In this document: piece by piece, positions 1-64,000 of the stretch
Numbering within the stretch: position 1 is the stretch's first letter
Layout: every line of letters starts with the position of its first letter
IMG/VR virus record: IMGVR_UViG_3300032030_004230
Length of the DNA: 64,000 nt
Strand: one strand, 5' to 3'
Origin: a virus
Lineage: Duplodnaviria > Caudoviricetes
Program-made: the position numbers and the translations under genes
Notes under the pieces: model-generated
What the model saw: only the letters and a program-made list of their open reading frames with translations
Database searches by the model: none
What the model was told of the DNA's origin: nothing

Positions 1-346
1 TTAAAGCTTTAAGCCCATCAACTCTAAAATGTTCTGCAAGCTTACCAACTATAGCATAGTTATCATAAAGCTCACCCTCATCTTCGAGTCTATCTAGCTC
101 AGCTTCAAAGTTATCTTCAATTTCCTCTTCAGTTCTGCCAAAACAAGAGAAATTGTCATCTACAAGATTTTCTGCTTCTTCATCAGAAACTTCGAAATTG
201 TCTTTGATATGCTCAATTGTCTCGTCTCTACTTGATGTCTTAGCAACATCTCTTGCAGCTCTTAAAGCATCTTCTCTTGTATCTGGTCCCATACCGTATT
301 CCTTTCGGTCTTGACGATATGCAACCGCTTCACTACTTTTATCCAT
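1..346 (-). CDS. Acidic hypothetical protein (runs off the window edge)
   Basis: Not in ORF track. ATG at 346 with GGAGA RBS; frame MDKSSEAVAYRQDRKEYGMG... stays open to position 2; ACTAAAT motif upstream. Confidence 0.75.
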   Translation of the reverse strand, partial: MDKSSEAVAYRQDRKEYGMGPDTREDALRAARDVAKTSSRDETIEHIKDNFEVSDEEAENLVDDNFSCFGRTEEEIEDNFEAELDRLEDEGELYDNYAIVGKLAEHFRVDGLKAL

Positions 347-353
347 AGCAATT

Positions 354-392
354 TCTCCAATCATAAATATTTAGTTTCTCTATGATTGGAGA
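354..392 (-). promoter_or_regulatory. RBS-sequestering hairpin with ACTAAAT promoter-like motif in its loop
   Basis: Perfect 12-bp inverted repeat TCTCCAATCATA (354-365) / TATGATTGGAGA (381-392); the 3' arm on the minus strand contains the GGAGA RBS; loop contains ACTAAAT (369-375). Confidence 0.6.
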
Positions 393-399
393 GCATGCG

Positions 400-1656
400 C
401 TAGAATGTTTTGTTAAAGATCTCTTCAAGACCGTTGGCTGAGTCAAAAACAAATGCCTGAGCTCTTGGTGAGCATTCAAATCCCATTTCTGCAGACCATG
501 CTGAACGACCAGACATAACAGGAAGTCTACGAACTACAAGCGGTCCAACATCAAGAACTTCTTCATGGTGCAAATGTCCAAGGAAGAAAGTCTTGAATTT
601 GCAGCTAGACCAATCTTCTGCTTCATTGCTCATAATACGCTGAACTTCTTTGATTTTTGTCTCATGGCCAAAGCCAAGCAAATTCTGTCCGAATTTAAAA
701 TAAGTTCTTGGGTACTCATCAGATGTAAGGTCAATATCTACAAAAGGCACACCAGAGTACTTGTAGTACAATGCTGCCATCAATGCATGAGAAGACTGCT
801 TATCATGATTTCCCTGTACAGAGAGAACATACACGTTCTTGAATGCTTTTCTAAGGAATTCAATTACTGTCACTGCAAGATGGACACCTGCATCAAAGAC
901 TGTGAAATGTCCAGCTTCATTGTCTTGGCGAGTTCCTTTAGTAGTAGTGCCAAATACATTGTCTGCATTGAAGAAGTCATTGCCAAGAGTAAGAAGAACA
1001 GAATCAGCTCCGCCAGACTTAACTGCTCTTGAAGTTGCGTCAGTCACATAAGCTTTAAGACGCTCTTCAGCAATCTTCATATCATATCTATTGCCTGAAG
1101 TGTTGTAGTCTGAAAGAAGACCATAGTGCAAATCAGCAATCGGAAGGACCAGCAAGCGACCATGATTTTCAATTTTCTCAACCTTAAGGTCCTCTGGCTT
1201 AAAATTGACAGCTTTGTCAATTGTCTTCATAATCTGCTCAGGTGCGTAATCTTTAAGATTTCTCGGTTCAACCCAGATTTTAGAGGCTACAAGAGTGTCT
1301 TTTCCGTTTTCCCAAAGTGAGCTTGTTGATTTTGTCACTTTCCAAAGATTTGTGTCAAAGCCATGTAATTCCAAAAGCTCTTTCTCGTCTGTAGTGTCTT
1401 TTGCAAGAAGTGCTTCAGAAACTGATTTACCAGTCTCAAAGTCGGTCTCACTTTTAAGCTTTTGTGATTCCTTATACAATGTAGGCTCTTCATGATTCTT
1501 CATGTACAAATACTTTTCTTTGTAAGTTTCTCCAGGCAGTTTTTTGAACAATGCAACTTCAGTTGAGTCTTTGTGTCTGTAAAGATATGATCTCAACTTC
1601 TTAGCATCAAATTCGCCTTCTGCATCGAAGAAATTTGTTAATTTTAGTGATGCCAC
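400..1656 (-). CDS. Calcineurin-like metallophosphoesterase
   Basis: Motifs IADLHYG, GNDFFNAD, QGNHD, GHLHH; GTG start with AGGAG RBS. Confidence 0.85.
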   Translation of the reverse strand: MASLKLTNFFDAEGEFDAKKLRSYLYRHKDSTEVALFKKLPGETYKEKYLYMKNHEEPTLYKESQKLKSETDFETGKSVSEALLAKDTTDEKELLELHGFDTNLWKVTKSTSSLWENGKDTLVASKIWVEPRNLKDYAPEQIMKTIDKAVNFKPEDLKVEKIENHGRLLVLPIADLHYGLLSDYNTSGNRYDMKIAEERLKAYVTDATSRAVKSGGADSVLLTLGNDFFNADNVFGTTTKGTRQDNEAGHFTVFDAGVHLAVTVIEFLRKAFKNVYVLSVQGNHDKQSSHALMAALYYKYSGVPFVDIDLTSDEYPRTYFKFGQNLLGFGHETKIKEVQRIMSNEAEDWSSCKFKTFFLGHLHHEEVLDVGPLVVRRLPVMSGRSAWSAEMGFECSPRAQAFVFDSANGLEEIFNKTF

Positions 1657-1720
1657 GAAATTCTCCTATTAAGAAATATTAACATTAGTCATACATTGAG
1701 AAGTCGAAACTAAATTTACA

Positions 1721-2824
1721 ATGATAGCACATTTAGCAAAGAGCTCTCACATTCTCTATGCAAATCTTAGCAGAAGTATAGACAAGTTTATTAAGAAACA
1801 TCAGGAATTGCTAGATATCTCTGGAATAGACATATCATACAATGACAAATACATTGACATACATAATAAAAATTTTCTTAAGAGTGTTCTCGTCTCATAT
1901 AAAGATGGTGCATTTTCTTTAGAGCCTATCAGTCCTCTTGAAGACTTACAGATAGCTCATAATTACATAGAGGTTGGCAGACTTCATAGATTTGGAAAAT
2001 TGCATAATGACAAAATTTGTGAGCAACTCTATAGAAGTCAAAACTTCATAAGAGACTGGAAGCATATCAGAATAGATAGAGAAACATTTGCTCTTGAGAA
2101 AGAAGACTTAGACTTCAGCGAAGCATACTCCGTTAATGTAGAAGACTCTTTTGATTTGATTCTGCAGTGGATTGAGAAATATAAGAGCCTTACAGAAAAA
2201 TATGTGTCTAAACAAATGTTTATTCCTACTTTGACAGGCGGTTTAGACACCAGAGCTCTTACATATTTCTGGAGAGACTTCATTGGAAAGCCAATTACAA
2301 AGTACTTCTTAAAAATAAACAAAACTGCAGATGCAAGAAAATATGCGGAAGATCCTGCTGCATATCTTTCAAAATATGGAGAGACAATTATGAATACAGC
2401 AAAACTTGAATTAGCAAAAGATGCGGTGGAGCATAAATTGTCGAGTCAAGTAGCAAAAAGACTTGGCAATTTAGAAGTACAGGCAAAGCTAGAGAATTTT
2501 CAAACAAGCTTAAGTGGTCTCGGAACTGATTCATCTCAATTCATAGAAAGAATGAACAATAAAGAATGGGTTAGACAAGTTGTTGGAACAAGATGTGCAA
2601 CAGAACGTTTAATCTATCCTTTCTATGATGATTTATTTTTGAGAATAAAATTTCATAGAGTGCATGAGCAAAGAATCCTATTTGCTCTGATGCTATGTCC
2701 CGACTTGCTAGACATTCCACTCGTATCTGACAGGAAGTTTGGCCAATATATGTTTAGTGATCTTGACTTAAACGTAATAAGTTATTGTGAGGAGCTTTTG
2801 AAAAAATGGAACTGGAAAAATTAA
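1721..2824 (+). CDS. PP-loop (asparagine synthase C-terminal-like) protein
   Basis: PTLTGGLDTR resembles the SGGxDS(R) PP-loop; later LSGLG and YPFYD match AsnB-type motifs. Confidence 0.55.
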   Translation: MIAHLAKSSHILYANLSRSIDKFIKKHQELLDISGIDISYNDKYIDIHNKNFLKSVLVSYKDGAFSLEPISPLEDLQIAHNYIEVGRLHRFGKLHNDKICEQLYRSQNFIRDWKHIRIDRETFALEKEDLDFSEAYSVNVEDSFDLILQWIEKYKSLTEKYVSKQMFIPTLTGGLDTRALTYFWRDFIGKPITKYFLKINKTADARKYAEDPAAYLSKYGETIMNTAKLELAKDAVEHKLSSQVAKRLGNLEVQAKLENFQTSLSGLGTDSSQFIERMNNKEWVRQVVGTRCATERLIYPFYDDLFLRIKFHRVHEQRILFALMLCPDLLDIPLVSDRKFGQYMFSDLDLNVISYCEELLKKWNWKN

Positions 2825-3027
2825 GACTAATAGAACTTTTTATCAAAACTTGCTCTATCATAGAAGAAAACAAATCTAAAATCTCTACTATTAAAATTGA
2901 GAAAGAAGCGAATGGTGAATTGTCTCTTTATGTCACTATAAATGATTCTTACAGTAAAGTTATGAAATTGCCAGTAACAAAATCATTTTTAGACAATTTT
3001 AGCTTTAACCTAGAAGATCTTAGCTAA
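2806..3027 (+). CDS. Hypothetical protein (73 aa)
   Basis: GAGGAG upstream; fills the gap between convergent genes. Confidence 0.6.
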   Translation: MELEKLRLIELFIKTCSIIEENKSKISTIKIEKEANGELSLYVTINDSYSKVMKLPVTKSFLDNFSFNLEDLS

Positions 3028-3964
3028 ATACAATTTTGCTTGTATGATTGCAAAAATTGCATCTATGCGTACAAGTTATTGGAATTCGCATAAGAGCCTT
3101 TAATGCTTCATCTGTAATAGTCTCTGCTGGTAGTCTGATACATGAAACATCGCATGCAGAAGAAATCATTCCGTCAGGTGTTACTCTAAGTTTAGACTCA
3201 TGTGCAAAACACTTTGCTCCGATAGTATTGATGCTTTGTATTGCTTCATATCTAGATATTTTTTGTTTGCTTCCATCTTTCAGAGTGACAATGAAGCACT
3301 TCTTTCTTTTCAATTCATTCTCTACTTCATCTGATGAAACTTCTTTAGCAGCTAATGTGTTGTCTTCATATCTCTCAGCTATCAATCCATGGTTAAGTTT
3401 TTCTCGCAGGCAATCATGAAGCCAGCTTCCAACTTGCTTTGAGTTCTCTCTTGTTTTCATTAGAATCACTTTTACAGAGCTTTTGTCTTCTACAATTTCT
3501 GAAAGCTTGCAAGCTTTTTCAAAGAATTCAGACCACTTTGCTTGAGAAGGGTGAAAGCTGCATGAAAGTCTAATATTGTTATAAGAACTCAAAAGTTCAG
3601 CATAGTAGTCGTATGATTGTGAGAAGTTTGTCACAATTCTTATATTGTCAAAGATGCTTGTATCCATCTTGTCAAAAAGCATCTTCTTTAATGGGAAGAT
3701 TGTCACCTCTCCGCCTATTAATGAAAAATCGTAGTTAATAGTTGGATTGATTAGCGATTTTATTCTTTTAGAAAGACCGCAAACAACTTCAGCATAATGT
3801 TCTATTAAGCTAATATCTATTTTGTCTAGCTTTCTTTTATGTCCTTGAATACAGTAAGGACATCTATAATTGCATGCATAAGAGGGCAGCCACTGCAAGT
3901 CAAAAGTGGGCTTTCTTTTATCTGAGAAAGCTGTCTCTAGCATCTTTATATCATTAGCACTCAC
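3020..3964 (-). CDS. Radical SAM protein with C-terminal twitch/SPASM-like Cys cluster
   Basis: CNYRCPYC, IGGE, VTN, SFH; C-terminal C..VTPDG..C..CTHRCNFC. Confidence 0.9.
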   Translation of the reverse strand: MSANDIKMLETAFSDKRKPTFDLQWLPSYACNYRCPYCIQGHKRKLDKIDISLIEHYAEVVCGLSKRIKSLINPTINYDFSLIGGEVTIFPLKKMLFDKMDTSIFDNIRIVTNFSQSYDYYAELLSSYNNIRLSCSFHPSQAKWSEFFEKACKLSEIVEDKSSVKVILMKTRENSKQVGSWLHDCLREKLNHGLIAERYEDNTLAAKEVSSDEVENELKRKKCFIVTLKDGSKQKISRYEAIQSINTIGAKCFAHESKLRVTPDGMISSACDVSCIRLPAETITDEALKALMRIPITCTHRCNFCNHTSKIVFS

Positions 3965-4814
3965 CTTTCACAATCTCCACTTTTCTTAAACCACATCCAC
4001 CACATTTGTAAGAGCCACTACAAACATGCGTCATCCCTGTCCACTTAAACAAGTCTTTCCCAAGCTCTCCAAGAAATACATTGCAGTTTTTGCAAGTACC
4101 AAGCCACATTTCATTATTTGGATATATCTTAATAGAGGAAAGATGACAAATTGCGTTTGTAGTGTCCACGCTTCTCAAAAAGTATTTGTCTTGCAAATCT
4201 TTTACACTGTCAACTTTAAGATTTTTAACGCAAAATTTTCTATATTTTTGGATTATCTGATCACTTACAACAAGATTCTTCTTTTCATCAAACTCAAATG
4301 ACACTCTCACATCGTCTTTCATCACAGTCTTCAAAATTTTGAATGTGTTCTCATTATCATTTGTCATTACAAAATTGCATAATATCTCACAACCTTTAGA
4401 TTTTAGATCGATGTATTTCTTTAAAAAATCTTCAATAGAGCAGAAGTTCTCGTGGAATGATGCACTTATGACTATTGGGTACTTTGAACGTAGGTACGTA
4501 TAGAATTCTGCAGTGTTAGAGAGATTTGTGTTAATTCTGAACTTAGCAATGTTTTTTGCATTTACAACATTAAGCACTTTATCTAAATCAAGCAAAGATG
4601 GTTCTCCACCAATTATTTGCACTACGTACTTTGTGTCACTGTTGTATTCTATGAAATTGTGCAGACTTTTTGCATTACTTAGAATCTTCTCCATAGAAGG
4701 ATATGCATCCTGCCTTGGGCTGTGCTTTACAAAACAATAGCTATAATTGTAGTTGCAGATGTCTGATAGTTCCCATTGAATAGTAAGAGATTTGATAGGC
4801 TTTTCTATGATCAT
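3954..4814 (-). CDS. Radical SAM-fold protein with broken cluster motif
   Basis: CNYNYSYC (second Cys is Tyr), IGGEP, NTN, SFH, Cys-rich C-terminus. Confidence 0.8.
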   Translation of the reverse strand: MIIEKPIKSLTIQWELSDICNYNYSYCFVKHSPRQDAYPSMEKILSNAKSLHNFIEYNSDTKYVVQIIGGEPSLLDLDKVLNVVNAKNIAKFRINTNLSNTAEFYTYLRSKYPIVISASFHENFCSIEDFLKKYIDLKSKGCEILCNFVMTNDNENTFKILKTVMKDDVRVSFEFDEKKNLVVSDQIIQKYRKFCVKNLKVDSVKDLQDKYFLRSVDTTNAICHLSSIKIYPNNEMWLGTCKNCNVFLGELGKDLFKWTGMTHVCSGSYKCGGCGLRKVEIVKGEC

Positions 4815-4840
4815 AAAGTCTTCCTCAATTCAATCAAATC

Positions 4841-5782
4841 TTAGCTAAATTTCACTCTTTTAGCATTTATTGGGAACGAATTGCAGAATAACTCTGCTTC
4901 ACATCTATGCTTTGTTGGCTTTATTACAATTTCATCTGTGTATAAGTTTCCCAAAATATATTTAGACAAATAGTTGCACAAGCCTTCTCGTACAATACCC
5001 TCTGGTCTTATTTGCACTGTATGACACTCACATTCAAAATCATGCATGTCAATTGAGCCAAACTCTGACTGTAGCTTAGAATAACTGTACTTATAGAAAT
5101 TTCCATCTTTTGTGATGAACTTCACATTGTTGTTTTTCATATTATTGGCTAAGTAGTCTAGAATCTTTCTCTCTTTTTCTTTGTCTTTCAGCTCAACTGG
5201 TGTTTTATTTTTATCGTACTCAATTCTAAATTTTATTGGAACATCTTTTATGTTGTTAATGAGTTCGCAACACATATCTATATTATTATTGTTCACAACA
5301 ACTCCGATGGTCATAAAGTTGTCAAAGCCCACTTTTCTTACTTTATTGAAAAACTCATTATAGTCTGGAACTGCTTCTTCGTGGTAACTTGCATATAGCT
5401 TTAGAGGAATCGACTTTTGCCTACAGAAGTCCTTTAGCTGAATATAGTATTCTGCGTCTCTGAAAAAATTAGACGTCACCATAAATGAAGAGATAAACTC
5501 ACTTGTAAGATTCTTCATTAGAGGGAGCAAATCATATATGCAAGGCTCTCCTCCGATAAACTTCATGTCCACAGGAATCTTACTACGTAGAATCATCTCA
5601 TTTATCTTTAATGAAAGCTTCTCCACTTCTTCTTGCGAAAGAAAAGAACTCTCTCTTGCATTCATAAGTTTATTGCTGCAAAAAGGACAATCATAATTGC
5701 AAAATTTTGTGATCTTCCACTCAGCAATCATAGAATTGCTATTTTTTCTATCTACAAATTCGACGACATCATTTATATTCAT
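4841..5782 (-). CDS. Radical SAM protein with twitch-like domain
   Basis: CNYDCPFC, IGGEP, TSN, SYH, C-terminal Cys residues. Confidence 0.9.
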   Translation of the reverse strand: MNINDVVEFVDRKNSNSMIAEWKITKFCNYDCPFCSNKLMNARESSFLSQEEVEKLSLKINEMILRSKIPVDMKFIGGEPCIYDLLPLMKNLTSEFISSFMVTSNFFRDAEYYIQLKDFCRQKSIPLKLYASYHEEAVPDYNEFFNKVRKVGFDNFMTIGVVVNNNNIDMCCELINNIKDVPIKFRIEYDKNKTPVELKDKEKERKILDYLANNMKNNNVKFITKDGNFYKYSYSKLQSEFGSIDMHDFECECHTVQIRPEGIVREGLCNYLSKYILGNLYTDEIVIKPTKHRCEAELFCNSFPINAKRVKFS

Positions 5783-6773
5783 TTTTCACTACCACTCTAT
5801 TTATCTTTATATTTGTCGGCAATTGATCGCACCTATTTTCATAAAGCTCCTTAAACTTTTCAAGACGCATAATCTCATGTCTTTCCATGTGATCAATCCA
5901 TTCTTCAATATTCTTGAAGTGCACTTTATTAATGTATTTGTTTCTGATTCTAAGAAGTTCTTGTTGCTTTTCTAAAGAGACTTCTGACAGCCACTTTTTG
6001 TTTAAGTAGAGCTCTTTCCCTTGAAGCATTGCTTGATGTCTTCGTTTTTGACATAATTCTAGATTAAGAGAGTCTTCTAGAAAATGCATTGTCATCTCTA
6101 CTCCTGAGTCTCTAGCAGGCGCAAAAGCCCAAGAGTATCTATTATTTTCAATCCATGCAATTGCAACAACATTGAAGCCATTCTCTATTTGTCTAATACA
6201 CTCTCTAATCAAGTTACCGCATTTGTTATGTCTACTGTTGTAATAGCTGTAGTCTGATACATTGCTACTATTGAACAGGATTATTACACTATTTCCAAGT
6301 TCAGATTTTAGTTTTTCTGCATAAGTATGGCAACCTGCGCCTTTACAACCGATGATTAGGTGATATGAGCCTGCTGGCTTGTAGCTGTACCACTTATCAA
6401 AGATGGGCTTAATCATGTCTGGAATAAAGTCTTTAAAGTAGTCTAGTTTCTCAATGTCAAATCTAAAATCATTCAAATGAAAAATGTTTTCTTTATTATT
6501 TGACAACACAATAAGTTCTGTGACATATTTGTAAACAATGTTTTTAAAGCAACAGCAGGTCTCCTCTGCAAATTCTTCAATTTGGGACTCCTCTATAATA
6601 ACAACAGCTTCTCTTACAGAGTTGTCGTAGTCTCTCAAGACATTGTAGCATTGTGACATATTTAAGAAGTATACTGCGTTATCTTGCACTGAGTCTATGT
6701 CAAAATCCTCTAGAGTTTTAGCTTCAAAGTCTTTGTATAGATTTGTTTTCTTCTCTGTAAACGAAAATATCAT
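5769..6773 (-). CDS. Hypothetical protein with degenerate P-loop kinase-like domain
   Basis: LIIGCKGAGCHTYAEKL resembles Walker A GxxGxGK[ST]T with Lys replaced; LELCQKR resembles a kinase lid. Confidence 0.5.
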   Translation of the reverse strand: MIFSFTEKKTNLYKDFEAKTLEDFDIDSVQDNAVYFLNMSQCYNVLRDYDNSVREAVVIIEESQIEEFAEETCCCFKNIVYKYVTELIVLSNNKENIFHLNDFRFDIEKLDYFKDFIPDMIKPIFDKWYSYKPAGSYHLIIGCKGAGCHTYAEKLKSELGNSVIILFNSSNVSDYSYYNSRHNKCGNLIRECIRQIENGFNVVAIAWIENNRYSWAFAPARDSGVEMTMHFLEDSLNLELCQKRRHQAMLQGKELYLNKKWLSEVSLEKQQELLRIRNKYINKVHFKNIEEWIDHMERHEIMRLEKFKELYENRCDQLPTNIKINRVVVKNEYK

Positions 6774-7336
6774 TCTTCAGCAACCTTCTTAAAAGTATCA
6801 AACATGTCTTCAAATAAGAAATTGTCTTTCAAGTATTCTAGGATTTTCTCATCATTTTTGACAATTCCATGACCTCTAAGCTTTATGATAGACTTGAACA
6901 AATCTTCATTATCAAAGTCATTTTGCCATTTATTTAAGATTAACTGAAATAAGTATCTGTACAGAAAATCTTTATAGTTGAATCTGATATCTGAATGTCC
7001 ACGCTTCTTAGCAACTCTTAGAGTCTCTTTCATTAGAGCATAATTCTCAATAAGAGGAAACTTGACAATAGAACTTTTCTTTTCAAGCAATAGACTAAAC
7101 AGCCCAACTACTTCATTAGACTCATTGATGTCTTCTGTAGAACACAAATATGGGAAGTGTCTTATATTCAACAAGAAATCATTTTCTGGCGAGGCTTTTA
7201 TAAATTGATAGCAATACTTAAAATAGTTTCTCTTATCAACTTTATTGTCTTCTACATGCAAGGCTGTCTCATTAAAAGACTTATTAAGATTCATTGCATT
7301 TACTCTAACAAGTTCAAACAATTTAAGATAAATCAT
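6770..7336 (-). CDS. Hypothetical protein inside the radical SAM operon
   Basis: 188-aa ORF tightly packed with both neighbours. Confidence 0.7.
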   Translation of the reverse strand: MIYLKLFELVRVNAMNLNKSFNETALHVEDNKVDKRNYFKYCYQFIKASPENDFLLNIRHFPYLCSTEDINESNEVVGLFSLLLEKKSSIVKFPLIENYALMKETLRVAKKRGHSDIRFNYKDFLYRYLFQLILNKWQNDFDNEDLFKSIIKLRGHGIVKNDEKILEYLKDNFLFEDMFDTFKKVAEE

Positions 7337-7342
7337 TCTCTT

Positions 7343-8323
7343 TTACCACCATTTTTCAGCATCTTTGCTTTCAGAAATAGAAAGGTCCTCAACTGTTTCC
7401 TCTACTTTAGACACACTTCTTACAAGTTCCAATCTGCACTTATCACCACTCTCACAGACAATTGGCTTTGTGCTAAGACTAAAATGATAGTCCTCATAAA
7501 TATTTCCAAGAGGCCTGTTGAGCCAAGCTCTGCATTGACCGTGAGCTACAAGACCATCAGGATTTATGTTTATCCCGCTTGAAGTGCAGTACATATCTTT
7601 CAAGACTTCATCTGCATAAGTCATTCTAAATCCGTGTATGTCGGTCTTTCGTATAAGACCTGAGTCTTCTTTTATTTCTATATGAAGTCTTCTTTCATCA
7701 TCTTGATTATTCAATCGTCTTAATAGACTTAAAGAATCTCTATACTTTTTATTTTTGACTAAAATAGCTTTATGAGTCTTATAGTCAAAGCAATTTAATA
7801 TTGTAGTGTGCTTGAAGTTTTTCGATAATTTTATAAGATTGCTTATATTGTCTTCTGTTAAGACAGAATTGACGGATCTTAAGTCTTTTATCTTCTTTGC
7901 TTTCTCTATAAAAGAGTCGATGTCTACTTGAGAATTATGAAATGAAGCTTTAAGCTTTAATTTAGGACCAAGAAATGCGCATAAGTCATTATAGTATTCT
8001 GCAGTGTTTGAGAGATTTGTCGTTAATGTCACTTTCCCTACTAGCTGATTGTCTATCAAAGGCTTAAGTATTCTTTTGCAATCAAAAAGAGTCATTTCTC
8101 CGCCAAGTACAATGAACTCTACATTTTTCACATTTATGAAATAAATCATTTTGCTTATTTGATTCGCAGCAAATTCAAGTCTTTCTTGCGTAGGATGACT
8201 CTCTGACTTCTGTCTTAATTCTCTTTGATAGCAGTACTCACATTTGTAATTACAGTCAAGAGTTGCAGTCCACTTAATTTTGTAGGCAAATTTACTGTCC
8301 TGATAGATATGCTGTATGCTCAT
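7343..8323 (-). CDS. Radical SAM protein with twitch-like domain
   Basis: CNYKCEYC, LGGE, TTN, SFH, YC..INPDG..C; start placed at ATGA overlap (8323). Confidence 0.9.
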   Translation of the reverse strand: MSIQHIYQDSKFAYKIKWTATLDCNYKCEYCYQRELRQKSESHPTQERLEFAANQISKMIYFINVKNVEFIVLGGEMTLFDCKRILKPLIDNQLVGKVTLTTNLSNTAEYYNDLCAFLGPKLKLKASFHNSQVDIDSFIEKAKKIKDLRSVNSVLTEDNISNLIKLSKNFKHTTILNCFDYKTHKAILVKNKKYRDSLSLLRRLNNQDDERRLHIEIKEDSGLIRKTDIHGFRMTYADEVLKDMYCTSSGININPDGLVAHGQCRAWLNRPLGNIYEDYHFSLSTKPIVCESGDKCRLELVRSVSKVEETVEDLSISESKDAEKWW

Positions 8324-9123
8324 TCTATTCTCTGAATATGACACATAGGACATCTGCTTTTAGAGCATGTCACCAAGTGTTCTTTTAGTATTTCTTCAGT
8401 ATTGTATAATAAGTCAATATGCCCAAACTGCACAAGCTTACAGTTATTTGCAAACAATCGTCCATCACTTTTTATTAAAAGACCATGTTGATAACAAGTT
8501 TTTCCTTGCATATTTTGCTGCTGATTTCTATATCTATTAAGCTCTTCTTCTGAAAAATCGAAATTAATGCTGCTAATGCTCTCATTCTTGTTTGGGTCAA
8601 ATCGTAGTTTTAAGTCTTTGTGTCTTTTTCTAAGTTCTTTCATATAATCAACATTTTTAGAAGTAACGACACACTCAATGAATGAATTTTCTAGAGACTT
8701 CTCTAAGCTTTCATACTTCTTAAAAAACATAGCTTCTTCTGCGAATTCTTCATGAAAGGATGCACAGAATAACAATTCAATTTTGCGATCTTCACACCAT
8801 TTGATAAGCTCTTTATAGTATGGTTCAGTATTGCTAAAATTTGTGTAAAACTCAAGAGACTTAAGATTGTCTACATATAAAGCATTCAAAATCTCTATTA
8901 GACTTTTAATGATAGAAAGTTCTCCGCCTGCTAGAACAAGCTTAATCGGCTTTTTCACTTTAAGAAGGATCTCTTTCAATTTTTTAGCTCTAGAAATAGC
9001 AGTATCTTCAGAGAAAACTTTACGCTTATCTGACTCTACTTGAGTGCAATAACTGCATCTAAAATTGCATTGTGTCGTTATCTGCCATTTGACAAGAAAA
9101 TAGCTAAAATTATCTGTAAGCAT
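8320..9123 (-). CDS. Radical SAM protein with twitch-like domain
   Basis: CNFRCSYC, AGGE, YTN, SFH, C..IKSDG..C..CSKSRCPMC; start placed at MLTDNF. Confidence 0.9.
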   Translation of the reverse strand: MLTDNFSYFLVKWQITTQCNFRCSYCTQVESDKRKVFSEDTAISRAKKLKEILLKVKKPIKLVLAGGELSIIKSLIEILNALYVDNLKSLEFYTNFSNTEPYYKELIKWCEDRKIELLFCASFHEEFAEEAMFFKKYESLEKSLENSFIECVVTSKNVDYMKELRKRHKDLKLRFDPNKNESISSINFDFSEEELNRYRNQQQNMQGKTCYQHGLLIKSDGRLFANNCKLVQFGHIDLLYNTEEILKEHLVTCSKSRCPMCHIQRIE

Positions 9124-10171
9124 TTTGTACAAGAGTCTCCTTGTGCACAAGAATTTTCTTTAAGTCTTCTTTGTCTCTGCACATGCTAGTGTTTCCAAAA
9201 GCTGTGCAGAATTTATGCTTTAGCTTTCCAGTGTTCTGCCAATCTATTGTGGTATGACATTGAATCGGCTCAGTCGGCATCGTGTATTCATTAGTCAAAA
9301 GACTTCCTATTCTATTTTCAGGCTTTCCGCACCATTGACAGCCCGCTAGTCTTAAAGAGCCATCTGCTTCAATTCTCAATCCGTCTAATCCTGCAGAACA
9401 ATAAAATCCCTCTGGGTCTAGCCCGCCGTCTTTGACACTATTTATAAGCTCTATATTTGAGCTAAACTCCAAGACTGAACCGTCTTTCATTGTGACAAAA
9501 AAGTAGGGCTTTACTGATTTTTTCATTTGAGAATTCAAAAAATCAACAATTTTCATAGTCTTTTCTGAGATGCTTGAATTCTCATTATCTGCAATTCTCT
9601 CTACAGTTGGCTGAATCACTACATTTGGATATTTCTTTGTTAGCTCTAAGTATTTCAGAATGTTCTCATCATTTACTACGCACTTAGCTCTAGACCTTCT
9701 GTTATTCCCTTGATTTATACGGGAAAGCTTTTGCATAAACTCATCAGGGTCACAAAACTCTAAATGCATAGATGCTGTGATAGTGAATTCACAGCCTCGA
9801 TTCTCACAGTAATCTCTTAATCTTAGCCAATAGTCTAGTGAAGATGAAAGATTTGTAACAATAAGAACTTTCTTCAATTGTTTAGACTCTATTTGTTCTA
9901 AGACTTCTATCAAATTGAAGTAACCAACTTCTCCGCCAATAAGATGAAGCATAAAAGGCTTTTCTGGAAAGTATGTCTTTGCTAGATTGTCAATGTTTTT
10001 TGCAATTGTCAACAAATTCTCTTTTGGTGTATTCTCTACAGCATTCTTTACATTATTTGCCATGTAGCAATATGAGCATCTGTAATTGCACCAATTTGTC
10101 ATCTTCCAAGAGAACTTAAAAAGAACACTGTTTCTTTCTATAGAAACAATATCTTTCATATCAATCATCAA
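9110..10171 (-). CDS. Radical SAM protein with twitch-like domain
   Basis: CNYRCSYC, IGGE, VTN, SMH, YCSAG..IEADG..C. Confidence 0.9.
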   Translation of the reverse strand: MMIDMKDIVSIERNSVLFKFSWKMTNWCNYRCSYCYMANNVKNAVENTPKENLLTIAKNIDNLAKTYFPEKPFMLHLIGGEVGYFNLIEVLEQIESKQLKKVLIVTNLSSSLDYWLRLRDYCENRGCEFTITASMHLEFCDPDEFMQKLSRINQGNNRRSRAKCVVNDENILKYLELTKKYPNVVIQPTVERIADNENSSISEKTMKIVDFLNSQMKKSVKPYFFVTMKDGSVLEFSSNIELINSVKDGGLDPEGFYCSAGLDGLRIEADGSLRLAGCQWCGKPENRIGSLLTNEYTMPTEPIQCHTTIDWQNTGKLKHKFCTAFGNTSMCRDKEDLKKILVHKETLVQNAYR

Positions 10172-10172
10172 T

Positions 10173-11513
10173 CTAGAACACCTCTACATTACAAGAGAAC
10201 ATACAAATAGAATTAGGACAACTTATCACATCGTCTTTTATAGAGAAATCAAAGTCTTTTATATCTGCTATCTTAGTTTTTTGCTTGCAAGACCTGCGAT
10301 ATACGCTCCCATCAATGTCAATATAAAGACCATTAGAGCGACAGTCATGTCCAACAGACACAAAGCCAGATATCTGAGAATGATGAATTTTCTCTCCATT
10401 CAAGAAAATATCTTCTTTCTTGTTAGATACATCAAAACTCTTCTTAGCAATGATGTTATCTTGTCTATCTCTTAAGTAATCTAGTGATATTTTTATTTTA
10501 TCATTTTTGACATTCAGAAGTTTCTCAATTGTGTTAGAATTCTCATCTGTAGAAACGCATTCAATATACAGCTTATCTACAAAATTGGCGACACCTTCTG
10601 CTTTCGAAATGAATTCATTCTCATCACACTCAGTCTCATGCAAGGAGCATGAAAGCTCTAATTTTACATTTCTTGAATGAAGATAACTAGCAAGCTCTTC
10701 AAAATATGAAAATGACTTTGAGAAGTTTGTCGATACATAGACTGCTTTCAGAGCGCTAGTCTTTATTTCACTCATTAGAGCTTTTAAGTCTATAAGAGTA
10801 ACTTCTCCGCCGATGAGCTCTAGTCTGAAGGGTTTTGTCATTCTACTGAGACAATGAGCTCTCTCTATCAGAGTTGAGATGCCCGGAAATTTTTTGTCTT
10901 GCAAGTCTTTCCGTATGCAATAAGAACAGTGATAGTTGCATTCATTAAAAAGACGCCATTTTATATAAAACATAGGGTCTTCTAGACAAACATCTTTTAT
11001 TGCATGAGAGCTGTCAATATTCGCTTTTGTGCTTTCTACTTTGCAGTCTTTACTTGTGCATCTCTCACATTGCAATTTCGGCTCTGGAGCTTTTTCAGAA
11101 AGACTACAAACAAATTCTTTTTTATCACAAGTGCCATAAAAGAACTTATCATTAATAATTGAGACAGTGTCCACTCTATTTGCGCAAATAAAACTGTCTT
11201 CTAGCTCTATGTCTAGCAAAGCCTCATCTTTAGAGCATCTTTCGACAAGTTCTTTTAATGTCACTGTTGTGAAAGGACAATTGTCTGACCCATAAGATGT
11301 TCTTATCAGTCTCTTATTATGAAATGCTGCAGCTACATAACGTAATTTCTTAGACATGTCAGAAGCTATCTCTGCAGAACAGTTAAAGTACACAACTATA
11401 AGCTTGAAAGCATTTATTTTGTCAAAGTACTTATTAAGATTTTCAATTGCAGTGTCAGACAGCTCTTTATCTAAGCTAATCTGAACTTGAAGTCTTCTTC
11501 TCGAGTAAATCAT
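10173..11513 (-). CDS. Radical SAM protein with an extra degenerate N-terminal radical SAM/twitch-like unit
   Basis: CNYHCSYC near residue 190; the N-terminal ~170 aa lack CxxxCxxC but end in a twitch-like Cys pattern (FICANR..GTC..CERCTSKDC). Confidence 0.85.
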   Translation of the reverse strand: MIYSRRRLQVQISLDKELSDTAIENLNKYFDKINAFKLIVVYFNCSAEIASDMSKKLRYVAAAFHNKRLIRTSYGSDNCPFTTVTLKELVERCSKDEALLDIELEDSFICANRVDTVSIINDKFFYGTCDKKEFVCSLSEKAPEPKLQCERCTSKDCKVESTKANIDSSHAIKDVCLEDPMFYIKWRLFNECNYHCSYCIRKDLQDKKFPGISTLIERAHCLSRMTKPFRLELIGGEVTLIDLKALMSEIKTSALKAVYVSTNFSKSFSYFEELASYLHSRNVKLELSCSLHETECDENEFISKAEGVANFVDKLYIECVSTDENSNTIEKLLNVKNDKIKISLDYLRDRQDNIIAKKSFDVSNKKEDIFLNGEKIHHSQISGFVSVGHDCRSNGLYIDIDGSVYRRSCKQKTKIADIKDFDFSIKDDVISCPNSICMFSCNVEVF

Positions 11514-12444
11514 CTAAAACTTTCCTATCTCTTGCAATGCTAAAATCACCGCATAGACTGCACAGACCATTTGCACTTATGCATTTAGTCGGTTTCAAAT
11601 CTTTTATATGATATTCAGAAATTGGTGTGTACTCATAAGATCGCACACAATAGCTGTTCTTTGCAACTTTGTCTTTGTTCACATAAATGTACGTAATTCC
11701 AGCTGTGCAATAAAAATCTGTTGACGGGATTGCCTTCTCTGGATATCTGTTTATGAGTTTACTTCTTGTTAGAGTAGTATCTTCTGAGTTATCTGAATAG
11801 ATAATTTTCCATCTTGGCTTTGACACAGAAGACTGAATGTTGAACTCTTTAGCAAAGTCTTCATTTTGCGATTTGTCAAACTCTAACAGAAGCTCTGCAT
11901 CGTACTTTTTGCAAGTGTCAATCACTTTCTGCAGAAGATGCTTACTTTCTGGTGCAATCACAAACTCGATCTTTAATTGATAGACATATTCAGGACTACA
12001 AGCGTCTTTGAACTTTTTGAATTTTGAAACGAAATCTTCTATGTCTACATACTCATTGTGCAAACTTGCTGTCATAGACAATAGAATTTCTCTGCTTTCA
12101 AGATACTTTGCAAAGTCTATGTATGACTCTAATGAATTAGAGAAATTTGTCGTAATATTTACTTTTTTAAGATTTTTTGAGCTGATGCATGATACAAGTT
12201 TTTTGAGATCAAAATAAGTGACTTCTCCACCAATCAAATTGATTTTAGTCGGTCTTCCAGATTCTTCAATAAGTCGATTAATCTCTGGCGCAGTTCTTAG
12301 AACTCTTTCAAAGTCTAATTTTGTGTCTTGCCCTTTGAATTTCCGTAAGCAGTATGAGCATCTGTAATTGCACCATTCTGTAAGTCTCCACTTGATAGTA
12401 AAGAGACTTTCATGATGGATAATTGCTGAAATAGACTTCTCCAT
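11476..12444 (-). CDS. Radical SAM protein (first gene of the operon)
   Basis: CNYRCSYC, IGGE, TTN, SLH, YCTAG..C..CSLC; start at MEKSIS just below a GTTAAT motif. Confidence 0.9.
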   Translation of the reverse strand: MEKSISAIIHHESLFTIKWRLTEWCNYRCSYCLRKFKGQDTKLDFERVLRTAPEINRLIEESGRPTKINLIGGEVTYFDLKKLVSCISSKNLKKVNITTNFSNSLESYIDFAKYLESREILLSMTASLHNEYVDIEDFVSKFKKFKDACSPEYVYQLKIEFVIAPESKHLLQKVIDTCKKYDAELLLEFDKSQNEDFAKEFNIQSSVSKPRWKIIYSDNSEDTTLTRSKLINRYPEKAIPSTDFYCTAGITYIYVNKDKVAKNSYCVRSYEYTPISEYHIKDLKPTKCISANGLCSLCGDFSIARDRKVLDDLLEKKTSSSD

Positions 12445-12474
12445 AAAAAAAAATATTAACAAAACTAAATTATC

Positions 12475-13401
12475 ATGGAAGAATCAAAAATTAGCTCTTT
12501 AACTACCAGTGAACTTGAAAAAATCTATAAAGAGTACACTCATAATCAAGTCTGGTATGAGTACCCATTCTTTTCAGCACTAGAAACGATTAGATTAGTA
12601 GATAGCGTTATCGACAACAAGTACTCTATTATAGAGCAAAGTGCTGGCTTAGCAGGGATGTCTCTATTGTTCAATCTTCTTTCAGCAAAAGTGAAAAACA
12701 CTTATATCATTGACAATAGAACACTCAATCAGTATCTCCCCGTGATTAAAAACTTAGATGTGCCAGCTTATTTTGATACTTTTGCTAAAGAACATAATAT
12801 GAAAGTTAGATATGGAGATCTTCTAACAAAAGATGACTTTCATCGAAAAGGTAAAGAACCTCATGTGTATCTTATTTATTGTTATGGCGAAAATATTTTC
12901 AAATTTTTGAACACAATGCAAGAAAACAACAATTTGCAGACAAATGACTTAATTGTTGTGTCTACTACAAATGAAGCAAGAGTTGGCAATGATCCACACA
13001 TGTGTCTCTGTAAGTATTTAGAGATTAGCAAAAATGTAAAACTTGTAAGAAGAACTTCTTCAGGTGGTAACACAATTTCAGTGTTTCAGATCATTGATAG
13101 AAGTGTAGACTTCTCAAAAGACTTTGTTGTGCAGATGGAAACATTGCGAGTTAATATACTTGAAAAATTTAAGCCTGAAAACTTGCAGGATTCTGATTTC
13201 ACAAAATATGAGAATCTTACACAGCATCTTATAGATAAGCAAAAGTTCTATGTAACAACAAACTATACGACTATCTTTAAGAGTAAAGGCTACACAGACA
13301 AGCAAATTGAAAAGCTATCTCTTCAAGAGAAAAGATTCGCTAAAGACTTTATAAGAAGCTTTTATTATACAATTAGAGGAACAGTGTTTAGAGATGCATA
13401 A
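12475..13401 (+). CDS. Hypothetical protein, possibly degenerate class I SAM-methyltransferase fold
   Basis: IIEQSAGLAGMS ... YIID ... LQTNDLIVV loosely resembles methyltransferase motifs; function weakly supported. Confidence 0.4.
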   Translation: MEESKISSLTTSELEKIYKEYTHNQVWYEYPFFSALETIRLVDSVIDNKYSIIEQSAGLAGMSLLFNLLSAKVKNTYIIDNRTLNQYLPVIKNLDVPAYFDTFAKEHNMKVRYGDLLTKDDFHRKGKEPHVYLIYCYGENIFKFLNTMQENNNLQTNDLIVVSTTNEARVGNDPHMCLCKYLEISKNVKLVRRTSSGGNTISVFQIIDRSVDFSKDFVVQMETLRVNILEKFKPENLQDSDFTKYENLTQHLIDKQKFYVTTNYTTIFKSKGYTDKQIEKLSLQEKRFAKDFIRSFYYTIRGTVFRDA

Positions 13402-14164
13402 TGACTTTGTAATTGATGATTCAATATATTCTGTGCCAATCGAGAATGCATATGAAGTTTTGCATGATTGGTGGTACGACATTCTAGAGCAGTTAAGAGG
13501 CAAAATCATAAGATTTGACATAACTGCTGGAATGGACACAAGATTCTTTTTGTCTTGGCTTAGTAGAGGCATTGCAAAAGAGCTTTACTTCAATAATAGA
13601 CCTTATAAATTTGAAGGTGAAGAGAAAGCAAAAAAAGAGCCAAGCTTGAGAGCACATGGTACGTACGGAATGGATGCTCTAGGCTACATGTTTGGCATTA
13701 TGCTTGATGCTAAGCCAGGTGCCAAATGGCAAGATTGCGAACTTTGCTTATCAGGTGCAAGAGCTTCTCAAATTTTAGGCAAAGATCCTGACAGAATAGA
13801 TGAGTGTACAAAAAACGGCATCACTTTCATAATTGAAGAATGTCGCAGACACAAAACTCTGTCTAAACCAAATTTTATGAATCCATTCTTTCATAAAAAT
13901 ATTTTTATGGTAGACTTCCATAAGGAAATGAAGCTTCTTTCTACAGTGTTGTACTTGATTTACATGCCAGAATGGGCTCTGAGATTTCCTTTTAAGTCGA
14001 TGACATATGACCCATACTACACAATCTGGGATTTGCCTGTAGAGCGAGCTAGAGCTATAATCTCTCAGTGGCCATTGAATGATTTTGAGAAAGAGAACTA
14101 TTCTAAAAATATGAAGCTTTATGACTCAATGACTAAGAGAAAAGCGTCGGTTTTTAGATTGTAA
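13394..14164 (+). CDS. PP-loop (asparagine synthase-like) protein, paralog of 1721..2824
   Basis: DITAGMDTR, LSG, NPFF motifs parallel those in 1721..2824. Confidence 0.5.
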   Translation: MHNDFVIDDSIYSVPIENAYEVLHDWWYDILEQLRGKIIRFDITAGMDTRFFLSWLSRGIAKELYFNNRPYKFEGEEKAKKEPSLRAHGTYGMDALGYMFGIMLDAKPGAKWQDCELCLSGARASQILGKDPDRIDECTKNGITFIIEECRRHKTLSKPNFMNPFFHKNIFMVDFHKEMKLLSTVLYLIYMPEWALRFPFKSMTYDPYYTIWDLPVERARAIISQWPLNDFEKENYSKNMKLYDSMTKRKASVFRL

Positions 14165-14176
14165 AAAGAGGCTTCA

Positions 14177-14338
14177 ATGGATTGGAAATTACTAAAAAGA
14201 CATTCTGACACTCTGCTAGAGTTATGGAAGACTCCTACAAAGTATCTTGTTTGCAAAACATACGAAAGATTTTACAAGTTCTTTGAGACTCATAATGAAG
14301 CTCTTGCGTATTTTAATGCTAAAAGGCAAGAGAGTTAA
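14177..14338 (+). CDS. Small hypothetical protein (53 aa)
   Basis: Not in ORF track; GAGG RBS, MDWKLLKRHSDTLLELWK...KRQES*, fills the intergenic gap. Confidence 0.6.
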   Translation: MDWKLLKRHSDTLLELWKTPTKYLVCKTYERFYKFFETHNEALAYFNAKRQES

Positions 14339-14347
14339 TATCTTGAA

Positions 14348-14902
14348 ATGGAAGTTTCTAAAGATATTCAAGCAATTTTCTCACAAAGTCCAATGAACTT
14401 TTTAGGCTGGTGTGCAGAAAATCTAAAGCACGGATTCTTAGATATGATGGGACTTCAGTATTTTTCAGCTACGCCTAGATGGAGAATGCTTTGGAGACTT
14501 TCTAAGGGCACAAGTTTCGCTGACAAAAAAATCGGAATTGTCTATGATTTTGTAGAATTCCAAAGAGCATACTTTAATTTCAATAACATAGAGAATCGTA
14601 CATTCTTCTTTATAGACAATACAAAAAATGTTTCACATGCTTTTTCAGTTTTTGCATTAGACATAGACGGCAAAAAGACTTGGTACTGGTTTGAAAATGA
14701 ATGGCTAGTCTTTACTGGAATACGAAAAATTAAGACTGCAAAAAGTCCGCTAGACCTAGTGAAGCTCCAACTACAAGCATTCAAAAGTTTTTATGATGCA
14801 AAAGACATTCATTGCTGGGAGTACTTCGAGCCAAAAGAAGACTCAGTAGATTTTTCTCTATTCTACAAAAACATTACAGAAAATGGAGTTTCTCTCTTCT
14901 AG
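14348..14902 (+). CDS. Transglutaminase-like fold protein, catalytic Cys apparently absent
   Basis: KIGIVYDFVEF..SHAF..WYWFE resembles the G-x-C-x-D..H..WFE pattern with Cys replaced by Val. Confidence 0.45.
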   Translation: MEVSKDIQAIFSQSPMNFLGWCAENLKHGFLDMMGLQYFSATPRWRMLWRLSKGTSFADKKIGIVYDFVEFQRAYFNFNNIENRTFFFIDNTKNVSHAFSVFALDIDGKKTWYWFENEWLVFTGIRKIKTAKSPLDLVKLQLQAFKSFYDAKDIHCWEYFEPKEDSVDFSLFYKNITENGVSLF

Positions 14903-14906
14903 AAAT

Positions 14907-15287
14907 ATGCTCACATCTTTTTTTGACAATATTGATCGTATCAAATATCCCGTTTCTATTTCTCGTTTTAGTCCATCTTGGTATGAAGGACCAAAGTATC
15001 TAGATGTTGCCCCATCTGAAAGTCTTTTGAATTGGTACCATAATGAAAAGAAAAATGGTGCTAATGAGTACAATCTTCAAAAAGAATACGAACAAAAATA
15101 CATAAATGAGACACTTAGTCAATTAAATCCAGAAAAAGTCTGGAATGACATTTGTAGTCTCTATCCTGAAGCTGATTCAAGAGAAATCACTCTTCTTTGC
15201 TATGAAGCACCCGGAAAATTTTGTCATAGGCATCTATTAGCTGCTTGGCTTAAAAAGCATGGCTATCAAATAAAGGAGAAACTGTAA
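14907..15287 (+). CDS. DUF488-like protein
   Basis: TSFF, SISR..P, VAPS, LLCYE..FCHR motifs. Confidence 0.75.
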   Translation: MLTSFFDNIDRIKYPVSISRFSPSWYEGPKYLDVAPSESLLNWYHNEKKNGANEYNLQKEYEQKYINETLSQLNPEKVWNDICSLYPEADSREITLLCYEAPGKFCHRHLLAAWLKKHGYQIKEKL

Positions 15288-15289
15288 TT

Positions 15290-15724
15290 ATGCAAATACA
15301 GCAAACTGTCGGTGATCCGAAGAAGCTCTTAGAAAACATCTCATACAATATGAAAGAATTCTCTAAAAAAATCCAGTCTATGACTTTTGAAAAGAAAGAC
15401 GGAACTACTTTCTCAAAAGCTCTTGGCTTCAAGCTCTCTATTTCTAGAGACTACGAATTGTATTTAGACTCAGGCAAAATTCGATTCGGTCAAATTGAGA
15501 TTCTTTTTGATCTTCAAGACCCAATTTTTTGGGACAAACTCATGCTTGCTATGATGTCCGACTTTGAGTTCTTTAGTCATATTAGCATAAATGGCTCAAA
15601 AGTAGAATCTCTTGAAGTGACAAATGTTTGCACTTACATTTGTGAAGATGGAAAGTCTTACAATGAAGCTGACATCAAAGCAGCGAAAATTACAGCTGAC
15701 AACGAAATTTGCTGGTCACTTTAG
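15290..15724 (+). CDS. Hypothetical protein
   Basis: 144-aa ORF, AGGAG upstream. Confidence 0.7.
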   Translation: MQIQQTVGDPKKLLENISYNMKEFSKKIQSMTFEKKDGTTFSKALGFKLSISRDYELYLDSGKIRFGQIEILFDLQDPIFWDKLMLAMMSDFEFFSHISINGSKVESLEVTNVCTYICEDGKSYNEADIKAAKITADNEICWSL

Positions 15725-15966
15725 ACATCAAGAGAAATATCTTCTTCAATAAAGTTAATTTTCTCTCTAGCTAATCCTGACTCATAAGCCATCTTTAGTA
15801 TAGAAAGCAAATCTGTTTCTGCTTGTCTCAAAGATGGCATTTTCTTTGCAGCTTCTGAGTCTATGTAAATTGGACTTTTCAGAAGCTCAGTCCCATCCTT
15901 GTCTACTACAAGAAACAATAAAGTATCTTCTTCATTTTTGCATTTTTGCACTTTTACTGATATCAT
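15721..15966 (-). CDS. Hypothetical protein
   Basis: Start at ATGA overlap with the large upstream gene (MISVKVQK). Confidence 0.65.
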   Translation of the reverse strand: MISVKVQKCKNEEDTLLFLVVDKDGTELLKSPIYIDSEAAKKMPSLRQAETDLLSILKMAYESGLAREKINFIEEDISLDV

Positions 15967-18900
15967 AAAGTAGTTCCTATTATCTGACTGAATTCTGGCT
16001 CTGATGGCATAATGCAAGGACTGTCTTCTACAATAGGGTACAATGTATTAGACATAATTCCGTTGATTGCTTTTTCCATCTCTTCTTTCTGGACCTCTGT
16101 AGCAGTTTCTGAGTATGGCTCAAGTTTAACTGCTGTCTTGTAGCCTGATGCTTTTGGCTTCATAGCAGGGAGCTCAATCTTCCAGTAATCTGCTGTTTCT
16201 TTTGAAGCACAAATCAAACTTGTAGGATCAGTGAGGCCCTCATCTACAAGCTCTTTAGCTGCTGATAGATTTACAGACTGATACACATCAAATATAATGT
16301 CTGTTTCACCAATTTCGTCTGTTAAGCTTGAGTCTGGCAAACCGAATCTTATATTCTCCCAAATAGCTTCGTCCATCTCATAATCTACCGACTTGTGCTT
16401 TGTCTCATCAGGCTCATTCTTATTGAAGTTCTTTGCTGCTAAGTTCTTCAAGAATTCTTTTGACTCAAGTCGATACTTTCTGTTCTTTGGCTTTCTTGCA
16501 TACTTGTACTCTGATGCGTATTCTTTTACTACACCATTTGCATCAAACAAGAACAGTCCAGTCTTTTTGTCTCTCTTATGAGTCCATGGAAGAACTTTCA
16601 CATAAGGAAGTTGATCGATTCTTCCCTCTTCAAAATCTTTAAGTCCTTGCTCATACTGTGCTTTTGTGCCATATTCTACAGGCACATACACATACATAAT
16701 TCTATCTTCTACAGTCTCACCATTTTTTGCAGCTTCAAGTCTTGTAGCTACAGTCTGGTCTACTTCATAGAATGCAACAGGCAATTCAGGATCTACATAA
16801 GCTTGAGTAGGGTTTTCAGCAGGGGCTTTTGTTGTGCTTCCCCAAGTTGCCATAGGCAAAAGAGACTCCAAATGTCTAGCAAGCCAAAGAGTGCCATCTT
16901 GCTTATTGAATCGTTTATTTATAAAGAATCTTCTGTATTCATAGAGCACATTCAAGTATGCCAAGAGGAATCTCTCTATCAGGTCATCGTTCAAAGAATC
17001 TTTATAGCATTTGTTCATTGTCTCTACAACTCTAAAGTACTGTCCTGTTGACCAAGATTGAACTGGCAAAGATAAAATGTTCTTTACTATGTTGATAGCT
17101 TCAGTCAAATTCATGTATCTCTCATGTATAGCATCTTCTACAGTTCGTCTATTTGTTTCATTCTTCTCTTTATCAAGAGTAAATATTTTAAGAGCTTCAT
17201 TTATCCATTGATTGTACTGGAAGACTTTCTTCTTGTAGATAACAGTACCTTTAGCTGCATTTTCAGGATCAATCATTTTTTCTTGGTCTGGATCAGCTAA
17301 GTACAACACCTTATTTGATACAATTCCAGCTTCACCATTTGCGCCTCTTATCATCTTTCCAATAGCATCAAATGAAAGAACTCTTTGCATTGTCTCTTTC
17401 TCACCAATGAATCCAAGAAGCTGCATAATAATGCTAAGGTAAGATCGCTGCTGCACTGCACAATTAAAGAAGAATCTGATTGGTGCATCTGCTGAAATGT
17501 GATAGTACGGTACAAATGATTCATTTGCACCAGGCTTTGTAGATGCATCTTTGAATGAGTTGTCTGTATAGAAAGTAGCAGATGTGCAAATCTCAGTCCA
17601 AGCTTTTCTGAGGCCTGCGTCCCATGACTCTTCATTGTATCTTGGCGCACCGTGATCTAATATTGTCTCAAATTTAGCATCGTCTTTATACTCACTTTCA
17701 TAGCTGTTTCTATCTTCTACAAGAGTGCAGTATTTGTACGGAAGTCTACTTATTGCAAAATCCTGACCTCTTAGATTGTGACTCTCAACTGTGAGTTGCT
17801 GTTTTGTATACTCATCAAGCAAAGGATAGTCTATAGCGTCAGGACTGAGTCCCTGAATATGACTAAGAACACCAATTCCCTCGAATGAACGAATTGATTC
17901 TTGTGTTGTCTCTCCTACAGCAAATGAAGTAGACTGTGCGTATTCTTTTACTCTTGATGTAAGATCAGATGTGTAGTCTGTTCCTTTCTCTCCACTTACC
18001 TGCCATGTAGACAAGTCATTGCCTTTTGCATAAATGTTATTCCACATTCCATTTTGAGGAGCTGACAGTACGTAGTCTGCATTTACAATATCTACAGAGA
18101 TAATGTCATCTTGACCGACAGCTGATTCTCTTGTGTACCAATAGTCTCTATGACATCTATGCTTTTCAGAATGCTCTTGCCAGTAGTAATACACAAATGA
18201 GAAAGTCTCATGCTTAACAGGAGCTCTAAATATGTACTGAGGTCCTTTAGAATATCTGTCGCCTTCTTTAGACCAGTCACAGCCTAAGAAAATAGCTTTT
18301 GAATTCTCGCCGTTTCCACTGAAGTTTACTACTTTCTTCAAGAAGTCTTGCTCTTCTGTAGTATGCAAGAAAACAAAGTCGGGATAGCCTACAGAAGGGA
18401 CTGTCTTCACTCTTTGAACACTTGATGTAGGAAACTCTAGCTTCCATTTTTCTTGAGTAGACACGATAGACAAAATGTATCTATAAGAGAATCCCCACCA
18501 CCAAGTAAAGAAATGAGATAGCCAGCCAGTAGGATCTCTCTCTACTGTTACTTGAGCTGTATCAGTCTGAATCTGGCATATTCTCCATTTAGACCTCGGC
18601 ATATCATGCATTATTGGTCTTTTGTAAGTTCTCTCTTCTGTAGTTGTCCAGAAACATGTAGCGTATGCATGAGACTCTGCTTTGTAGTATTTTCCACCAA
18701 ATGTATAAATGTTGTAGCCCTTAATGCTGCTCCTCTGAAGCTTGTCATACTCTTTCTTAGAAATTTCTTGCGGACTTTTCGATTCGCACCAATAATCATT
18801 TATTTCATGGCTCTCTATTGATTGTATTATTACACCAAACAGTCCACTTTTTTCTCTATTTGTGATTGTGTAAATTGTTTTCTTGATGTAGCTGACTGAG

Positions 18901-21170
18901 TGACCATCAACAGTCGAAGGAAAATACGGATATTCTTGATTGCCAACTCTTGATCCACCTTCCCATGAAAGCTCTATTGTCTTATAATGTGTTACAGAGA
19001 ATGTCGCTTTTGCATCTACATCTGTGTGAATGCCTTTCTCTAAAAGATTTTTTCCAAGAGCAAAAGACCTCTCAAAATTTCTTGGGCCTATGTCTGAGAA
19101 GTTTTCAAATCCTGAGTTACCAGAAGACCACTTCTCTACTCCTGAGAAGAACGGATAAGAGAATCTTGCAGGGTCATTAGACTTGAACACCCTTGCTTTT
19201 GTCTCTATTTCTGGATCTGGATTTTTAAGCAATGATATGCGAGGCACATTTCTCAAGAAAGGATTATTCTCTTCATAGTATGCTTGAACTGTAAAAGGAG
19301 AGTGATATGGAGAATGCGGACCTCCATACAAAACTGGATTTCTCTGAGGAATGCCCAAGCCGGGCGCACAGTCTGCATCTTCTGAAGAAGCGCCCAAAAA
19401 CTTCTCTGTAACTGAATCTGCAGTAGCCAAACTTATGTTGTTCAAATCAGCTTCTTCATTATTTGAATTTGCTGCAGGAGAAGTGTTTCCAGACACATTG
19501 TTTACAGCTGAGATTGCAGCACCAGTCTTAGAAGACTTTGATGGCAGAAGCTTTAGAGTTGCATCAAAGTAAGACATCTCTACAGAACTTCCTGGACTCA
19601 TTCCTTGAGAAGAATTGCTAACAGCTTCTTGATCAGAACCAAAAGTTCTAAAATTAAAAGAGTCTGAAAGAATGTCTTCACTGCTCAGTGCTATGCCATA
19701 CACATCACTAAGAACATTGTCAAGCAATGTCTGAGTCTTCATATAGCCATTTGCAGCATTCAAATGACTTACATCTACAGAACTGATGCTATCTTCTGGA
19801 GTAGAGTAAAGCGCTTTATAGTAGTCAAGTCTCCACTCTCTCCACCCAGATGTAGCTGCACCAACAAAATCATCGTATTGAAGTCTTGCTAAAGCAGTCC
19901 AGTTTTTGCTTAAGCCAGACTGACTTTCACGAAGATAAATCTCTTTATAAAAAGTAGGGATAAGAACGCCTGGCTTTTCATCACTTCTTGCATCAGCAGC
20001 TTGATACCACTCTGGATACGACATCCAATAAGGAGAAAGCATGTATAAGCCAGGTGACCATCTTAAGAAAGGTGTCAAGTACTGCTTACTTACTGCTGCA
20101 TTTACTACACCGTATGCATAAGCAGATGATTTTTCTTGACCAGGCAATATGTGGTCATCACCCACTCTATGTACAAGCGATATGTACTGGAGAGCTCCAC
20201 TCACTGTATTGTCATTATTTAAGCCCTCTTGGAAATACTGAGACAAGTCCCATTCAGTCAAGTATGTCGAGCAGATTCCTGTAACTTTCTCAAGCATCCA
20301 CTGAAAGAATGCAATGTTATCATTTACAGATTTGAAAGACGGAGTTCTATATGTAAAGCCTCCACGGAAATTGTACATTTTAGAGAGTTCTACTTTAGCA
20401 CCTGTTCCTACATAAGTGCCACTTTTCAACTGCTCTGCAAATGCTGCCCACTCTCCTAGAGTAGCTACTTTCTCATTATTTGTAAAGTACGGTGGGAAAA
20501 ATAGATTTGCATACAAGTCTTTGTCTTTCTTAATAGAATTTACTGCACTAGAAGAGTAGTATTCAACATCAAAAGCTTGCATGAAGTTTGATCTAGTGTA
20601 GATTCTACCGTATGCATCAGTCTGTAATGTGACAGGAAGAGTATAATTTTTAGAAGCAGTCTCAGCATCATCTATCACATCTTCATAGACTACATTTCCT
20701 TTCTCGTCTTTCATGATTTCGCCAGTGTAAGGGTCTTTTTTAGCGACTTTTTTCATACCTGCACCAGTTGAGTGCCAGCTATCAAGAACACCCGTTACTG
20801 TACCAAGACGATACTTAGCATCAAAGCTAGAGCCCATGTATTGTGTATAAAATTGCTGAACAAGAGAAAGAGTAGCCTCTTTTGTGACATTCTTTATATA
20901 AGAAGCGACTTTCTTATTCTCTGCAAGAGTTTTCATTTCTTCTGAAGGATTCACTAAACCGTCAGATTCTAGTCTTGCAGTCTCTGATATTGTTTGATTT
21001 ATGTACTCAGACAAGTTTACATGTTGCATAGCAGAACGAGCATTAGATGGAGCGTCTGCTATGATTTTCTTTATGCTGTCCTGAGACATATTGTACATTT
21101 GAAGTCTCGATTTTAGTGCATTTTCTACACTGCTTCCATAAAGAAATTTATGAAGGTCTGTTTCTACCAT
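15963..21170 (-). CDS. Very large hypothetical protein (1735 aa), probable virion component
   Basis: Long ORF; co-transcribed below an ACTAATT motif like the structural genes; no recognised catalytic motif. Confidence 0.6.
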   Translation of the reverse strand: MVETDLHKFLYGSSVENALKSRLQMYNMSQDSIKKIIADAPSNARSAMQHVNLSEYINQTISETARLESDGLVNPSEEMKTLAENKKVASYIKNVTKEATLSLVQQFYTQYMGSSFDAKYRLGTVTGVLDSWHSTGAGMKKVAKKDPYTGEIMKDEKGNVVYEDVIDDAETASKNYTLPVTLQTDAYGRIYTRSNFMQAFDVEYYSSSAVNSIKKDKDLYANLFFPPYFTNNEKVATLGEWAAFAEQLKSGTYVGTGAKVELSKMYNFRGGFTYRTPSFKSVNDNIAFFQWMLEKVTGICSTYLTEWDLSQYFQEGLNNDNTVSGALQYISLVHRVGDDHILPGQEKSSAYAYGVVNAAVSKQYLTPFLRWSPGLYMLSPYWMSYPEWYQAADARSDEKPGVLIPTFYKEIYLRESQSGLSKNWTALARLQYDDFVGAATSGWREWRLDYYKALYSTPEDSISSVDVSHLNAANGYMKTQTLLDNVLSDVYGIALSSEDILSDSFNFRTFGSDQEAVSNSSQGMSPGSSVEMSYFDATLKLLPSKSSKTGAAISAVNNVSGNTSPAANSNNEEADLNNISLATADSVTEKFLGASSEDADCAPGLGIPQRNPVLYGGPHSPYHSPFTVQAYYEENNPFLRNVPRISLLKNPDPEIETKARVFKSNDPARFSYPFFSGVEKWSSGNSGFENFSDIGPRNFERSFALGKNLLEKGIHTDVDAKATFSVTHYKTIELSWEGGSRVGNQEYPYFPSTVDGHSVSYIKKTIYTITNREKSGLFGVIIQSIESHEINDYWCESKSPQEISKKEYDKLQRSSIKGYNIYTFGGKYYKAESHAYATCFWTTTEERTYKRPIMHDMPRSKWRICQIQTDTAQVTVERDPTGWLSHFFTWWWGFSYRYILSIVSTQEKWKLEFPTSSVQRVKTVPSVGYPDFVFLHTTEEQDFLKKVVNFSGNGENSKAIFLGCDWSKEGDRYSKGPQYIFRAPVKHETFSFVYYYWQEHSEKHRCHRDYWYTRESAVGQDDIISVDIVNADYVLSAPQNGMWNNIYAKGNDLSTWQVSGEKGTDYTSDLTSRVKEYAQSTSFAVGETTQESIRSFEGIGVLSHIQGLSPDAIDYPLLDEYTKQQLTVESHNLRGQDFAISRLPYKYCTLVEDRNSYESEYKDDAKFETILDHGAPRYNEESWDAGLRKAWTEICTSATFYTDNSFKDASTKPGANESFVPYYHISADAPIRFFFNCAVQQRSYLSIIMQLLGFIGEKETMQRVLSFDAIGKMIRGANGEAGIVSNKVLYLADPDQEKMIDPENAAKGTVIYKKKVFQYNQWINEALKIFTLDKEKNETNRRTVEDAIHERYMNLTEAINIVKNILSLPVQSWSTGQYFRVVETMNKCYKDSLNDDLIERFLLAYLNVLYEYRRFFINKRFNKQDGTLWLARHLESLLPMATWGSTTKAPAENPTQAYVDPELPVAFYEVDQTVATRLEAAKNGETVEDRIMYVYVPVEYGTKAQYEQGLKDFEEGRIDQLPYVKVLPWTHKRDKKTGLFLFDANGVVKEYASEYKYARKPKNRKYRLESKEFLKNLAAKNFNKNEPDETKHKSVDYEMDEAIWENIRFGLPDSSLTDEIGETDIIFDVYQSVNLSAAKELVDEGLTDPTSLICASKETADYWKIELPAMKPKASGYKTAVKLEPYSETATEVQKEEMEKAINGIMSNTLYPIVEDSPCIMPSEPEFSQIIGTTL

Positions 21171-21174
21171 TTTA

Positions 21175-22680
21175 TTACAAGACTCCTTTTATTGTTGCAC
21201 CAGCAGCTGTAGCATCAGTAAGTGCTGCAGTTTCTTTGCTAGAAGATGAGAATATCGCTGCAATAGAAGTTCCTGCTGCAGCTGCTGCTTTACCTGCATT
21301 TTTAAAAGCATCTACAAGAGCATCTACTTCTTGAGCTGCTCCGCCTCTTACAAGAGAGTTTATTTCATTTACAAGATGTTTTCCATCATTTGGAAGTAAG
21401 TTCATCCACTTATCTTTATCCAAGAAGATGTCATCAAGATTCTCAATGACTTCATTCATCTGATCTTTAAGCTGCTCGGGGTATTTGCTTATGTTTTCTT
21501 TGAAAGTCTGCTTTGCTTTTTTGATTGCTTGAGCTGTTTTCTTTGTTTCATCAGCAACGCCTTTCACAGTAAAACTCATTTGCTGGCCTACACCTGCAAT
21601 TTGTTTCAAGTCTGAGAATGCTTCTCTTACAGCATCAAGAACAGATTGAGCTTGACTTGTAAGACAGTCTAAATGAAGCATATCCCATACAGAAGCAATA
21701 AGTTTGCCCAATAATTGAAACAAGATCGCTGCGACCTTTTCAAGAGCCAGCTGAACTGCTTCACCTGCAGCCGGCGGATCAACCCAACATGATGCAGCTC
21801 TAGCTACGATCTTTATCATAGGAACTGCTATTGCAAGAGTTCTTAAAAGCGCTTTTCTTAAAGACTTTACAGTTTTCAAGACTGACAAAAGAATCTTTAA
21901 GAAAGAAAGCTCTGCCAAAGCACATTGATACAAATCTCTTCGCTTGTCATCAGCATCTTTTCTGTTTAGCCTAGGATCTCCAGCAGCATCTGTGCCTGCT
22001 GTTGATGAAGCATTATTTCCGCTATTGTTGCTTCCGTTGCTGCTCTCATTACTACTACTTGAGCTACTGCTGCTTGAGCTGTCAGATGCATCAAAAATAC
22101 CCTCTGTATTCAAATCGCTATTGCCATTTGCAGCTTTTGTCTTCTCCATAACAGTCTCGTAGTCTAAATCTTCACAATCAAGCTGAAATGTAAGAATTGA
22201 CTCTAGACTTTTAAGAGGATTGTCATTATTTTCATTTTTCGAAGGGACATTATCATCTGAGGGCGGAGTACCTTCTGAATGAATATATGGAATAAGAGAC
22301 ACGATAAAAGAGTCTATCTCTCGTTCTAATGCTGATATTGGGTCTGGGTCTGCGTCAGGAAATACAACTGGATTGTCTATTCCATTAATGATACTTGTAC
22401 TCTCTGGGGTTCCTTTATTCTCACCTGCACCATACGAATAAGATGTAAAGGTATTCTCTTCTTTTTTGTATACAGCTCTGTTCTCTGCTTCAGTATCAGC
22501 TTTAATTTTTTCAAATCTAGCTTTTATGGCATCAAAGATTTTCTGATCTTCATCAATAGAGTCTTCAATTGCATGCATCTCAATTTCTCGTCTTGGGTTC
22601 AAGTCTGAATCACCGTATGAGAAGTCTGTGCTCAAATATTTGTCATATACTTTTTCTAGAAAAAGATTCTTATCTGCCAT
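21175..22680 (-). CDS. Hypothetical protein, probable virion component
   Basis: 501 aa with Ser/Asn linker and helical C-terminal half; ACTAATT motif 8 nt upstream of ATG. Confidence 0.55.
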   Translation of the reverse strand: MADKNLFLEKVYDKYLSTDFSYGDSDLNPRREIEMHAIEDSIDEDQKIFDAIKARFEKIKADTEAENRAVYKKEENTFTSYSYGAGENKGTPESTSIINGIDNPVVFPDADPDPISALEREIDSFIVSLIPYIHSEGTPPSDDNVPSKNENNDNPLKSLESILTFQLDCEDLDYETVMEKTKAANGNSDLNTEGIFDASDSSSSSSSSSSNESSNGSNNSGNNASSTAGTDAAGDPRLNRKDADDKRRDLYQCALAELSFLKILLSVLKTVKSLRKALLRTLAIAVPMIKIVARAASCWVDPPAAGEAVQLALEKVAAILFQLLGKLIASVWDMLHLDCLTSQAQSVLDAVREAFSDLKQIAGVGQQMSFTVKGVADETKKTAQAIKKAKQTFKENISKYPEQLKDQMNEVIENLDDIFLDKDKWMNLLPNDGKHLVNEINSLVRGGAAQEVDALVDAFKNAGKAAAAAGTSIAAIFSSSSKETAALTDATAAGATIKGVL

Positions 22681-22774
22681 TGTTAAGAAATTAGTTTTTA
22701 AAGCATATTTTCAAGAATCTATTAAATTTAAATTAATTAATAATCAGCGACTAACCAGCCAATGCGAGTCGTCT

Positions 22775-22794
22775 CCATTAATAGTTGACGAATT
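22775..22794 (+). repeat. Dispersed intergenic repeat, copy 1 (CCATTAATAGTTGACGAATT)
   Basis: 20 of the 22 core bases contiguous; preceded by TTAA-rich tract, followed by TGTTACCTATGGTTAACA. Confidence 0.9.
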
Positions 22795-22861
22795 GGTAAT
22801 ACATGGTTAACAGTTGTTACCTATGGTTAACAGTCTAAAGCAAGGTTAATTTTATTTCTGT

Positions 22862-23425
22862 ATGATTACATTAATTTGTGGCCCAATGTACAGTGGCAAG
22901 TCTACAGCTTTGTTTCAAAGAATGGAACGTCTTCTTTATGCTGGAAAAAAAGTTCTTTTAATTCGTCCAAAGAAAGACAATAGAGGCTATTTCACACATA
23001 GTGAAGGAATCGATATTAGAGCTGTAAAAGGAAAATTTGATGAGCAACTTACGATTGAAGAATTAGAAGAAATTCCTGTGAGATATACCTGCAAGAACAA
23101 GTACGATGCGATATTTGTTGATGAGTACTTTATGATTCCTGGTGCTCATCATCTTTGCTATCAAGCTGACATTGATGTTTATTTTGGCGGTCTGTTAGCT
23201 TCATCTGAGTGTGAGCTATTCGAAGAAACAATTAAAATCTTGCCATTTTGTGACAAAATCAAAAAGCTTAGCGCTGTTTGCATGGATTGCAAATGTGAGA
23301 ATGCAAGCTATTCTTATGCTGACTTCAACAAAACTTCTACAATTGATGTTGGAGACACAAAATACTTATGTTTGTGTCATAAATGCTACATTAAGCGACA
23401 ACGAATCAAAAACGCAAAAAATTAA
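22862..23425 (+). CDS. tdk: Thymidine kinase
   Basis: GPMYSGKST, IFVDE, C..C and CLCHKC zinc lasso. Confidence 0.92.
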   Translation: MITLICGPMYSGKSTALFQRMERLLYAGKKVLLIRPKKDNRGYFTHSEGIDIRAVKGKFDEQLTIEELEEIPVRYTCKNKYDAIFVDEYFMIPGAHHLCYQADIDVYFGGLLASSECELFEETIKILPFCDKIKKLSAVCMDCKCENASYSYADFNKTSTIDVGDTKYLCLCHKCYIKRQRIKNAKN

Positions 23426-23440
23426 AAATGCATAAAAATA

Positions 23441-23459
23441 GCCGCTCATTAAGAGCGGC
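23441..23459. terminator. Bidirectional intrinsic terminator
   Basis: GCCGCTC-ATTAA-GAGCGGC between convergent genes; identical 19-mer at 45753-45771. Confidence 0.8.
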
Positions 23460-23489
23460 TTTTATTTTATCTCTTAGCGGAGATTAACA

Positions 23490-24389
23490 TTAGGCTTTGA
23501 TATATTTTTCACCAAGAATGTCCTGAACAAACTTTGTAAATTCTCTTGCGTAGTGGTCAAAATCTGTTCCAAGCTCTTCTTCAGTTGTAGCGTCGCGAAG
23601 GGTATTATTCATATCTTCAACAGCATCTTCAAAGCTCTCAAAAGGCTCTACCTCACCACTTGACCACAAGTCTATTTCCCAGTGATTTCCTACGCTGTCT
23701 TCAACATGGCAGGGATTTTCTTTGTCATCGACTTTGAAGCCATAGATGTTATGAAACTTACCCTCTCTCAAAGGCTTTTTGTCTTCTGGCTTTTTGTTTG
23801 ATTCCTCAAGAGCTCTGCTGACCATGTCTGTCAGATCGAAGTCTTCGTCCCTGTCTTTAAGATTCTCAGGCACATACTGCGGATCTACTTCATCAATAAA
23901 GTCTTCAACAAACTTAATTGCTTTTGCAGTAGGATAATAAGTATTCTTTGTTGTTGCACGAATAAATCCGTCTGCATTCAAAGCAGAGAAGTATGTGTTC
24001 ATATAGCCTGCAGCATCAGACACATGGACCATTCCAGCAGCATCTCTCGAAGCCTGCCAATTTCTGTATGTAGGTGAGTTTTTGTCTCTTGCAAGCTTTG
24101 CAGCTGTGTGAGAATCTAGAAGCATTTTGTCTTCAGGGTAGACTTTCTTGAGAATTTCTTTTCTTGTAAGACCAGGGTTTGCAACAATTTCCATCAAGAA
24201 CTGGAAATATCTTGCAGGCTTTCCATGACTTACAGGCTGCTTATAGTTCATTCCCCGAGACCTCATTGAAGCATAAGTGAGATTACCATCTCGATCTTTT
24301 GCGTTTCTATGACTGTAATATCCGTCACAATTTGCGATAGGATCTCTGAATACGACGTCCTTTACAATTTTCTTTGGATCAAATTCCAT
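23490..24389 (-). CDS. Hypothetical protein, possible winged-helix region
   Basis: 299-aa ORF, AGGAG RBS; NPGLTRKEI..L..GFI..YYPT.KA resembles a winged helix; LEES/LREG motifs. Confidence 0.6.
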   Translation of the reverse strand: MEFDPKKIVKDVVFRDPIANCDGYYSHRNAKDRDGNLTYASMRSRGMNYKQPVSHGKPARYFQFLMEIVANPGLTRKEILKKVYPEDKMLLDSHTAAKLARDKNSPTYRNWQASRDAAGMVHVSDAAGYMNTYFSALNADGFIRATTKNTYYPTAKAIKFVEDFIDEVDPQYVPENLKDRDEDFDLTDMVSRALEESNKKPEDKKPLREGKFHNIYGFKVDDKENPCHVEDSVGNHWEIDLWSSGEVEPFESFEDAVEDMNNTLRDATTEEELGTDFDHYAREFTKFVQDILGEKYIKA

Positions 24390-24458
24390 TTGCAGTGGCT
24401 CCTTATCTGTTTTTTGTCATTATAACAGAAATAATATAATAAAAGTTAGTATAAGATT

Positions 24459-24499
24459 TAAAAAAAAAATACTCTCTACTGAAGTTTCTCAATAGAGAG
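24459..24499 (-). terminator. Intrinsic terminator
   Basis: CTCTCTA/TAGAGAG stem followed by a long U-run on the minus strand. Confidence 0.65.
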
Positions 24500-24658
24500 C
24501 TAAAAAAGCAAGTGAAGGATGCTCTGAGAGCTCTTTGCCACAAGTGCTGGAACGGTATAACCATTTCACCTTCACCAGAAACCGTTTTTTATTTGCACGT
24601 CCGAGACGGCTACAGTGGCTATTGCTCACTCTAATAAAGTGGCTCACACTGCATTTTG
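24500..24658 (-). ncRNA. Candidate structured RNA in a 3' intergenic region
   Basis: GC-richer non-coding stretch with stems CAGTG/CACTG, AACGGT/ACCGTT and crossing pair GTGAAGG/CCTTCAC. Confidence 0.35.
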
Positions 24659-24659
24659 C

Positions 24660-25394
24660 TTATTTAGAGTATCTGACCTTGAACCATGAGCGAATAATTC
24701 GCTCTTCATTCTTCATAAGCCAATGTGTAAGTTCTTCTTCAGTTTTGAAGGTATGAGGAATGAGTCCTCTATGAAACAGAAATTCCATCAAGTCTCTATC
24801 GAATTTAGCTTGAACGAACTTCCATTTGTTCAGTCTCCATACTCTTACATTAACAGCTTCAGACGGAATTTCTCCAACATAAGGATAGTGGTCAAAGACT
24901 TTCTTTTCTTTTCTATACTGCAACTCTGAGTGTGTATTGTATATGCAACGCTGAACTCCAGCTTCTGTATCAAACACCAAATCAAGTGTAGTGACAAGTC
25001 TTTCTCCATCTGGAACATTATAAGATGCTATCCATTCTTGATGGATATTGTTAGCAGCTGCATCACGCCACTTGCAATACTTATCCCATGCAAAGTCTTC
25101 ATTTTGCTGACAGCGCCATCTTCTATAATCTTCCTTAGCAAAAACTGCTTTATTGAAGTCCTTTCGAAGAGTAATGAAATCGTTTGCAAAAGTTCCTGCA
25201 CAACCGTCTGAAGGCCAGCTCCATTGGTCAGCCATGTAAATGCTTCTGTCAATGTTTGCAGTAATAATATCATCGAAACGCTCTTCTTTCAAAAGTCGTT
25301 TCATCTTTCTTCTAGAAAGACGATGATAAATTGTTCTGCATTCTTTGTCACCTCTGCTGTGAGAAGTGAAGCCTCTCTTGTAAGTTCTACTCAT
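24660..25394 (-). CDS. Hypothetical protein with basic MSRxxK N-terminus
   Basis: 244 aa, AGGAG RBS; N-terminus resembles 57417..57746. Confidence 0.7.
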   Translation of the reverse strand: MSRTYKRGFTSHSRGDKECRTIYHRLSRRKMKRLLKEERFDDIITANIDRSIYMADQWSWPSDGCAGTFANDFITLRKDFNKAVFAKEDYRRWRCQQNEDFAWDKYCKWRDAAANNIHQEWIASYNVPDGERLVTTLDLVFDTEAGVQRCIYNTHSELQYRKEKKVFDHYPYVGEIPSEAVNVRVWRLNKWKFVQAKFDRDLMEFLFHRGLIPHTFKTEEELTHWLMKNEERIIRSWFKVRYSK

Positions 25395-25412
25395 GTTTTA
25401 AGTTCTCCTAAC

Positions 25413-25436
25413 CTAAAACACTGCAAATCTCCTCAT
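25413..25436 (-). CDS. Putative leader micro-ORF MRRFAVF*
   Basis: GAGGAG RBS, then ATG AGG AGA TTT GCA GTG TTT TAG; stop lies just upstream of the next gene's AGGAG. Confidence 0.45.
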   Translation of the reverse strand: MRRFAVF

Positions 25437-25459
25437 ATGAAAGTCTCCTCTTTAAAAAG

Positions 25460-25825
25460 CTAGTTCAACTCTGACTCGTATTTCTTCTGCTGCATCAGAT
25501 AGCCTTCAACTTCCCATACTTTATCGATTGCATGAGAGAAAGAAATCTTCTGGCCAATCTCTAGCACAAAGTTTTTAGGATCTACAACAGCACTTTCTCC
25601 ACGAACTGTAAATCCGTTTGCAAGAATGACTTCACAAATAACTGCTTTGCCTGACGGCATTACAGTAAAAGTAACATTTTTCACTTTGCTGACTATGTCT
25701 TGCTCAGTGAGTCTGAAAGGCGAAACTTTACCTTTTGCAGGAATTTCAATCTCTGCTTTTCCCTCAGCTACTGCTGTATAGCTTACAACACCGTTAGCGT
25801 CTACTGATTCTTTGAATTCAATCAT
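25460..25825 (-). CDS. Phage gp49/gp66 family protein
   Basis: ICEVILANGFTVRGESAVVDPKNF..IG..AIDKVWEVEGY is the family signature. Confidence 0.8.
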   Translation of the reverse strand: MIEFKESVDANGVVSYTAVAEGKAEIEIPAKGKVSPFRLTEQDIVSKVKNVTFTVMPSGKAVICEVILANGFTVRGESAVVDPKNFVLEIGQKISFSHAIDKVWEVEGYLMQQKKYESELN

Positions 25826-26112
25826 TCTACAATCTCCATTTTGACTTCTTTGACTTCCCAATCGATATGAGCATTGACATCTTCAAACTTTAGCGCATTG
25901 TCAGCATGATTTTCATTAAGTGACTTTGCAGCAGCATACCAATCTTCATACTCTTGGATAGTCTTTTCAGCTTTTTTCTTGCTCTTTGCAAAAGTTGCAT
26001 GAGCAGGATTTTCTACATACTCTTGCGATTTGTTATAGTAGACTACTGTACCGTTCCATAGTCTACCACGAATAATCCACTGACTTCCAATCTCAGTTAC
26101 AATCAATCCCAA
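25822..26112 (-). CDS. Hypothetical protein
   Basis: Packed operon ORF; start uncertain. Confidence 0.6.
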   Translation of the reverse strand: MGLIVTEIGSQWIIRGRLWNGTVVYYNKSQEYVENPAHATFAKSKKKAEKTIQEYEDWYAAAKSLNENHADNALKFEDVNAHIDWEVKEVKMEIVE

Positions 26113-26465
26113 TACATCTCCATATAATCGCTAGTGTTCAAATGCACTGAAGCAGATCCACCGTAATTTGGACTCGTGAACCACATATTGCCAGTTTTCG
26201 GATTTACATGCAGTCTTTTTGTGTAAGTGCGAACTTCTCCATTGTAGTCTTTTACATAGATAAAAGAGCCATCAGCATTTCTCTTCAACTTAGCCCAACG
26301 ATGAACCGGATCACTTTCTTCTTCACCAACTGGTGCTGGGCAGGTAGTCCAATCAATTTCTCTAAGAATGACCGACTTCGGAGTAGTTCGAACTACTTCA
26401 TAAAAATCTGCCATGCCATTCCAAGAGCAACGGAATACCATTCCAGGAAGAATCTGATTAACCAT
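26103..26465 (-). CDS. Hypothetical protein
   Basis: AGGAGG RBS before MVNQILPG; SW..DFYEVV..TPKSV pattern common in phage early proteins. Confidence 0.7.
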   Translation of the reverse strand: MVNQILPGMVFRCSWNGMADFYEVVRTTPKSVILREIDWTTCPAPVGEEESDPVHRWAKLKRNADGSFIYVKDYNGEVRTYTKRLHVNPKTGNMWFTSPNYGGSASVHLNTSDYMEMYWD

Positions 26466-26658
26466 AGATAGCCTCCTGACAAGTTGGACAAATACCAGTG
26501 ATAAAAAATTCTCTCCATTCTGGAGAAACATCAGGCGCTACATCTTGAATGCACTCAGTACCACGATTAACCATGCGAGATATCTGATTTTCTGTAAGTG
26601 GAAGCAAAACGTGCTTTTTGCAAATTCGACAGTCCATGTACTGTTTGAAGCTTTCCAT
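26458..26658 (-). CDS. Small zinc-finger-like protein
   Basis: CRIC...REFFITGICPTC; GGAGG RBS. Confidence 0.7.
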   Translation of the reverse strand: MESFKQYMDCRICKKHVLLPLTENQISRMVNRGTECIQDVAPDVSPEWREFFITGICPTCQEAIYG

Positions 26659-26724
26659 AATTATCAACCTCCAGTAATGAAAGATGATAATAATATAATA
26701 GATCTTCTCACACTTTTTCTGAAG

Positions 26725-27333
26725 CTAGCAAATTCTTACAATGTTGAGTGGCTCAGGCTTAGGAAACTCTACTTTATCATAAATAGCAAGAAGTCCACAA
26801 GCACAAATCCCCATAGCATGAGACATTACGTCTTTGAGCGGATCCAAGTCATCTTTATTTGTGATGAATACTTCACAGTCTTCATTTTCATCAAGCTTTT
26901 GAGCATGTCTCTTATTGAAAACATCTTCAAGATTGCTAATTTCTGTATAGAAAATTGTCATTGTATTGTTGAAGTATGCAGGGTTTGGATTGAATGACGT
27001 ATGCAAAACTTCAATATCACTCTTATCAACAACGATGCCTGTTTCCTCTTCTACTTCACGAATTGCTGCATTTGCAAGCGCACCATTAAGACCATACTCT
27101 TTAATCTCATCATCGTCTACTGTACCACAAGGGAACTCAATAGTTTTGTCTTCTAAGCCCCAGCGAGTTTGCTTTACAAGAACAAACTGATTTGTCTTTG
27201 GGTCTTTAATTACGACCATGACCCAGTCATTGCAATTAAGACCAACAGGTTTAAAAGAAGTGTTTTCAAATTCTTTTTCTACTACAGTAAATACTGGTGT
27301 CTTTAGCAAAGTTTTCTCAGCAATTTTCTCCAT
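26725..27333 (-). CDS. NUDIX hydrolase (ADP-ribose pyrophosphatase-like)
   Basis: EFPCG...AAIREVEEETG Nudix box; LDENE. Confidence 0.9.
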   Translation of the reverse strand: MEKIAEKTLLKTPVFTVVEKEFENTSFKPVGLNCNDWVMVVIKDPKTNQFVLVKQTRWGLEDKTIEFPCGTVDDDEIKEYGLNGALANAAIREVEEETGIVVDKSDIEVLHTSFNPNPAYFNNTMTIFYTEISNLEDVFNKRHAQKLDENEDCEVFITNKDDLDPLKDVMSHAMGICACGLLAIYDKVEFPKPEPLNIVRIC

Positions 27334-27439
27334 ATACAGAAACTCCTTAAAAAGGAAATTAACTTTAAATCTTTAAATTAATAATTAATTAATAATTAAT
27401 AATCAACGACCATTCCCCCCCTACTATTGCGCTGGAGCC

Positions 27440-27461
27440 CCATTAATAGTTGACGAATTCG
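27440..27461 (+). repeat. Dispersed intergenic repeat, copy 2
   Basis: CCATTAATAGTTGACGAATTCG exact; TTAA-rich tract upstream. Confidence 0.9.
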
Positions 27462-27570
27462 TATATTATAAATTTGTATATATAAATTTCTCATGTATAA
27501 TATACAAATGTATATATGTTTTATGCATAAAAAATCCCTCTATAAAAGAGGGACCGTTCAAGATCAATAC

Positions 27571-27978
27571 TTAGTAAAGCACAGTTTCAAAGAAGTCTTT
27601 TACTTTGCCGTCTCTATCACCATAGTTTACAACAACTCTTAAGCCAAGAAATTGCTGTTTCTCTTCTTCTTCAAAAAATTCATCGATTTCATCTGGCAGA
27701 AGAGCATCAAAGAAGTATGACAAAGCGTCTTCAAGAGTGTCTTGGTCTCTTTCTTGTGATTCATAATCAACCCTTACAAGAGGTCCGTCTGCATCAGCAG
27801 TTACAGTGCAATTCATGTATTTTGGACGAATTAGATAGTCTCTGTCACTGTTGAATTCTTCAAGGAGAATTCCTGGATTGACTGGTTCGTTCCTAGAATT
27901 CATGCATTCATAGGAAAAGCATCTGTCAAGCTCTCTGTCTATAAAGTCTTTAAGCTTTTTACTGAGTTCTTCTGTCAT
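27571..27978 (-). CDS. Acidic hypothetical protein
   Basis: 135 aa, GGAG RBS, ACTAATT motif upstream. Confidence 0.7.
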   Translation of the reverse strand: MTEELSKKLKDFIDRELDRCFSYECMNSRNEPVNPGILLEEFNSDRDYLIRPKYMNCTVTADADGPLVRVDYESQERDQDTLEDALSYFFDALLPDEIDEFFEEEEKQQFLGLRVVVNYGDRDGKVKDFFETVLY

Positions 27979-28015
27979 TTGTAAGCTCCATTTTGTGAAT
28001 TTATTTATAAAGAAA

Positions 28016-28204
28016 TTAGTATCTCTCTACTTTCACAAAATGTACAGATGGATGCACGCCGTCTTTTGATGTTTTTCTAAGAACATGCATAAGAGCTTCA
28101 TGAGAGCTATTTGCATTAAGAATTTGCACAATATGAGTGCTTACACCATCAATATCAATATTGTATGATACTTTGAATCGTTTTGTCATTTTTACATGCT
28201 CCAT
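28016..28204 (-). CDS. Hypothetical protein
   Basis: Short packed ORF. Confidence 0.55.
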   Translation of the reverse strand: MEHVKMTKRFKVSYNIDIDGVSTHIVQILNANSSHEALMHVLRKTSKDGVHPSVHFVKVERY

Positions 28205-28524
28205 GTTGAGAATTTGTTTTCTGTATCGTATTTGTCAAAAACGTAAAGGTCTATCTTAAGGTCTTTGATTCCACAAGAGCTTACAGCTTCTTTTATCATA
28301 TCAATAGCAGGAGATACAGGAACGTCTTCAGTCTCCCATTCAATTTGAATTACATTTGACTGGCTAGGCCTTACACAGTACCCTTTGTCTCGGATAGACC
28401 AGTTACAGTCTTTGCCGTACTTCTCAAGCAAATCTCCTGCATCTTTTGGACGATCATCACTCCATTCATTAAATGAGCATCGCTCTCTTAAAACTTTGTG
28501 AATGGCTTCTATCGCATTTCCCAT
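28192..28524 (-). CDS. Hypothetical protein
   Basis: AAGGAG RBS, 110 aa. Confidence 0.7.
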   Translation of the reverse strand: MGNAIEAIHKVLRERCSFNEWSDDRPKDAGDLLEKYGKDCNWSIRDKGYCVRPSQSNVIQIEWETEDVPVSPAIDMIKEAVSSCGIKDLKIDLYVFDKYDTENKFSTWSM

Positions 28525-28535
28525 AGTGTCTCCTT

Positions 28536-28772
28536 TTAGAATATCTGAATTTCGTGAGAATCTTCTAAAGCAAGAACTTCATTTCTTACATTGTAAGATG
28601 AACCGTCTTGAGTGTCTGCAGTCAAAATGAAGTCACCGTATCCGTCTTCAATCAAGTCATCAAGAAAATCTCTAAACTCAATCAAATTCATTCGTTCTTT
28701 TGAATCAAAATCAGAGACTATAAAAGTCTTTTCGTTAAGAATAAAATTTGCTTTTCTACGATTTAGCGCCAT
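28536..28772 (-). CDS. Hypothetical protein
   Basis: GAGGA RBS before MALNRRK. Confidence 0.65.
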   Translation of the reverse strand: MALNRRKANFILNEKTFIVSDFDSKERMNLIEFRDFLDDLIEDGYGDFILTADTQDGSSYNVRNEVLALEDSHEIQIF

Positions 28773-28886
28773 GATGAATCCTCTAAAGTAAAAGACGATA
28801 ATAATATAATAGAGAAAGATCATTAATTCTTTAAATTAATTAATAATTAATAGCAAGACCAACCAATTTTTTTTTGGCGCGTAGCG

Positions 28887-28908
28887 CCATTAATAGTTGA
28901 CGAATTCG
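28887..28908 (+). repeat. Dispersed intergenic repeat, copy 3
   Basis: Exact 22-mer, followed by TGTTACCTATGGTTAACA. Confidence 0.9.
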
Positions 28909-28960
28909 TAACCTGTAGTTAACATTTGTTACCTATGGTTAACAAAAACTAATTTCACAA

Positions 28961-29719
28961 ATGATTCAAATATTCTCAGTTTCAGTTCTAGACAATGGAT
29001 TTTTTGATTTTGAGAAAAATGAGCCCACAGGTGAATTAGAGAAATTTTGCTTCAATTCATGGAAGTCTTTAATAAAAGCTTATCCAAAGTATTTCAATCA
29101 AGAAATAAAAGTATTTGGTCCATGTGACAAAGAATATGAATACATGAAGAAATTTAAGAGCATTTTTAGCACTACTAGAACTGAAGTGCTTGCAGACATT
29201 TATAGATTTTATCTACTGTCATTGTATGATGATATGCTTTATCTTGATTTTGACATTTTAGTGACAAATCCTGAAAAAGCATTGCAAAGCATTCTCAAGA
29301 ATAATATTCTTTTCTATAGAAAAGGTGAAATAAGCATCTTGCAAAGAAAGACTGGATCTAGCAATGTGTTCTTTTCAGAAGTCTTAAAGCATTACGAAGA
29401 CTCTCTTTCAAGCAATCGAGATATTGAAGCTGACTGCGAGACATTATCAAAAGTACATGGCAACTATATAGATGATTGCAACTTCGAGACTTGTGCTAAT
29501 TTAGGATTTTTTCATTTGTCTCTATTCCAGAGTGAGAAAGAAAAATTCATAAAATGCATAAATAAAAAGAAGATTTTCCTTTCTATCTCTAGATCAAGAG
29601 TGAAACAATCTACTTTGTCACTTGATTTTTTGTCTTTAGTGAATGCTACTTACAGCTCGTTAGAGAACTTTTTGGAGCAAACAAATATACAAAACATTAA
29701 AATTATAGAGAGCAGTTAA
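28961..29719 (+). CDS. DXD glycosyltransferase-like protein (GT32/OCH1-like)
   Basis: CFNSWK..ADIYRFYLL....LYLDFDI matches the D-x-x-R..YxDxD pattern. Confidence 0.6.
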   Translation: MIQIFSVSVLDNGFFDFEKNEPTGELEKFCFNSWKSLIKAYPKYFNQEIKVFGPCDKEYEYMKKFKSIFSTTRTEVLADIYRFYLLSLYDDMLYLDFDILVTNPEKALQSILKNNILFYRKGEISILQRKTGSSNVFFSEVLKHYEDSLSSNRDIEADCETLSKVHGNYIDDCNFETCANLGFFHLSLFQSEKEKFIKCINKKKIFLSISRSRVKQSTLSLDFLSLVNATYSSLENFLEQTNIQNIKIIESS

Positions 29720-29729
29720 TATTCATTTT

Positions 29730-30692
29730 ATGGAACCAATTTTTGTAGTTACTTATAAGAATCGATCAGGAAACATCATTCAGAAACTTCTGGATAAGAC
29801 TTATGAAGTAGATCCCAATCGTAAAGTTTTCTTTGTTTGCTATGATTTTGACTTTACAGAGTCTGGATATGACAAATACAATCTTCCTGATAATATGACT
29901 TTTCTCAAGATTGACTTTCAGAAAGACTTTGTTGAAAAGGGCTATGAACGATGTATTCAAGCAAAGAGACATTGGCTTGTAGAAAAAGCTCAATCTATGG
30001 GCTATCATTATTGCTGGATGCTTGATGACGATTTACTTTCTATCTGGAAAATTGCATCTTATAAAGATCAGACACCAGGTGCTAAATGTAATGTAAAAGC
30101 TCAATGTTCTTTTGAGGAAGCTCTTCAGTATATGGAAAAAGAGATGATTGGGAAGAAATTCTCAGTTGCATGCTTCCCTTATAACAAGGGCTCAATGGAC
30201 TTCACTTGGTCTAGCAAAGCATATCTCAAAGAAGATGTGTTTCCGATTGACGGTGTATTCTTGAACATTGACGCTTTCAAAGAAACAGGCTTGAATTACA
30301 CACCACTGAGAAATCATGCAGAAGACTTGATGATTACAGCTGATTCAGTTCGTAAGGGCTTGCATACTTATGCACTTGTCGGATCGTATTGTTTTCATTT
30401 TGACCCGCCTGGAAAATCTGGCTCGATTACAAATAACTATAAAGTGCTTTCTTACAATGTCTGGAAAGAGTATGGTCGTCTTTTTAGATACATTGACAAA
30501 GAGAGCAAAGCTGGAAAAGACAAAGTTCACTATATCAATGTTCAGCTTGACAGGAAGCGTCTTGCAGAGAACACTTTCAGAATTGAAGACGAAGCTCAAA
30601 TTGAGATGGAGAAAGCAAAAGATGCAGATGAGTGGACTCAGATTGTTAGTGACTTAACTAAAAAGCTTGAACTTAAAAAGAAGGGCTTGTAA
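29730..30692 (+). CDS. GT-A glycosyltransferase, resembling phage DNA glycosyltransferases (TET-associated / T-even second-sugar type)
   Basis: IFVVTYKNR, KRHW, WMLDDD, AED motifs. Confidence 0.7.
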   Translation: MEPIFVVTYKNRSGNIIQKLLDKTYEVDPNRKVFFVCYDFDFTESGYDKYNLPDNMTFLKIDFQKDFVEKGYERCIQAKRHWLVEKAQSMGYHYCWMLDDDLLSIWKIASYKDQTPGAKCNVKAQCSFEEALQYMEKEMIGKKFSVACFPYNKGSMDFTWSSKAYLKEDVFPIDGVFLNIDAFKETGLNYTPLRNHAEDLMITADSVRKGLHTYALVGSYCFHFDPPGKSGSITNNYKVLSYNVWKEYGRLFRYIDKESKAGKDKVHYINVQLDRKRLAENTFRIEDEAQIEMEKAKDADEWTQIVSDLTKKLELKKKGL

Positions 30693-31257
30693 GTTGCTCT
30701 ACAATCTTGGGCAATAACTGCTTAAAGTTGTCTATTGCATAAGCAATATGCTTTGATATGTGTGGGCCTTTTGTGCCCACACTATGTATTTTCTCCCATT
30801 TGCCAGTTCCTTTTTCTCCAGTAAATTTGAACATGTTTGCTCTTATAGAGACTAAAGATTCCCAGCTTCCTTGATAGTAAAAAGACGGATCATCTTCAAA
30901 AACTTGCACATCATTTGTAAGCATTGCATGCCAGACTTCTTGCTCACTATAGTTTCTCAGTCTTACATTAAACCACTTGAACATTACAGTGTACCAGCCG
31001 TTTGGAGCTTCTGGTACATCATTTGATGCAATGTAGTTTACAAATTCTTTGTTTGTAGAAGATTTTACAAAAACTGCAATTTGTAGAGTCTTTCTTCTTT
31101 GATCATACTCAACTTCTGCAAGCTCTACTGGCGCACCAGACAAATCATTAAGATGCTTTTGAGTTACATCAGACACACAAAAGTTTCTTAAGTACTCAGT
31201 AGAGACTTCTTTTAGTGCTTCTAAAACTGCTTCATGGAGCATGATCAAATTATTCAT
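30673..31257 (-). CDS. Hypothetical phage protein, degenerate SWIM-like motif
   Basis: DVQVFEDDPSFYYQG...ISKHI resembles CxCxxFxY..CKH with Cys lost; N-terminal LHE/LKE motifs. Confidence 0.55.
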   Translation of the reverse strand: MNNLIMLHEAVLEALKEVSTEYLRNFCVSDVTQKHLNDLSGAPVELAEVEYDQRRKTLQIAVFVKSSTNKEFVNYIASNDVPEAPNGWYTVMFKWFNVRLRNYSEQEVWHAMLTNDVQVFEDDPSFYYQGSWESLVSIRANMFKFTGEKGTGKWEKIHSVGTKGPHISKHIAYAIDNFKQLLPKIVEQLTSPSF

Positions 31258-31259
31258 TC

Positions 31260-31721
31260 TTATTTCTTCCACCACAATACATAGTGAGGCTTTTCTTCAT
31301 CGTAGACTCTCCATCTGAGGTAGTCGTCTACTAAAATGCAGACTGCTGCCAAGAGGATCCAAGCAAAGAAGAACTGTGGACAAATTTGTCCCATAATGTT
31401 GCATGGAAGATGTGAGTAGTCCCAAATTACAGGTCTTTCAAGAAGAGGACAAAGCCATTTATTTACTAGAAGTCCCATAAGGAACTCAGCTACAAGAATT
31501 CCAAAACCGCCGATAATAGATTGTAACCAAACAGGTTGGGCCCAAGAGAGTTTCTTGTTTATCTGACCTACAAGAAGTAAAGCACATCCGCCAAGCAAGC
31601 CCATTGTGAAAGACTGAACCCCACCATAGCCTGGTCCGATAGTTTTCCATACACCTTCAATGCACTGATAGATTGTGAATCCTACACAAAAAATCAAAAA
31701 GTTTTTCAAAAAGTATCTCAT
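31260..31721 (-). CDS. Membrane protein (putative ABC-transporter type IV / CmpB-like family)
   Basis: Four hydrophobic segments; WDYSHLPCNIMGQIC signature. Confidence 0.75.
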   Translation of the reverse strand: MRYFLKNFLIFCVGFTIYQCIEGVWKTIGPGYGGVQSFTMGLLGGCALLLVGQINKKLSWAQPVWLQSIIGGFGILVAEFLMGLLVNKWLCPLLERPVIWDYSHLPCNIMGQICPQFFFAWILLAAVCILVDDYLRWRVYDEEKPHYVLWWKK

Positions 31722-31761
31722 AAATCAATTAGTGGACTATGTTAGTTAATATTTTTACAGT

Positions 31762-31947
31762 ATGGCAGAGAATAAAGTTCTTGATGATTCATTTGTCGAT
31801 ATGATCATCGCTCTTCAGCAAAAAGGCTTGAGTGACGAAGATATTGTTTCAGAAGTAAAGAATGCATGCCCTTCTGTAAAGAAACAGCAAATCATTGATG
31901 TTCTCAATGACTTCACTGATGATGCATCATGGAGCATGCTAGAGTGA
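31762..31947 (+). CDS. Small hypothetical protein
   Basis: 61 aa directly below a GTTAAT motif. Confidence 0.6.
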   Translation: MAENKVLDDSFVDMIIALQQKGLSDEDIVSEVKNACPSVKKQQIIDVLNDFTDDASWSMLE

Positions 31948-33629
31948 CAATTTTAAGAGCTATTAGAAATACTGTTGAAAAACAGACAAAACAATGCAAG
32001 CTTGTCATTAGAGAAAATGAAGACTTAAGAACAGTAATGTCTTACTTTGACATCTCTTTCAATCAAGCTTGTGTTCTTTCATATATGATGTCCGACTTTC
32101 TAGAGAATGATCGATCTTTTCTTGATGCAATGGATATTGTTTCAGATATAGGTGCAAGCACTGTTGAGCTTGCTGAACTTATTCCTGATTTCGATGCTCT
32201 TCTTAAGAAAAGACTTCTTATTCCTCGTTTTAACGTAGACTACATTCCAGAATCATTTGATTTGACAACACAAGTCACAATAGACCAGTCTCTTATTCAA
32301 TGCGTTGCATACGGAAGACCGCTAAGCTCTTATGAGCCAAAAAGAGAGAATGTCACTCTTGATGCATATTATTTCCTCAACATAATGCAGACTTATAGCA
32401 TCGACACAGTTCTTTCAAGTTACAAGATTGAAAAACTGATGCAGCCATTCCTAAAAGACAAATGGATCTCTTATGTAATAAACAAATGCGTCGGCACAAA
32501 TAGTGATAAGCAATATCTTATGAAGTATGCAAATGGGCTAGACTTGAATGTTAGACTAGCTTTTGCATTTGGTGCAGCTCTTATTGTTGATGATAGAGTC
32601 TCAGTAAAAAATTTCTTTGTGACTGCAAATAAGCCTTATCTTGCTTCTCAGTATCTTAGAGAGTTTAAGAATGAGAAACATATACTTTTGACAAGCAAAA
32701 TCTTTGAGATTGAAAAAAACAATTTTGGAGATGACATATTCATCAGATGGGGCAAGATGAGTAAAGAACTGATCTTCAAAGGAAAAGAAGAGTTACTTGT
32801 CACAAAGGTTGATTCTAAAGAACTTGGCAAGATTACAGCTGATAAAATTCCAGAGAAGACTCTATTTTACAATGAGTCTAATCAAAAAGACATTGACCGC
32901 TTGACTGCTTTGATTGAAGAAAAGCAGTATCAAGGAATTCGTTCTCGACTTAAAGAAAAGCATCTTCCACTTGGCGTCACAGCTCTTTTCTATGGAGCAC
33001 CTGGCACAGGAAAAACTGAAACAGCTATGCAGCTTGCAAGAATGACTGGCAGAGATGTGTATCATCTTAACATTGAGCAAATTAAGTCTTGCTGGGTTGG
33101 TGAGTCTGAAAAGAACATCAAAAATGTTTTTGAAGCATACAAGCAGCATAGCGGAAAGTTGAAGCCAATTTTGCTTTTTAATGAAGCTGATGCGATTATC
33201 TCAAAAAGAACTGTAATTGAGGGTGATAACAATCCTGCTGTTTCTAAGATGGACAATGCAATTCAGAATATTGTCCTTGAAGAGCTTGAGAAGTTCGATG
33301 GAATCTTTATTGCAACTACAAATATGATAGACAATTTTGATTCTGCTTTTGATAGACGATTCTTATTCAAATTAAAGTTTGATTCGCCATCTACATCTGT
33401 AAAAAGCAAAATTTGGAAGTCTAAAATTTCTTGGCTAAACGATGAAGATGCTTATACTTTATCCTCTAAGTTTGATTTGTCTGGTGGTCAAATAGAAAAC
33501 ATCTATAGAAAGTCGGAAATAGACTACATTCTCTATGGAAGAAATCCTACAATTGAGGAAATGATCTCATTCTGCGAAAAAGAGAGACTTGATGCATCTG
33601 GGAGAGCTAAGCCAATAGGCTTTTGCTAA
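31929..33629 (+). CDS. AAA+ ATPase
   Basis: GAPGTGKT, WVGESEKN, LLFNEAD, ATTN..DSAFDRR. Confidence 0.9.
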   Translation: MEHARVTILRAIRNTVEKQTKQCKLVIRENEDLRTVMSYFDISFNQACVLSYMMSDFLENDRSFLDAMDIVSDIGASTVELAELIPDFDALLKKRLLIPRFNVDYIPESFDLTTQVTIDQSLIQCVAYGRPLSSYEPKRENVTLDAYYFLNIMQTYSIDTVLSSYKIEKLMQPFLKDKWISYVINKCVGTNSDKQYLMKYANGLDLNVRLAFAFGAALIVDDRVSVKNFFVTANKPYLASQYLREFKNEKHILLTSKIFEIEKNNFGDDIFIRWGKMSKELIFKGKEELLVTKVDSKELGKITADKIPEKTLFYNESNQKDIDRLTALIEEKQYQGIRSRLKEKHLPLGVTALFYGAPGTGKTETAMQLARMTGRDVYHLNIEQIKSCWVGESEKNIKNVFEAYKQHSGKLKPILLFNEADAIISKRTVIEGDNNPAVSKMDNAIQNIVLEELEKFDGIFIATTNMIDNFDSAFDRRFLFKLKFDSPSTSVKSKIWKSKISWLNDEDAYTLSSKFDLSGGQIENIYRKSEIDYILYGRNPTIEEMISFCEKERLDASGRAKPIGFC

Positions 33630-33724
33630 TAAAGCATTAATCAAAATTATTCATACTAATTTTTTATCAATTTAATCTCCGTGTGTGCTAATCATATCGC
33701 ACAGGAATATGGGAGCAAAATAGT

Positions 33725-36109
33725 ATGAGTAAGTTACAGCATTTTCGTGAATGCTTGATAGTGCCAAACAATGTTCAGTACTATCAGAAGTTGGATCACG
33801 TTCCTGAGAATCTTAAGGAATGTGTAGAGAACACAAGAAAACGACTTCGTGAATCTGCAGATGCTTCAGCCGGATCAGTGCTTAAAGCAGCAATACACCT
33901 CAAGGAAAGTCTAAGCAATCAGGAAGACATTGATCTTCTTGAGCAAATCATTTCAGAGCTTAGAAAGAATCAAACAGTAAAAAACGATCAGTCTTTGTGG
34001 AAATTCCCTGTCGCAAGAATCAATGACATCGACCACCCAAACGGAAATGGTAGAGTTTACGGACTTCCTCTTTGGAAAAATGTTGTTGAGAACCAGAGAC
34101 ATATTTGGCAGGGCGGTGTAGGTCTTGCAGACCACCCGAAAGATGATGACGATCCTGGTGAATTCAAAACATCTGCTATCATCTGGTATGATATGATGAT
34201 TGATGAAGCCAATAAACTTATTTGGGCAATTGGCTCATTTGTTGGTACCTACGGAAGACTTGCTCAAGAAATCATTGAGAAAGGCGGAAAAGTTGGATTC
34301 TCTACATCAGGTTTCGGTGAACTTGAATTTGACAAAAAGACTGTAAATCCTGACACATTCCAAATTGAACGAGTTGCAGATATCGTAACAAATCCTTCAC
34401 AGTCAGTTTATGGAAACTATCTTGAGTCACCTCATGAGAAGATTGACTTGAATGTTGAGTACTCAAAACAGAAAAAAGAACCTGAATCAGAAACAGCTAC
34501 TGAAGATCAGTCACTTTTTGAAGAAAGTGCTAAATCTAAGTCGGCTATTGTTGATGCTGTAAAGCTCAATGAGTCTAAGAAAACTAACGAACTCCTTGAG
34601 AAAATGGCAAAATTGACTGAGTCTGTTATTGAGCAAAATAAGAAACTTACTGAATCAAATTCGGAGAAATCTATGGAAGAGAATACAAATACAGAGCCAA
34701 TGAAAGAGACAAAACACGCTCTTTCTGCAGTAGAAAAGGCTATTATTTCTAAATATGTAGAGAATATGACTTCTGAAGCAGAGAAAATCAAGAAGCCAGC
34801 AGATCGTCTTAGAGAAGTAAATAAGCTCCTCAAAATGGTTGAAGAGCAGGGCGATGAAGAACTCAAAGCAAAAGTTCAGGAAGCACTTGTAGCTGCTAAA
34901 GAGAACCTTGAGAAACTTGCAGAACAAGCAGCAGACATTTCTGAAGAATTCGGAGACCTCTCAAATCTCAAAGAAAATGTAAAAGACATTGCTAAGCAGG
35001 GAATGCTCCTTAATGAGCAGGTAAGTGATTACAAGCTTCTTGCTGAAGGCCTCACTGAATCAAATAAAGCTCTTATCAAAGAGAATGAAGTTCTTAAGCT
35101 TAAGCTCAAGCTTAAAGAAAAAGCTGAGACAAGAGCAAGCAATTCTGAGGCTGATGCAATTGTTCTTAATGAGAAGAAATTTGAGCAGTATAAAGACAAG
35201 ATTCTAAAACTTGCTGAAGACAATGAAGCTCTTACAAATGAGTGCAAAGCTCTTAAAGAGCAGGTTGAAGACCTTGGAAGATCTAACAGAAAACTCACAG
35301 ACAAGATCGAAACTTCTAGATCAAAGCTTAATGAGCATTTTGAAAACAGCTCAGCAGAACTTGAGACATTGAATGAAACAATTGAAAATCTTAAGAAAGA
35401 CAATGAAGCTCTTAAAGAAAGCAATGCAGCTCTTGAAGCTGATAACAAAGCTCTTAAAGAGTCTACTGCAAAAGTAACTGCTGAAGGCGAGTCAAACATG
35501 ACTGAATTCAAGGAATCTCTTGATGTTACTCTTGAGGAACTCAACAAAATGAGAGAATCTTTGAAGATTGCTAATGAAGCAAAAGCTGCTGCTGAAGCAA
35601 AACTCCAGGAAGCAGAGAACAGAGTAAAAGTTCTTGCATCTAGCAACAATCGTCTTATTAAGTCTAACAAAATGCTTAGAGAGCAGACAGAGTCAATGAA
35701 GAATGAGTTTACAGCTTACAAAGAAGATCTTAAGATTGAGAATCATCTTGTAAAGCCTTTTGAGTCTCAGGTATCATCACAACTCAACTTCCGTGAAAAC
35801 AAGGGAATTGAAGTAGAGAACTACTGGCAGAGCCTCCGTGAAACATACGGTGATGCAGTTCTTCCTTATGAAAGACAGATTAGATACGCTAAGACATATC
35901 GTGAAGCATTCGGAAACTTCTTGAAGTACAAAGAATCAATCGACTCTTCATTTGGCGACTACAGCATTGCAAAAGTAAATGAGAATGTAAAGGGCTCAGC
36001 AAGACGTGAAGCTCTTAAAGAGTCTGGAATGAATCTTTCTACAAAAATGAGCGTAGATGAAATTAACGCTATTGAGTATGAAAGAATGAAAGCAAAAGGC
36101 TTCAACTAA
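33725..36109 (+). CDS. Prohead protease fused to a coiled-coil scaffold
   Basis: T4 gp21-like NGNGRVY, DHP, GFSTSGFG, DIVTNPS followed by ~500 aa of coiled coil rich in LxE(S) motifs. Confidence 0.8.
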   Translation: MSKLQHFRECLIVPNNVQYYQKLDHVPENLKECVENTRKRLRESADASAGSVLKAAIHLKESLSNQEDIDLLEQIISELRKNQTVKNDQSLWKFPVARINDIDHPNGNGRVYGLPLWKNVVENQRHIWQGGVGLADHPKDDDDPGEFKTSAIIWYDMMIDEANKLIWAIGSFVGTYGRLAQEIIEKGGKVGFSTSGFGELEFDKKTVNPDTFQIERVADIVTNPSQSVYGNYLESPHEKIDLNVEYSKQKKEPESETATEDQSLFEESAKSKSAIVDAVKLNESKKTNELLEKMAKLTESVIEQNKKLTESNSEKSMEENTNTEPMKETKHALSAVEKAIISKYVENMTSEAEKIKKPADRLREVNKLLKMVEEQGDEELKAKVQEALVAAKENLEKLAEQAADISEEFGDLSNLKENVKDIAKQGMLLNEQVSDYKLLAEGLTESNKALIKENEVLKLKLKLKEKAETRASNSEADAIVLNEKKFEQYKDKILKLAEDNEALTNECKALKEQVEDLGRSNRKLTDKIETSRSKLNEHFENSSAELETLNETIENLKKDNEALKESNAALEADNKALKESTAKVTAEGESNMTEFKESLDVTLEELNKMRESLKIANEAKAAAEAKLQEAENRVKVLASSNNRLIKSNKMLREQTESMKNEFTAYKEDLKIENHLVKPFESQVSSQLNFRENKGIEVENYWQSLRETYGDAVLPYERQIRYAKTYREAFGNFLKYKESIDSSFGDYSIAKVNENVKGSARREALKESGMNLSTKMSVDEINAIEYERMKAKGFN

Positions 36110-36117
36110 AACAATTT

Positions 36118-36147
36118 CTCGCAGGACTTAGTTCCTGCGAGCTTTTT
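36118..36147 (+). terminator. Intrinsic terminator
   Basis: CTCGCAGGA/TCCTGCGAG stem plus T-run. Confidence 0.7.
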
Positions 36148-36160
36148 ATGGAGATTTTAG

Positions 36161-37495
36161 ATGCAGGAAAATGCAATAAAAGAAGCTAAAGAGCTTGCTG
36201 ACTTGATGTCTCTTAAGGAAGTTAATCCTCTTGCTACTGTTACTGGTGCTATTGCAGGTGCAGCTGCAGGCCTTGCTGGTAGAGCTAAGCAAGCTATTTC
36301 AAATGGAGTGTCTTCAAGTCTTGCAAAAACAGCAAATGCTTTCAATAAAGCAAAAGATGCAGTTGGTGCAGACAAATCGAATAGTTTGTCACAGCTTACC
36401 GTAAATGAAAATGCTCTTGTAATTGCAATCGAAAAGGCTACAAAAAAGTCAAACAACAAAGGTGAAAACACTAATGCTAATGAGGGACAGACTTCTGAAG
36501 CAACAGCAGATGAGGGAGACCTTTCTTTTGACGGTGGTGAAGCTCTTAAAGAGTCTATGGCTCTTAGAGAGGCAGACCACAGAAAAGCAATTGCAATCAT
36601 ACAAAAACTTGAGCAATCAGAGAAAGCTATTACAGTAGAAGATGTAGTAAATGCTATTAAAGCAGCAGACAGCAATGTAGACATCTCTAAAATCAGCAAA
36701 TCAACTGTTGAGAATGCTGTAAAAGACATAAACAAGAAAATTGAGAAGAGAACTAAGACTGCTCAAACTCAAGCAACAAACCAAGCAACAGCAGATGACA
36801 AAGCTCAAATGCAGAAAGTTCTTGGATCTTATGCAAATGATCCTTCTTGGCAAGCAATCTATCCAGCTATTAAGAGTCTTTGTGGCCTTAAAGAAATGCT
36901 TGAAATGAGTACTATCCTAAGAGAAGCTTACTCAAGAATGTTTGAAGCTACTGCAAACTGGAAACAATGGGTTCAAGCAGGAAAGCCGATTGATGATATG
37001 CCTGATCAGCTTGTAAGTCAGATGTTCTCAGAACTTAGAGACTGTGATGCACTTGAAGGCAAGCAGGGACAGATGGCACTTAGCAACTGCTTTAAGTCTG
37101 TAATGTCTGGCAATAATGCAAAGCCAGCAGGTGAAAGCACTCAAGCAGCCAGTGCAGCACAACAGCCGACTGGTCAAGCTCAAAGCAATCAGCAAAGTCA
37201 AGCACAGCCACAGTCTCAGTCTCAGCCACAGAAAATTGTAAATCTTTCTGGTGAAGAAGTCGCTGCAGATATGTCTGTTTTCACACCAAAGCATGCTCAG
37301 CAAATTTCTCAGCTCTTGGCTAATTTGTCTCAGTATTTGTCAGACAAAGAAAAAGATGCATTTATCAAGATACTTACATCTAAGGCTGATAATAACGCTA
37401 ATGCTAATGCTAATCCTGAGCAAGCAGAACAACCCGCCTCTAGTGAGGCATCAAGTAATCGTGCTGGCGCTACGCTAGACGATCTTACAAGTTGA
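36161..37495 (+). CDS. Ala/Gln-rich hypothetical protein, possible internal head protein
   Basis: Follows the protease gene; IKEA, LKEV, LKES, LREA motifs resemble processing sites. Confidence 0.55.
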   Translation: MQENAIKEAKELADLMSLKEVNPLATVTGAIAGAAAGLAGRAKQAISNGVSSSLAKTANAFNKAKDAVGADKSNSLSQLTVNENALVIAIEKATKKSNNKGENTNANEGQTSEATADEGDLSFDGGEALKESMALREADHRKAIAIIQKLEQSEKAITVEDVVNAIKAADSNVDISKISKSTVENAVKDINKKIEKRTKTAQTQATNQATADDKAQMQKVLGSYANDPSWQAIYPAIKSLCGLKEMLEMSTILREAYSRMFEATANWKQWVQAGKPIDDMPDQLVSQMFSELRDCDALEGKQGQMALSNCFKSVMSGNNAKPAGESTQAASAAQQPTGQAQSNQQSQAQPQSQSQPQKIVNLSGEEVAADMSVFTPKHAQQISQLLANLSQYLSDKEKDAFIKILTSKADNNANANANPEQAEQPASSEASSNRAGATLDDLTS

Positions 37496-37522
37496 TTCTA
37501 GCTTAGCTCTCGAAATAGAAAA

Positions 37523-37542
37523 GGCCAGTCGAAAAACTGGCC
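37523..37542. terminator. Bidirectional terminator
   Basis: GGCCAGT/ACTGGCC stem with A-run before and T-run after, between convergent genes. Confidence 0.8.
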
Positions 37543-37551
37543 ATTTTTTTT

Positions 37552-38685
37552 TTACTGATTATTCAACTTATCGTAAAGCTTAAAAGCTGCATCGATTGTA
37601 TCGTCCATGTCGTAGTACTTGTATTCGCCAAGACGACCTGCGAAATAAACATTTTGCTCATTTTCTGCAAGTTTTTTGTACTCTTCTAGAAGTTTAGCAT
37701 TTTTCTCATTGTTGACTGGATAGTACGGTTCATCCCCAGGCTCAAACTCTTTTGAGTACTCAAAAGAAACTACAGTTTTGTTCTTCTTGAAGCTATCAAG
37801 ATATTTATGAAAATGCTTGTGCTCAATTGAGCGAGTGTATGGCTTGTCATGCGATGTGTAATTATAGACTGCATTTCCCTGCATATCTTGAATGTCAAAA
37901 GTCTTCACATCAAAATGAACAGTTCGCCAATCCAATGCACCAAGTGAGTAGCTAAAATACTCATCAATAGGGCCAGTGTAAATTACTTTGTCAGCAAGTT
38001 TGGCATAATCTTTGTTGTCTAAGAAGTTTTCACCAACAAGAGCTTCAGTATCTGGTCCAAAGAAATTATTGATGAGCTCATCATAGCCAAACTCAGGAAC
38101 ACCCTGAAATCTGTCATTGAAGTAATTGTTGTCATAAGAGAATCTGACAGGCAATCGTTTAATGATGTCAGGCGGAAGTTCTTTACAGTCTCTTCCCCAC
38201 TGTTTTTCAGTGTATTCTTTTACAAGCTTTCTATACACAGTCTTTCCGACAAGATTGATAGCTTGTTCTTCAAGATTCTTTGGATTGTCTACTTTATAAA
38301 GCTCAATTTCTTTCTCAATCCTTTCTTTTGCATCAAAAGGCGTCAATACGCCATTTCCAAAAATTTTTGCAAAAGTGTTCATATTGAATGGAAGATTATA
38401 GACTTCATCGTAGTAAACTGCAATAGGGGAGTTTATGAAAGGCCTCATACAGCAGTTATTGCAAACAATATTCCAAATGTCTTCATTGTCTGTATGAAAG
38501 ATATGAGCACCATACTTGTGGACTGGAATGCCTTCTACAAGTTCTGTATGGCAATTTCCACCAATATGGTCTCTTTTTTCAATCACAAGAACAGACTTTC
38601 CATGCGTGCGTGCTTGATACGCAAAAGCTGCATTAAACAATCCAGCACCGACAAGCAAATAATCGTAATGTTCTTTAAGCGTCAT
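37552..38685 (-). CDS. glf: UDP-galactopyranose mutase
   Basis: VGAGLF, HIGGNC, HKYGAHIFHT, YTEKQWG, EPYYPVN, GRLGEYKYYDMD. Confidence 0.95.
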   Translation of the reverse strand: MTLKEHYDYLLVGAGLFNAAFAYQARTHGKSVLVIEKRDHIGGNCHTELVEGIPVHKYGAHIFHTDNEDIWNIVCNNCCMRPFINSPIAVYYDEVYNLPFNMNTFAKIFGNGVLTPFDAKERIEKEIELYKVDNPKNLEEQAINLVGKTVYRKLVKEYTEKQWGRDCKELPPDIIKRLPVRFSYDNNYFNDRFQGVPEFGYDELINNFFGPDTEALVGENFLDNKDYAKLADKVIYTGPIDEYFSYSLGALDWRTVHFDVKTFDIQDMQGNAVYNYTSHDKPYTRSIEHKHFHKYLDSFKKNKTVVSFEYSKEFEPGDEPYYPVNNEKNAKLLEEYKKLAENEQNVYFAGRLGEYKYYDMDDTIDAAFKLYDKLNNQ

Positions 38686-39792
38686 TTATTTTTCCAAAAG
38701 AGAGAGCAAATCATCTACAAAGAACTTTGAGTCCATGAAGCGAAGATGCTGTCTCATATATGAAATAATCTCTTTCCTGTACTCAGGATCTGATTTTAAT
38801 ATTAACGCTTTATTTCGCACTTCTTTCTTTGAAGAAACTGTCAAGAAATCAGCGTATTTGCCTGCATATTCTGCAATCACATTTCTTCCATATTCTTCAA
38901 TAAAGAATGGAACTGTACCATAGAAAGCTGCTTCCTGAATACGAGCTGTCATAAAGCCCATTTCACAGTATTCTCTTTTTGCAAGAAGACAAGTTGCTAC
39001 AGCTTCACGGTAAGGCTTCTCAATTTCAGATGCAGAAAGTCTTTTGCGGAATTCAATTGTTGGGAACTCATGAACAGGGTCTCCATGTCCAGGCTCAAGC
39101 CAGTTTCCATGAACAATTGTACCGTCTGGAAGATACTTGTAGATACACCAGTCACGTTCGTATCTGTTTCCAATGTAAATCACATCAGCAGTGAACTCTT
39201 CAGGATTAGTGATAATCTCAGGAGCATTCTTCTCAGTCATTTCTGAGAAGTCAAATGGAATCTGAACTTTCTTTGCTGAGACAGAACCATCTTTCCATTT
39301 GTTTCCAAGCTCAATGACATACTTAATTCCAAATTTCTCAACTTCTTCTGAAGTAAGCTTGTAGTCAAGATCAAAAACTACAACAGGAATGCTGCGGGAT
39401 TTGCATTCATTAAGAACTTCTTCCATCTTTTCACGGTCATACTGAAAACCGTCTGGATTGTTTGCTTTTGTAGCAGGATCATTTCTGCCTGGGATAAGCC
39501 AACGCCACTCAAGAAGAACAAAGTCTAGCTTGTCCCAATCCCATTTTACAGCTGCAGCTTTTGTATAAGCTGTTTCTCTTGTTTCTGTTGCAAAAGACTT
39601 GAACAGCTTTGTACCAAGTTTCTCATAGCCTTCTTTATCCTGGTCAAGATAAAGTGCTACATCATAACCGCGCTTCTGCAATTCAGAAATAATGCTCCAA
39701 CTGTAAAAAGCATTTCCATCTGGTGTAGAGACTTCTTTTCCATTGCGGAACTTTTTGTCACCAAGAAAGCCCCAATAAAAATATCCAACCAT
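38686..39792 (-). CDS. GT-B glycosyltransferase resembling T4 DNA beta-glucosyltransferase
   Basis: DVIYIGN, KREY..GFMTARIQE, FIEEY, V.SKKEV...LKSDPEYRKEII parallel T4 BGT segments as I recall them (DVIYGG, KNYNDNFITLRVWE, IDEEF, LKHSDVLRKEML). Confidence 0.65.
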   Translation of the reverse strand: MVGYFYWGFLGDKKFRNGKEVSTPDGNAFYSWSIISELQKRGYDVALYLDQDKEGYEKLGTKLFKSFATETRETAYTKAAAVKWDWDKLDFVLLEWRWLIPGRNDPATKANNPDGFQYDREKMEEVLNECKSRSIPVVVFDLDYKLTSEEVEKFGIKYVIELGNKWKDGSVSAKKVQIPFDFSEMTEKNAPEIITNPEEFTADVIYIGNRYERDWCIYKYLPDGTIVHGNWLEPGHGDPVHEFPTIEFRKRLSASEIEKPYREAVATCLLAKREYCEMGFMTARIQEAAFYGTVPFFIEEYGRNVIAEYAGKYADFLTVSSKKEVRNKALILKSDPEYRKEIISYMRQHLRFMDSKFFVDDLLSLLEK

Positions 39793-39796
39793 ATTT

Positions 39797-40306
39797 CTAT
39801 TTCAACTCCTCAATCAGATTTTTGATTTTTTCAACTGTCTCATCAATTGTGTGATATGTGCATTCAAATTTGTAAGGAATGTTACTTTCATTAAAATACT
39901 GTCTCATAAGCTCGTTGCAAGCAGTCTGGTCTTTCCCATGTTCTCGATTGCTACGCTCAAGATCGCAAGGTGCGACTCTTACAAGAACTGTATCTTTGAG
40001 GTCAGACAAGACTTTATCGATTTTTTTGAAGTTTTTGAAAGAAGTGCTTGGGTCGTAATTGCGATAAAGCTGACCATAAATTGTATTTGACAAATGAAAA
40101 CGATCAAAAATCACTCCATTCTCTGGATAGAGCTTGTAAAGCGAAAGCATTGCAAGCATTGTAGACGTTTCACCCTCATCTGTCATTTCAGAGTACTTTT
40201 TTCCTTCTTCTGAATGCTTATAAATCTTAAATCCAGTTTCTTTTGCAAGTTTTTCGCATAGAGTAGTCTTGCCAACTCTGTCAATTGAATCTACTATGAT
40301 AATCAT
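39797..40306 (-). CDS. Deoxynucleoside monophosphate (thymidylate-like) kinase
   Basis: IIVDSIDRVGKTT P-loop and IFDRFHLS..YG. Confidence 0.8.
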   Translation of the reverse strand: MIIIVDSIDRVGKTTLCEKLAKETGFKIYKHSEEGKKYSEMTDEGETSTMLAMLSLYKLYPENGVIFDRFHLSNTIYGQLYRNYDPSTSFKNFKKIDKVLSDLKDTVLVRVAPCDLERSNREHGKDQTACNELMRQYFNESNIPYKFECTYHTIDETVEKIKNLIEELK

Positions 40307-40398
40307 TGTATAAGAATATTAACAGACATTAATTAATTAAATAAAAAAAAATTAGCAACCAGCTGCTTCTCCCTCCCTCTTATATACACTGATCGTCC

Positions 40399-40420
40399 CC
40401 ATTAATAGTTGACGAATTCG
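40399..40420 (+). repeat. Dispersed intergenic repeat, copy 4
   Basis: Exact 22-mer. Confidence 0.9.
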
Positions 40421-40491
40421 TTACTATACATAGAAACATAAAAATAAAAAATCTTGCAAGTAGCCAATCCTTTCTAATATAGCGCTCGTGG

Positions 40492-40513
40492 CCATTAATA
40501 GTTGACGAATTCG
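40492..40513 (+). repeat. Dispersed intergenic repeat, copy 5
   Basis: Exact 22-mer, 71 nt after copy 4. Confidence 0.9.
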
Positions 40514-40548
40514 AATGAAGAGCATTTAAGAGTTAATATTTCAATACT

Positions 40549-42525
40549 ATGGCATTCAAACTAAAACAGATATCAGAGAATACAAAGCCAAAAGATTTTG
40601 TAGCTCAAGAAGATATGATTGACTTCGTCATAAAAGACAGCTACACAGGTCAGGGTGATTATTATCTTTTCATTCTTGACAAAAAGCCTTCAATTGCACA
40701 GCAAGCTTCTATTATTAAGACAATTGAGCAATGCACTCACAATTATATGCTTGTTACTGCTGTTACTTGTCTTTTCAATAAAGCTACTCTCAAAGGCCAG
40801 GGCATTACAGAATTTTTTCAAACACATCGATCACCTTGGAGAAAGCTCGTAGACAAAAATGGTCAGCATGCAAAAGCAATTATGACATTTGGTGGTGCTC
40901 TATATTCTGCAAATGGAAGTGCAGATATTATGGTAGACGATTTTATGGCAGACCAGTTTGTCTATCCGTACTATTATCTTGGTCATGAAGTCTGGAAATG
41001 TGATACGCATATCTTCCCTGTACATGAAGTAGATGAGCTCTATCCTCGTCTCAAAGACCCTACAATGTCTAATGTTAATTACAAGACAAGATTCTTCTAT
41101 GCACAGCTTGACAGAATGACAAATGGCTCTAAATTGTGGACGCCAATGCTTGATGATGTTGAATGCATTGAAGTAAGCACAAAAGAAGACGCTAAGAAAG
41201 TTCTTAAAGAGAATATGGGTGCAAAGTTGCTTGCATTCGATACCGAGACAAATTCTTTGCAATTCCATCATGGAAAATTGCATTGTATTCAGCTTTGCTG
41301 GGACGGAATTCATAGCTATTTCTTCTTATGGGACCTTTTCAGAAATGATAAAGAAATGATCTCTTCTTTGTATGAGAATTTCACTTCTTGTGAAAGAATC
41401 ACAGGTACTAATGAAAAATTCGATATGGAATGGCTTTGGTATAATGGAGTCCCACTGTTTAGAATAACTGATGCTAGTGATATGATTTGTCATTGTTTGC
41501 ACTCAGACAGATCTAAAGGCTTGAAGCCGTCTTCATATTTCTTTACTCATTTTGGCGGATACGACCTTAAACTCGATAAATGGAAAAAAGAAACAAAATC
41601 ACACAACTATACAAAAGTTCCACCTGAAACCCTTAAGGAGTACGCTTGCAAAGATTCAGCGGCTTCTTGGCGTGTAACTCTTGAAGTAGAAGCTCTTATT
41701 GATGAAGTTGACAAAAGACTTCCAAATGAGAAGCCTCTTGCATGGACTTTAAGAAGATGGTATGAAATGATGATGATGCCAATTTATTCTGAGATTGCTC
41801 AGGTAGAATATAGAGGCATTTATATCAACATGGACCTCATTACAAAACATCGAAATCAGATGCTTGAAGATATTAAAGCTAAGTCGGAAGAACTTTGTAA
41901 AATCTGGAATCTTCCGCCGAACTTTAATTTTGGCTCTGCACCAGAAGTTGCGAGATTGTTTGAGCGTCTTGGATTCACAGATTATGGACGGAACAAGCAG
42001 GGCCTTTACCTTACTGGTGATGATGCAATTCAGCAGTGGATTCGTGAAGGACACACAGAGCTCAAAATTTTCAAAGAATTGAAAAATGAGAAGACTTGTG
42101 CTGGCGGATTCTTAGGGGATTTGGAAAAGAAAACGGGCTGGATTCCTTATGAAGCATATCATGAAGAAGACAATTCTTGGCGTATTCATCAGTCTTACAA
42201 AGTGTTCGGCACAACTTCCTATCGATTCATTGGAAAAGACCCGAACTTTCAAAACATTCCTACTCGTGGAAATTATGCTCCACTTGTAAAGAAATGTATC
42301 GATACGCCAACTGACAACTTGAACATAATCATTTCTGAGTCTGGTAAAGAGTATCATCTTGCAGATTTTGAACTGATTAAAGTAGTTGGTAAAGGCTACA
42401 TAAGAGCTGATGAGATTACTGAGGACGATACAGTTGACGAAAGTGATGAAGCAACTACAGTGAAAAGATGCTCTCTTACAAAAAATGGAGACTCCTGGGA
42501 AAAGCCTGACCCAATTTTCTTCTAA
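40549..42525 (+). CDS. polA: Family A DNA polymerase, N-terminal part (possible UDG-like domain, 3'-5' exonuclease, thumb); lacks motifs A/B/C
   Basis: Exo I AFDTET, Exo II NEKFD, Exo III YACKD, VEYRGIYI, GTTSYRF..DPNFQNIP; ends ~80 aa later with no DYSQxExR-like motif. Confidence 0.85.
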   Translation: MAFKLKQISENTKPKDFVAQEDMIDFVIKDSYTGQGDYYLFILDKKPSIAQQASIIKTIEQCTHNYMLVTAVTCLFNKATLKGQGITEFFQTHRSPWRKLVDKNGQHAKAIMTFGGALYSANGSADIMVDDFMADQFVYPYYYLGHEVWKCDTHIFPVHEVDELYPRLKDPTMSNVNYKTRFFYAQLDRMTNGSKLWTPMLDDVECIEVSTKEDAKKVLKENMGAKLLAFDTETNSLQFHHGKLHCIQLCWDGIHSYFFLWDLFRNDKEMISSLYENFTSCERITGTNEKFDMEWLWYNGVPLFRITDASDMICHCLHSDRSKGLKPSSYFFTHFGGYDLKLDKWKKETKSHNYTKVPPETLKEYACKDSAASWRVTLEVEALIDEVDKRLPNEKPLAWTLRRWYEMMMMPIYSEIAQVEYRGIYINMDLITKHRNQMLEDIKAKSEELCKIWNLPPNFNFGSAPEVARLFERLGFTDYGRNKQGLYLTGDDAIQQWIREGHTELKIFKELKNEKTCAGGFLGDLEKKTGWIPYEAYHEEDNSWRIHQSYKVFGTTSYRFIGKDPNFQNIPTRGNYAPLVKKCIDTPTDNLNIIISESGKEYHLADFELIKVVGKGYIRADEITEDDTVDESDEATTVKRCSLTKNGDSWEKPDPIFF

Positions 42526-42559
42526 TGTTAATTTTTACTTCAAAGGAAATCAGAGAATT

Positions 42560-43774
42560 ATGGAATTTACAATCAGTAATGAGAATTACAAAAAACTAAA
42601 AGAACTTTCAAAAGTTTGTAGCTCTTATAAAGCAGCAGACAATATGTACATTATGAAAGCATTTGAAGACAAGCTCTATGCAATCATTTATGAGAATGGA
42701 ACAATTGTAAAGTTCTCTGTAGATATTGCTAAAGTTGCAGATCCTGGATACTTCTATGTTGATATGAGCAAGTTTCTTCAGGCTATGGAAAATGTTTTCT
42801 TGTCTAGCAAAGAGAATGAAGCAATTATTGTAGTAGACACAAAACTTACAGCAGTTTCTGGAAAGTCGAAGGTCTCATTTCCTCTTCTTGATGATGCACC
42901 TACTGAAGAAGAATGCATTGAAGCTGATGAAGCATTTGACAAGCGAAAAGAGTATCTTTTTTCTGAAGACATTACTGCAGTAAATATTACAGAGACTGTC
43001 ACATCTTTTGCAAATGTAATGAAAAAGTATATCACTATTTTTGAGAACAGTGGTGGAGTTTCTGGAATTGCAGTAGAGCATGATGAGCTTAAGTACACAG
43101 ACCAGTCACTTTCAATTTTTAAAGAGCGACTCCCTGAGAGCATTTCTGATAAGCTTGAGATTATTCCAGTCTCACTTTTTCCTATTCTCACAACTCTTGC
43201 AAAAGTGAAGAACTTTGATCTTGTTTACTCAAATGATGACAAGTTTACAATGATTGAGATGCCTGAGCTCGGCGGATTGAGCATTATCTCAGCACTCCCG
43301 CTTGCTATTTGTGAGTTTCCTACTGAAGAAGAATACGCATACTTAGCACCAGACCCAGAAAATAAAATCACTTTTGATGTAGACAAAGCTGAACTTTATA
43401 CTAAGATCGATGCATTTGATGGAATTTTCTCTTCATCATCTTGGAGATGGAAGTCGGTAGACTTTACAATCAACTCAGATGACAAAGAAACTGTCAATCT
43501 TTCACATGCATCAGCTACTGGTCTTGTAGAAGTTGATCTCAAGATCAAGAATCTTGTCTCTAACACTGATGATGACGCGAAGTTCAAGATTTCAGTTTCT
43601 ATCTTGTATGACTTCTTGAAGAGTTTCTCTGGTGATAGTGAGACAGTTCATTTTGAGTTTACAAACATTGATCCAGACCCTGAAGTAGCAAACTCTTGTG
43701 GTATCGAAGTCGCATCTGGTGATTGCAAATTCTGGCTTGGAAAAGTAGTTCAAGAAGAAAGTCTTTCATTGTAA
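42560..43774 (+). CDS. Sliding clamp (DnaN beta-like)
   Basis: ~400-aa acidic alpha/beta protein with repeated architecture (MEFTIS..., linker EFP, FDVDKAEL), between polymerase and recA. Confidence 0.55.
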   Translation: MEFTISNENYKKLKELSKVCSSYKAADNMYIMKAFEDKLYAIIYENGTIVKFSVDIAKVADPGYFYVDMSKFLQAMENVFLSSKENEAIIVVDTKLTAVSGKSKVSFPLLDDAPTEEECIEADEAFDKRKEYLFSEDITAVNITETVTSFANVMKKYITIFENSGGVSGIAVEHDELKYTDQSLSIFKERLPESISDKLEIIPVSLFPILTTLAKVKNFDLVYSNDDKFTMIEMPELGGLSIISALPLAICEFPTEEEYAYLAPDPENKITFDVDKAELYTKIDAFDGIFSSSSWRWKSVDFTINSDDKETVNLSHASATGLVEVDLKIKNLVSNTDDDAKFKISVSILYDFLKSFSGDSETVHFEFTNIDPDPEVANSCGIEVASGDCKFWLGKVVQEESLSL

Positions 43775-43836
43775 AAATTCAGTTAATATCTAATTCTTAG
43801 AAAAGAAAAATAATTCAAATTAAGGAGAACATTGGA

Positions 43837-45009
43837 ATGGCAAGTGCAGCTTTTGCCAAAGCATTGGCAAACATTAACAAGAAAATGCCTGGTGTTGTAA
43901 AGAGCGCCAGGGAAGCAGCAAAGGTAAAGTACCTTAAGACAGATTCACCAAACTTCAACAATGTAATTGGTGGCGGTAAGGGAATTGCTATTGGTCGTAT
44001 TCATCGTCTCGGCGGTCCAGAATCTGGCGGTAAATCGACAATTTGTACTTACGCAATCTCACAGTTTCAGAAGCATCTTAAAGAACAGCATGGTCTGAAC
44101 AAGCCTTATTCAATTTATATCGACTTCGAGCGTACTTTCGATGTAGATCACGCTACAGACCTTGGAATGCTTTGTGATGATGACCACTTGGTTTATCTTA
44201 AGCCTGATGACATTGAGACTGCAGCAAATGTATGTGAAGAGTTGGTAAAAACAGGTGAGGTTGCTTGTATTGTATTTGACTCTGAGTCTATGGCTGCACC
44301 TCGTACAGTTATGGAAGATGAAGTAAACAAAGCAAACTTCGGTTCAAAAGCTAAAGCACTTGGAAACTTCCTTCTTCGTTTTGCAATTCTTTGTGCAAAC
44401 TATGAGACAACAATGTTCATTATTTCTCAGGAACGTGCTCAGACAAATACAATGTCACATGCAATTGCATACACTGGCGGATATATGCTTAAATATGCAG
44501 CATCTACTCTTTGTCGTGTACGCAAAATTGAAGAGATTCATGAAGACAACAAGTTTGTCGGCATTCGCATGAATTGCCGTAACTACAAAAACAAAACTGG
44601 TATCCCTGGTCGTGAATGCAATATGACACTTAGATTTGTCGGGGGATTTGACTCATTTGATGAGTATGTTGATCTTTGTAAAGAGTTCCAGGGCGATCCT
44701 CGCATGGAAGAACTCGTAAAAATCGGTGGTGCATATTACAAAGGACCAGCATTCGGTTCTATTTGTGGTAAAGAGAAATTTGCAGAATGGGCTCGACAGC
44801 CTGAGAATGAAGCAGAATGGAACAAAATCAAAGACTGCATTGACACAATCATGGCTGGTGAGAACGTAACTGACAGTAAAGAAAAAGACAATACAGATGT
44901 TCCTGCTGAATACATGGAAGATGAAGCTTCAGCAAAGCAGAAAGCTGCTGCAGAAGTAGACAACTTCGAAGAACGTGAAAAAATGCTTGAAGAGGCACTT
45001 GCAGAGTAG
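43837..45009 (+). CDS. recA: RecA/UvsX recombinase
   Basis: GRI..GPESGGKST, YIDFE, VFDS, ISQER, GGYMLKY, KNK. Confidence 0.92.
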   Translation: MASAAFAKALANINKKMPGVVKSAREAAKVKYLKTDSPNFNNVIGGGKGIAIGRIHRLGGPESGGKSTICTYAISQFQKHLKEQHGLNKPYSIYIDFERTFDVDHATDLGMLCDDDHLVYLKPDDIETAANVCEELVKTGEVACIVFDSESMAAPRTVMEDEVNKANFGSKAKALGNFLLRFAILCANYETTMFIISQERAQTNTMSHAIAYTGGYMLKYAASTLCRVRKIEEIHEDNKFVGIRMNCRNYKNKTGIPGRECNMTLRFVGGFDSFDEYVDLCKEFQGDPRMEELVKIGGAYYKGPAFGSICGKEKFAEWARQPENEAEWNKIKDCIDTIMAGENVTDSKEKDNTDVPAEYMEDEASAKQKAAAEVDNFEEREKMLEEALAE

Positions 45010-45033
45010 CCCATCTACTCCACACCATATTTT

Positions 45034-45062
45034 AGCTGAGCTGAAAGGCTCAGCTTTTTTTT
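45034..45062 (+). terminator. Intrinsic terminator
   Basis: AGCTGAGC/GCTCAGCT stem plus T-run. Confidence 0.8.
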
Positions 45063-45134
45063 GCACAAAGAAGCCTCTAGAAAAATGTTTTTGAATGCTT
45101 ACTAATTTTATAAACTTATAGGAGAAACTTTAGT

Positions 45135-45743
45135 ATGGCTGAAAACATCTTTTTGAAGCAATTGATTGATGATGCTGCAGATGCCTTAGACAATATGTAC
45201 GATGTCACAATTACTTTTCCTGGTGGCGATGAAGGCGCTGCTATGACAGTAAGAGCGACAGGATTTGATATTCCAGAGGCTGAGACTGAAGCATACACTG
45301 TAAAGTATAAGGGATCTACTTACTACAAACCAAAGTCTTCAATGAACTTTGACCGTAAGTTCTCTCTTGAATTCCGTGTTGATGCTGCATATAATGTTCT
45401 TGAAACATTTGGCAAATGGCATAGCTACACAGCAAACCCAGCTACTGGTGGTGTAGCAAATATTGCTGCTGCTCAAGGTACTGTAGAAGTAGTTGCATTG
45501 TCTACTCCTTTCACTGCTTATGGTACAGATGAGACTTCTGTTCTTGGAAATGTAGATGATAACGGCGTATTCAAATCAAATGCTAAGACTAAGAAATGGC
45601 TCTTTGAAAATGTATGGGCTGCAAAAGTAGGACAGCCTAAGTTCAAGACTGAGAGCTCTGGTGATCCTCACAAAATTACTGTAGACTTCTACTTTGGTCA
45701 GACACCTTCATTCCCTGGCTACACAGACGAAGAAAACAGCTAA
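45135..45743 (+). CDS. Tail tube protein (T4 gp19-like fold)
   Basis: NMYDV, IP..V.YKG, FRVD..W, W.FENVW, TVDF.F pattern; ACTAATT motif upstream. Confidence 0.7.
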   Translation: MAENIFLKQLIDDAADALDNMYDVTITFPGGDEGAAMTVRATGFDIPEAETEAYTVKYKGSTYYKPKSSMNFDRKFSLEFRVDAAYNVLETFGKWHSYTANPATGGVANIAAAQGTVEVVALSTPFTAYGTDETSVLGNVDDNGVFKSNAKTKKWLFENVWAAKVGQPKFKTESSGDPHKITVDFYFGQTPSFPGYTDEENS

Positions 45744-45752
45744 AAAAAAAAT

Positions 45753-45771
45753 GCCGCTCATTAAGAGCGGC
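45753..45771. terminator. Bidirectional terminator
   Basis: Same 19-mer hairpin as 23441-23459, between convergent genes. Confidence 0.8.
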
Positions 45772-45789
45772 ATATATTTTGCATTTTTC

Positions 45790-46395
45790 TTAAGACCATT
45801 TAGCTCTTTTTCCAAAGAGATTGATGATAGCTGCAATAACTTCTTGAGTAGTCTTTCCTTCTCTCAAATCATCTTTCATATTATTTACAGCTTCGATATA
45901 TCGACTTACAGTCTTGTCATAAACTTGCTTCATGTAATCGCTATTACCAAGAATAAGCTCATGCTTAGTATAAGAAACTACAGAAAGAACATCAGCTAGC
46001 GCAGCAGCTCTTCCTTCTGGAGAGGAACCTTCATTAAACTCGATAAGCCAGTCGGCCATTGTATCTGAAAGCATTTCTCTATTCACAGCTTCTTCAGCCT
46101 GCTCAATAGCAGTTTTCAAAGCAGGCACTCGTTTCTTGATAGGATGCGGCACATCTGAAATGAATACTTCAGAGAAGTCATGCAAAAGAGCCAAAGAAAG
46201 TGCTTTCTGCAAATCAAACTTAAAGTATTCATAAAGCTTTAAGACATATGTTGCTACAAAGAAAGAATGCTCCGCAACAGTTTCTGGATTGTTTACTGGT
46301 GCAATAGAATAGCGTTTGATGTCACGAAGCTTGTCTACATCTTCAAAAAAGCTGCATAAGTCTTCTTTAATCAAAGATTCATATTTATCACTCAT
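45790..46395 (-). CDS. HD-domain 5'-deoxynucleotidase (YfbR-like)
   Basis: IKRY..ETVAEHSF, LLHDFSE..SDVP.PIK, AD. Confidence 0.85.
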   Translation of the reverse strand: MSDKYESLIKEDLCSFFEDVDKLRDIKRYSIAPVNNPETVAEHSFFVATYVLKLYEYFKFDLQKALSLALLHDFSEVFISDVPHPIKKRVPALKTAIEQAEEAVNREMLSDTMADWLIEFNEGSSPEGRAAALADVLSVVSYTKHELILGNSDYMKQVYDKTVSRYIEAVNNMKDDLREGKTTQEVIAAIINLFGKRAKWS

Positions 46396-46870
46396 TAGCT
46401 GCTCCTTCTTCTTTTTCGTCATACGGAATTTGCTGGACAATCAGGCCACACTGTTTCAAAAGCTCTGGGCCTTTAGTATCTCTGTCGTATTCTTCTTCGT
46501 AGATAACTCGTTTAATGCCTGCTGCAACGATAAGTTTAGCACAGTTCGAACAGGGCGCAAGAGTTGTGTACAAAGTAGCTCCAACAGGAGAAACCTCATT
46601 CTTAGCGCACTCAGCAATTGCATTCTGCTCTGCATGAACTTCAAATGCATTGCTAAATTCACCGTGAACTTTCATAAAGTCTGGCTTTTTCATGTCAGAT
46701 GGCTTAAAGTAGTCTACACAATGACGGAGACCAGACGGAACTCCGTTATAGCCAGAAGAAATAATTCGATTGTTCTTGACTACAAGAGCGCCTACTTGCT
46801 TTCTACAACATGTAGAATGCGTAGACATCTCATAAGCAATTCTTAAAAATGACTTGTCCCAATCTTTCAT
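46388..46870 (-). CDS. dCMP deaminase
   Basis: STC..QVGA, GYNG, HAEQNA, PCSNC. Confidence 0.92.
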   Translation of the reverse strand: MKDWDKSFLRIAYEMSTHSTCCRKQVGALVVKNNRIISSGYNGVPSGLRHCVDYFKPSDMKKPDFMKVHGEFSNAFEVHAEQNAIAECAKNEVSPVGATLYTTLAPCSNCAKLIVAAGIKRVIYEEEYDRDTKGPELLKQCGLIVQQIPYDEKEEGAANE

Positions 46871-46902
46871 ATTAGCATATATTCCTTTTGATTGAAATTA
46901 AC

Positions 46903-47745
46903 TTATTGCTTGTCGTGTGAACAAAATGGCACATCACCAAGATGCAAAGAAACACGATTAAGAGCTTCGTTTCTGCAAACATAATTTACAAGGTCATCGT
47001 AGTGTCTCTTGTACAAATGAAGTGAATCAGATGTCCAGACGATTGTGCCAGGCTTCAGTTCTGGATAGGCTTTCTTCAAGTCTTCATACATGTTCTGATA
47101 GACAAAGCAGTTCCATGCAAGGTCTGAACAAATAAGACCAAACCGAATGTCATTACTTCGCATAGTATGAACCATGTAGAGATGATTGCTACGAATAAAG
47201 AAATGACTGTACATTGTACAAATCATGTCATGCATTCCATCACGTTTGTAGTCTTTGTAAATCTCTGGACGATTGTAAACGATAAGAGCATTGCGAGTAG
47301 TTTTGTCTTTTTTCAAAACTTCAAGACAATTGTCGTACTGTGAACCGTTCTCTTCACTGAATACGCACCAACCGTAATTGCTATTGATTTGCTTCTTGTC
47401 ATCTTTTGTGCAGCAAGACTGCCAAGTAGGATTGTTTTCAATGCCTTCATGACCAATAATTGAAAGGTCCATCGATTTGTACCAATCCAATTCTGCTTTG
47501 ACGTACTTTTTTGGCGTCTGAAAGTTTTTGTCAAGATAGATGTACGGTGCATACGGGTCAAACTGCATTTTGTAAGCAAGAAGCTCTACATAAGAATTCT
47601 GGCCATCTGTCTGACTAGCATTTGCACCTGTCTCAACAAGTTCATTCATCACCAAACGATTGTAAAGTTTAAGAAGTGCCTGCTTAATCACTTCATCATT
47701 CGATCTAGAGAGCTCAACAGGCTCTTCTACTGTAAATGTTCTCAT
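46903..47745 (-). CDS. dCMP hydroxymethylase (T4 gp42-like)
   Basis: ELDWYKS, INSNYGW, QYDNC, RP..DY.RDGM.D..CT, MRSND..FG...DLAW, SLHLY.RH closely follow T4 gp42; Asp at the dCMP-specificity position. Confidence 0.85.
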   Translation of the reverse strand: MRTFTVEEPVELSRSNDEVIKQALLKLYNRLVMNELVETGANASQTDGQNSYVELLAYKMQFDPYAPYIYLDKNFQTPKKYVKAELDWYKSMDLSIIGHEGIENNPTWQSCCTKDDKKQINSNYGWCVFSEENGSQYDNCLEVLKKDKTTRNALIVYNRPEIYKDYKRDGMHDMICTMYSHFFIRSNHLYMVHTMRSNDIRFGLICSDLAWNCFVYQNMYEDLKKAYPELKPGTIVWTSDSLHLYKRHYDDLVNYVCRNEALNRVSLHLGDVPFCSHDKQ

Positions 47746-47754
47746 ATCTAAAAA

Positions 47755-48450
47755 TTAACTCCAGCTTACATTTATCTCTTTCTGCTTTTGAGGCTTTCTA
47801 CCACAGCACTTTGTCTCAGTACAGTAGCCACTTACTTCACATTTAGGAACAAACAAATTGTCACAAATGATTTTCCACTCATCTGAATAATTGGACAAAG
47901 CTTTTTTCAAGTCATTTGAGAGACTCCTAATTTCCCAATAAGCACGAGAACAAAGCCTCATGTTCATAAAATGAACAAGTGTTCGAAGATTCACTCTCCA
48001 GACCATTTTTGTTTGATATGCCAGAGGAAGAAGATTTGTCACATCTTCATTTGGAACACCTAATGCTTTAAGCGCTTTCATTCCTCTTTTGATTGCTTCA
48101 ATTGTCTCGTCCCAAGCTTCTTTTGCAAGCTCATTATTTGCTATAGAGGGAGGCGTTACAACTGGTACGCCCTTTTTCTCATAATCAATATAACGGGTAG
48201 AAGCTTGCAATCTCGTAGGCGCTCCTCCGATGTGTGTGTACAATTCGCGAATACACTTCGCTGAATAGCCGTCAAGCACTACATAGACTTCAGGAAATTC
48301 TTCTACTCTTTCATGTCCTGACACAATGCAGTCCAAAGCTCTCTTGATGTTTTTCTCAGAGTCTTTTGTGTTAGCGCCCCAACAAATTCCTGCAAACTCA
48401 CCAATCATTTGAAGCGGAGTTTTTGTTGTATAGTCTTTAATCTCAATCAT
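47755..48450 (-). CDS. thyX: Flavin-dependent thymidylate synthase
   Basis: GH..V.E, H..Q.STRY, EDV..LLP, NLR.L.HF..R..AYWEIR. Confidence 0.85.
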   Translation of the reverse strand: MIEIKDYTTKTPLQMIGEFAGICWGANTKDSEKNIKRALDCIVSGHERVEEFPEVYVVLDGYSAKCIRELYTHIGGAPTRLQASTRYIDYEKKGVPVVTPPSIANNELAKEAWDETIEAIKRGMKALKALGVPNEDVTNLLPLAYQTKMVWRVNLRTLVHFMNMRLCSRAYWEIRSLSNDLKKALSNYSDEWKIICDNLFVPKCEVSGYCTETKCCGRKPQKQKEINVSWS

Positions 48451-48465
48451 AATTAAAAAATTAAC

Positions 48466-49020
48466 TTACTTGTACCTCCAGACATTTTTGACTTTACATG
48501 TCTCAATTTTCATCATATCAAGATTTTTGAATTGAAAATTCTTTGAATTGAGAATGTCAAATATATGATCACCAGTCTCCTCATAGAGTTCTCGTACAAG
48601 TCGTCCATAGAAACCATGACCAATGATGACAACATCATCTGGACAGTCTTTTGTAATGTCTATAAGAGCATTGATCCATCGCGTGCACACATCTGACTTA
48701 CACAAGTGAACTTTTGATTTAAAAGTCTCTTCATCAATTTCCCAAAACTTTAGTCCAGACTCTGCAAGCTCACTTACATCAAATTCAGTAAGGTCAGGAA
48801 CAATTGTGTAGTCTTTTTCTGGGAAGAGCTTTTTAGCTGTTTGTTCACATCTTTTAGCTGGCGACACAAACAACTTGAAACTTTTTGGGAGATGGCAGCC
48901 AATTCTTCTTTTCCAATCATCTGCATCAAAATCAATTATGTCTTGACTATCATAGTCTTTTACAATATCACCCGTAACATTTGCAGCTGTTGGTGCGTGT
49001 CGTATGTAGAATATTCTCAT
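48466..49020 (-). CDS. Histidine phosphatase family protein
   Basis: YIRHA, SPAKRC.QTA, L.E, IGHG. Confidence 0.85.
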   Translation of the reverse strand: MRIFYIRHAPTAANVTGDIVKDYDSQDIIDFDADDWKRRIGCHLPKSFKLFVSPAKRCEQTAKKLFPEKDYTIVPDLTEFDVSELAESGLKFWEIDEETFKSKVHLCKSDVCTRWINALIDITKDCPDDVVIIGHGFYGRLVRELYEETGDHIFDILNSKNFQFKNLDMMKIETCKVKNVWRYK

Positions 49021-49025
49021 TATGA

Positions 49026-49276
49026 TTGAACGCTGCCCCAGGCTAAAGACCTGGGACATTTCAAACTGCTTACAACCTAAAAGGCTGATGTCAGTTCGTT
49101 TTCCTGCTTCATAGAACTACGTGGTTCTCCACAGGCATTTGTACTTTCGGTGGGTTCCCCGCCTACTATGTTGCTTCCAAGCTGGCTACTAACTCGCTTG
49201 CATTATTATATTAACATTTTTTTTGGTGTTGCTACATATGCCACACTAAAGATGTGGCATTTTTACGCAACACGCT
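49026..49276 (-). mobile_element. Miniature non-autonomous IS200/IS605-type element with TnpB omega-RNA-like scaffold
   Basis: Two hairpins with identical TCTTTAG loop (49238-49260, 49037-49055); internal GCCTGTGGAG..ATGAAGCAGGAA; ends in TTCAA; TTTAT just outside the left end; no tnpA/tnpB gene. Confidence 0.7.
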
Positions 49277-49506
49277 ATAAAGAACATTGGATAAATGTTG
49301 TAATATCAACTAAAGAAAGTTTGACAGATGTTGATGTAGCTTCTATAAGCGGTGTTGAAATAACTGATACTGTGTTTGTTCAGTTTGTCATGAAAAACAC
49401 AGTAAAAGGAAAGGTTTCTGGCTCAATAAAAAATGGCATTTTACATGCCTACGGTACTCTTGAAGCAAACACAGATTATTTGGTTTCTTCATTCTTCATT
49501 GCTTGA
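49252..49506 (+). pseudogene. Beta-rich ORF fragment whose 5' end abuts the mini-element
   Basis: KEHWINVV...TLEANTDYLVSSFFIA looks protein-like; no credible RBS or start. Confidence 0.3.
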
Positions 49507-49733
49507 TCTTCAAGTTTGTTGTACTTTCTAATAAGCACCATATAGTAAGGGTCACTTGCTCTGAAACATTTCAATATTCTCTGCAAGAGAAGTTGTTGTT
49601 CTTCTGTTTGAGGCTTATCCCAAGTTATTGTTGTTTCATATCCTTCATAAACTTCTCTTTCTGTTATATATATTTTTGAATATGCAGAAAAGATTGAAAA
49701 CAAAATAACAATAATCATTATAAACTTCTTCAT
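49476..49733 (-). CDS. Small protein with signal peptide
   Basis: AAGGAG RBS; MKKFIMIIVILFSIFSAYS. Confidence 0.7.
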   Translation of the reverse strand: MKKFIMIIVILFSIFSAYSKIYITEREVYEGYETTITWDKPQTEEQQLLLQRILKCFRASDPYYMVLIRKYNKLEDQAMKNEETK

Positions 49734-49850
49734 TTTATAGCTCCTTGTAGTTTGTTTTTGCAATAATAATATAATAAAAATGATAGTCGAAGTTTTAATT
49801 ATTTTGAGTGGCCGACAAAATATAAGACTTTAGACAGGGCAATTTGCGCA

Positions 49851-50198
49851 ATGGACAAAACAGTTCATAAAAAACTTACAAATCTTGGCTGGAATCTTAC
49901 AACTTGGGGAGATAGACATAAAGATGGATGGGAAGGAAAGTCATTTCCATTCATTATAGATTTTGAGTATAAAATTATTCATTTCCCAACAGTCGAAGAC
50001 TATCAAGTTCGTGAAGACGGAGCTAAAAGAGAGATCGAGCGGCCCGCAGACTTCTTAAATGGTGATGGCGAAAAGAAAAACAAAGTTGGTGAAATACTTT
50101 ATGATGCAAGATACGGAAGCGAAGACTACAAACCTGAAGAAACAAAGCATCAAAATGACAATGTAAAATATTTCCGCTCAGCATATATGTTACATTAA
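49851..50198 (+). CDS. Hypothetical protein
   Basis: 115-aa ORF followed by a hairpin terminator (50206-50226). Confidence 0.6.
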   Translation: MDKTVHKKLTNLGWNLTTWGDRHKDGWEGKSFPFIIDFEYKIIHFPTVEDYQVREDGAKREIERPADFLNGDGEKKNKVGEILYDARYGSEDYKPEETKHQNDNVKYFRSAYMLH

Positions 50199-50231
50199 AA
50201 AGAAAAAGGCAGCTCAAAGCTGCCTTATTTT

Positions 50232-50519
50232 TTATTGCTCTACAATTTCATAAGTTTCTAAGAAAATATCTGGCTTGCAGAAATAGAATTCACCACGAAC
50301 TCCGCGAATAATGAAATCGCCAATATCTGCGACATGCTTTGCTTTTCCGTCTTTCCCGTCTTCAAGAGTTTTGATGACCAAATCTCCATCATCAAGACAA
50401 ACATTTTCTCCAGCAAACTTTACAATGTCAGCAAAATTATTGCCGTTCCATTTCATAGCTGTAATGCTTACAGGCTTTTTACGCCAAACACTTTCTTCGT
50501 ACCAATAATCTGGTTCCAT
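50232..50519 (-). CDS. Conserved phage protein (RKKPV...TLE...GDFIIRG.GEFY.CKPDIF family)
   Basis: Recognisable widespread phage motif; function not known to me. Confidence 0.8.
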   Translation of the reverse strand: MEPDYWYEESVWRKKPVSITAMKWNGNNFADIVKFAGENVCLDDGDLVIKTLEDGKDGKAKHVADIGDFIIRGVRGEFYFCKPDIFLETYEIVEQ

Positions 50520-50534
50520 GTCTTTCTCCTAATC

Positions 50535-50912
50535 TCAATAAGATATGATTGCTTTTTTCATGTCAATCTCTGGGTGAGCTACTTTGAATTTATCATACGC
50601 TGCAACAGCAGCTTTGTATCGTAGTCTTGCAAGCCGAAGGCTGTCTGACGCTTTTTTCCAGTCATTTTTTGCAAATTTGTACAATTGTCTGTGTGCATAG
50701 ACACTCGGACTATTTTCTGATAATTTGCTGCATGCTCGAATATATTCAGCTTTTCTACTGAGAAGTCTTTCAGTAGCAGATTTTGCAGTGTCTTTCAATA
50801 TAAGAAATTCATTACGATAGCGATCAATGAAATTACGAAACACATCTTCAGTTGACACATAGATAAAAATGTCATCTAAACAATTGTTTGCAGCTGAAAG
50901 TATCTTTGCCAT
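50535..50912 (-). CDS. Hypothetical helical protein
   Basis: GGAGG RBS, 125 aa. Confidence 0.7.
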   Translation of the reverse strand: MAKILSAANNCLDDIFIYVSTEDVFRNFIDRYRNEFLILKDTAKSATERLLSRKAEYIRACSKLSENSPSVYAHRQLYKFAKNDWKKASDSLRLARLRYKAAVAAYDKFKVAHPEIDMKKAIISY

Positions 50913-51464
50913 TTAGCAAGCCTCCGTCTCTTTTATGAATTCCATGAGCGAAAGTTCTTTCCAGTCTGTTGAGTAAGGAAGCTCAATGTCATCGCCAATG
51001 TCGTAAAACTTTCTGTCATCTCCAAGAATTTCTCTTGCAACGTAATCTCCATCTTTGAGAATAAGCTGATAAGTATAGCCTGAGTTGCCCATAAGAAGAG
51101 AAAACCAGATAACCTCATCTTCTTGCCAGCCGTTTCTTTCAATAAGATACTCAGGAGTCCATTTAGACCATTTGCCAGATCCATGACAGTACCTGTAGAG
51201 GCTCTCTTGTGCATCTTCAGGAAGCTCATTAAAGGGCGTACCGTGTTCTTCATCACGATAGTAGTCGTATGTACCGTTTTTGATAAGATTCTCAGCATGC
51301 TCAAGAGCTTCTTTACGAGATTTTATTTTCTCTATTTTTGCACCATTGGCAATCAACCATGCCTTGAACTCGTTCAGATTTGACATTTGAAATTGTACAA
51401 CTTTTGCAAATTTGCCGAGACCGTTTCTGAGATTATTGTTTATGAAGTAGTGTTCTTTCATCAT
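50913..51464 (-). CDS. Hypothetical protein
   Basis: Start at MMKEHY just below a TATATT motif. Confidence 0.7.
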   Translation of the reverse strand: MMKEHYFINNNLRNGLGKFAKVVQFQMSNLNEFKAWLIANGAKIEKIKSRKEALEHAENLIKNGTYDYYRDEEHGTPFNELPEDAQESLYRYCHGSGKWSKWTPEYLIERNGWQEDEVIWFSLLMGNSGYTYQLILKDGDYVAREILGDDRKFYDIGDDIELPYSTDWKELSLMEFIKETEAC

Positions 51465-51517
51465 GATAATAATATAATAAGAAAAGCTCAGCAATTTTGT
51501 ACTGAACTTGTAAATTC

Positions 51518-52138
51518 CTAATAATTGAGAAGCTTTAGCTTTGTAGTTCCCTTGAATCCTTTTTGCCAGACAAACCAAGCGAACATTGCCATAGAGTTTC
51601 CTCTGCCCTCATCTTGAAATATGCCATTCTTCCCGCAATTTACTCTTTGTGCATAGGGCATTACATACAATGGAGGGTTCTCTATTAAGAACGGATATCG
51701 TTTCTTTCCTTCTAGAAATTGAATTTTTAAGAAAGCTGCTACAATAGCACCATCATCGACAGCTTCTAGTGACTTTTTCATAAAGTCTAAAGCTATGGAA
51801 TATGGTGGGTTTGTTATGATGTCAGTTTCAGAATAATGTTCTTCATTTGACAAGAAATCTTTCTGAACTGTGCCTGGCCACTTTCTGTCAACAAGATCAA
51901 TACCAAGTTTCTTGTAGTCTTCTGGCAATGAATTAAGAATGTGTCCCATTCCGCAGCAAGGGTCTAAGACTGTTCTATGAATTTTGACGCCTTCAATTTC
52001 AAGCTGCTTGAGCAGCTCTTTTACTACAAAAGGCGGTGTTGCGTAAAAGTCTTCATCTTCTCTATCTGAGTCTGTGTGATTGCTTGCAGCTAAAGAGTAT
52101 GCAAACTTCTTAGAATTTTTGTCTTTTAATGTTTCCAT
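51518..52138 (-). CDS. DNA amino-methyltransferase (N6-adenine type)
   Basis: DFYATP, LDPCCGMG, ITNPPY, AWFVW. Confidence 0.85.
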   Translation of the reverse strand: METLKDKNSKKFAYSLAASNHTDSDREDEDFYATPPFVVKELLKQLEIEGVKIHRTVLDPCCGMGHILNSLPEDYKKLGIDLVDRKWPGTVQKDFLSNEEHYSETDIITNPPYSIALDFMKKSLEAVDDGAIVAAFLKIQFLEGKKRYPFLIENPPLYVMPYAQRVNCGKNGIFQDEGRGNSMAMFAWFVWQKGFKGTTKLKLLNY

Positions 52139-52140
52139 TT

Positions 52141-52392
52141 TTAGTTACCCGAGTCAAGAAGAGAAAACATAATTTCGCTCAAGACAGTCAAAGCTTTTTC
52201 AATACTTAATTGGTGAGTTACTTTGACAGGAAGCTTTTTTAATGTAAGAAGAGACGGTCCATGCACAAGTTTCTCAGTGTCTTTACATCTCTTCTCTACG
52301 TCTTTTTTGAAGTCCTCAAAGTCTACAGTCTTGTATTTGTCTTTTCCATAGTCTTTGAGAATCTGCTCAATCATCTTTACAACTTCTTTCAT
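52141..52392 (-). CDS. Hypothetical protein
   Basis: ATGA-coupled to the clamp loader gene. Confidence 0.65.
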   Translation of the reverse strand: MKEVVKMIEQILKDYGKDKYKTVDFEDFKKDVEKRCKDTEKLVHGPSLLTLKKLPVKVTHQLSIEKALTVLSEIMFSLLDSGN

Positions 52393-53696
52393 TCTGAAAT
52401 CACCCTTCTTCTTGATGCAGGAGCTGTTGCAATAGGATCTTTTGAATGAGATGTAGACTTACACTTCTCAATAAGAGTTGTCATACCAATGATATAACGT
52501 GCTTTACTGAGGTAACCGCGAGATGCCTCATCAATTGTCAGAATCTCTTCTTTGAAAATCTCATAGTTCTTGTGAGAACAAATTGCTTTTGCCTGTCGTT
52601 CAAAGAACGAAGATGTACCTGGAACCTGGCCAAACAATCGATAAGACTCTGCATCAGCAAGAATTTTCATAATCAGTCTGAAAGTGCCCACATAGTCTGG
52701 CGTATTGAAGATTGTTTTGAAGATGTCTGCATTTGTAGAGCCATTGAGCAAATCGGGAATCATATTGTAGTACTTTCCAATAGGTACAAGTCCACAAATA
52801 GACTCGAGCTCATCTTCTGTATAAGCTCTTGTGTAAATTGCTCTCTGAAGATACTGCAGTGCAAGACGATAAGAATTCTGAGAGTTCTCTGCAATCATTT
52901 CAAGCCAAGCTTTTCTGAACTCTGCAGGCATCTTATTGTACTGAGATATGATGTCTCCTACACCAACAGCTTTTCCTTTGTTAGCGTATTCTTTTGCTTT
53001 GAGTTCAGTTGAGCTCTTATCAAATCCTCGTTTGTCAAGCTCTGCTGATTCTTTTTCAGACATCTTTGAATTCTTTGCAATCAAAGCTTTCTCATCATGC
53101 TCAGCTGCACGCTTAAATGATTCTTCCAAGAAGTTGTAGACATCTTCATTTGAAGGGAATGGGAATTTCAAATGCACGCATCGAGAAGTGATTGCATCTG
53201 CTGGGCGAGCTTCATCCATTGAAGTGAAGATATAATGAATGCCCTTACGAGGTGACTCTGTAAGCTTAAGAAGAGAGTTGATTGCTTTCTTCGACAATTC
53301 CTGGAACTCTTCAATAATGACTACTTTCGCTTTGTCTTTGAAAGGCGGTGTAGACGTAAAAGTCGAAACTTTGTCAATGACATCATCTTTTCCTGCCTGG
53401 CCACCATCAATCTGAATTGTTTCACGAGTAAATGTCTCATCGTCAATTGCTTTACAAGCAGGACATTCATTACAAGGATTGCCGTCTTCGTCAAGATGAG
53501 AACAGCTCATCATCTTTGCTGCAATTTTTGCAAGAGTAGTTTTTCCGCCGCCAAAGTGACCCTGAAACAGCATGGCAGTAGGCCAAGAATTTGATTGTGC
53601 ATAACCATAGAGCAAATTCTTTTCTTTTTCCATTCCTACAAAATCTTTCAATGTTTTTGGACGCATATTGATTGTCCACTGTACTGTTTCTGACAT
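52389..53696 (-). CDS. dnaX: Clamp loader subunit, DNA polymerase III gamma/tau-like
   Basis: RP....VG, GGGKTT, PCNECPAC, IIEEFQ, N.LLK..E.P, SRC. Confidence 0.85.
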   Translation of the reverse strand: MSETVQWTINMRPKTLKDFVGMEKEKNLLYGYAQSNSWPTAMLFQGHFGGGKTTLAKIAAKMMSCSHLDEDGNPCNECPACKAIDDETFTRETIQIDGGQAGKDDVIDKVSTFTSTPPFKDKAKVVIIEEFQELSKKAINSLLKLTESPRKGIHYIFTSMDEARPADAITSRCVHLKFPFPSNEDVYNFLEESFKRAAEHDEKALIAKNSKMSEKESAELDKRGFDKSSTELKAKEYANKGKAVGVGDIISQYNKMPAEFRKAWLEMIAENSQNSYRLALQYLQRAIYTRAYTEDELESICGLVPIGKYYNMIPDLLNGSTNADIFKTIFNTPDYVGTFRLIMKILADAESYRLFGQVPGTSSFFERQAKAICSHKNYEIFKEEILTIDEASRGYLSKARYIIGMTTLIEKCKSTSHSKDPIATAPASRRRVISE

Positions 53697-53791
53697 ATTG
53701 TTTTTCTCCTAAACATAGTAAAAATTAACATTTCAATTCTTAATTTCTGAGAACTTGTTACCTATGGTTAACAACTGTTACCTTATGATTA

Positions 53792-53813
53792 CGAATTCGT
53801 CAACTATTAATGG
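53792..53813 (-). repeat. Dispersed intergenic repeat, copy 6 (inverted)
   Basis: CGAATTCGTCAACTATTAATGG; identity to copy 1 extends through GCGAGTCGTCT; same GTTAAC-type flank. Confidence 0.9.
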
Positions 53814-53878
53814 AGACGACTCGCTTATAGGGGGGATTGGTTGAACGCTATTAATTAATTAATGTTAATTTTCTATTT

Positions 53879-54163
53879 ATGTTAAAGAAGCTGAAAATTG
53901 CTGGTTACAGTTACGATAAAGATTGGGTTTCTAAAGTTGAGGCATTTTATTATATAGAAGATGAGACATTCGGTGACAATTTTATTGGTATTCTAAAGTC
54001 TTCTAATATGTCTGATATTTATGTCATTTTGTACTATTTTGATGGAGAAACAGTTCAAGTAGAAACTTTCTGTGGAAAAGGCAAGAGTGAAGAAGAGTTC
54101 ATTAAAGAATTGTCTTCTCAGATAAATAGCACTTTGGAGAACTTGAAAAATGAAAAGAATTAG
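53879..54163 (+). CDS. Hypothetical protein
   Basis: ORF below a GTTAAT motif. Confidence 0.65.
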   Translation: MLKKLKIAGYSYDKDWVSKVEAFYYIEDETFGDNFIGILKSSNMSDIYVILYYFDGETVQVETFCGKGKSEEEFIKELSSQINSTLENLKNEKN

Positions 54164-54443
54164 AAGACTTCAGAGACGAGTGCGAATTGTTTCAATTGCT
54201 CTACTTGCTTTAGCACTTTTAGTATTTTTGGTTTGCTCTGTACTTGTATATAAAGCAAGTATTGATTCACCGCATTCTTATGAAACTCAGTATCGTAGTC
54301 TTTCAAACAATCAGAAATCAATCATAAAGTCAATGAAAAAGACGGGTGAGATAGAGTCAAAAGTCGCAGGTAAGAACAGAAATACAGGCGGCAATGGTAC
54401 TTTTATAGAAGAAGTCCAAAAGAATCATAGAAAAGATAAATAG
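54150..54443 (+). CDS. Single-pass membrane protein
   Basis: Basic N-terminus followed by a hydrophobic helix. Confidence 0.65.
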   Translation: MKRIRRLQRRVRIVSIALLALALLVFLVCSVLVYKASIDSPHSYETQYRSLSNNQKSIIKSMKKTGEIESKVAGKNRNTGGNGTFIEEVQKNHRKDK

Positions 54444-54487
54444 AACCTTATTACTGCAATCATAGTAATTGCATAAAGGAGTGAATT

Positions 54488-55165
54488 ATGAGTAGATGGA
54501 CAGGAAAATCAGATTTTTGTGACTGGTGTGAAATGCACAATAGTCCTCAGACAATTGTAGAGAAAGCTACAGTTTATATGGGACATGCAAAGCTTTCAAT
54601 AAATAAAGAAAATGATTTGCTTCCGTATTATACAAATCTTATTTCATCAATGGCTTCAAATCAAAAGAATCAGACAATTCATCTTACGCAAGACTCTTTT
54701 ATTGACATTGAAGAGAAAGAGTTTCTCTCAACAAAAGTATATTCAGCAATCAAATGGAAACGAAAAGCCGACAAAGACAAAGTTACATTCAATTATGAAT
54801 ACATTCAAGCACAGAAAGATTTTTGGACTGATGAATCAGCACTTTGGAACAAAATCATTTCAATTATGAATAAGAATCATGAAATTGCAAAAGTTCATCT
54901 TAATAAAGAGTACAGACATGCTCTTCGTTATATTGAAAAATTTTTGATTCCAGAGTACTTTCACGATGTTCATGACAGAAGACACACTCGTTATCGTGAG
55001 CAATTCGTAAAATACTGCTCAGAAAATGGCTACTGTGCATTTTCATGGAATTTTGAAACTGGTGAAGTAAGCTATCAAAATCAAGGCGAATGGCACCCGA
55101 TTTTGCGTGACATGTGTTTTGCAATTGCAGATTATCATAAAATGTGTAAGGAGTTCAGAAAATGA
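54488..55165 (+). CDS. Hypothetical phage protein
   Basis: AAGGAG RBS; MSRWTGKSDFCD N-terminus. Confidence 0.75.
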   Translation: MSRWTGKSDFCDWCEMHNSPQTIVEKATVYMGHAKLSINKENDLLPYYTNLISSMASNQKNQTIHLTQDSFIDIEEKEFLSTKVYSAIKWKRKADKDKVTFNYEYIQAQKDFWTDESALWNKIISIMNKNHEIAKVHLNKEYRHALRYIEKFLIPEYFHDVHDRRHTRYREQFVKYCSENGYCAFSWNFETGEVSYQNQGEWHPILRDMCFAIADYHKMCKEFRK

Positions 55166-55764
55166 AGTTTACTGATGCATTGGAACTATTAAAAGCTGTT
55201 CATAAAGAAGCTGAAGACATTAGCAATGTAGAGAAAGCAAACAAAGATGCAAAAGACTCATCTGACAAGTTTTTCAAAGTATTTGACAAGAAATTCTTCA
55301 ACAAACAGATTCATAGACTAAACTTGATAAATATCTTGTCAATGATTCGTCTGCCTGCATGTGTTCTCATTGTAGGTCTCACATTATACAGCATTTTTAC
55401 TCATAGTGAAGTGCTGCCTTTTGTAGTAGGCATAATATCAGTTTTGACTCTTTCTTCTATTACTGCCTCTCTTTTGCTAGAGAGAGAATATTATAAAGAT
55501 GAAACTGCTTATAGTGCAATGGAAAAAGAAGCGCTGCTACGCATGTTCTACTATTCTAATATCTTAGATGCAAGAAAATGCTACATAATTAAAAATGTGT
55601 ATGAAAAAGCTTACGAAATTCTTGAAGAGCTTTCTAAAAATCCTGAGATAGACAAAGAAATAAAAATGATCAAAGATGAGAAAGAAATAGACTTTAGCTT
55701 CCTTACTGAAGATATAAGCTTTCTAGAACAATTGGAGAAGCAGAATGAGCAGATTCAAGAGTGA
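55162..55764 (+). CDS. Membrane protein (two TM segments)
   Basis: Two hydrophobic segments; ATGA coupling. Confidence 0.7.
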   Translation: MKFTDALELLKAVHKEAEDISNVEKANKDAKDSSDKFFKVFDKKFFNKQIHRLNLINILSMIRLPACVLIVGLTLYSIFTHSEVLPFVVGIISVLTLSSITASLLLEREYYKDETAYSAMEKEALLRMFYYSNILDARKCYIIKNVYEKAYEILEELSKNPEIDKEIKMIKDEKEIDFSFLTEDISFLEQLEKQNEQIQE

Positions 55765-56167
55765 TAGCGGCAGATGCATTCCAGTGAATGAAAATGCTTT
55801 TAAATTTCGTGACAAGTGGCTAAATGAATGTTTTCCAATCAGATGGAAAAAAGAACATGAGCCAGATAAAGAGAGCATTCATATAAATAAAGCTGCTGAA
55901 AGAGGTTTTGAGGTTGGATATTTTGAAGCTAAAAAATCGTACAACTGGATTTTTAATGATGACTTTACATTGGCATACTATGAGCCAGACAATAAACCAA
56001 TAGAAGAAACTTGGAACGTCCAATTGATTTTAGTGGGCTCAGATAGTGATTGCTGGCTTGCTCAAGGGATGGACGGCTCAAGTAGAGTATATTCTAGCTC
56101 TTTTGGTGGAATGGACATTGCTATGAAGTTTTTGGTTAAAGCTTATAAGGAATACAGAAATGGCTGA
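55745..56167 (+). CDS. Hypothetical protein
   Basis: GGAG RBS, packed operon. Confidence 0.7.
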   Translation: MSRFKSDSGRCIPVNENAFKFRDKWLNECFPIRWKKEHEPDKESIHINKAAERGFEVGYFEAKKSYNWIFNDDFTLAYYEPDNKPIEETWNVQLILVGSDSDCWLAQGMDGSSRVYSSSFGGMDIAMKFLVKAYKEYRNG

Positions 56168-56960
56168 TAAAAAAGAAATACTGGAAAAAGCTTGCGAAAA
56201 ACGGCACGAAGCTGCTATAAAATGGCGTAAAGAAAAGGCTGGAAACAACATTCTCAAGAAATGGTTTTATCTTGGCAAGAAACATAAAATTACTGATGAG
56301 TTTGGTTTTAAGTATGAATATGATGCTGAAAAATACTACTCAGCTCCGTATGATAAGATCGTATGGAAGAGATTTAAGAAATATTGCAAGAAGCTTGAAA
56401 TAAAAGGCGTAACAATCCATCGTTCTTGGCTAGGTGATGATAAATCTGTCAGATGCCGTATTTATAAATCTCGAAGGCTCTTTGAAAGTCCCTACAGGAT
56501 GTTCTCATCTTATTGGTGGAAAGACACTCTTGAAGATATTTCTGACACTTTGACATTGAAGCATAATTTCAAGACATGCTCTTTCGACTTTTTCGACATT
56601 TATGAGAATCTGATTGTAAACTTGACAATTAAGGGTTTGTATTTTGGCCTTCATGGGATATGTACAAAAGCAAAAGAGCAGATGCATGAGTGCTGGACTA
56701 TTAGAGACAAATTGCTAAAAGCATATTGTCAAGAAGAATGGGCTTCATACAATGCAACGAAATCTTGCGAAGAAGCTTATGGAGTTGCTTACTCACCTGA
56801 ATTTGAACTCACAGACAATACAATCAAGATTACGAACTCTCCTTCAAAAGAAATTGAGGACTATTACAATGAGCAATACATGAAATGCATTAGCGATGCT
56901 TCAATTTCAAAAGAAGCTTTCGAGACTCTTGCAGAATACATTAATGATCTTTGGGACTAA
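56160..56960 (+). CDS. Hypothetical protein
   Basis: 266-aa ORF, packed operon. Confidence 0.7.
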   Translation: MADKKEILEKACEKRHEAAIKWRKEKAGNNILKKWFYLGKKHKITDEFGFKYEYDAEKYYSAPYDKIVWKRFKKYCKKLEIKGVTIHRSWLGDDKSVRCRIYKSRRLFESPYRMFSSYWWKDTLEDISDTLTLKHNFKTCSFDFFDIYENLIVNLTIKGLYFGLHGICTKAKEQMHECWTIRDKLLKAYCQEEWASYNATKSCEEAYGVAYSPEFELTDNTIKITNSPSKEIEDYYNEQYMKCISDASISKEAFETLAEYINDLWD

Positions 56961-57020
56961 CTAAAAAATACTAGAAAAAGCAAATTATATTATTATTGTA
57001 TTTGCTAAAGGAGACTTTAA

Positions 57021-57365
57021 ATGGCTGAGGAAAAACCAAAGTTCAGCATCAAATGGTTCAAAGAAGAAGATGTTTCTAATCTTGAAGCTTGGGCAGAAGT
57101 AAACAATTATCATATTGATGAGATTGTTGCAGATGACAAAGATTGCTTGATGTACGCATCTAAAAAATTCCATAGAGATTGGACCAAACTCTCAGAGATG
57201 GTGCTTTATGACAAATTGAACGAAATTGCTTATGTCATTTACAATGAAGGCGGTCCAGTTTTGATTGGGACTGACGAAGCTCATAAACTTGAAAATTGGA
57301 CATTCAGGCAGTACAACAGACTAAAAGATGTCCTAGAAAATGGAGATCCTTCTATTGAAGGATAA
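57021..57365 (+). CDS. Hypothetical protein
   Basis: TATATT promoter motif, AAGGAG RBS, hairpin terminator after stop. Confidence 0.75.
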   Translation: MAEEKPKFSIKWFKEEDVSNLEAWAEVNNYHIDEIVADDKDCLMYASKKFHRDWTKLSEMVLYDKLNEIAYVIYNEGGPVLIGTDEAHKLENWTFRQYNRLKDVLENGDPSIEG

Positions 57366-57416
57366 GATCACAGGCTCTCTTAATTGAGAGCTTTTTTAAT
57401 GTAAAGAGAGCAAAAG

Positions 57417-57746
57417 ATGTCTAGAAGCTTTAAGAAAGTCATTGCATTTGGAAAGTCTACAAGAGGTAGACAAAATCGTTGTAAGACTTATGGTGACTAT
57501 GCAGCTAAAAAAGCTCGTAAGGAGAACAGACCAATCATAAGACAGCATCATCGTCATTGTTTGCAGACTTTAGATGATTACGTAGACTATGTCTTAAATC
57601 ATTTCTATATTGAGACGATTTTTAATGATATGTTTGATAGAAGAAGATGGTCTCAATATCAAAGATTCTTGAATAATAGAGAAGAGACACAAGACTTGGT
57701 TTTAGAATTTGCGACTATCTTGTGGAAAAAAGATAGAAGTAAGTAG
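57417..57746 (+). CDS. Basic hypothetical protein (MSRSFKK N-terminus)
   Basis: N-terminus resembles 24660..25394. Confidence 0.65.
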   Translation: MSRSFKKVIAFGKSTRGRQNRCKTYGDYAAKKARKENRPIIRQHHRHCLQTLDDYVDYVLNHFYIETIFNDMFDRRRWSQYQRFLNNREETQDLVLEFATILWKKDRSK

Positions 57747-57768
57747 AGAGTTAATTAAGAATATAACT

Positions 57769-58170
57769 ATGGCAAGCATTTCAGAATTGTGGGGCGTAGC
57801 AAGAGAAGCTGCAGAGATGGCTTATTGTCCGTATTCAAAATTTCCAGTCGGTGCAGCAGTAGAAGGCGATGATGGTAACATTTACTATGGCTGCAATTTA
57901 GAGAATGGCTCTTATGGTCTTACTATATGTGCAGAAAGAAATGCAATAGCAAGTGCAATTGTGCATGGTTGCAAGCATATTTTGAAAGTAGTGATTGTTG
58001 CACCAAGAGGACATAACGTAGGACCATGTGGAGCTTGCAGATCTGTAATTGATGAATTTGCAGACGGTGATATTGTTGTAGCATTTGGAGAAGATCCAGA
58101 AAATCTTGTGATCACTAGCTCAAAGAAATTGTATAACAATTCATTTCCAATTGGAGGACTCTATGATTAA
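57769..58170 (+). CDS. cdd: Cytidine deaminase
   Basis: AYCPYSKFPVGAA, GCNLENGSYGLTICAERNA, PCGACR. Confidence 0.92.
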   Translation: MASISELWGVAREAAEMAYCPYSKFPVGAAVEGDDGNIYYGCNLENGSYGLTICAERNAIASAIVHGCKHILKVVIVAPRGHNVGPCGACRSVIDEFADGDIVVAFGEDPENLVITSSKKLYNNSFPIGGLYD

Positions 58171-58924
58171 AGAAGTGAAAGACTTCGTAAAGTATCTTTC
58201 TGATAAGAAGCAAGATTACTCAACAGGCTCTCTTTCAAAGAAAAACTTCGGTTTTAAGTATGTAAAGTCTATTTCATTCCCTTACGGAAGAGAGATTCTT
58301 AATAAACTGAAATCTTGCGAAAAAGAGATTGAACTTGATGAGGAAGAACTCGACTACTTGAATGATATTGTGCCTGAGGATTTTTCAGACTATGTTCATT
58401 TCAGAGGGAAATTCTTTTTTGTAGACTACTCTACGGGCACTGTTTCAAAAGTCGAAAAATCGAGCATTGATGATGTGAAGATTTTTGACTTAAGCAGATT
58501 TTCTGAAGTAGAGACTTTGAAATCATCTATTAGAGCTGCACTAGACATTCTAGAAAGCTCTATTGACAGATATGATGAAGGCGTTATTTATGATGAGCTG
58601 AACTATTCTATCGAAAAAGAGAGAATGATTCCAAATGAGACTTATGATGGCTCTCTTTCAATCACAAGAAATCAGTCTAAAGCAATGAATGAGTGGCAAG
58701 CTGAGCATAACAAAAAGTATCATAAAAAAGGCTTTGGCTACAGAGGCGCATCTCCCACAAGTAATTTTGAAATTGTCATTGGTTCTAATAGCATTGGTAC
58801 ATACGCTGATTGCAGATGTACTAGCTGCTTAGAAGCTGCAGAAAATGCTAGAGAAGTTGGTGACAACAAAGCTTATGAAAAAATTAGAAAAAGAGCATCT
58901 TTTGAAGTATTCAACAATATGTAA
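58163..58924 (+). CDS. Hypothetical protein
   Basis: GGAGG RBS; C-terminal H..SIG..C..C motif. Confidence 0.7.
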   Translation: MIKEVKDFVKYLSDKKQDYSTGSLSKKNFGFKYVKSISFPYGREILNKLKSCEKEIELDEEELDYLNDIVPEDFSDYVHFRGKFFFVDYSTGTVSKVEKSSIDDVKIFDLSRFSEVETLKSSIRAALDILESSIDRYDEGVIYDELNYSIEKERMIPNETYDGSLSITRNQSKAMNEWQAEHNKKYHKKGFGYRGASPTSNFEIVIGSNSIGTYADCRCTSCLEAAENAREVGDNKAYEKIRKRASFEVFNNM

Positions 58925-58939
58925 GAGGAGAGAAGTCTT

Positions 58940-59458
58940 ATGAGAATAGCAGCCATAAATGGCAATGACATTGTCGATGCGATTGACGGAATAGCAGTCT
59001 CTTTATGGACAGTTGGTTGTCCACATCATTGCAAGGGATGCCAAAATTCTGAGCTGTGGGACTATAATGCTGGCAAAGACTATGAAATTGATGATATTGT
59101 AGATAAGCTTGAGCATGCTATTAGTAAGTCACATATTTACAGAAGTCTGTCTATTCTTGGTGGAGAGCCTCTTTGTGAAGAAAACATTTATGATGTGAAT
59201 GAAATCATAAAGCGAATAAGAGCTTCTCATCCAGACATTTTCATTTATGTATGGTCTGGCTACACTAAAGAACAGCTAGAAGAAAAGCCAGTCTTTCAGG
59301 AAATTCTAAGCAACATAAATTACTTTATTGACGGGCCTTATGTAGAGTCATTGAGAGATACTCGTTTGGTCCTTCGTGGAAGCTCAAATCAGAGAATTTG
59401 GGTCAAGAGCGATGATGGGTGGGGCCTTCTAAAAGAAAGAGACAGATTCGCATGTTAA
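58940..59458 (+). CDS. nrdG: Anaerobic ribonucleotide reductase activating protein
   Basis: GCPHHCKGCQN, LGGEP, WSGY, IDGPY, RGSSNQR. Confidence 0.92.
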   Translation: MRIAAINGNDIVDAIDGIAVSLWTVGCPHHCKGCQNSELWDYNAGKDYEIDDIVDKLEHAISKSHIYRSLSILGGEPLCEENIYDVNEIIKRIRASHPDIFIYVWSGYTKEQLEEKPVFQEILSNINYFIDGPYVESLRDTRLVLRGSSNQRIWVKSDDGWGLLKERDRFAC

Positions 59459-59467
59459 TATCTTTAT

Positions 59468-59806
59468 ATGGATAATTCTTTTATGCACCCGTCTACATAC
59501 GATGACGGAAATATTGACATTTCGAAAGTAGATATTGCAGCACAGACACAAAATTTACGTAGGGAGCCTACAGAGACATCTCTGCCAAAAGGCTATATTG
59601 TGCTGCATAATGTGACTGGCGGCATGGCTGTTGTAAAAGCATCAGACATTTCAGTTTTCTTCAATGACAAAGTCAAAGACAACCCGCAGTCTTTCGTAAG
59701 TATTCTTCCAGAATCTGGAAAGTGGCAGCTTAGAGTAAAGGAGCCTTTGTCTGATGTTGTTGCTAAGATTGCTGAAGCTCTAGACGACGAGGCTTATGAG
59801 GAGTGA
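59468..59806 (+). CDS. Hypothetical protein
   Basis: ORF below a GTTAAT motif. Confidence 0.7.
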   Translation: MDNSFMHPSTYDDGNIDISKVDIAAQTQNLRREPTETSLPKGYIVLHNVTGGMAVVKASDISVFFNDKVKDNPQSFVSILPESGKWQLRVKEPLSDVVAKIAEALDDEAYEE

Positions 59807-60386
59807 AGCTGAATTCTGTACTGTAATTGGACATTCTCTTGTAACTGGTTACAAAATCCCAGATGAATCAGGCTTTCAATTCGGCGCTAAAACAAGCATT
59901 CGATGCTTTGACGGCATTGGCATGCTTCCAGAAAATTACTTAGACAAGTCGAAAGATGATAGTCTTGTATTTATCCCATGGGAAGCAAAGCATCTTAAAG
60001 ATATGAGTGCTTTCTCTCTTAAAAGAGTTGAAGTGCATCAGGATTACTACTTGTCTGAATACAGTAAAGCTAAGAGTGTCTATCCGCTTTTAATTGTCGG
60101 GGTCTCAGTAAGCAGAGGCGACAATAGAGCTTACATTTTTGACTATCGTAGAATCGGTCATCGACTATTTCAAGCAGAATTCTCTATTCATAAAAAGTTT
60201 CTAGAGAAGCTTCCATACAATCCTATCCATAAAGGAAAATTTAATTTCGACAACATTCTAACAGAAGAAGATTTTGTGAAAGTTTATGATGATAAAAACT
60301 TCTGGAAGAAAATTGAGGAGACTATAAATGTCAAGCAAAGCGAAAAAAATTCAGACGCATATAGAGACAACACACCCAATGAGTAA
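59796..60386 (+). CDS. RecU-like Holliday junction resolvase (PD-(D/E)xK)
   Basis: E..F, KIPD, FD, WEAK, HQ..YL motifs. Confidence 0.6.
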   Translation: MRSEAEFCTVIGHSLVTGYKIPDESGFQFGAKTSIRCFDGIGMLPENYLDKSKDDSLVFIPWEAKHLKDMSAFSLKRVEVHQDYYLSEYSKAKSVYPLLIVGVSVSRGDNRAYIFDYRRIGHRLFQAEFSIHKKFLEKLPYNPIHKGKFNFDNILTEEDFVKVYDDKNFWKKIEETINVKQSEKNSDAYRDNTPNE

Positions 60387-60699
60387 AGATGCTCGTAAAG
60401 TAGCAGAAGATATTGCAAGCAATCTTGTGACTATTGGAAACTGCTCTTGCGGAAATGCATTGATGATTGCTCTTGGCGATGAGCACCCGTTCAATTACTA
60501 CTGTCTTAACTGCAATGCAATCGGCGATGTACGCATTCCGAATAGAAATCATAAATTCTTGAGAGTAGGGATTGAAGAAAATAAAGTGCTCAATTCACCT
60601 CTTGAACTTTTGAAGCATGCATACAAGTCGATGCAGAACAAAGACATTACTGATGAAATGATAAAGAACACTGCTATTGACAACGATCGAAATTGTTAA
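60328..60699 (+). CDS. Zinc-ribbon protein
   Basis: CSCG..YCLNC; GAGGAG RBS. Confidence 0.65.
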   Translation: MSSKAKKIQTHIETTHPMSKDARKVAEDIASNLVTIGNCSCGNALMIALGDEHPFNYYCLNCNAIGDVRIPNRNHKFLRVGIEENKVLNSPLELLKHAYKSMQNKDITDEMIKNTAIDNDRNC

Positions 60700-60739
60700 T
60701 TTTTCTAATAGAGTCATTCATGACTTGAAGGAGATAAAA

Positions 60740-61081
60740 ATGAATCTTACAGGTGAAAAATTTCGAGGAAAATGCGGAAAAGACTATCAGGAAAACTTGA
60801 ACAAACCTGGCAAATACACCATCGAAGTCATTGACTATGATAATGAAGATGGCTTCACAAATGTTGAAGTTGATGTAAAAGCTGTCTGTCTCAGTGAAGA
60901 AGGCTCTGGCGAGCATACAATCATTGCTGAGTTCCTTGATGGCAAAAAGAAAGGTGAACTTCACATGATGTATTACAATGGCAATCAGGGCTGTTGGAAA
61001 TATGGTCCAACTGGTTGGGACAAAGATGTTTCAACAGTATATCCGCAGCTCTTTGAAAAAACTGTCGAGTTTGACGAATAG
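60740..61081 (+). CDS. Hypothetical protein
   Basis: AAGGAG RBS before MNLTG. Confidence 0.7.
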   Translation: MNLTGEKFRGKCGKDYQENLNKPGKYTIEVIDYDNEDGFTNVEVDVKAVCLSEEGSGEHTIIAEFLDGKKKGELHMMYYNGNQGCWKYGPTGWDKDVSTVYPQLFEKTVEFDE

Positions 61082-61082
61082 C

Positions 61083-61112
61083 TTGAAAAATTTACAGAAA
61101 CTTTATTATATT
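61083..61112 (+). promoter_or_regulatory. Sigma70-like promoter upstream of tmRNA
   Basis: TTGAAA-18 nt-TATATT; same arrangement at 61574-61603. Confidence 0.65.
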
Positions 61113-61158
61113 ATTTAAGTCTTTCAGCTTTACTAATAAAGCTGAAAGACAAATATTC

Positions 61159-61524
61159 GGGCGTAACTTTTGGAATCGATTGGTACCAGAGTAGCCTACA
61201 TATCATGCGTAGTGGTTAGTGTACCCTAAAAGCACCGTAAGAAACGACGCTAATGTTTCATATGCTAAAGTAGCGTAAGCTGATTAGCATCTAGAGACTA
61301 CGAGAGCTCTAGCGGCTAGATGCAAAGATGTAGGTAGTAGCATTCTTAGTTGTCACATACCACCTTCTAGGAAATCGTAGATGCGGAGCGAGAGCATGTA
61401 ACGATAACGACAAAACTTGGGCAGAAACCGGTAGCTATCCCGAATCGAAAACTAGCTTAAGCATGTATAGAAATATGTATGCAAAAAGGTAAGCAAGACC
61501 TGAGTTCGAATCTCAGTACGTCCA
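61159..61524 (+). ncRNA. ssrA: tmRNA
   Basis: Acceptor stem GGGCGTA/TACGTCC-A with G3.U70, GGAATCGA D-loop-like motif, T-arm CTGAG-TTCGAAT-CTCAG, tag frame (N)DANVSYAKVA* at 61243-61278. Confidence 0.92.
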
Positions 61525-61573
61525 CTTATACAAAATTTCAAAGTAGACAAAGCGGTGGTAAGTGCTTGGATTT

Positions 61574-61603
61574 TTGAAAATTTGCAGAAGTAGTTATTAT
61601 ATT
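61574..61603 (+). promoter_or_regulatory. Sigma70-like promoter upstream of the large ncRNA candidate
   Basis: TTGAAA-18 nt-TATATT. Confidence 0.65.
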
Positions 61604-61609
61604 ATTTCT

Positions 61610-62267
61610 GTAAGGTTGAACCAAAGAACAACTTAAAAAATCTTGGTGGTGGGTGCGTAGCTCTTTGCTACCTATTGGCTTAGAGAGGTCAAATGCTCTA
61701 GCTGATAAAGGTAATCCGGAAACCTTTAACCGGTGATGTGATGGTGGACACTTAAAACACTCGACCTGGCTGGTGATACAGCAAGTATAAGAGACTATTA
61801 TGCCTTTAGCTGAAGTTCTCTTATATGGGAGAAAAGCCCTGAGTTTCCTAATAGAGCTCTAGAGTTGGACTTTGTAGACCAAGAGATCCTATTCTTAGAA
61901 ATAGGGGATGCAACGGCAAAGTTAAAAACAACGCGAAACAACAAGTTTGTTAGCGGCTCCAGTTTCAAACGTGGGAACATCTGCATTCTGAGAATTGACT
62001 CAGACACATTAGTATAGGCTTAAGATGATGCAGCATCTGAAAGCCATATTTATCCTGAATAGTTTTTCCTGGCTTTTCCGCAAAAACCAGGTGGTGGAAG
62101 TTTGCATTGATTTTTGTTGAAACCGATGCATCCCTTTATTCTGAGTAGAAATACTCGGTGAGAGTTCCTCATGGATAGGGAACCGGATAATCACATGCCG
62201 GCGCTGGCGGATTCAACCTCCGCAACTCTTAGAACTGTATGTCATACAGTGTATAATCCATCCTTTT
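61610..62267 (+). ncRNA. Large structured ncRNA candidate (GOLLD/ROOL-class size and context)
   Basis: No credible ORF, raised GC, many hairpins, own promoter and terminator, next to tmRNA. Family not established. Confidence 0.6.
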
Positions 62268-62310
62268 AGCTGGGGACGCGGCCTTATTTTTCCGTTCCCA
62301 GCTTTTTTCT
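62268..62310 (+). terminator. Intrinsic terminator
   Basis: AGCTGGGGA/TTCCCAGCT stem plus T-run. Confidence 0.75.
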
Positions 62311-62438
62311 TTTAAAGACTAAATTTTTTAGTTCATTTGCAATGAAAATCAATGCATGTCATTATTATATTATTATAGCATTAAAATGATAGGGAATGTC
62401 AATATTTGCAAAGGATTGCAAAGCAAAAAGGAAGAATT

Positions 62439-63182
62439 ATGAAAAAAGTTGAAGTAGTGATGGTTGCAGCTTGTGTAGCAATTTGGCTTGGTGTTGTAGC
62501 AGTTTCTGTTGCAGCTGCAAAAGTTTGTAGTAGAGAACCTGTAGTAGTTGAAAAGCCTGAAATTACTGTAAAATTTGAATCTGGTGTAGAACTTGTTATT
62601 GAGAGAAAAGAAGACTCATACGACTATTCTCTTGCTCTTATGACTTTTTCTGCTATGAAGAAAGCTGAGCTAGACATGGACTGGAATGATGCCCTCTATG
62701 TTTCTGAGACAATTACAAGGAAAGCTAAAGAAGCTGGATTAGATCCTCGAGATGCTCTTATTTTATGTCATGTAGAATCAGACTTTAAGTATGATGCAAA
62801 CAACAAACGCGGTGGTGCAGTAGGGCTTTGTCAAATTACTAAACCTTGTCTAAAAGAGTACAATGATTGGACTGGAAACTCCTACACTATGAATGATATG
62901 TGGGAAATTGACAAGAATCTTACTGTAGGCTTTTGGTATATGAAGCATCTTATGACAGTCTACGCAAAGCGTGGATATCCTATTCATACAATTAGAGATG
63001 CATATATAGCCTACAATGTAGGCCCATCTTATTACAAAAATGCAAAGAATAGAGAAATGCTTGAAGCAGGAAAGCACTACAACAAATACACTAAGCGTTG
63101 GGAAGTCTACAATGCAAACAAGCGTTTTGATAGAATTGCGCAGAGCTATTCTTTCGAAGCATTAGATTATAGCTTTATGTAG
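62439..63182 (+). CDS. Lytic transglycosylase (SLT domain) with N-terminal signal/anchor
   Basis: VESDF, GAVGLCQI, N..VG..Y, AYNVGP. Confidence 0.88.
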   Translation: MKKVEVVMVAACVAIWLGVVAVSVAAAKVCSREPVVVEKPEITVKFESGVELVIERKEDSYDYSLALMTFSAMKKAELDMDWNDALYVSETITRKAKEAGLDPRDALILCHVESDFKYDANNKRGGAVGLCQITKPCLKEYNDWTGNSYTMNDMWEIDKNLTVGFWYMKHLMTVYAKRGYPIHTIRDAYIAYNVGPSYYKNAKNREMLEAGKHYNKYTKRWEVYNANKRFDRIAQSYSFEALDYSFM

Positions 63183-63217
63183 AGAAAATTGATAGCTAAG
63201 CCCCACTAATTTTTATT

Positions 63218-64000
63218 ATGTGGAGCTTTTTTTCATCACATCCTCTTACGTTCATAGCTGCAGTTGCAATTCTTGCAGCAGTAGTGGGTGTTCTAATGTA
63301 TCTTCTTGCAAAAAGAAAGGGATCAGTTTCAATAGGAAAATTGTCTTTTGACTTTAATGATAAAGAATCTGTAAAAGAAACAGCTTCAAAAAACACTGAG
63401 CAAAAGCAAGCTGAAGAACTTCGGAAAAGATGGGAAGACTACATTCGTCATACTTTAGGAAAACAATTTGATCAAGTGACGCCTTTCATGCACAGTCTTA
63501 GACCTGTCTTTAATCGTCTTGTCTTTTCTATACTTGATGATGCAGTAGCAGAGAGTCTCGGAATTAGACGAGAAGAAAGGAAGTTTGTCGAGAAAAAGCC
63601 TGCTGATAAGATCTCAGGCGGGTACTATGAAGTGGAAGAAGTTACTACATATCACTCTGAGCCAAGAACTAGAATTTTCTCAAGTCTTGTAGAAAGCACT
63701 GTAGATTCTCTCATGGGATCTCTTGAAAGAGAAGTCTACAATATGCTTATAAGCAATCATATTGGCAAGACAAGTGACGAAGTCAAAAACTACATAAACA
63801 TGAAAAGTGAGAACATCATTGGAACTGTGAGAAACTGCTTATGTGATGCCTATAACAATCTCAGCAATAACAATCTTTTTGACACTCACAAATACTGGTC
63901 TGAGGCTGGTATAGAATATCCTGAAGACTGGATTCAAGACAAGATTTATCGACTTTTTGTATTATGCATGCAAGTCCGCTACAAAGACTTCGTCAGCTAA
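63218..64000 (+). CDS. Membrane-anchored hypothetical protein (possible lysis-related)
   Basis: N-terminal TM helix; ACTAATT motif 6 nt upstream of ATG; next to the SLT gene. Confidence 0.6.
   Translation: MWSFFSSHPLTFIAAVAILAAVVGVLMYLLAKRKGSVSIGKLSFDFNDKESVKETASKNTEQKQAEELRKRWEDYIRHTLGKQFDQVTPFMHSLRPVFNRLVFSILDDAVAESLGIRREERKFVEKKPADKISGGYYEVEEVTTYHSEPRTRIFSSLVESTVDSLMGSLEREVYNMLISNHIGKTSDEVKNYINMKSENIIGTVRNCLCDAYNNLSNNNLFDTHKYWSEAGIEYPEDWIQDKIYRLFVLCMQVRYKDFVS

Follow-up and report, generated by a model that had tools for sequence, protein, structure and literature searches.

The window, by which we mean the whole 64,000-nucleotide stretch of DNA that was analysed, comes from an uncultured giant phage of an oxygen-free habitat. 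Ten co-directional ORFs on its minus strand occupy positions 3020-12462 (Table 1), with gaps or overlaps of at most 26 nt by ORF calling, and all ten reading frames are intact. Eight encode radical SAM paralogs, one encodes a protein with a P-loop kinase fold, and one, of 188 aa, had no family match in profile searches. The sequence-only reading had described just such an array, overlapping or nearly abutting and interrupted only by a kinase-like gene and one gene without a match. Judged from its packing, the block may form a single operon. The ATG at 12444, already proposed as the start of paralog 8, is the likely one, with the ORF call reaching further, to a TTG at 12462; for paralog 5, the overlap would disappear if translation began instead at an ATG at 9123.

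Table 1. Genes of the array and its flanks, with positions counted from the first letter of the window
Feature	Coordinates	Strand	Length (aa)	Motifs and remarks
AsnB-type PP-loop ligase-like protein	1721..2824	+	367	PP-loop TGGLDTR; two-domain protein lacking the N-terminal Cys nucleophile
Radical SAM paralog 1	3020..3964	-	314	CNYRCPYC; GGE; C-terminal Cys cluster
Radical SAM paralog 2	3954..4814	-	286	Degenerate cluster motif CNYNYSYC; GGE and C-terminal Cys retained
Radical SAM paralog 3	4841..5782	-	313	CNYDCPFC
P-loop kinase-fold protein	5769..6773	-	334	Walker A GCKGAGCHT
Protein without family match	6770..7336	-	188	
Radical SAM paralog 4	7343..8353	-	336	CNYKCEYC
Radical SAM paralog 5	8320..9150	-	276	Counted from TTG; CNFRCSYC
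Radical SAM paralog 6	9110..10171	-	353	CNYRCSYC; own ortholog clade
Radical SAM paralog 7	10173..11513	-	446	Complete enzyme with N-terminal Cys-rich extension
Radical SAM paralog 8	11476..12444	-	322	From ATG at 12444; CNYRCSYC; structure modelled
Class-I methyltransferase-fold protein	12475..13401	+	308	Fold-level lead only
Shorter PP-loop paralog (P0068)	13394..14164	+	256	TAGMDTR; no N-terminal domain

The longer PP-loop gene faces the array's 3' end in convergent orientation, while the putative methyltransferase gene is divergent from it and overlaps the shorter PP-loop gene. An Mre11-type exonuclease gene adjoins the block, and an ORF of 1735 aa lies 3.5 kb away from the array. Residues ~130-334 of the kinase-fold protein resemble AAA_33 and zeta-toxin kinases (TM 0.7 by target); its Walker A motif is non-canonical and lacks the Lys-Ser/Thr pair, and tblastn against 50,697 phage records (E 0.01) gave no match.

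The eight paralogs align over their full length at pairwise identities of 20-27% (alignment A1), and each scores 300-356 bits against a joint family profile, which, together with the shared motifs, bears out the reality of the array; the same profile found no further member among all other ORFs of the window. Common to all eight are W-x5-CN(Y/F)xCx(Y/F)C, GGE, (T/S)N, SxH and at least four C-terminal cysteines, the exception being paralog 2, in which a TAT codon puts tyrosine in place of the middle cluster cysteine. The motif sharing that had been noted earlier is therefore correct apart from two details: the spacing is W-x5-C and not W-x4-C, and CX3CX2C, the motif of the SAM-cleaving [4Fe-4S] cluster, occurs in seven of the paralogs and reads CX3YX2C in paralog 2. 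Residues W25, C31, N32, C38, N113, S136 and H138, the SAM-binding GGE motif and two C-terminal cysteines are invariant in the alignment. Paralog 2 has probably either suffered recent damage or serves as a partner without catalytic activity of its own.

All eight proteins match Pfam Radical_SAM (PF04055) at E values of 5e-7 to 4e-3, mostly under the gathering score of 29.5 bits: paralog 8 is the sole pass (30.4 bits), paralog 3 reaches 29.3 and the rest 17.6-25.7. The family is diverged from the Pfam seed. Among NCBIfam models, prokaryotic viperin (NF038283, cut-off 180 bits) gave a best score of 44.2 bits over the N-terminal 90-100 residues only, and the STM4011 family (NF038073, cut-off 200 bits) a best score of 42.7 bits. 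N_Twi_rSAM (NF033640, cut-off 170 bits) matched paralog 5 alone, at 25.2 bits, and the Cys-rich domain of that family is N-terminal, whereas that of the window paralogs is C-terminal. Because all NCBIfam matches fall far under their cut-offs, no housekeeping family claims the paralogs; membership of such families was an outcome that the sequence-only reading had named as one that would undo it.

The predicted structure of paralog 8 (pLDDT 92.4) has the partial TIM-barrel fold of solved radical SAM enzymes, with Z scores of 13.5-14.9. The best matches are tied (EpeE, MoaA, anSME, BlsE, viperin and SkfB, with SuiB also tied), and Z does not separate the peptide-modifying EpeE, anSME, SuiB and SkfB from the matches that act on sugars and nucleotides. 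With BtrN, MoaA, BlsE, EpeE, anSME and SkfB the family shares the barrel core, CX3CX2C, GGE and a C-terminal beta-hairpin domain with cysteines. Alignments to twitch and SPASM enzymes cover ~230-270 residues at VIA Z 13.7-14.9, and MoaA and SkfB are found by profile at E ~1e-6; however, identity is 12-19%, no single enzyme stands out, and the seven-Cys SPASM motif for two auxiliary clusters (CX2CX5CX3C) is absent from the paralogs' C-termini, as is any PF13186 match at E <=0.1 in all eight.

A single auxiliary cluster is the defining trait of the twitch domain (PMC9012708). The paralogs carry four or five C-terminal cysteines in the pattern C-x17-22-C ... C-x4-8-C, fitting one such cluster and thus matching this definition; C252, C272 and C294 are invariant across 47 homologs and C301 nearly so. 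The C-terminal part of the model aligns with MoaA, EpeE and anSME to residues 303-315. A twitch-like C-terminal domain with a single predicted auxiliary cluster, as first suggested from the sequence, is thus supported by profile, model and Cys pattern. The eight paralogs are radical SAM enzymes of the twitch type and make up one uncatalogued family. In paralog 7, a Cys-rich extension of ~175 aa precedes the complete enzyme and weakly resembles a twitch-like C-terminal domain.

The expansion is old, as had been proposed, judging from the low identities, the tree and the distribution of orthologs. An AU test rejected the eight paralogs as one clade (p 4e-102), and paralogs 6 and 8 each have their own orthologs elsewhere, at 54-56% identity. 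For paralog 6 these include P0032 (54%) and a protein of contig L084 (47%); paralog 8 is the best conserved, with orthologs 52-57% identical on contigs of 270-282 kb. The other paralogs (1-5 and 7) form long, unresolved branches, and a word-level search of 5.8 billion clusters with paralog 2 matched only itself. Duplication inside this phage, which the sequence-only reading had put forward for a phylogenetic check, is ruled out by these orthologs and the AU test, at least where paralogs 6 and 8 are concerned.

The flanking PP-loop protein resembles asparagine synthetase-type enzymes. Its top 12 structural matches are all AsnB, ASNS, beta-lactam synthetase, carbapenam synthetase or TsnB9 (VIA Z 8.2-9.9), with the same two-domain architecture and the PP-loop at the expected place; residues 21-338 of the model align with residues 59-455 of AsnB over both domains, and other PP-loop enzymes reach Z ~7 with a single domain aligned. 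In profile searches QueC, GMP synthase and NadE match it best, through the PP-loop. The window proteins differ from the AsnB family in their PP-loops, TGGLDTR or TAGMDTR (L085 orthologs have the canonical SGGxDSR, SGG(L/F)DSR), and in having no PF00733 match, which was lacking in all 16 family members scanned. This, together with an N-terminus (M-I-A-H) devoid of the glutaminase Cys nucleophile, points to a glutamine-independent protein that is AsnB-like in fold but no catalogued member of that family. Clustered at 50% identity, its own family yields at least 526 clusters, and Pfam has no model for it; nothing like it was found among the 50,697 cultured phage records, a collection that may include the thymidine-hypermodifying phages M6 and ViI.

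Radical SAM and AsnB-like genes are neighbours again on five further contigs of viral or metagenomic origin (L082, L084, L085, L242 and L243), and in one protein, P0078, the two domains are fused; the pairing is conserved across other phage contigs. On rumen phage contigs, in which TGA is read as Trp, the arrays also contain two tailoring genes of sugar type, one for a carbamoyltransferase (PF16861, E 6e-46) and one for a methyltransferase. The conserved partner and these extra enzymes fit a tailoring pathway, and to that extent the earlier proposal of one is strengthened. In L085, a separate radical SAM gene matches PF13186. Window gene 28961-29719, which adjoins the gene for a TAGT-like glycosyltransferase, has a homolog (E 2e-12) between the radical SAM and AsnB-like genes of L242; assignment of the window gene as a DXD glycosyltransferase was abandoned when the L242 homolog failed the Pfam PF04488 test.

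As to function, we tentatively favour radical tailoring of a sugar-bearing substrate, possibly a DNA-linked sugar. The array would then be a late-acting tailoring line, in which each radical SAM enzyme would cleave SAM reductively to a 5'-deoxyadenosyl radical that abstracts one specific C-H hydrogen, and the auxiliary cluster would accept an electron. Outcomes could be oxidation, epimerisation, dehydration or C-C/C-X bond formation (compare BtrN, BlsE, DesII and EpeE). The AsnB-like enzymes would adenylate a carboxylate and then form an amide, and kinase-, methyl- and, in relatives, carbamoyltransferases would decorate hydroxyls. The window encodes the TAGT-like glycosyltransferase (36 bits, cut-off 27.5), UDP-galactopyranose mutase (Glf, E 1e-73) and a dCMP-hydroxymethylase-like protein (E 1.4e-36 to T4 gp42 versus 1e-3 to thymidylate synthase), all 17-35 kb distant from the block, which itself contains neither a glycosyltransferase nor a sugar-nucleotide gene. 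Also counting against this reading, five relatives' records (G001-G005) contain neither ThyA-family nor TAGT genes, and the two that are at least 95% complete each have one family member and no AsnB-like gene. In its favour, there are published precedents on phage DNA for both enzyme types, the AsnB homolog CmoY (PMC12783734) and the radical SAM enzyme M6 gp53 (PMC8989533). A sugar attached to hydroxymethylcytosine (hmC) in the phage's own DNA is the top single candidate substrate, with a virion or cell-surface glycan about equally likely. That the module edits a sugar or sugar-derived side chain on the hmC of phage DNA is, taken by itself, unlikely; if true, twitch-type radical SAM chemistry would for the first time be seen acting on DNA-linked glycans, in a DNA-hypermodification pathway far longer than any other known.

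On balance the evidence favours a sugar-bearing substrate over a classical small RiPP, since neither an RRE domain nor a precursor ORF was found. The model of paralog 8 lacks an RRE (its core begins near residue 20, with the first helix at residue 51), no array protein matches a PqqD profile, and a search of positions 1600-16000 found no Cys-, Gly- or Ser-rich small ORF, although a distant or separate precursor is possible. The structural ties include peptide enzymes, and tail-type neighbours of family members fit a protein substrate equally well.

Modification of a protein or peptide, the target being a virion protein, for example a giant fibre-like one, or an unrecognised peptide, is rather unlikely. 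Crosslinks, D-residues or oxidised residues would then be the work of the radical SAM enzymes, while the AsnB-like enzymes, in the manner of lasso cyclases, would form isopeptide or lactam bonds. This would agree with the peptide enzymes among the tied matches, of which anSME needs no RRE to act on proteins, and with the glutaminase-less AsnB homologs, which include beta-lactam and carbapenam synthetases; the missing RRE and precursor count against it. In L001 (pre-neck-appendage-like), L083 (minor-tail-like), L003, L242 and L243, very large or tail-type ORFs are the neighbours of family members, single-copy or minimal modules adjoin giant or tail-type ORFs, and the 1735-aa ORF is close to the window's array. 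The giant ORFs, however, have no detectable similarity from contig to contig or to the 1735-aa protein, and the relatives' carbamoyltransferase is atypical of peptide tailoring.

Improbable, in our estimate, is hypermodification of a nucleobase side chain rather than a sugar, in which a hydroxymethyl group activated by the kinase would receive an amine or amino acid from the AsnB-like ligase and the product would then be rearranged by the radical SAM enzymes, by analogy with thymidine or 5-carboxymethylcytosine pathways. All three enzyme classes have phage-DNA precedents: hypermodification clusters combine the 5-HMUDK kinase, amino-acid transfer and PLP, FAD and radical SAM tailoring (PMC5889632, PMC8989533), and the AsnB homolog CmoY shows that amines can be joined to carboxylates on phage DNA by an enzyme of this kind (PMC12783734). 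The hydroxymethylase-like gene, a rich dNTP-pool toolkit in the window and the adjoining exonuclease gene are consistent with this proposal. Like those post-replicative clusters, the block unites kinase-fold and radical SAM genes in a hydroxymethylpyrimidine-making phage; the pyrimidine here is cytosine, however, the kinase P-loop is degenerate, and the radical SAM type is twitch, whereas M6 gp53, the phage-DNA precedent, is spore-photoproduct-lyase-like. No homology between window and hypermodification-cluster proteins was detectable, the kinase-fold and AsnB-like proteins are unmatched among cultured phages, and eight radical steps on a single base side chain would be without precedent. Nor was a ThyA-family gene found in the examined DNA of module-bearing relatives.

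There is little probability that the array serves metabolism, or cofactor or small-molecule synthesis, in the infected anaerobic host. Such a metabolic role was proposed in 2010 by Timms et al. for the multi-radical-SAM modules of the Campylobacter phages CP220 and CPt10, which encode 11 and 12 radical SAM proteins and have a module of five genes (PMC2853527). Like the window, these virulent phages of a low-oxygen gut host have many short radical SAM genes (~195-320 aa), with CN(F/Y/Q)xCxYC-type motifs and Cys-rich C-termini, five of them nearly tandem with a few unknown genes interspersed. The relationship is only distant: CPt10 gp090 matches the window family profile at 47.8 bits (positions 21-277), and tblastn gives ~29% identity across 97 aa. 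No AsnB-like partner was found in the CP220/CPt10 region, a putative amidinotransferase being present instead, and these phages are known for guanine modification and not for hmC genes. One of the top structural ties is MoaA; however, matches to cofactor-pathway families are all 10- to 30-fold under cut-off, an array of eight paralogs from a single family and no further pathway genes resembles no known cofactor route, and the nearest relatives in the data are mostly on viral or metagenome contigs, with distant ones on many bacterial MAG contigs.

Decay of the array under relaxed selection, with no joint function, would suit the lost cysteine and missing ortholog of paralog 2, the long branches of paralogs 1-5 and 7 and an extension of paralog 7 that may be a ninth-copy remnant, but it is very improbable given ten intact, tightly packed frames, catalytic motifs and auxiliary cysteines complete in seven of the eight paralogs, and the 47-57% conservation of paralogs 6 and 8, motifs invariant, over many contigs.

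Ten minus-strand ORFs run from 12462 to 3020, overlapping or abutting one another with gaps of at most 26 nt, and eight of them can be aligned end to end at 20–27% identity (alignment A1). These eight have in common the motifs W-x5-CN(Y/F)xCx(Y/F)C, GGE, (T/S)N and S-x-H, together with a C-terminal region that in every case holds at least four cysteines in the pattern C-x17-22-C ... C-x4-8-C. A joint profile of the eight scores each of them at 300–356 bits and finds no other match within the 64 kb. The alignment and profile thus bear out what had been claimed from the sequence alone, namely eight tandem radical SAM paralogs with common motifs and C-terminal cysteines; the array is real, far beyond chance, and is among the largest phage radical SAM arrays. 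We number the paralogs from the 3020 end, paralog 8 having its likely start at the ATG at 12444. The N-terminal extension of paralog 7 bears a weak likeness to the paralogs' twitch-like C-terminal domain (profile E 0.14) and matches residues 200-246 of paralog 2 (BLAST E 6e-4), and may be what is left of a ninth copy that was joined to the gene in frame.

Features of the window discussed in the text
Feature	Coordinates	Strand	Remarks
AsnB-like gene	1721-2824	+	One family with the gene at 13394-14164; common motif [ST][GA]GxD[ST]R
Paralog 2	3954-4814	-	Tyr (codon TAT) replaces middle cluster Cys
Kinase-fold protein	5769-6773	-	Residues ~130-334 like AAA_33/zeta-toxin P-loop kinases, TM 0.7 by target
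Paralog 7	10173-11513	-	Cys-rich extension of ~175 aa, residues 1-175
Methyltransferase-fold (class I) protein	12475-13401	divergent from array	Overlaps short ligase gene; fold by ESM Atlas
AsnB-like gene	13394-14164	+	See 1721-2824
252-aa protein without assigned family	28961-29719	+	Directly upstream of TAGT-like gene; DxD-like stretch
TAGT-like glycosyltransferase	29730-30692	+	Follows 28961-29719 directly; 36 bits (cut-off 27.5)
UDP-galactopyranose mutase (Glf)	37552-38685	-	E 1e-73
dCMP-hydroxymethylase-like protein	46903-47745	-	T4 dCMP hydroxymethylase (gp42) E 1.4e-36, thymidylate synthase E 1e-3

The window is AT-rich (33–39% GC) and without tRNA genes, and translation with table 11 gives a clean reading. 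Identical copies of its proteins are encoded on a contig of 326,542 bp, so its source is an uncultured phage-like genome of very large size. Neither megablast with the whole block nor tblastn with paralog 4 gave a match among 50,697 phage records, and IMG/VR, scanned with paralog 8 as the single query, likewise gave none.

All eight paralogs match the Pfam Radical_SAM family, mostly under the gathering score. Their best NCBIfam matches are to prokaryotic viperin and STM4011 models, at 25–44 bits against cut-offs of 180–200; dozens of SPASM, MoaA and QueE models are also matched weakly, mostly within the first 100 residues, and PHROGs offers generic 'radical SAM domain' families only. The sequence-only reading would have been refuted had the paralogs mapped to unrelated known housekeeping families. 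They are claimed by none of the Pfam and NCBIfam subfamily models, and the radical SAM family of the array is new. Searched against solved structures, a profile built from the eight matches MoaA and SkfB at E ~1e-6. The AlphaFold2 model of paralog 8, built with 47 homologs, has a pLDDT of 92.4, and when it was compared by Foldseek and VIA-align, EpeE, MoaA, anSME, BlsE, SuiB, viperin and SkfB ranked no more than one Z unit apart (13.5–14.9), so near a tie that no specific family can be named for paralog 8. The core of the model starts at residue ~20, and no recognition domain precedes it; the beta-rich C-terminal part lines up with the domains that hold the auxiliary clusters in MoaA, EpeE and anSME. 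Neither a SPASM match nor the CX2CX5CX3C motif was found in the paralogs. A twitch domain is defined as a truncated SPASM domain that binds one auxiliary cluster (PMC9012708); judged from the model, the paralogs are twitch-type enzymes by this definition, and we infer that they bind the cluster.

The array is old. A word-level search with paralog 8 returns 63 homologs, some of them 52–57% identical and located on contigs of 270 and 282 kb; the same search with paralog 2 returns only itself, and profile scans find hundreds of remoter relatives, on contigs of viral, metagenome and MAG origin. In a tree of 78 sequences, for which homolog sampling was skewed towards paralog 8, paralogs 8 and 6 fall in separate clades with sequences from other contigs (SH-aLRT 100% each), and the other six form long branches without resolved placement. 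A single clade of the eight is rejected by the AU test (delta lnL 353, p 4e-102). At least two members must therefore be older than this phage lineage. The old expansion proposed from the sequence is upheld by the tree and the AU test; duplication within the phage, for which a phylogeny had been suggested as a check, is rejected for at least paralogs 6 and 8, which have orthologs of their own elsewhere.

Two AsnB-like genes flank the array and are counted among its partners. Searches with single sequences reveal little of this family: a word-based search returns the query only, tblastn finds no match in 50,697 phage records, and none of the 16 members scanned has a Pfam domain, nor does Pfam assign a family to the flanking and neighbouring genes of the array. 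A six-sequence profile matches 526 clusters in a library of 1.8 billion proteins, and a 44-sequence profile places QueC, GMP synthase and NAD synthetase at the top, with the PP-loop aligned, at marginal E values of 0.05–0.4. In the model of the protein (pLDDT 78), both domains match AsnB, human ASNS, TsnB9, beta-lactam synthetase and carbapenam synthetase (Z 8.2–9.9), whereas other PP-loop enzymes match the C-terminal half only (Z ~7). Because both domains match and the N-terminal cysteine is absent, we predict a glutamine-independent adenylating ligase of the AsnB type. Two further neighbours provide fold-level leads only: a possible kinase inside the block, which carries the Walker A sequence GCKGAGCHT and has no sequence relative in the phage records (tblastn, 50,697) or the PDB, and a possible methyltransferase, suggested by its predicted fold. 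A DUF488 protein (14883-15287, +; PF22751, 'active DUF488-N3a') is encoded on the divergent strand at a distance of three genes from the array.

The association of the two enzyme classes recurs in other genomes. The order radical SAM, AsnB-like, radical SAM is found in minimal form on contigs L084 and L243, and radical SAM followed by AsnB-like on L082 and L242. P0078, a library protein of 613 aa, has the AsnB-like family (7-357) fused to a Radical_SAM/Fer4_12 domain (377-477). The two classes are thus conserved, mutually associated and naturally fused, and the conserved, once-fused partner of the AsnB type is a new feature of this array. The rumen contigs L085 and L081 (GC 25–29%) can be read through only with TGA as Trp, and each then encodes four full-length members of the radical SAM family. 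L085 also has three AsnB-like paralogs, a carbamoyltransferase of the NodU/CmcH type and two additional radical SAM genes, of which one has a SPASM domain; L081 adds a carbamoyltransferase and a methyltransferase. The spread of the module into TGA-recoded rumen phages is also new. In-frame TGA that interrupts radical SAM and AsnB-like genes and is read through as Trp with table 4 occurs on four contigs from rumen and other sources, L085, L081, L084 and L243, all at 25–29% GC.

Elsewhere, the window carries genes that bear on the phage DNA. Besides the hydroxymethylase-like, TAGT-like and Glf genes, there are genes for ThyX, two dCMP deaminases, thymidine and thymidylate kinases, dNTPases and a DNA methyltransferase, and an ORF between 14 and 64 kb encodes a radical SAM protein of the anaerobic-RNR-activase type (Fer4_12 E 4e-34, phrog_626). 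Together these genes suggest that the DNA probably contains glycosylated hydroxymethylcytosine and that the host is probably an anaerobe; the sugar is perhaps a furanose. The 252-aa protein encoded beside the TAGT-like gene is no paralog of its product. On L242 a homolog (7882-8664, E 2e-12) lies between the radical SAM and AsnB-like genes; a GT32-type DXD glycosyltransferase was considered for this pair and rejected, PF04488 having no match in the L242 record.

Radical SAM enzymes bring about reactions that are very hard to achieve by other means. In the scheme that we propose, a radical SAM enzyme would generate a 5'-deoxyadenosyl radical and abstract a specific hydrogen, the auxiliary cluster serving as an electron sink; the AsnB-like enzyme would adenylate a carboxylate and convert it to an amide; and kinase-, methyl- and carbamoyltransferases would decorate hydroxyls. 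The AsnB-type partner, its fusion and the carbamoyl- and methyltransferases narrow the likely chemistry to carboxylate amidation and C-H activation on a hydroxyl-rich substrate. We tentatively favour the tailoring of a sugar-bearing substrate, a reading that falls short of an even chance and is suggested by the lack of an RRE and of a precursor, by the carbamoyltransferase in relatives, by the L242 link to the immediate neighbour of the TAGT-like gene, and by the sugar-modifying twitch enzymes among the best structural matches. The most specific candidate is a DNA-linked sugar, but this is rather unlikely taken by itself. No ThyA-family or TAGT gene is present in the records of five relatives (two at least 95% complete, each with a single radical SAM gene), which counts against a general link.

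The strongest rival, modification of a protein or peptide, is somewhat less likely than tailoring of a sugar-bearing substrate. It draws on the presence of EpeE, anSME and SuiB in the same structural tie and on giant neighbouring ORFs that recur in relatives: on L001, L003 and L083 a lone family member adjoins very large or tail-type ORFs (pre-neck-appendage-like, minor-tail-like), and the L243 module lies between ORFs of 983 and 1612 aa. In the window, a 501-aa protein (21175-22680, -) with a run of about ten serines is encoded upstream of a 1735-aa protein (15963-21170, -). The former has only a weak match to a PHROG without assigned function, the latter has no Pfam, PHROG or cultured-phage match (tblastn, 50,697 phage records), and both could be virion proteins. 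A partner protein ending in poly-Ser/Cys was sought and rejected, as the sole poly-Ser run is the one within 21175-22680, in a different transcription unit. Hypermodification of a base side chain is improbable, a metabolic role more so, and decay of the array very unlikely.

Phages rich in radical SAM genes have been on record since 2010, and we know of no such module with an assigned function. Our literature search on phage radical SAM arrays found a single paper, on the Campylobacter phages CP220 and CPt10, which encode 11 and 12 radical SAM proteins, respectively, with a five-gene central module without assigned function (PMC2853527). In CPt10 (L241, 73.8–79.5 kb), gp086, 087, 089, 090 and 092 are radical SAM proteins encoded almost in tandem, with a putative amidinotransferase beside them, and so provide a counterpart of such arrays in a cultured phage; gp090 is distantly related to the window family (47.8 bits). 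The kind of array is therefore already known, its function still without explanation, and what is new is the family and the size of the array. The AsnB-type ligase partner and the carbamoyl- and methyltransferases of relatives offer a handle on the window array that has no counterpart in the 2010 case, and paralog 8 with the ligase should lend itself to reconstitution under anaerobic conditions. Should the module act on phage DNA or on a virion glycan, it would give the megaphages of gut and rumen a new layer of chemistry for anti-defence or host recognition.

Finally, we note that two phage-like contigs from rumen or gut bins, L161 (Treponema sp. MAG) and L172 (uncultured Treponema MAG), fall among the relatives. 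On these Treponema-binned contigs paralog 8 has an ortholog at 41% identity and window gene 57709-58170 a homolog at 48%, which hints at a spirochaete host.

Follow-up and report, generated by a model that had tools for sequence, protein, structure and literature searches.

The 64,000-nt stretch of Caudoviricetes DNA analyzed here (IMG/VR record IMGVR_UViG_3300032030_004230; hereafter, the window) carries a three-gene operon for a nucleotide kinase, a BGT-like glycosyltransferase and the UDP-galactopyranose mutase Glf. The operon is read, at slightly better than even confidence, as the sugar-adding part of a cytosine hypermodification pathway of T4 style, the product being galactofuranose-containing glycosyl-5-hydroxymethylcytosine (5hmC) in virion DNA. 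Glycosylation of 5hmC by this phage is well supported, and galactofuranose is plausible as the sugar. The features discussed are collected in Table 1.

Table 1. Position of genes and putative signals in the window.
Feature	Position	Strand	Evidence or remark
Near-orphan GT-A / GT8-like protein; possible further glycosyltransferase	28961-29719	+	weak assignment
TET-associated glycosyltransferase (TAGT) family protein; candidate second DNA glycosyltransferase	29730-30692	+	PF20691
Bidirectional intrinsic terminator	37523-37542	.	8-bp GC-rich stem, T-runs on both strands
Glf, UDP-galactopyranose mutase, 377 aa	37552-38685	-
BGT-like GT-B glycosyltransferase, 368 aa; candidate UDP-sugar-dependent 5hmC transferase	38686-39792	-
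TMK-like nucleotide kinase, 169 aa	39797-40306	-	first of three genes
GTTAAT motif	40318-40323	-	17 nt upstream of kinase start codon, at Shine-Dalgarno place
Putative promoter region	40399-40508	-	two exact 17-mer copies TCGTCAACTATTAATGG (40399-40415, 40492-40508)
Pyrimidine-pool block	45790-49059	-	Pfam matches
HD 5'-deoxynucleotidase-like	45790-46440	-	Pfam
dCMP deaminase	46388-46870	-	Pfam
T4 gp42-type dCMP hydroxymethylase (5hmdCMP synthase)	46903-47745	-	PDB 1B49, E 1.4e-36
ThyX	47755-48450	-	Pfam
Histidine phosphatase	48466-49059	-	Pfam

The three genes lie in a single operon on the minus strand; 4 nt separate kinase and transferase, and 0 nt transferase and Glf, the ATG of the latter abutting the transferase stop codon. 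Coordinates and gaps are exactly those of the initial annotation, which had also placed the operon divergent from the DNA polymerase, a PolA gene found at 40549. The terminator closes both the operon and the convergent gene at 36161-37495. Each of the two 17-mer copies upstream of the kinase is followed, after about 15 nt, by a TATAT(T/A)A box. The 17-mer occurs in six exact copies in the window, every one intergenic, against 0.16 expected, and the region probably functions as a promoter. The operon is surrounded by replication and nucleotide-metabolism genes, and the promoter element is common to both. The GTTAAT motif, under which the operon had been placed initially, is not enriched over the window (38 occurrences vs. 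42 expected), and is distinguished by position: on the sense strand it is over-represented at a distance of 14-17 nt ahead of 10 start codons without a GGAG Shine-Dalgarno, and lies within 40 nt of a start 15 times against 0.8 expected, kinase and PolA being among the starts so preceded.

The dCMP hydroxymethylase is 38% identical to T4 gp42 (E 5e-41), TS homologs of clade-A neighbours 45%; no BLASTP match of the window enzyme to RB69 gp48 or RL38J1 gp216 was found. Cys148 and Asp179 align to T4 gp42, and the same alignment places the catalytic Cys, and Asp residues at the ThyA L143-, D169- and N177-equivalents, in agreement with the Asp annotated initially at the dCMP-specificity position. 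TS homologs linked to the transferase in relatives feature Asp at the same three equivalents, one having Glu at the L143-equivalent; Asp is found at the D169-equivalent in 27/27 homologs inspected. The validated 5hodCMP synthases RB69 gp48 and RL38J1 gp216 have Asn there in the same alignment, as published, a residue proposed as diagnostic of 5hodCMP synthases on the basis of about a dozen tested enzymes (PMC13326640). These residues support the assignment of the phage enzyme to the 5hmC rather than the 5-hydroxycytosine (5hoC) type. The gene is not adjacent to the operon, residing 7 kb from it in a pyrimidine-pool block which includes the separate ThyX already annotated. No T4 gp56-type dCTPase was found within the window, so that full replacement of cytosine is conjectural. 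TET and arabinose pathway genes were likewise not seen in the window, the lack of the latter making arabinofuranose, initially put forward as an alternative to galactofuranose, the less likely sugar.

The kinase matches PHROG 761 (E 2.6e-15), scores under cut-off against Pfam Thymidylate_kin (20.9 bits), and has YorR as its best PDB match (E 8e-5), as does DLP3 gp78. When compared by hhalign as a family of 60 sequences, it matches RB69 gp45 at 95.2% and RL38J1 gp214 at 96.3%, and by profile is thus a member of the TMK-like family residing beside the first-sugar transferases of cytosine-hypermodifying phages. A T4 gp1-type dNMP kinase identity was rejected (hhalign 14%).

Searches with the transferase gave no match in Pfam (E <= 0.01), PHROGs or PDB sequences, nor by tblastn in 50,697 GenBank phage records, and a route by fold and profile was therefore needed. 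The protein adopts a GT-B fold of two Rossmann domains, superposable on T4 BGT, its top structural match; the nearest solved structures are T4 BGT and AGT, and CgeB-type bacterial GT-B enzymes are resembled as well. The family profile aligns with BGT at 86% (hhalign) over the C-terminal domain only, and does not reach the Pfam profile PF09198 (GT63, the T4 BGT family). The enzyme is on these comparisons a distant relative, not a member, of GT63, its likeness to BGT lying in the fold and the UDP-binding residues. R195, Y261, R269 and E272, which bind UDP in BGT, align with the invariant R213, Y275, R284 and E287 of the transferase, and BGT R191 is offset by one from the invariant R210, which supports similarity to BGT in the UDP site. 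An invariant FDLDYK motif (D141/D143) is a candidate for the catalytic base, BGT Asp100, by position only, the N-terminal domain being unaligned by hhalign. Members of the family are acidic (median pI 5.5; 5.4 for the one in the window; T4 BGT 9.0), so that nothing points to a DNA-binding surface of the BGT kind. From synteny and fusion with 5hmdCMP synthases, which are indirect evidence, the enzyme is a candidate for the addition of sugar to 5hmC in duplex DNA, the acidic pI being a caution. RL38J1 gp215 and RB69 gp46:47 were discarded as homologs (hhalign probabilities 0.1-0.3%).

The family is large, with over 470 metagenomic members (protein clusters), and has none in the 50,697 GenBank phage records. 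Linkage was counted in unique members flanked on each side by 2.5 kb or more. Within 3.5 kb of the transferase, TS homologs were found at 32/32 loci in the main clade and at 5/7 in the clade of the window; for the kinase, the counts are 31/32 and 7/7, respectively. No feature of the family is as universal as the pairing of kinase and transferase, which is found also in a distant clade without a nearby TS homolog. Across about 85 unique metagenomic loci, fusions included, transferase and hydroxymethylase are very strongly associated. The two fusion proteins, one in each of two lineages, are 50% identical and collinear, and were found on 2 and 4 contigs. Prediction of a complex between the transferase and TS-homolog families scored 0.00 without controls, and is evidence for neither side.

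Next to the transferase, PF03275 genes are found in four gene orders, and the transferase tree indicates at least three independent origins of this linkage. Glf is found in 9/9 determinable loci of the window's clade (100% support), while most family members are without it. Only 7 clade-specific positions distinguish Glf-linked from unlinked transferases, none convergent among the independent clades, so that no donor-specificity signature emerges. In relatives the order TS-kinase-GT-Glf-dCMP deaminase was observed. The 49-kb phage G003, 98% complete, carries rSAM-Glf-GT-TS, and no GT2, GT1/4, GT8 or TAGT gene was detected in it; the same result for DUF4422 is uninformative, as the control of that genome search matched nowhere. 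No other glycosyltransferase being detected, the BGT-like enzyme is the only recognizable UDP-galactofuranose user in G003.

The identity of Glf, correctly called initially, is secured by PF03275 (E 1e-73; 247.5 bits vs. a cut-off of 26.3) and by full-length matches to solved UGMs (PDB 4MO2, E 7e-123; 1I8T, E 7e-117). The substrate-binding blocks PVRF, EHKHF, EPYYPVN and GRLGEYKYYDM are conserved with E. coli Glf. His and Lys occupy the positions of C. jejuni UNGM Arg59 and Arg168, both of which we take to be functional residues there. The FAD motif GxGxxG reads GAGLFN, the third Gly being changed to Asn, as in the independent strain L114; Asn is seen in no other relative, the remaining transferase-linked Glfs having G and one A. 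The window Glf is about 55% identical to bacterial UGMs vs. 25-32% to other transferase-linked phage Glfs, and 41% to RL38J1 Glf gp084. Glf genes reside also in temperate Streptococcus and Lactobacillus phages without an hmC pathway. The two ORFs which follow Glf in Aeromonas phage 25 have no Pfam match and no similarity to the transferase family.

Two further candidate glycosyltransferases are encoded in the window. The TAGT-like protein matches PF20691 at E 7.3e-9 (36.3 bits, cut-off 27.5). The GT-A-like protein has a weak GT8 match in Pfam (E 0.007), one close and 10 remote homologs, and a weak structural model (pLDDT 64.5), for which Foldseek lists GT8/glycogenin on top at E 4e-3 and no resemblance to known galactofuranosyltransferases. 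Searches of PDB sequences with either gene gave nothing meaningful.

In the pathway proposed, the gp42-type enzyme would convert dCMP to 5-hydroxymethyl-dCMP, ThyX and dCMP deaminase keeping up the supply of dTMP, and the TMK-like kinase would take the modified nucleotide toward the triphosphate. The BGT-like enzyme would then transfer a sugar from a UDP-sugar to the hydroxymethyl group. Coupling of the Glf gene to the transferase implies that the donor is not UDP-glucose: Glf, its start codon set against the stop of the transferase, would provide the donor by converting host UDP-galactopyranose to UDP-galactofuranose. The TAGT-like and GT8-like enzymes may extend the glycosyl-5hmC further, and the modification is expected to protect the DNA from restriction enzymes and CRISPR nucleases. 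Counted against the pathway are the acidic pI, the Asn in the FAD motif of Glf, the missing PF09198 match, the alignment to BGT over the C-terminal domain only, the missing donor-specificity signature, the dCTPase not found in the window, the distance of the hydroxymethylase, the many family members without Glf, and the presence in the window of two other candidate users of UDP-galactofuranose. The galactofuranosyltransferases known to us are GT-A enzymes, which speaks against use of this donor by a GT-B transferase.

This last point, with the Glf-less majority of the family, the missing donor signature, the bona fide TAGT-family gene and the GT-A-like gene, would suit a division of labour in which 5hmC receives glucose or galactopyranose from the BGT-like enzyme, and Glf feeds another transferase adding a distal galactofuranose on DNA. 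The users might be the TAGT-like protein, the GT8-like protein or a gene outside the window, and Glf-less members presumably use glucose or galactopyranose. A double-GT2 protein is encoded elsewhere in the genome of the 300-kb relative G002, and three transferases are used for the trisaccharide of RL38J1 (PMC13326640). We nevertheless hold this course to be unlikely, as Glf is always the immediate neighbour of the BGT-like gene (four orders, at least three independent clades), the Glf-bearing relatives G001-G003 have no TAGT, G003 has no other detected glycosyltransferase, and the GT-A-like model, weak as it is, is unlike known galactofuranosyltransferases. Service of Glf, with or without the transferase, to a target other than DNA (host cell-wall polysaccharide, teichoic acid or virion protein), comparable to that of the glf genes located terminally in Streptococcus suis prophages, is very improbable. 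The Glf genes of the temperate phages mentioned above, the likeness to CgeB-type enzymes and the acidic pI would fit; the location of the operon among replication and nucleotide genes sharing its promoter element, the gene order of relatives leading from TS to dCMP deaminase, and the fusions in two lineages do not.

The stage at which the first sugar is added may also differ. Hm-dCMP might be glycosylated as a free nucleotide, the glycosyl-hm-dCMP then passing to the TMK-like kinase and being incorporated by the polymerase. The conserved transferase-TS fusions suggest consecutive steps, the kinase-transferase pairing persists even where no TS homolog is nearby, the homologous kinases of RB69 and RL38J1 exist beside a gp1-type dNMPK, and the transferase is acidic. 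Individual transferases failed to glycosylate 5hoC-DNA, and the authors regard mononucleotide and post-replicative addition as indistinguishable from their data (PMC13326640). Fusions, however, also link non-consecutive enzymes of one pathway, and T4 BGT and AGT, the nearest solved relatives, act on duplex DNA. To our knowledge every characterized phage DNA glycosylation is post-replicative, and this order of events is considered a minority prospect. Equally doubtful is its fullest form, in which kinase, transferase and hydroxymethylase work wholly on mononucleotides, and the polymerase incorporates a galactofuranosyl dCTP analogue. If true, glycosylation of DNA would here for the first time precede replication, and the mononucleotide route would explain both the extra kinase in RB69, DLP3 and RL38J1 and the failed reconstitution of first-sugar transfer on DNA. 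As to the base itself, 5hoC, as in RB69, DLP3 and RL38J1, is hardly to be expected in place of 5hmC. The kinase is homologous to those of 5hoC clusters, the kinase-transferase-TS logic is the same, and the diagnostic residue was derived from few enzymes (PMC13326640); yet Asp occupies the diagnostic position in the window enzyme and all linked homologs inspected, the window enzyme and those of clade-A neighbours resemble T4 gp42, and no sequence relationship joins the transferase to those of RL38J1 and RB69.

The pathway favoured here, with galactofuranose added to 5hmC by the BGT-like enzyme, combines features of several known systems. T4 shares the active-site signature of the hydroxymethylase, and the UDP-binding Arg, Glu and Tyr of its BGT are kept in the window transferase; b-gt adjoins gene 42 in T4. 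The window differs in having a transferase outside PF09198 and acidic, a TMK-like instead of a gp1-type kinase, Glf coupled to the transferase, and PolA, ThyX and RecA-type replication genes. Rhizobium phage RL38J1 (Pootjesviridae) carries Gal-Glc-Glc on 5hoC, and encodes the trio kinase gp214 / GT gp215 / 5hodCMP synthase gp216 in addition to Glf (Lee et al., NAR 2026, PMC13326640). A phage-encoded Glf, the logic of the kinase/GT/TS-homolog cluster, several transferases and a homologous kinase (hhalign 96%) are common to both phages, whereas the base (Asn vs. the 5hmC-type signature) and the first transferase (hhalign 0.2%) differ, and the Glf gene, which abuts the transferase in the window, is separated from the RL38J1 trio by about 60 kb. 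UDP-galactofuranose made by the phage mutase was proposed for the RL38J1 galactose, the ring form not being demonstrated there (PMC13326640). The initial statement that no galactofuranosylated DNA base had been described is to be qualified, novelty being partly pre-empted by that proposal (Lee et al. NAR 2026, PMC13326640); base and transferase are nonetheless different. In RB69 and DLP3 the cluster is made up by kinase gp45, Ara-transferase gp46:47 and 5hodCMP synthase gp48. The homologous TMK/YorR-like kinase (hhalign 95%) adjoins the first transferase also there, and a furanose, in the window a proposed one, decorates a C5-oxygenated cytosine. These phages differ in the base, 5hoC, in transferases that have no sequence relationship to the one in the window, and in the supply of the sugar, a pentose made by way of Ara5P-isomerase, phosphatase, kinase and uridylyltransferase instead of a mutase. 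The three genes, adjacent in relatives as in the RB69, DLP3 and RL38J1 trio, are not all together in the window, where the TS homolog is 7 kb away. TAGTs (PF20691) of TET/5mC-oxidizing phages glycosylate 5hmC in DNA (Burke et al., PNAS 2021, PMC8256090). The window has a gene of this family, 9 kb from the operon; its 5hmC would be made at the nucleotide level by the gp42-type enzyme.

The locus points to a large, entirely uncultured glycosyltransferase family tied to 5hmC synthesis, with repeated recruitment of a pyranose-furanose mutase. Against restriction enzymes and several CRISPR nucleases, cytosines carrying a sugar rank with the most effective shields that phages have. With each further DNA sugar, novel enzyme tools and type IV restriction specificities have tended to be defined. 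Galactofuranosyl-5hmC, if it is the product, would add to the natural bases of DNA and be the first case of a hexose in furanose form on the hydroxymethyl scaffold. The cassette of three to four genes (hydroxymethylase, kinase, transferase, Glf) is small enough for reconstitution in E. coli, and the fusions and the dedicated kinase make the long-open question of whether the first sugar precedes or follows replication directly testable. The radical-SAM gene of the main clade gave one marginal match (E 0.003) to the rSAM array of the window.

The kinase, the transferase (GT) similar to T4 beta-glucosyltransferase (BGT) and the UDP-galactopyranose mutase (Glf, or UGM) are encoded by three tandem minus-strand ORFs separated by 4 and 0 nt, as initially annotated, and the unit is cleanly bounded at both ends (see the table). 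The operon and the identity of its genes are close to certain. The PolA gene (40549-42525) is indeed divergent from the operon, the two having a 242-nt spacer in common. The spacer hosts two exact copies of the 17-mer TCGTCAACTATTAATGG, found six times in the window, always in intergenic positions, vs. 0.16 copies expected. A TATAT(T/A)A box is located ~15 nt after the 17-mer at copies whose surrounding sequence was read, and six transcription units are probably co-regulated through this repeat, as a phage-specific class of promoter or operator. The GTTAAT motif, under which the operon had been placed, is not in excess over the window (38 copies observed, 42 expected), but 15 copies lie at most 40 nt from a start codon vs. 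0.8 expected, so that its placement near starts is a genuine signal. As GTTAAT(A/T)TT, it is found on the sense strand upstream of ten start codons lacking a GGAG Shine-Dalgarno. Many of these genes, which include kinase, PolA, the gp42-like gene and ThyX, are involved in DNA metabolism. GTTAAT could be a -10-like box, in which case the mRNAs would be near-leaderless, or could act as an alternative signal for translation initiation. In the 658-aa PolA product, profile matches are limited to the exonuclease and, for the polymerase, to the first ~150 positions, and the overlapping ORF 42485-43774 has a weak processivity-factor PHROG match only; by its sequence, the polymerase at 40549-43774 may be split or truncated.

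Location of features in the window and in related loci (L, relatives' loci)
Feature	Location	Strand	Remarks
Kinase ORF	39797-40306	-	169 aa
GT-B transferase ORF	38686-39792	-	368 aa
Glf ORF	37552-38685	-	377 aa
Bidirectional GC-rich hairpin terminator	37523-37542	both	10 nt downstream of Glf stop
17-mer copies	22775-22791, 27440-27456, 28887-28903, 40399-40415, 40492-40508	-	exact match
17-mer copy	53797-53813	+	exact match
GTTAAT-preceded starts	14348, 22862, 29730, 31762, 40306(-), 40549, 47745(-), 48450(-), 53879, 59468		GTTAAT(A/T)TT 14-17 nt upstream
TAGT-family gene	29730-30692		true member; 36.3 bits vs. cut-off 27.5
Weak GT8-like gene	28961-29719		
P0062 fusion	L001:10001-11842, L002:4661-6502		
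Kinase-GT intervening gene	L018:9144-9998, L044:4018-4881, L009:8898-9995		~40 further loci
PF03167 gene upstream of Glf-GT	L083:1397-2089, L108:1702-2391		

The thymidylate synthase (TS) homolog at 46903-47745 (minus strand) matches T4 gp42 structures (E 1.4e-36) and aligns to them at Cys148 and Asp179, which bears out the initial annotation of a gp42-like hydroxymethylase with Asp at the dCMP-specificity position. The TS homologs of many phages, among them RB69, DLP3 and the Rhizobium phage RL38J1, make 5-hydroxy-dCMP and not 5-hydroxymethyl-dCMP, and Asn at the position equivalent to E. coli ThyA D169 has been proposed as diagnostic of 5-hydroxy-dCMP synthases (Lee et al., NAR 2026, PMC13326640). 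The window enzyme and 27 GT-linked TS homologs were aligned to T4 gp42, RB69 gp48 and RL38J1 gp216. Asn is found at this position in RB69 gp48 and RL38J1 gp216, both validated 5-hydroxycytosine (5hoC) enzymes, Asp in T4 gp42, the window enzyme and all the 27 homologs, which also have Asp at the N177 and Asp or Glu at the L143 equivalents. Identity to gp42 is 38% for the window enzyme (E 5e-41) and 45% for the TS adjoining the operon of the closest relatives, and neither showed similarity to 5hoC enzymes in BLASTP searches. Residue, identity to gp42 and BLASTP result thus support 5-hydroxymethylcytosine (5hmC) over 5hoC as the predicted base, with high probability. A pyrimidine-pool block (HD deoxynucleotidase-like, dCMP deaminase, ThyX and histidine phosphatase genes) surrounds the gp42-like gene, and Tdk, NUDIX and cytidine deaminase genes lie elsewhere in the window, in agreement with a rerouted pyrimidine pool; the window showed no gp56-type dCTPase.

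By sequence, the Glf assignment is unambiguous: the protein matches PF03275 (E 1e-73) and, over its full length, the solved UGMs of C. jejuni (4MO2, E 7e-123) and E. coli (1I8T, E 7e-117), and keeps the UGM substrate-binding blocks. The FAD GxGxxG motif reads GAGLFN (residues 13-18), Asn replacing the third Gly. The same change is found in L114, a strain 98% identical and obtained from a different sample, the remaining GT-linked Glfs featuring Gly or Ala. The kinase matches PHROG 761 (E 2.6e-15) and YorR in PDB (E 8e-5), and scores below the cut-off for Pfam Thymidylate_kin. Compared as a 60-member profile, its family is homologous to RB69 gp45 (95%) and RL38J1 gp214 (96%). The enzyme initially called a dNMP kinase is thus TMK-like; the same profile is not homologous to a gp1-type dNMP kinase (14%, P-loop only).

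The middle protein has no sequence match in Pfam, PHROG or PDB, nor a tblastn match among 50,697 GenBank phage records, yet its family counts more than 470 metagenomic protein clusters. Its AlphaFold model (39-sequence alignment) has a pLDDT of 94.7, and T4 beta- and alpha-glucosyltransferases rank first in Foldseek searches (E 2e-9 to 1e-8). By hhalign, the family profile matches the single BGT sequence in the C-terminal domain (86% probability), and the family-invariant R213, Y275, R284 and E287 align with the UDP-contacting R195, Y261, R269 and E272 of BGT. In the ESM Atlas the protein is located between CgeB-type PF13524 clusters and viral PF09198 clusters. Foldseek rank, UDP-contacting residues and Atlas position therefore point to a UDP-sugar-dependent GT-B enzyme, a distant relative of BGT. 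The initial T4-BGT-like label holds for fold and UDP-contacting residues, but membership of the Pfam BGT family was rejected, as no Pfam match was found.

Related loci were collected from IMG/VR (26), metagenomes (80) and several assembly contigs, and the co-occurrences initially proposed for a search were monitored by profile-HMM scoring in de-duplicated loci flanked on each side by 2.5 kb or more, TS homologs being counted within 3.5 kb. In the main GT clade (52 unique GTs, 32 with full flanks) the kinase is present in 31/32 loci, the TS homolog in 32/32, Glf in 2/32. In the window's clade (10 unique GTs, 7 with full flanks), where genes are usually ordered TS-kinase-GT-Glf-dCMP deaminase, the figures are 7/7, 5/7 and 7/7, and in a distant clade (23 and 11) 8/11, 0/11 and 0/11. 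GT and TS are moreover fused in P0062 (613 aa, two contigs) and P0121 (655 aa, four contigs); these two collinear proteins share 50% identity, which makes the fusion an ancient one that has been retained. Gene context could hardly link the transferase to hmC metabolism more firmly than synteny and fusions do here, and a role in 5-substituted cytosine hypermodification is very likely. The fusion genes adjoin MazG and PolIII-alpha genes in ~45-kb phage contigs. A radical-SAM/SPASM gene in the main clade, a weak GT47-like gene in other loci, separates kinase and transferase (39-41 loci by tblastn), which hints at additional tailoring of sugar or base; similarity of the main-clade gene to the radical-SAM (rSAM) paralog array of the window is marginal (E 0.003). 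In the distant clade (30-35% identity), lacking TS homologs within 3.5 kb, the kinase precedes the transferase, and a dCMP-deaminase-like gene comes directly after the latter (L086, L088-L091, L096, L109, L030 and others).

The best-supported reading is a T4-like logic with a different sugar. The gp42-type enzyme would convert dCMP to hm-dCMP, the TMK-like kinase and host NDK would phosphorylate it, and, after incorporation into DNA, the BGT-like enzyme would glycosylate 5hmC, using UDP-Galf made by Glf; TAGT-like and GT8-like enzymes might extend the sugar. A less conventional order may also apply, with hm-dCMP as the substrate of the transferase and the glycosylated nucleotide as that of the dedicated kinase. 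Consistent with this order, transferases of the family are acidic (median pI 5.5 vs. 9.0 for BGT), as is RL38J1 gp215 (5.6), no association is more universal than that of kinase and GT, the GT is fused to a nucleotide-level hydroxymethylase, and in RB69 and RL38J1 a homologous kinase is present beside a gp1-type dNMPK.

That the Glf-derived furanose ends up on DNA is somewhat favored, while its direct transfer onto 5hmC by the BGT-like enzyme is a tentative proposal, slightly below an even chance. Four layouts place a Pfam-verified GLF-family gene beside the transferase: kinase-GT-Glf (window's clade), kinase-GT-Glf-TS (L040/41), rSAM-Glf-GT (L008/44) and UDG-Glf-GT (L083/85/108). Adjacency had at least three origins in a maximum-likelihood tree of 85 unique transferases, and Glf resides in 9/9 determinable loci of the window's clade (SH-aLRT 100). 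The window Glf shares ~55% identity with bacterial UGMs but only 25-32% with the rest of the GT-linked Glfs of phages, and the captures were thus independent. Six-frame searches of a 98%-complete, 49-kb relative (G003, rSAM-Glf-GT-TS) detected no GT2, GT1/4, GT8, DUF4422 or TAGT gene, and the BGT-like enzyme is therefore its sole recognizable UDP-Galf user, although divergent transferases can escape profiles, PF13524 having missed the BGT-like gene of G003 itself, and the DUF4422 control matched nowhere. Counting against a direct role are the TAGT and GT8-like genes of the window, and the lack of convergent specificity-determining positions in the transferases. A possible alternative Galf transferase is a 573-aa protein with two GT2 domains in a 300-kb Glf-bearing relative (G002:C1:49443-50540; L117/L119), encoded ~190 kb from the kinase-GT-Glf module. 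The Glf-GT pair of L083 and L108, in a distant clade, is immediately preceded by a gene of the uracil-DNA-glycosylase superfamily (PF03167, E 2.4e-16).

The concept of a phage Glf supplying UDP-Galf for DNA glycosylation has already been published for RL38J1 (PMC13326640), and no other paper linking Glf to phage DNA glycosylation was found in a literature search. The system described here differs in the predicted base (5hmC vs. 5hoC), in the transferase, which is of BGT-related lineage and unrelated in sequence to RL38J1 gp215 and RB69 gp46:47, in the physical coupling of Glf to the transferase, and in the confinement of the transferase family to uncultured phages. Some contig names in the family mention human gut and fermentation metagenomes, and the best phage-database matches of Glf are human faecal contigs. 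A GLF-family gene (PF03275, E 5e-54) is also found in cultured phages, namely T4-like Aeromonas phages (19 records), Stenotrophomonas IME13 and Erwinia FBB1. In Aeromonas phage 25 (L116, DQ529280; 7013-10284) Glf is followed by two ~350-aa ORFs with no Pfam match, adjoining motA, which are possible candidate DNA transferases in a testable isolate.

Follow-up and report, generated by a model that had tools for sequence, protein, structure and literature searches.

Palindrome-associated transposable elements (PATEs), as they were first described, and the TnpB systems of ISDra2 and IS608, which use TTGAT and TTAC as transposon-adjacent motifs (TAMs), respectively, are among the described systems closest to the element analysed here, whose family uses TTTAT. 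PATEs often encode omega-RNAs and need TnpB in trans from other IS copies (Meers et al. 2023, PMC10055086), and the guide is, as a rule of the family, the DNA 3' of the right end (RE) (PMC10055086). RAGATH-18 is the core of the guide RNAs of IS607 TnpB proteins (PMC11061315), for which AGGAG or GAGGG have been reported as TAMs (PMC13565253). We analysed a 64-kb stretch (64,000 nucleotides, hereafter the window) of the genome of a 326-kb phage and found on its minus strand a protein-less, non-autonomous mini element of 252 bp, in which a left end (LE) hairpin is followed, from 5' to 3', by a 55-nt internal segment, the TnpB omega-RNA scaffold of 146 nt and an RE hairpin (Table 1). A sister assembly (326,542 bp) of the 326,521-bp contig to which the window belongs (ENA ERZ27257205) has the same configuration, and a DNA match among GenBank phages was not obtained.

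In kind, this element fits the published omega-RNA-bearing PATEs; the kind is already known and the copy is new. It is very probably an IS200/IS605-derived mini element of the PATE type that bears an omega-RNA. As in such PATEs, there is no protein gene, LE and RE have subterminal hairpins, the omega-RNA ends at the RE, a 5-nt target motif stands 5' of the LE, and the element would depend on TnpA and TnpB in trans. Unlike PATEs, the window copy resides in a 326.5-kb phage genome and has a promoter-like motif of the phage itself where tnpB would be; it also stands at a breakpoint, with a guide that differs from the sequence after the target motif in element-free relatives. A scaffold encoded at the RE, a guide taken from the flanking DNA and a TAM that equals the TnpA target site are shared with the TnpB systems of ISDra2 and IS608 (PMC10055086), whereas the scaffold sequence differs from theirs and contains a k-turn-like module common to RAGATH-18. 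The RAGATH-18 reRNA (RF03064; Ren et al. 2024, PMC11061315) is likewise a TnpB guide scaffold with an internal-loop hairpin, CCUGUGGAG...AUGAAGCAGGAA, but the window RNA falls below the Rfam threshold, has a short apical stem and belongs to another transposon family with a different TAM and end structure. In contrast to the guides of TldR-type proteins (nuclease-dead TnpB), there is no separate TTTAT-adjacent target in the window, where a search for a second, TAM-adjacent guide match with up to three mismatches gave none, and the TnpBs of the relatives keep the RuvC motif (DRD...NAA). What sets this copy apart is that a phage-type promoter motif occupies the place of tnpB, that its scaffold is intact, though one base is unusual, and that it stands at a junction of gene modules, which led to a new guide.

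The ends of the element are subterminal hairpins that resemble each other, without terminal inverted repeats, and no direct repeat common to both flanks, as expected for a target duplication, was found. Within the 64 kb, hairpins with a TCTTTAG loop and a stem of at least five pairs occur only at the LE and the RE, and the heptamer itself is not enriched in the window. The 271-nt element region folds better than shuffled sequence (z = -4.2). No protein is encoded, as the only open reading frame has four codons and lies in the 55-nt segment, and nothing in the window matches the TnpB profile. All features described in a first-pass annotation of this DNA were found on the minus strand, and its view of a protein-less mini IS200/IS605 element, with family-type LE and RE hairpins and no coding gene inside, is borne out. 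The limits that it gave hold on the LE side; on the RE side, it let the element end with TTCAA at 49026. Because right ends of the family consist of TTCAA plus a variable base (T in eight, C in two and A in two elements, with GTTCAC in more distant members), the boundary falls at 49025 or 49026, and the element probably ends one base further, with TTCAAT. The AAAA 5' of the LE hairpin foot is conserved. We rejected the LE hairpin as a plus strand terminator, as the T-run of such a terminator is the conserved AAAA found beside every family LE.

Table 1. Positions of the mini element, its parts and the adjoining features in the window.
Feature	Position	Strand	Remark
Mini element	49276..49025	-	252 bp
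Target motif/TAM TTTAT	49277..49281	-	Immediately 5' of LE; precedes 13 of 14 family LEs
LE	49226..49276	-	90% identity to the L135 LE; nested hairpins
LE inner hairpin ATGCCACA / loop TCTTTAG / TGTGGCAT	49260-49238	-	8-bp stem
LE outer stem, 7 bp	49273-49267 with 49232-49226	-	Encloses inner hairpin
Internal segment, 55 nt, A/T-rich	49171..49225	-	Replaces tnpB
GTTAATAT	49215-49208	-	Overlaps TAATATAAT at 49213-49205
Predicted omega-RNA scaffold, 146 nt	49025..49170	-	Covariance model R1 and identity to L130/L135; G+C-richer than the 55-nt segment
Scaffold 5' hairpin, GGAAC loop	49163-49149	-	
k-turn-like hairpin	49135-49101	-	Conserved CCUGUGGAG...AUGAAGCAGGAA module
Scaffold stem-loop	49098-49062	-	
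RE hairpin, loop TCTTTAG	49058-49034	-	
RE terminus TTCAA(T)	49030-49025	-	
Predicted guide CATAATGAGAATATTC...	49005..49024	-	First 16-20 nt of RE-flanking DNA; includes phosphatase start codon
Histidine phosphatase gene	48466..49020	-	Pfam His_Phos_1; start codon 4-5 nt downstream of RE
3' fragment of 141-aa gene	49279..49506	+	Last 75 codons and stop; truncated at LE junction
TAATATAAT copies	24432, 26691, 28802, 49767, 51470	+	
TAATATAAT copies	62372, 61604, 61113, 56992, 49213	-	

Relatives of the element were recovered by scanning with its LE and RE patterns. The ~1.84-kb element in L135/L133 encodes a 398-aa TnpB; the L135 LE is 90% identical to that of the window over 59 nt, starting exactly from TTTAT and including an equal outer stem; the RE hairpin and terminus do not differ between the two, and the L135 omega-RNA shows 83% identity. 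For L130, the identity of the omega-RNA amounts to 87% over 145 nt and the inner hairpin of the LE is identical. Similarity of the window element to L135 and L130 is confined to two blocks, the LE and the omega-RNA/RE ending with TTCAAT; since the 55-nt middle segment matches neither of these full-length elements, it stands where tnpB would be. The nested LE architecture, with compensatory stem changes, is present in 11 other elements, and 15 family ends are of the same design. The proposal that TTTAT is the target motif agrees with its occurrence 5' of the family LEs, the single exception reading ATTAT. It is also the target of the full-length elements L135, L130, L139 and L138 (the last with tnpA), which have the same TTCAA(T/C) end; compared with the full-length members, the window copy lacks the ~1.2-kb tnpB and the native LE-proximal promoter region and has one G-to-A change by the RE foot. 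The TnpBs of the relatives, ~400 aa in length, have OrfB_IS605, Cas12f1-like TNB and HTH domains (Pfam). In L138, where the scaffold is the same and the TnpB 60% identical, a Y1_Tnp gene (110 bits) immediately precedes tnpB, which assigns the family to IS200/IS605 and not to IS607.

The TnpB family is very abundant in metagenomes, with more than 500 proteins at E <1e-60; many of the contigs are 1.3-1.8 kb and some 0.2-0.5 Mb long, and one comes from a pig-gut metagenome. A TnpB query against bacterial genomes returned two MAG contigs only, labelled Treponema sp. and Clostridia bacterium, and the scaffold motif gave no match in bacterial genome contigs. Full-length tnpB elements repeatedly adjoin nucleotide-metabolism genes in large phage contigs (L139, L145, L146, L151-L153), their neighbours coding for dCMP deaminase, ThyX, dUTPase and, in the 326,232-bp contig L151, a distant His-phosphatase homologue. 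This neighbourhood may reflect a preference for a site or region, or a tolerance of insertions there. We considered L151 as a contig of the element's own phage and rejected it, as it derives from a different phage, with ~30% identity in the phosphatase and unmatched flanks. The related jumbo-phage contig G001 carries one mini element together with two tnpB elements. Its 467-aa TnpBs (L122 1700-1919; L123, minus strand, ~1500-1290) lie in elements with LE and RE of the family type, TCTTTAG loops and a TTCAAT end; their scaffold is longer, without the CCUGUGGAG module and without an R1 match, and represents a second scaffold subtype with the same ends.

A core pattern derived from the RAGATH-18 match was scanned against the IMG/VR viral contigs, where it is present in at least 119 stretches, many of them 50-90 nt downstream of a TnpB C-terminus. 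Common to these loci are a 5' hairpin whose loop reads GGAAC and a terminal hairpin, after which comes GTTCA(C/A). The covariance model R1 was built from 27 non-redundant, unrelated viral omega-RNAs, with the window left out, and its alignment contains abundant compensatory changes in the 5' and terminal hairpins. R1 matches the window at 49171-49061 with 42.8 bits (E ~2e-8) and the mini element of a related phage contig, L004, with 47.5 bits. In an alignment of six omega-RNAs of the sub-family, compensatory changes affect 11 of 21 pairs, and the window has the same base in 60 of the 61 columns that are invariant among the five relatives, which is as good as tnpB-linked copies. The sole deviation, 3 nt before the foot of the RE hairpin, is an A where 15 of 15 relatives have a G; it could impair recognition of the RE or the RNA. 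Judged by these comparisons, the scaffold is a bona fide TnpB omega-RNA and structurally intact. The omega-RNA scaffold named in the first-pass annotation is thus supported by the R1 score, the 83-87% identity to tnpB-linked omega-RNAs and the covariation, and the check by covariance models that it proposed succeeded with our own model, though not with Rfam, which at gathering thresholds returned nothing in the window and tRNAs only in ten family loci.

The position of the element was compared with five element-free contigs (L140-L144), which carry the full 141-aa gene and a 473-505-bp block of 93-95% identity to the window. The similarity to all five stops exactly at 49277, the base adjoining the LE, which makes the LE junction as precise as first annotated and confirms the target motif to the base. 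On the minus strand, the element-free relatives read ...TTCTTTAT followed by CCAAATTGAAAG, where the 141-aa gene continues, whereas in the window ...TTCTTTAT is followed by the LE. The flank on this side is a 3' fragment of a truncated plus strand gene, not plain intergenic DNA, with 97% identity to residues 67-141 of P0122 and 60-62% identity to P0124 and P0125. What precedes these residues in the relatives, 66 N-terminal codons of the 141-aa gene and, upstream, genes of 596-730 aa, is absent from the window. We rejected the plus strand ORF 49150-49506 as a real gene, as only its last 75 codons have homologues and the rest is antisense LE; the public gene calls at this place (84 and 112 aa) begin inside the antisense LE and are chimeras with the truncated gene. 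In L140-L144, large variable genes without a family match (596-730 aa) precede the 141-aa gene, which comes last and shares 30 nt with a convergent 80-85-aa gene. At 49449-49435 on the minus strand, just past the stop of a 95-aa gene (49476-49763), a hairpin with a T-run resembles a terminator.

On the other side of the element, the RE flank differs from the continuation found in the relatives, and hence the element stands at a rearrangement breakpoint and not at a simple insertion. An empty site in which TTTAT is joined to the start of the phosphatase gene had been predicted, but the relatives read TTTAT followed by CCAAATTGAAAG, and a scarless joint of LE flank and RE flank was not found among the five. 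This failure reflects the history of this copy, whose RE side was rearranged, and not that of the family; most simply, two copies located at separate sites would have recombined, or DNA next to the RE would have been deleted. Because a different sequence originally followed TTTAT, the guide CATAATGAGAATATTC... has no match in the element-free alleles. It does overlap the phosphatase start codon, as the first-pass annotation stated, but its suggestion that the guide would target element-free alleles does not hold, as the RE flank is absent from those alleles. Contigs found via the phosphatase protein (L120, L124, L121, L125) have no element upstream of their phosphatase homologues, and they give no empty site because they are too diverged. 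An 8.6-kb Logan contig of SRR9006805 has an identical block of ThyX and phosphatase genes and ends at ~49090, inside the element, as would be expected as an assembly effect of a repeated or polymorphic element.

Which TnpB could use the RNA? A profile made from 27 TnpB proteins was run against all six-frame ORFs of the 64-kb window, in which no tnpB was found (best E = 0.32); tnpA, sought as the first-pass annotation had advised, was likewise not found there, nor was a second copy of the element by R1 scan and hairpin search. Among the 240 nearest TnpB clusters, none could be tied to the phage genome of the element by an indirect look-up. Elements of this layout are not confined to the window. 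Of 90 viral loci that contain the k-turn module and extend far enough upstream, 62 have a TnpB, 7 give weak matches and 21 none, and several TnpB-less loci show the order LE, promoter, scaffold. Two contigs, IMGVR_UViG_3300044940_000489 (L001, L006, L017, L061) and 3300044993_000568 (L002, L033, L065), each carry many copies of one mini omega-RNA family, with and without tnpB, and in two further phage contigs mini omega-RNA elements adjoin arrays of tRNA genes (L004 139-1076; L012 5844-6504).

In the position of tnpB, the 55-nt segment carries two overlapping phage-type motifs, TAATATAAT and GTTAATAT, 35 nt upstream of the first conserved base of the scaffold. TAATATAAT is present in 10 copies in the window, with 1.0 expected, and GTTAATAT in 12, with 2.3 expected, in line with the earlier statement that the scaffold lies behind a phage motif. 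The A-rich 5' extension of TAATATAAT is conserved in nine copies, most copies are preceded by ATAA, and the other motif copies lie upstream of genes or of candidates for non-coding RNAs. At the corresponding place, other viral mini elements have sigma-70-like promoters. A two-hexamer sigma-70 scan of the window element found no canonical promoter, so that the proposed promoter rests on the enrichment of the motif. The shorter sequence GTTAAT stands 8-13 nt upstream of the ATG of most genes. As GTTAAT(A/T)T, located for example at 14334, 29715, 40532 and 59454 on the plus strand and at 48465, 47759, 40323 and 12460 on the minus strand, it precedes many starts, including those of consecutive genes of an operon, at a distance that points to mRNA leaders that are very short or missing, or to a signal for translation, rather than to a classical -10 box. 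The position of the motif in the element fits an independent expression of the RNA, possibly with read-through into the phosphatase gene. The ATG of the latter is at 49020, as the resulting N-terminus, MRIFYIRHAP, lines up with those of the L120, L121 and L125 homologues, which begin with M-x-x-(F/Y)-Y-I-R-H-A-P. A longer phosphatase ORF from 49059 was rejected as an artefact, as it reads through the RE hairpin and the N-termini of the homologues fit 49020.

For RNA expression, a partner TnpB, cleavage and present-day mobility, we infer the following course from the retained sequence features. Both end hairpins, by which TnpA would recognise the element, are retained, as is the complete omega-RNA scaffold. 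Transcription from the phage motif would yield an RNA of ~190 nt, the last 16-20 nt of which would come from the flank, that is, from the beginning of the phosphatase gene. Loading of this RNA would fall to a TnpB from the same family, encoded elsewhere in the 326.5-kb genome, by a co-infecting phage or by the host, and the complex would cut DNA that reads TTTAT followed by the flank, such as an excision joint or an element-less allele. Repair of the cut by recombination would in turn help to keep the element in place. A function of the omega-RNA in trans is plausible, and the odds that the RNA is used by a TnpB seem nearly balanced, leaning slightly to the negative.

Alternatively, the element could be an inert relic, left when tnpB was deleted and a rearrangement followed, that is now immobile and unused as a guide and has an intact scaffold because these events are recent. 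The lack of tnpB and tnpA in the window and of a TnpB tied to the phage genome, the single copy in 64 kb, the position at a rearrangement scar, the guide unmatched in element-free alleles and the unique G-to-A change beside the RE hairpin foot are all consistent with such decay. It accounts less well for the near-complete set of invariant scaffold columns (60 of 61) with all stems retained, and for the fact that the retained block starts right at the first conserved scaffold base. Moreover, tnpB was replaced by an enriched phage promoter-like motif and not by random sequence, and the same design of LE, promoter and scaffold recurs independently in other viral contigs. We regard a relic as a real possibility, albeit a doubtful one. 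An improbable explanation, in our opinion, is that the element has been domesticated as an expression cassette, with a main role as promoter and structured 5' leader for the phosphatase and the downstream pyrimidine genes, the omega-RNA fold being incidental or a cis regulator. Its RE does end 4-5 nt before the phosphatase ATG, the rearrangement took away any native upstream region, nothing resembling a terminator separates the scaffold from the phosphatase gene, and the nearest GTTAAT/TAATATAAT motif on the same strand is inside the element, compared with 8-13 nt from the ATG in most genes. However, the conservation of the scaffold is what TnpB binding requires and not that of a generic leader, and the phosphatase homologues of the relatives do without such an element. 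That the RNA is instead a RAGATH-18 reRNA of an IS607-type TnpB, from a serine-recombinase transposon, is very improbable; the association of the family with a Y1 TnpA and the structure of its ends already contradict it. RAGATH-18 is the best Rfam match in E-value mode (49135-49101, with all conserved loop nucleotides present), but it reaches 29.2 bits against a cut-off of 44.9 bits, its apical stem is 36 nt longer than that of the window RNA, ten family loci give no match at threshold, and the ends of family members are subterminal hairpins, their target is TTTAT and their TnpA is of the Y1 type.

Returning to an omega-RNA used by a TnpB in trans, one might speculate further that jumbo phages carry promoter-equipped, guide-only mini elements as trans guides for a TnpB encoded elsewhere in the same phage, by one that co-infects or by the host. 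With every copy, one target would be added, much as in a proto-CRISPR with a single spacer, and the dispersed copies would provide portable homology by which gene modules are reshuffled between phages; the junction at 49277 would be a trace of such an exchange, in which the guide was reprogrammed by recombination and not by transposition. In this extended form, the proposal is unlikely to hold as a whole. Irrespective of it, the locus indicates that a TnpB guide scaffold can persist intact behind a phage-type motif in the genome of a huge phage where no nuclease gene is close by, and that such mini elements mark points at which phage gene modules have been rejoined. As about a quarter of the comparable viral loci are without tnpB, the use of guides in trans may be common in phages. 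Should a TnpB in trans indeed load the RNA, the family would illustrate, in compact natural form, how guide and nuclease can be separated, and the ~400-aa TnpB of L130/L135, the 146-nt scaffold and the TTTAT TAM would make up a ready-made test set.

Follow-up and report, generated by a model that had tools for sequence, protein, structure and literature searches.

A candidate composite non-coding RNA gene beside the tmRNA gene of a very large rumen phage

Introduction

To our knowledge, large structured RNAs of bacteria and phages that lack a known function are rare. Unusual RNA-only assemblies have recently been shown for GOLLD, ROOL, OLE and raiA. The tRNA region of phage T4 gives rise to two stable RNAs, species 1 and 2, which are about 120-140 nt long, show tRNA-like features in some cases and are processed from a tRNA precursor. 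GOLLD and ROOL, which have been found near tRNAs in prophages, are large RNAs of about 600-800 nt with many helices, often located in phages or prophages beside tRNA-type genes (PMC5737381). The wcaG RNA of T4-like cyanophages (RF01761) is about 98 nt long and is listed as a cis-regulatory candidate (PMC2864571).

Here we analyse a 64,000-nt stretch of viral DNA (IMGVR_UViG_3300032030_004230, hereafter the window) that carries on its plus strand, at 61607-62310/62313 and directly 3' of a tmRNA gene, a candidate RNA gene. The candidate is like GOLLD and ROOL in its size, in its location in a huge phage and in having a tmRNA as neighbour, but it looks bipartite, its fold is without covariation support and neither model matches it at E<=10. 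It shares with wcaG RNA a 5' module (a hairpin followed by GGUGGUG), which in the candidate, in contrast to wcaG RNA, opens a 250-nt, terminator-ended unit (unit 2) within a transcript of about 700 nt. Several phage tmRNAs (RF00023), and that of Selenomonas ruminantium, have this module within their pseudoknot domain. Compared by description with species 1 and 2 of T4, the candidate would likewise be a stable phage RNA with some tRNA-like features among tRNA-type genes, but a longer one, of about 700 nt. As an overall explanation we propose a composite, two-unit phage non-coding RNA gene, read on the plus strand from its own promoter to an intrinsic terminator, and we give this explanation an even chance of being right.

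Results and Discussion

The locus and its transcription unit

The window derives from a very large (giant or huge) rumen phage. It encodes a piece of a family A polymerase and a clamp loader, and the SLT protein of this phage is also on record on a contig of 326,542 bp. The closest relatives that we found are a complete IMG/VR genome of 300,878 bp with terminal repeats (G001) and a 97-kb contig, which come from sheep-rumen metagenomes (IMG 3300021387 and 3300021255; PMC6118326). The features of the locus are collected in Table 1.

Table 1. Features at the candidate locus (window coordinates) and the family B stretches of related contigs
Feature	Position	Strand	Basis
Divergent tmRNA-like gene, upstream neighbour	61159-61527	+	Full-length match to Rfam RF00023
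Candidate's promoter: TTGAAA, 18 nt, TATATT, with phage motif TTATTATATTATT	61574-61606	+	Site at 61574-61603, TTATTATATTATT at 61594-61606
Candidate non-coding RNA: transcription unit without ORF, about 700 nt	61607-62313	+	No ORF, G+C content, MFE z, no Rfam match
Unit 1 leader: hairpin, GGUGGUGG, second short hairpin	61618-61676	+	Architecture alignment, L027 block
Hairpin with loop GUCAAAU, then GAUAAAG	61679-61711	+	Family B 5'-domain model, 6.9 bits
Unit 2 leader: 5-bp hairpin, GGUGGUGG, second hairpin, UCCC; canonical copy of the widespread module	62063-62134	+	Model R3
7-bp hairpin with GAAA tetraloop	62141-62158	+	Fold, stem check
tRNA-sized four-way junction, 7-bp closing stem	62160-62230	+	MFE and centroid fold of 62159-62232
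7-bp hairpin with 3-nt loop	62234-62250	+	Fold, stem check
CCAUCCUU, a word that family B, too, keeps invariant close to its 3' end	62258-62265	+	Read by eye; 3'-domain model gives no support
Intrinsic terminator: 10-bp G+C-rich stem and T-run	62268-62313	+	Fold z -4.9
Next copy of the phage promoter motif, for the SLT gene at 62439-63182	62342-62374	+	Motif search
Family B RNA in related contigs	L021:130-861; L029:2587-3290; L028:1944-2674; L030:1148-1849; L027:3198-3930; L031:116-848		

The tmRNA neighbour named in the initial annotation is a divergent, tmRNA-like gene that aligns to RF00023 over the full length of the model and scores below the gathering score of 47 (37.6 bits, E 4e-13). 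ARAGORN missed it at default settings and called it at 90% thresholds. The tRNA-like ends are visible, with an acceptor stem containing a G3:U70 pair and a T-arm that can be read from the sequence, and the tag frame was read by homology with G001, where ARAGORN assigns a tag. When window 61323-61472 is set against L002:1501-1649 of G001, a block of 103 nt from the pseudoknot part shows no difference, and the remaining gene is barely alignable; as far as these alignments tell, the phage tmRNA is a mosaic. A scan of bacterial genomes gave no match to the 103-nt block. In another contig, 91% identical to the window, the tmRNA has a different tag-coding segment (L026:560-975).

The candidate was also said to have its own promoter and terminator, and both are found. 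Its TTGAAA/TATATT site comes with a 13-mer, TTATTATATTATT, which occurs eight times in the 64-kb window with at most one mismatch (0.24 copies expected) and whose 12-nt core, TATTATATTATT, is unchanged in all eight copies. They sit 30-40 nt 5' of gene starts, and three successive ones stand ahead of the tmRNA, the candidate and the SLT gene. From this distribution, TTATTATATTATT is a phage-specific, promoter-like motif. The minus strand of the window carries copies at 24430, 26689, 28800, 49765 and 51468 and the plus strand at 61103, 61594 and 62362, each pointing the same way as its downstream gene. At its 3' end the candidate has the terminator hairpin and T-run listed in Table 1.

Huge phages sometimes reassign stop codons, and G001 has a suppressor-type tRNA with anticodon UUA. 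A hidden protein-coding sequence, consisting of small proteins or of a recoded gene, could be imagined on these grounds, but we find it hardly credible for this stretch. The absence of a credible ORF, already stated in the initial annotation, holds on both strands and in four genetic codes (table 11, table 4, TAG=Q, TAA=Q), with no ORF of 100 aa or more overlapping 61550-62400. The longest table 11 ORF in this region has 69 aa and lies on the minus strand, as does the longest frame obtained with recoded stops (table 4, TAG=Q, TAA=Q), whose 125 aa would require three readthroughs. Further, a Pfam search of the longest ORFs of the candidate gave zero matches, and the neighbouring genes are normal in table 11.

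The G+C content of the candidate (42.7%) is close to that of the tmRNA gene (43.1%) and above the window mean (36.5%). The full-length plus strand has an MFE z of -3.3 against dinucleotide shuffles (n=40), in a test that gives the tmRNA gene itself only -1.4. Since the minus strand, with a z of -4.4, is at least as stable against shuffles as the plus strand, thermodynamics leaves the strand unfixed; it is the promoter and the terminator, not stability, that fix it. We consider it fairly likely that the locus is a real structured non-coding RNA gene.

Comparison with known RNA families

The initial annotation had suggested membership of the GOLLD or ROOL class, with a cmscan search against Rfam as the check, and the outcome of that search speaks against it. 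At gathering scores, Rfam 15 gives no match in the whole window, and cmscan of 60900-62500 with permissive filters returned, at E<=10, only the tmRNA and chance microRNA and snoRNA lines. The models of GOLLD (RF01998) and ROOL (RF03087) are matched neither at the gathering score in the window nor at E<=10 in 60900-62500. OLE, RNase P RNA, group I and II introns, 6S and SRP RNA gave no Rfam match to the candidate either, and wcaG RNA (98 positions) has no match at E<=10 in 60900-62500, having only the 5' module in common with it. The candidate itself leaves RF00023 unmatched; tmRNA-type ends are absent from it and no tag frame was recognised. With its default settings ARAGORN reports no tRNA anywhere in the window, and RF00005 is unmatched at E<=10 in 60900-62500. 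The candidate is probably a real, new and composite phage non-coding RNA that matches no catalogued family.

A single near-identical copy of the candidate

A blastn search against the INPHARED phages found no DNA similar to the candidate, and in the whole genome of G001 only the tmRNA is similar to the window locus. For the body of the candidate (about 61712-62057 and 62135-62257), neither INPHARED nor G001 nor any fetched locus contains a relative. Relatives carry a homologue of the upstream 113-aa protein elsewhere in the genome, and this route led to the only other copy of the candidate, on a 2,903-nt contig of JGI sample 3300024337 (L025) that is 99.96% identical and corresponds to window 59506-62304 with one mismatch in 2,799 nt (at 61954). 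L025 leaves the window at 62305, within the T-run of the terminator, and its last part (L025:2800-2903) is unrelated and opens another gene; the switch reflects variation between genomes or else a chimeric assembly. Because this sole full-length copy is near-identical, the pairs predicted in the body are without covariation support.

L025 also bears on whether the candidate could be a long regulatory leader, riboswitch-like or an attenuator, of the downstream SLT transglycosylase gene. That gene is close by and on the same strand, and the related wcaG RNA counts among the candidate cis-regulatory RNAs (PMC2864571). However, the RNA is separated from the gene by a strong terminator and a new copy of the promoter motif, L025 has a different gene after the same RNA, and the SLT homologues of other phages are without such an upstream region, which makes a leader function very improbable. 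None of these homologues is close: in a search of 5.8 billion clusters the next best are 33-41% identical and non-syntenic, and IMG/VR yielded no SLT homologue.

The slot after the tmRNA in related phages

Relatives of the locus were fetched with a 22-mer of the shared 103-nt tmRNA block, which gave five metagenome contigs, and by protein look-ups, which gave more. In six contigs (L021 and L027-L031) an ORF-free stretch of about 720 nt, which we call family B, lies directly 3' of the tmRNA (Table 1). Its six copies are 79-93% identical, with a G+C content of 48% against 36.6% in the flanks. From the same alignment in which the changes were then counted, and which represents only about three lineages, RNAalifold predicts 231 pairs, with 96% of cells paired, 32 pairs changed on both sides and 43 on one; when the partners are slid by 1-2 columns as a control, two-sided changes number 2-6. 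Judged by these compensatory changes, family B is a real structured RNA, and no family in Rfam matches it. In family B, a core of some 110 nt is almost unchanged between copies, and there is a hairpin of the T-loop type; the invariant core was not found in a scan of IMG/VR. A gene for EF-Ts lies a few genes 3' of the RNA. One of the six contigs, L021, comes from the sheep-rumen assembly AUXO01 (PMC4158751).

A different ORF-free stretch of about 340 nt, the 340-nt family, follows the tmRNA in G001, L010, L019 and L020, and in L017 and L018 the tmRNA leads directly into an ORF without any such RNA stretch. Across these loci, the slot directly 3' of the tmRNA is variable and is often held by what look like long RNA genes. 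In G001 the 340-nt RNA candidate (L002:1700-2075) has a GTTAAT motif before it and a hairpin with a T-run at its end. An array of 24 tRNA genes comes next, one of them with the suppressor-type anticodon UUA; several of the spacers between these tRNAs look structured. We also considered whether the candidate is akin to this 340-nt RNA and rejected the idea, the local alignment being at shuffle level. In L028, a 226-aa ORF that by eye has the look of a GIY-YIG-type homing endonuclease (L028:1218-1898) sits between the tmRNA and the large RNA, an insertion that fits a mosaic locus.

The candidate is like family B in its slot, size, raised G+C and leader architecture, in a T-loop-type hairpin and in CCAUCCUU. 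Compensatory changes, however, are a property of family B, and the bodies of the candidate are without detectable homology to it. With nhmmer, a profile of family B has no match in the window, and the global alignment of the two (z 1.4-2.9) is not convincing. A covariance model of the first 169 positions of family B aligns over its full length at 61662-61850, weakly (6.9 bits), with an E of 0.03 in 2.5 kb and of 0.79, at rank 3 and at noise level, in the whole window; it pairs a family B hairpin with 61679-61711, where the GUCAAAU loop and the 3' flank are the same and the stem letters differ. The candidate is not matched by a second model, which covers the last 109 positions. The two 3' ends have the same order of elements, namely a T-loop-type hairpin, CCAUCCUU and the terminator.

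A widespread leader module

Two places in the candidate, 61615-61655 and 62068-62100, show the same succession of a hairpin, GGUGGUGG and a second, variable hairpin. This arrangement is also present before the family B RNA (three times in L027 and once each in L028, L030 and L031), with whose leaders those of the candidate align in architecture, and the 340-nt RNA of G001 opens with the same arrangement. We defined the module as a 5-bp hairpin with a covarying fourth pair and a loop ending in an A-run, followed directly by GGUGGUGG. A search pattern written from the copies in L028, L031 and the window occurs in at least 120 stretches of IMG/VR (L032-L151, for instance L069:8040-8140 and L041:3845-3955) and in 38 of bacterial genomes. 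IMG/VR holds at least 103 distinct viral copies, and in 101 of 103 the variable stem position is paired (A-U 47, U-A 47, G-C 4, C-G 1, G-U 2); in a control of 35 mostly chance matches from bacterial genomes, the two stem letters are unrelated.

Rfam places the module within the pseudoknot domain of tmRNA in four phage contigs and at the 5' start of wcaG RNA matches in four IMG/VR contigs. Tandem copies occur too, and many others belong to unannotated elements that are about 100 nt long, close with a terminator and sit just behind the ends of genes. A module common to tmRNA pseudoknot domains and wcaG RNA points to a shared, hitherto unrecognised building block or protein-binding site. The tmRNA of Selenomonas ruminantium, scanned with Rfam in L163, holds the module as well; this may hint at the host lineage of these rumen phages or at where the module comes from. 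The module pattern is found with identical flanks in five S. ruminantium assemblies (L163:768-796, L169, L170, L177 and L185).

A model built from 40 IMG/VR copies of the module (R3) has its sole match in the 64-kb window at 62063-62130, with 27.4 bits and an E of 2e-6; this match is not fully independent, the search pattern having been written partly from the window copy, and the 40 copies used for training stem from phages other than this one. R3 also matches the copies in L027, L028, L030 and L031. The first leader of the candidate, at 61618-61676, is not among the R3 matches in the window at E<=1, and it is a more distant variant that shares the architecture of the module. A block of 42 nt around it (61615-61655) is 95% identical to L027:3074-3115, with unrelated flanks on both sides; among the family B relatives compared, it is the one significant sequence similarity of the candidate. 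An exact word of this leader had no match in IMG/VR.

Three copies of GGUGGUGG are found in the 64 kb, two of them inside the candidate, and TGGTGG has 15 plus-strand copies in the window, four of which fall within the candidate. A genome-wide, Chi-like role of GGUGGUGG was rejected on its frequency, which is three copies per 64 kb in the window and in G001 seven against four in a control, that is, unenriched. A plain test for a hairpin before TGGTGG was dropped as too unspecific, with a background of 17%.

Two units or one fold

The two leaders divide the candidate into what we read as unit 1 (about 61607-62057) and unit 2 (about 62058-62310). The stems that the initial annotation had listed are all present in the candidate: AAAGGT at 61707 with ACCTTT at 61722 and TCTGAG at 61987 with CTCAGA at 61999 in unit 1, and, in unit 2, CCTGG/CCAGG at 62068-62091, TGCATTG at 62103 with CGATGCA at 62124, the GNRA hairpin, GAGAGTT at 62160 with AACTCTT at 62224 and ACTGTAT at 62234 with ATACAGT at 62244. 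Beyond its leader and the GUCAAAU hairpin, unit 1 has some 350 nt whose helices are predictions without comparative support.

In unit 2, the GAGAGTT/AACTCTT stem closes the four-way junction, and a T-arm-like hairpin of 5 bp with the 7-nt loop UUCAACC (62207-62223) stands directly before the 3' strand of this closing stem. The fold of 62159-62232 alone is not significant (z -1.5), and a loop of 11 nt occupies the place of an anticodon loop. ARAGORN gave a poor call for 62160-62230, with a poor acceptor stem, at 80% thresholds only. An identity as tRNA was rejected, as no tRNA model accepts the segment and its 11-nt loop stands where an anticodon loop would be.

Since neither a promoter motif nor a convincing terminator was found between the two units, both are probably made as a single transcript. 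This transcript might also be taken for one ornate RNA some 700 nt long, of a new GOLLD/ROOL-like class that could, for example, form a self-assembling RNA particle late in infection. Size, many helices, a phage tRNA-type neighbour and one promoter and one terminator overall agree with a single fold, as do the precedent of GOLLD and ROOL near prophage tRNAs (PMC5737381) and the 720-nt covarying RNA in the same slot of the relatives; also, the full-length z of -3.3 is better than those of units 1 and 2 taken separately (-1.6 and -2.5). On the other hand, Rfam gives no match, the long-range helices predicted for such a fold are without comparative support, and the module forming the internal leader (62063-62134) stands in other places at the head of separate RNAs. 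On balance we hold a single ornate fold to be unlikely. The broader proposal of the initial annotation, a new large RNA, survives in part: it is the best reading, and relatives have RNAs in this slot, but the anatomy looks like that of two leader-headed units and not of one 700-nt fold. For two units in place of one fold, we put the chances just short of even.

Selected RNA or recombination debris

A reading of another kind takes the candidate as a fast-evolving and largely functionless spacer, debris left by recombination in a tmRNA and tRNA region, with a decayed tRNA and copied pseudoknot modules of tmRNA, that is transcribed and whose fold is unselected. The content of the slot is wholly different among close relatives, with L017 and L018 going directly from the tmRNA into an ORF; the pieces that are shared are short modules with unrelated flanks; the near-identical L025 diverges exactly at the terminator; the tmRNA itself is mosaic; and the junction at 62160-62230 resembles a degenerate tRNA. 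Against debris stand the dedicated promoter, the strong terminator, the raised G+C and the above-chance stability of the candidate, as well as its unit 2 leader, a module copy that is intact and scores well. Moreover, neighbouring phages keep selected large RNAs in the slot. We regard debris as rather improbable; if it were the right reading, the locus would show that phage RNA loci are shuffled at module boundaries.

Possible role of the composite RNA

If the locus is the composite two-unit gene that we favour, plus-strand transcription would start at the phage-type promoter (61574-61606) and end at the terminator (62268-62313). The resulting primary transcript would be about 700 nt long; in it, unit 1, from about 61612, and unit 2 would each open with a leader made of a short hairpin, single-stranded GGUGGUGG and a second hairpin, and unit 2 would carry a tRNA-like four-way junction with a T-arm mimic. 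One or two stable folded RNAs might then exist alongside the phage tmRNA, as part of the translation and RNA toolkit of the phage. The leader could serve as a 5' protective or recognition element, and the tRNA-like part could, as decoy or scaffold, engage tRNA- or tmRNA-handling factors. These functions are suggested by the context of the candidate.

More tentatively, the slot in this clade of sheep-rumen huge phages may be a home of large, fast-diversifying structured RNAs, all with a shared leader, that form one or more new GOLLD/ROOL-like classes tied to translation and ribosome rescue, with the candidate as a fully functional member; we see this as possible but doubtful. If true, a tmRNA-side slot holding different large RNAs would supply several new examples at once, and would tie large RNAs to tRNA and tmRNA handling or to ribosome rescue during infection.

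In relatives, genes for EF-Ts and for a beta-CASP nuclease are found nearby. The latter encodes a 463-aa metallo-beta-lactamase/beta-CASP/RMMBL protein of the RNase J/CPSF type (L022:6363-7754, L023:6388-7779 and L027:8890-9113), a candidate RNA-processing enzyme of these phages, and lies a few genes from a homologue of the protein encoded at window 60740-61081.
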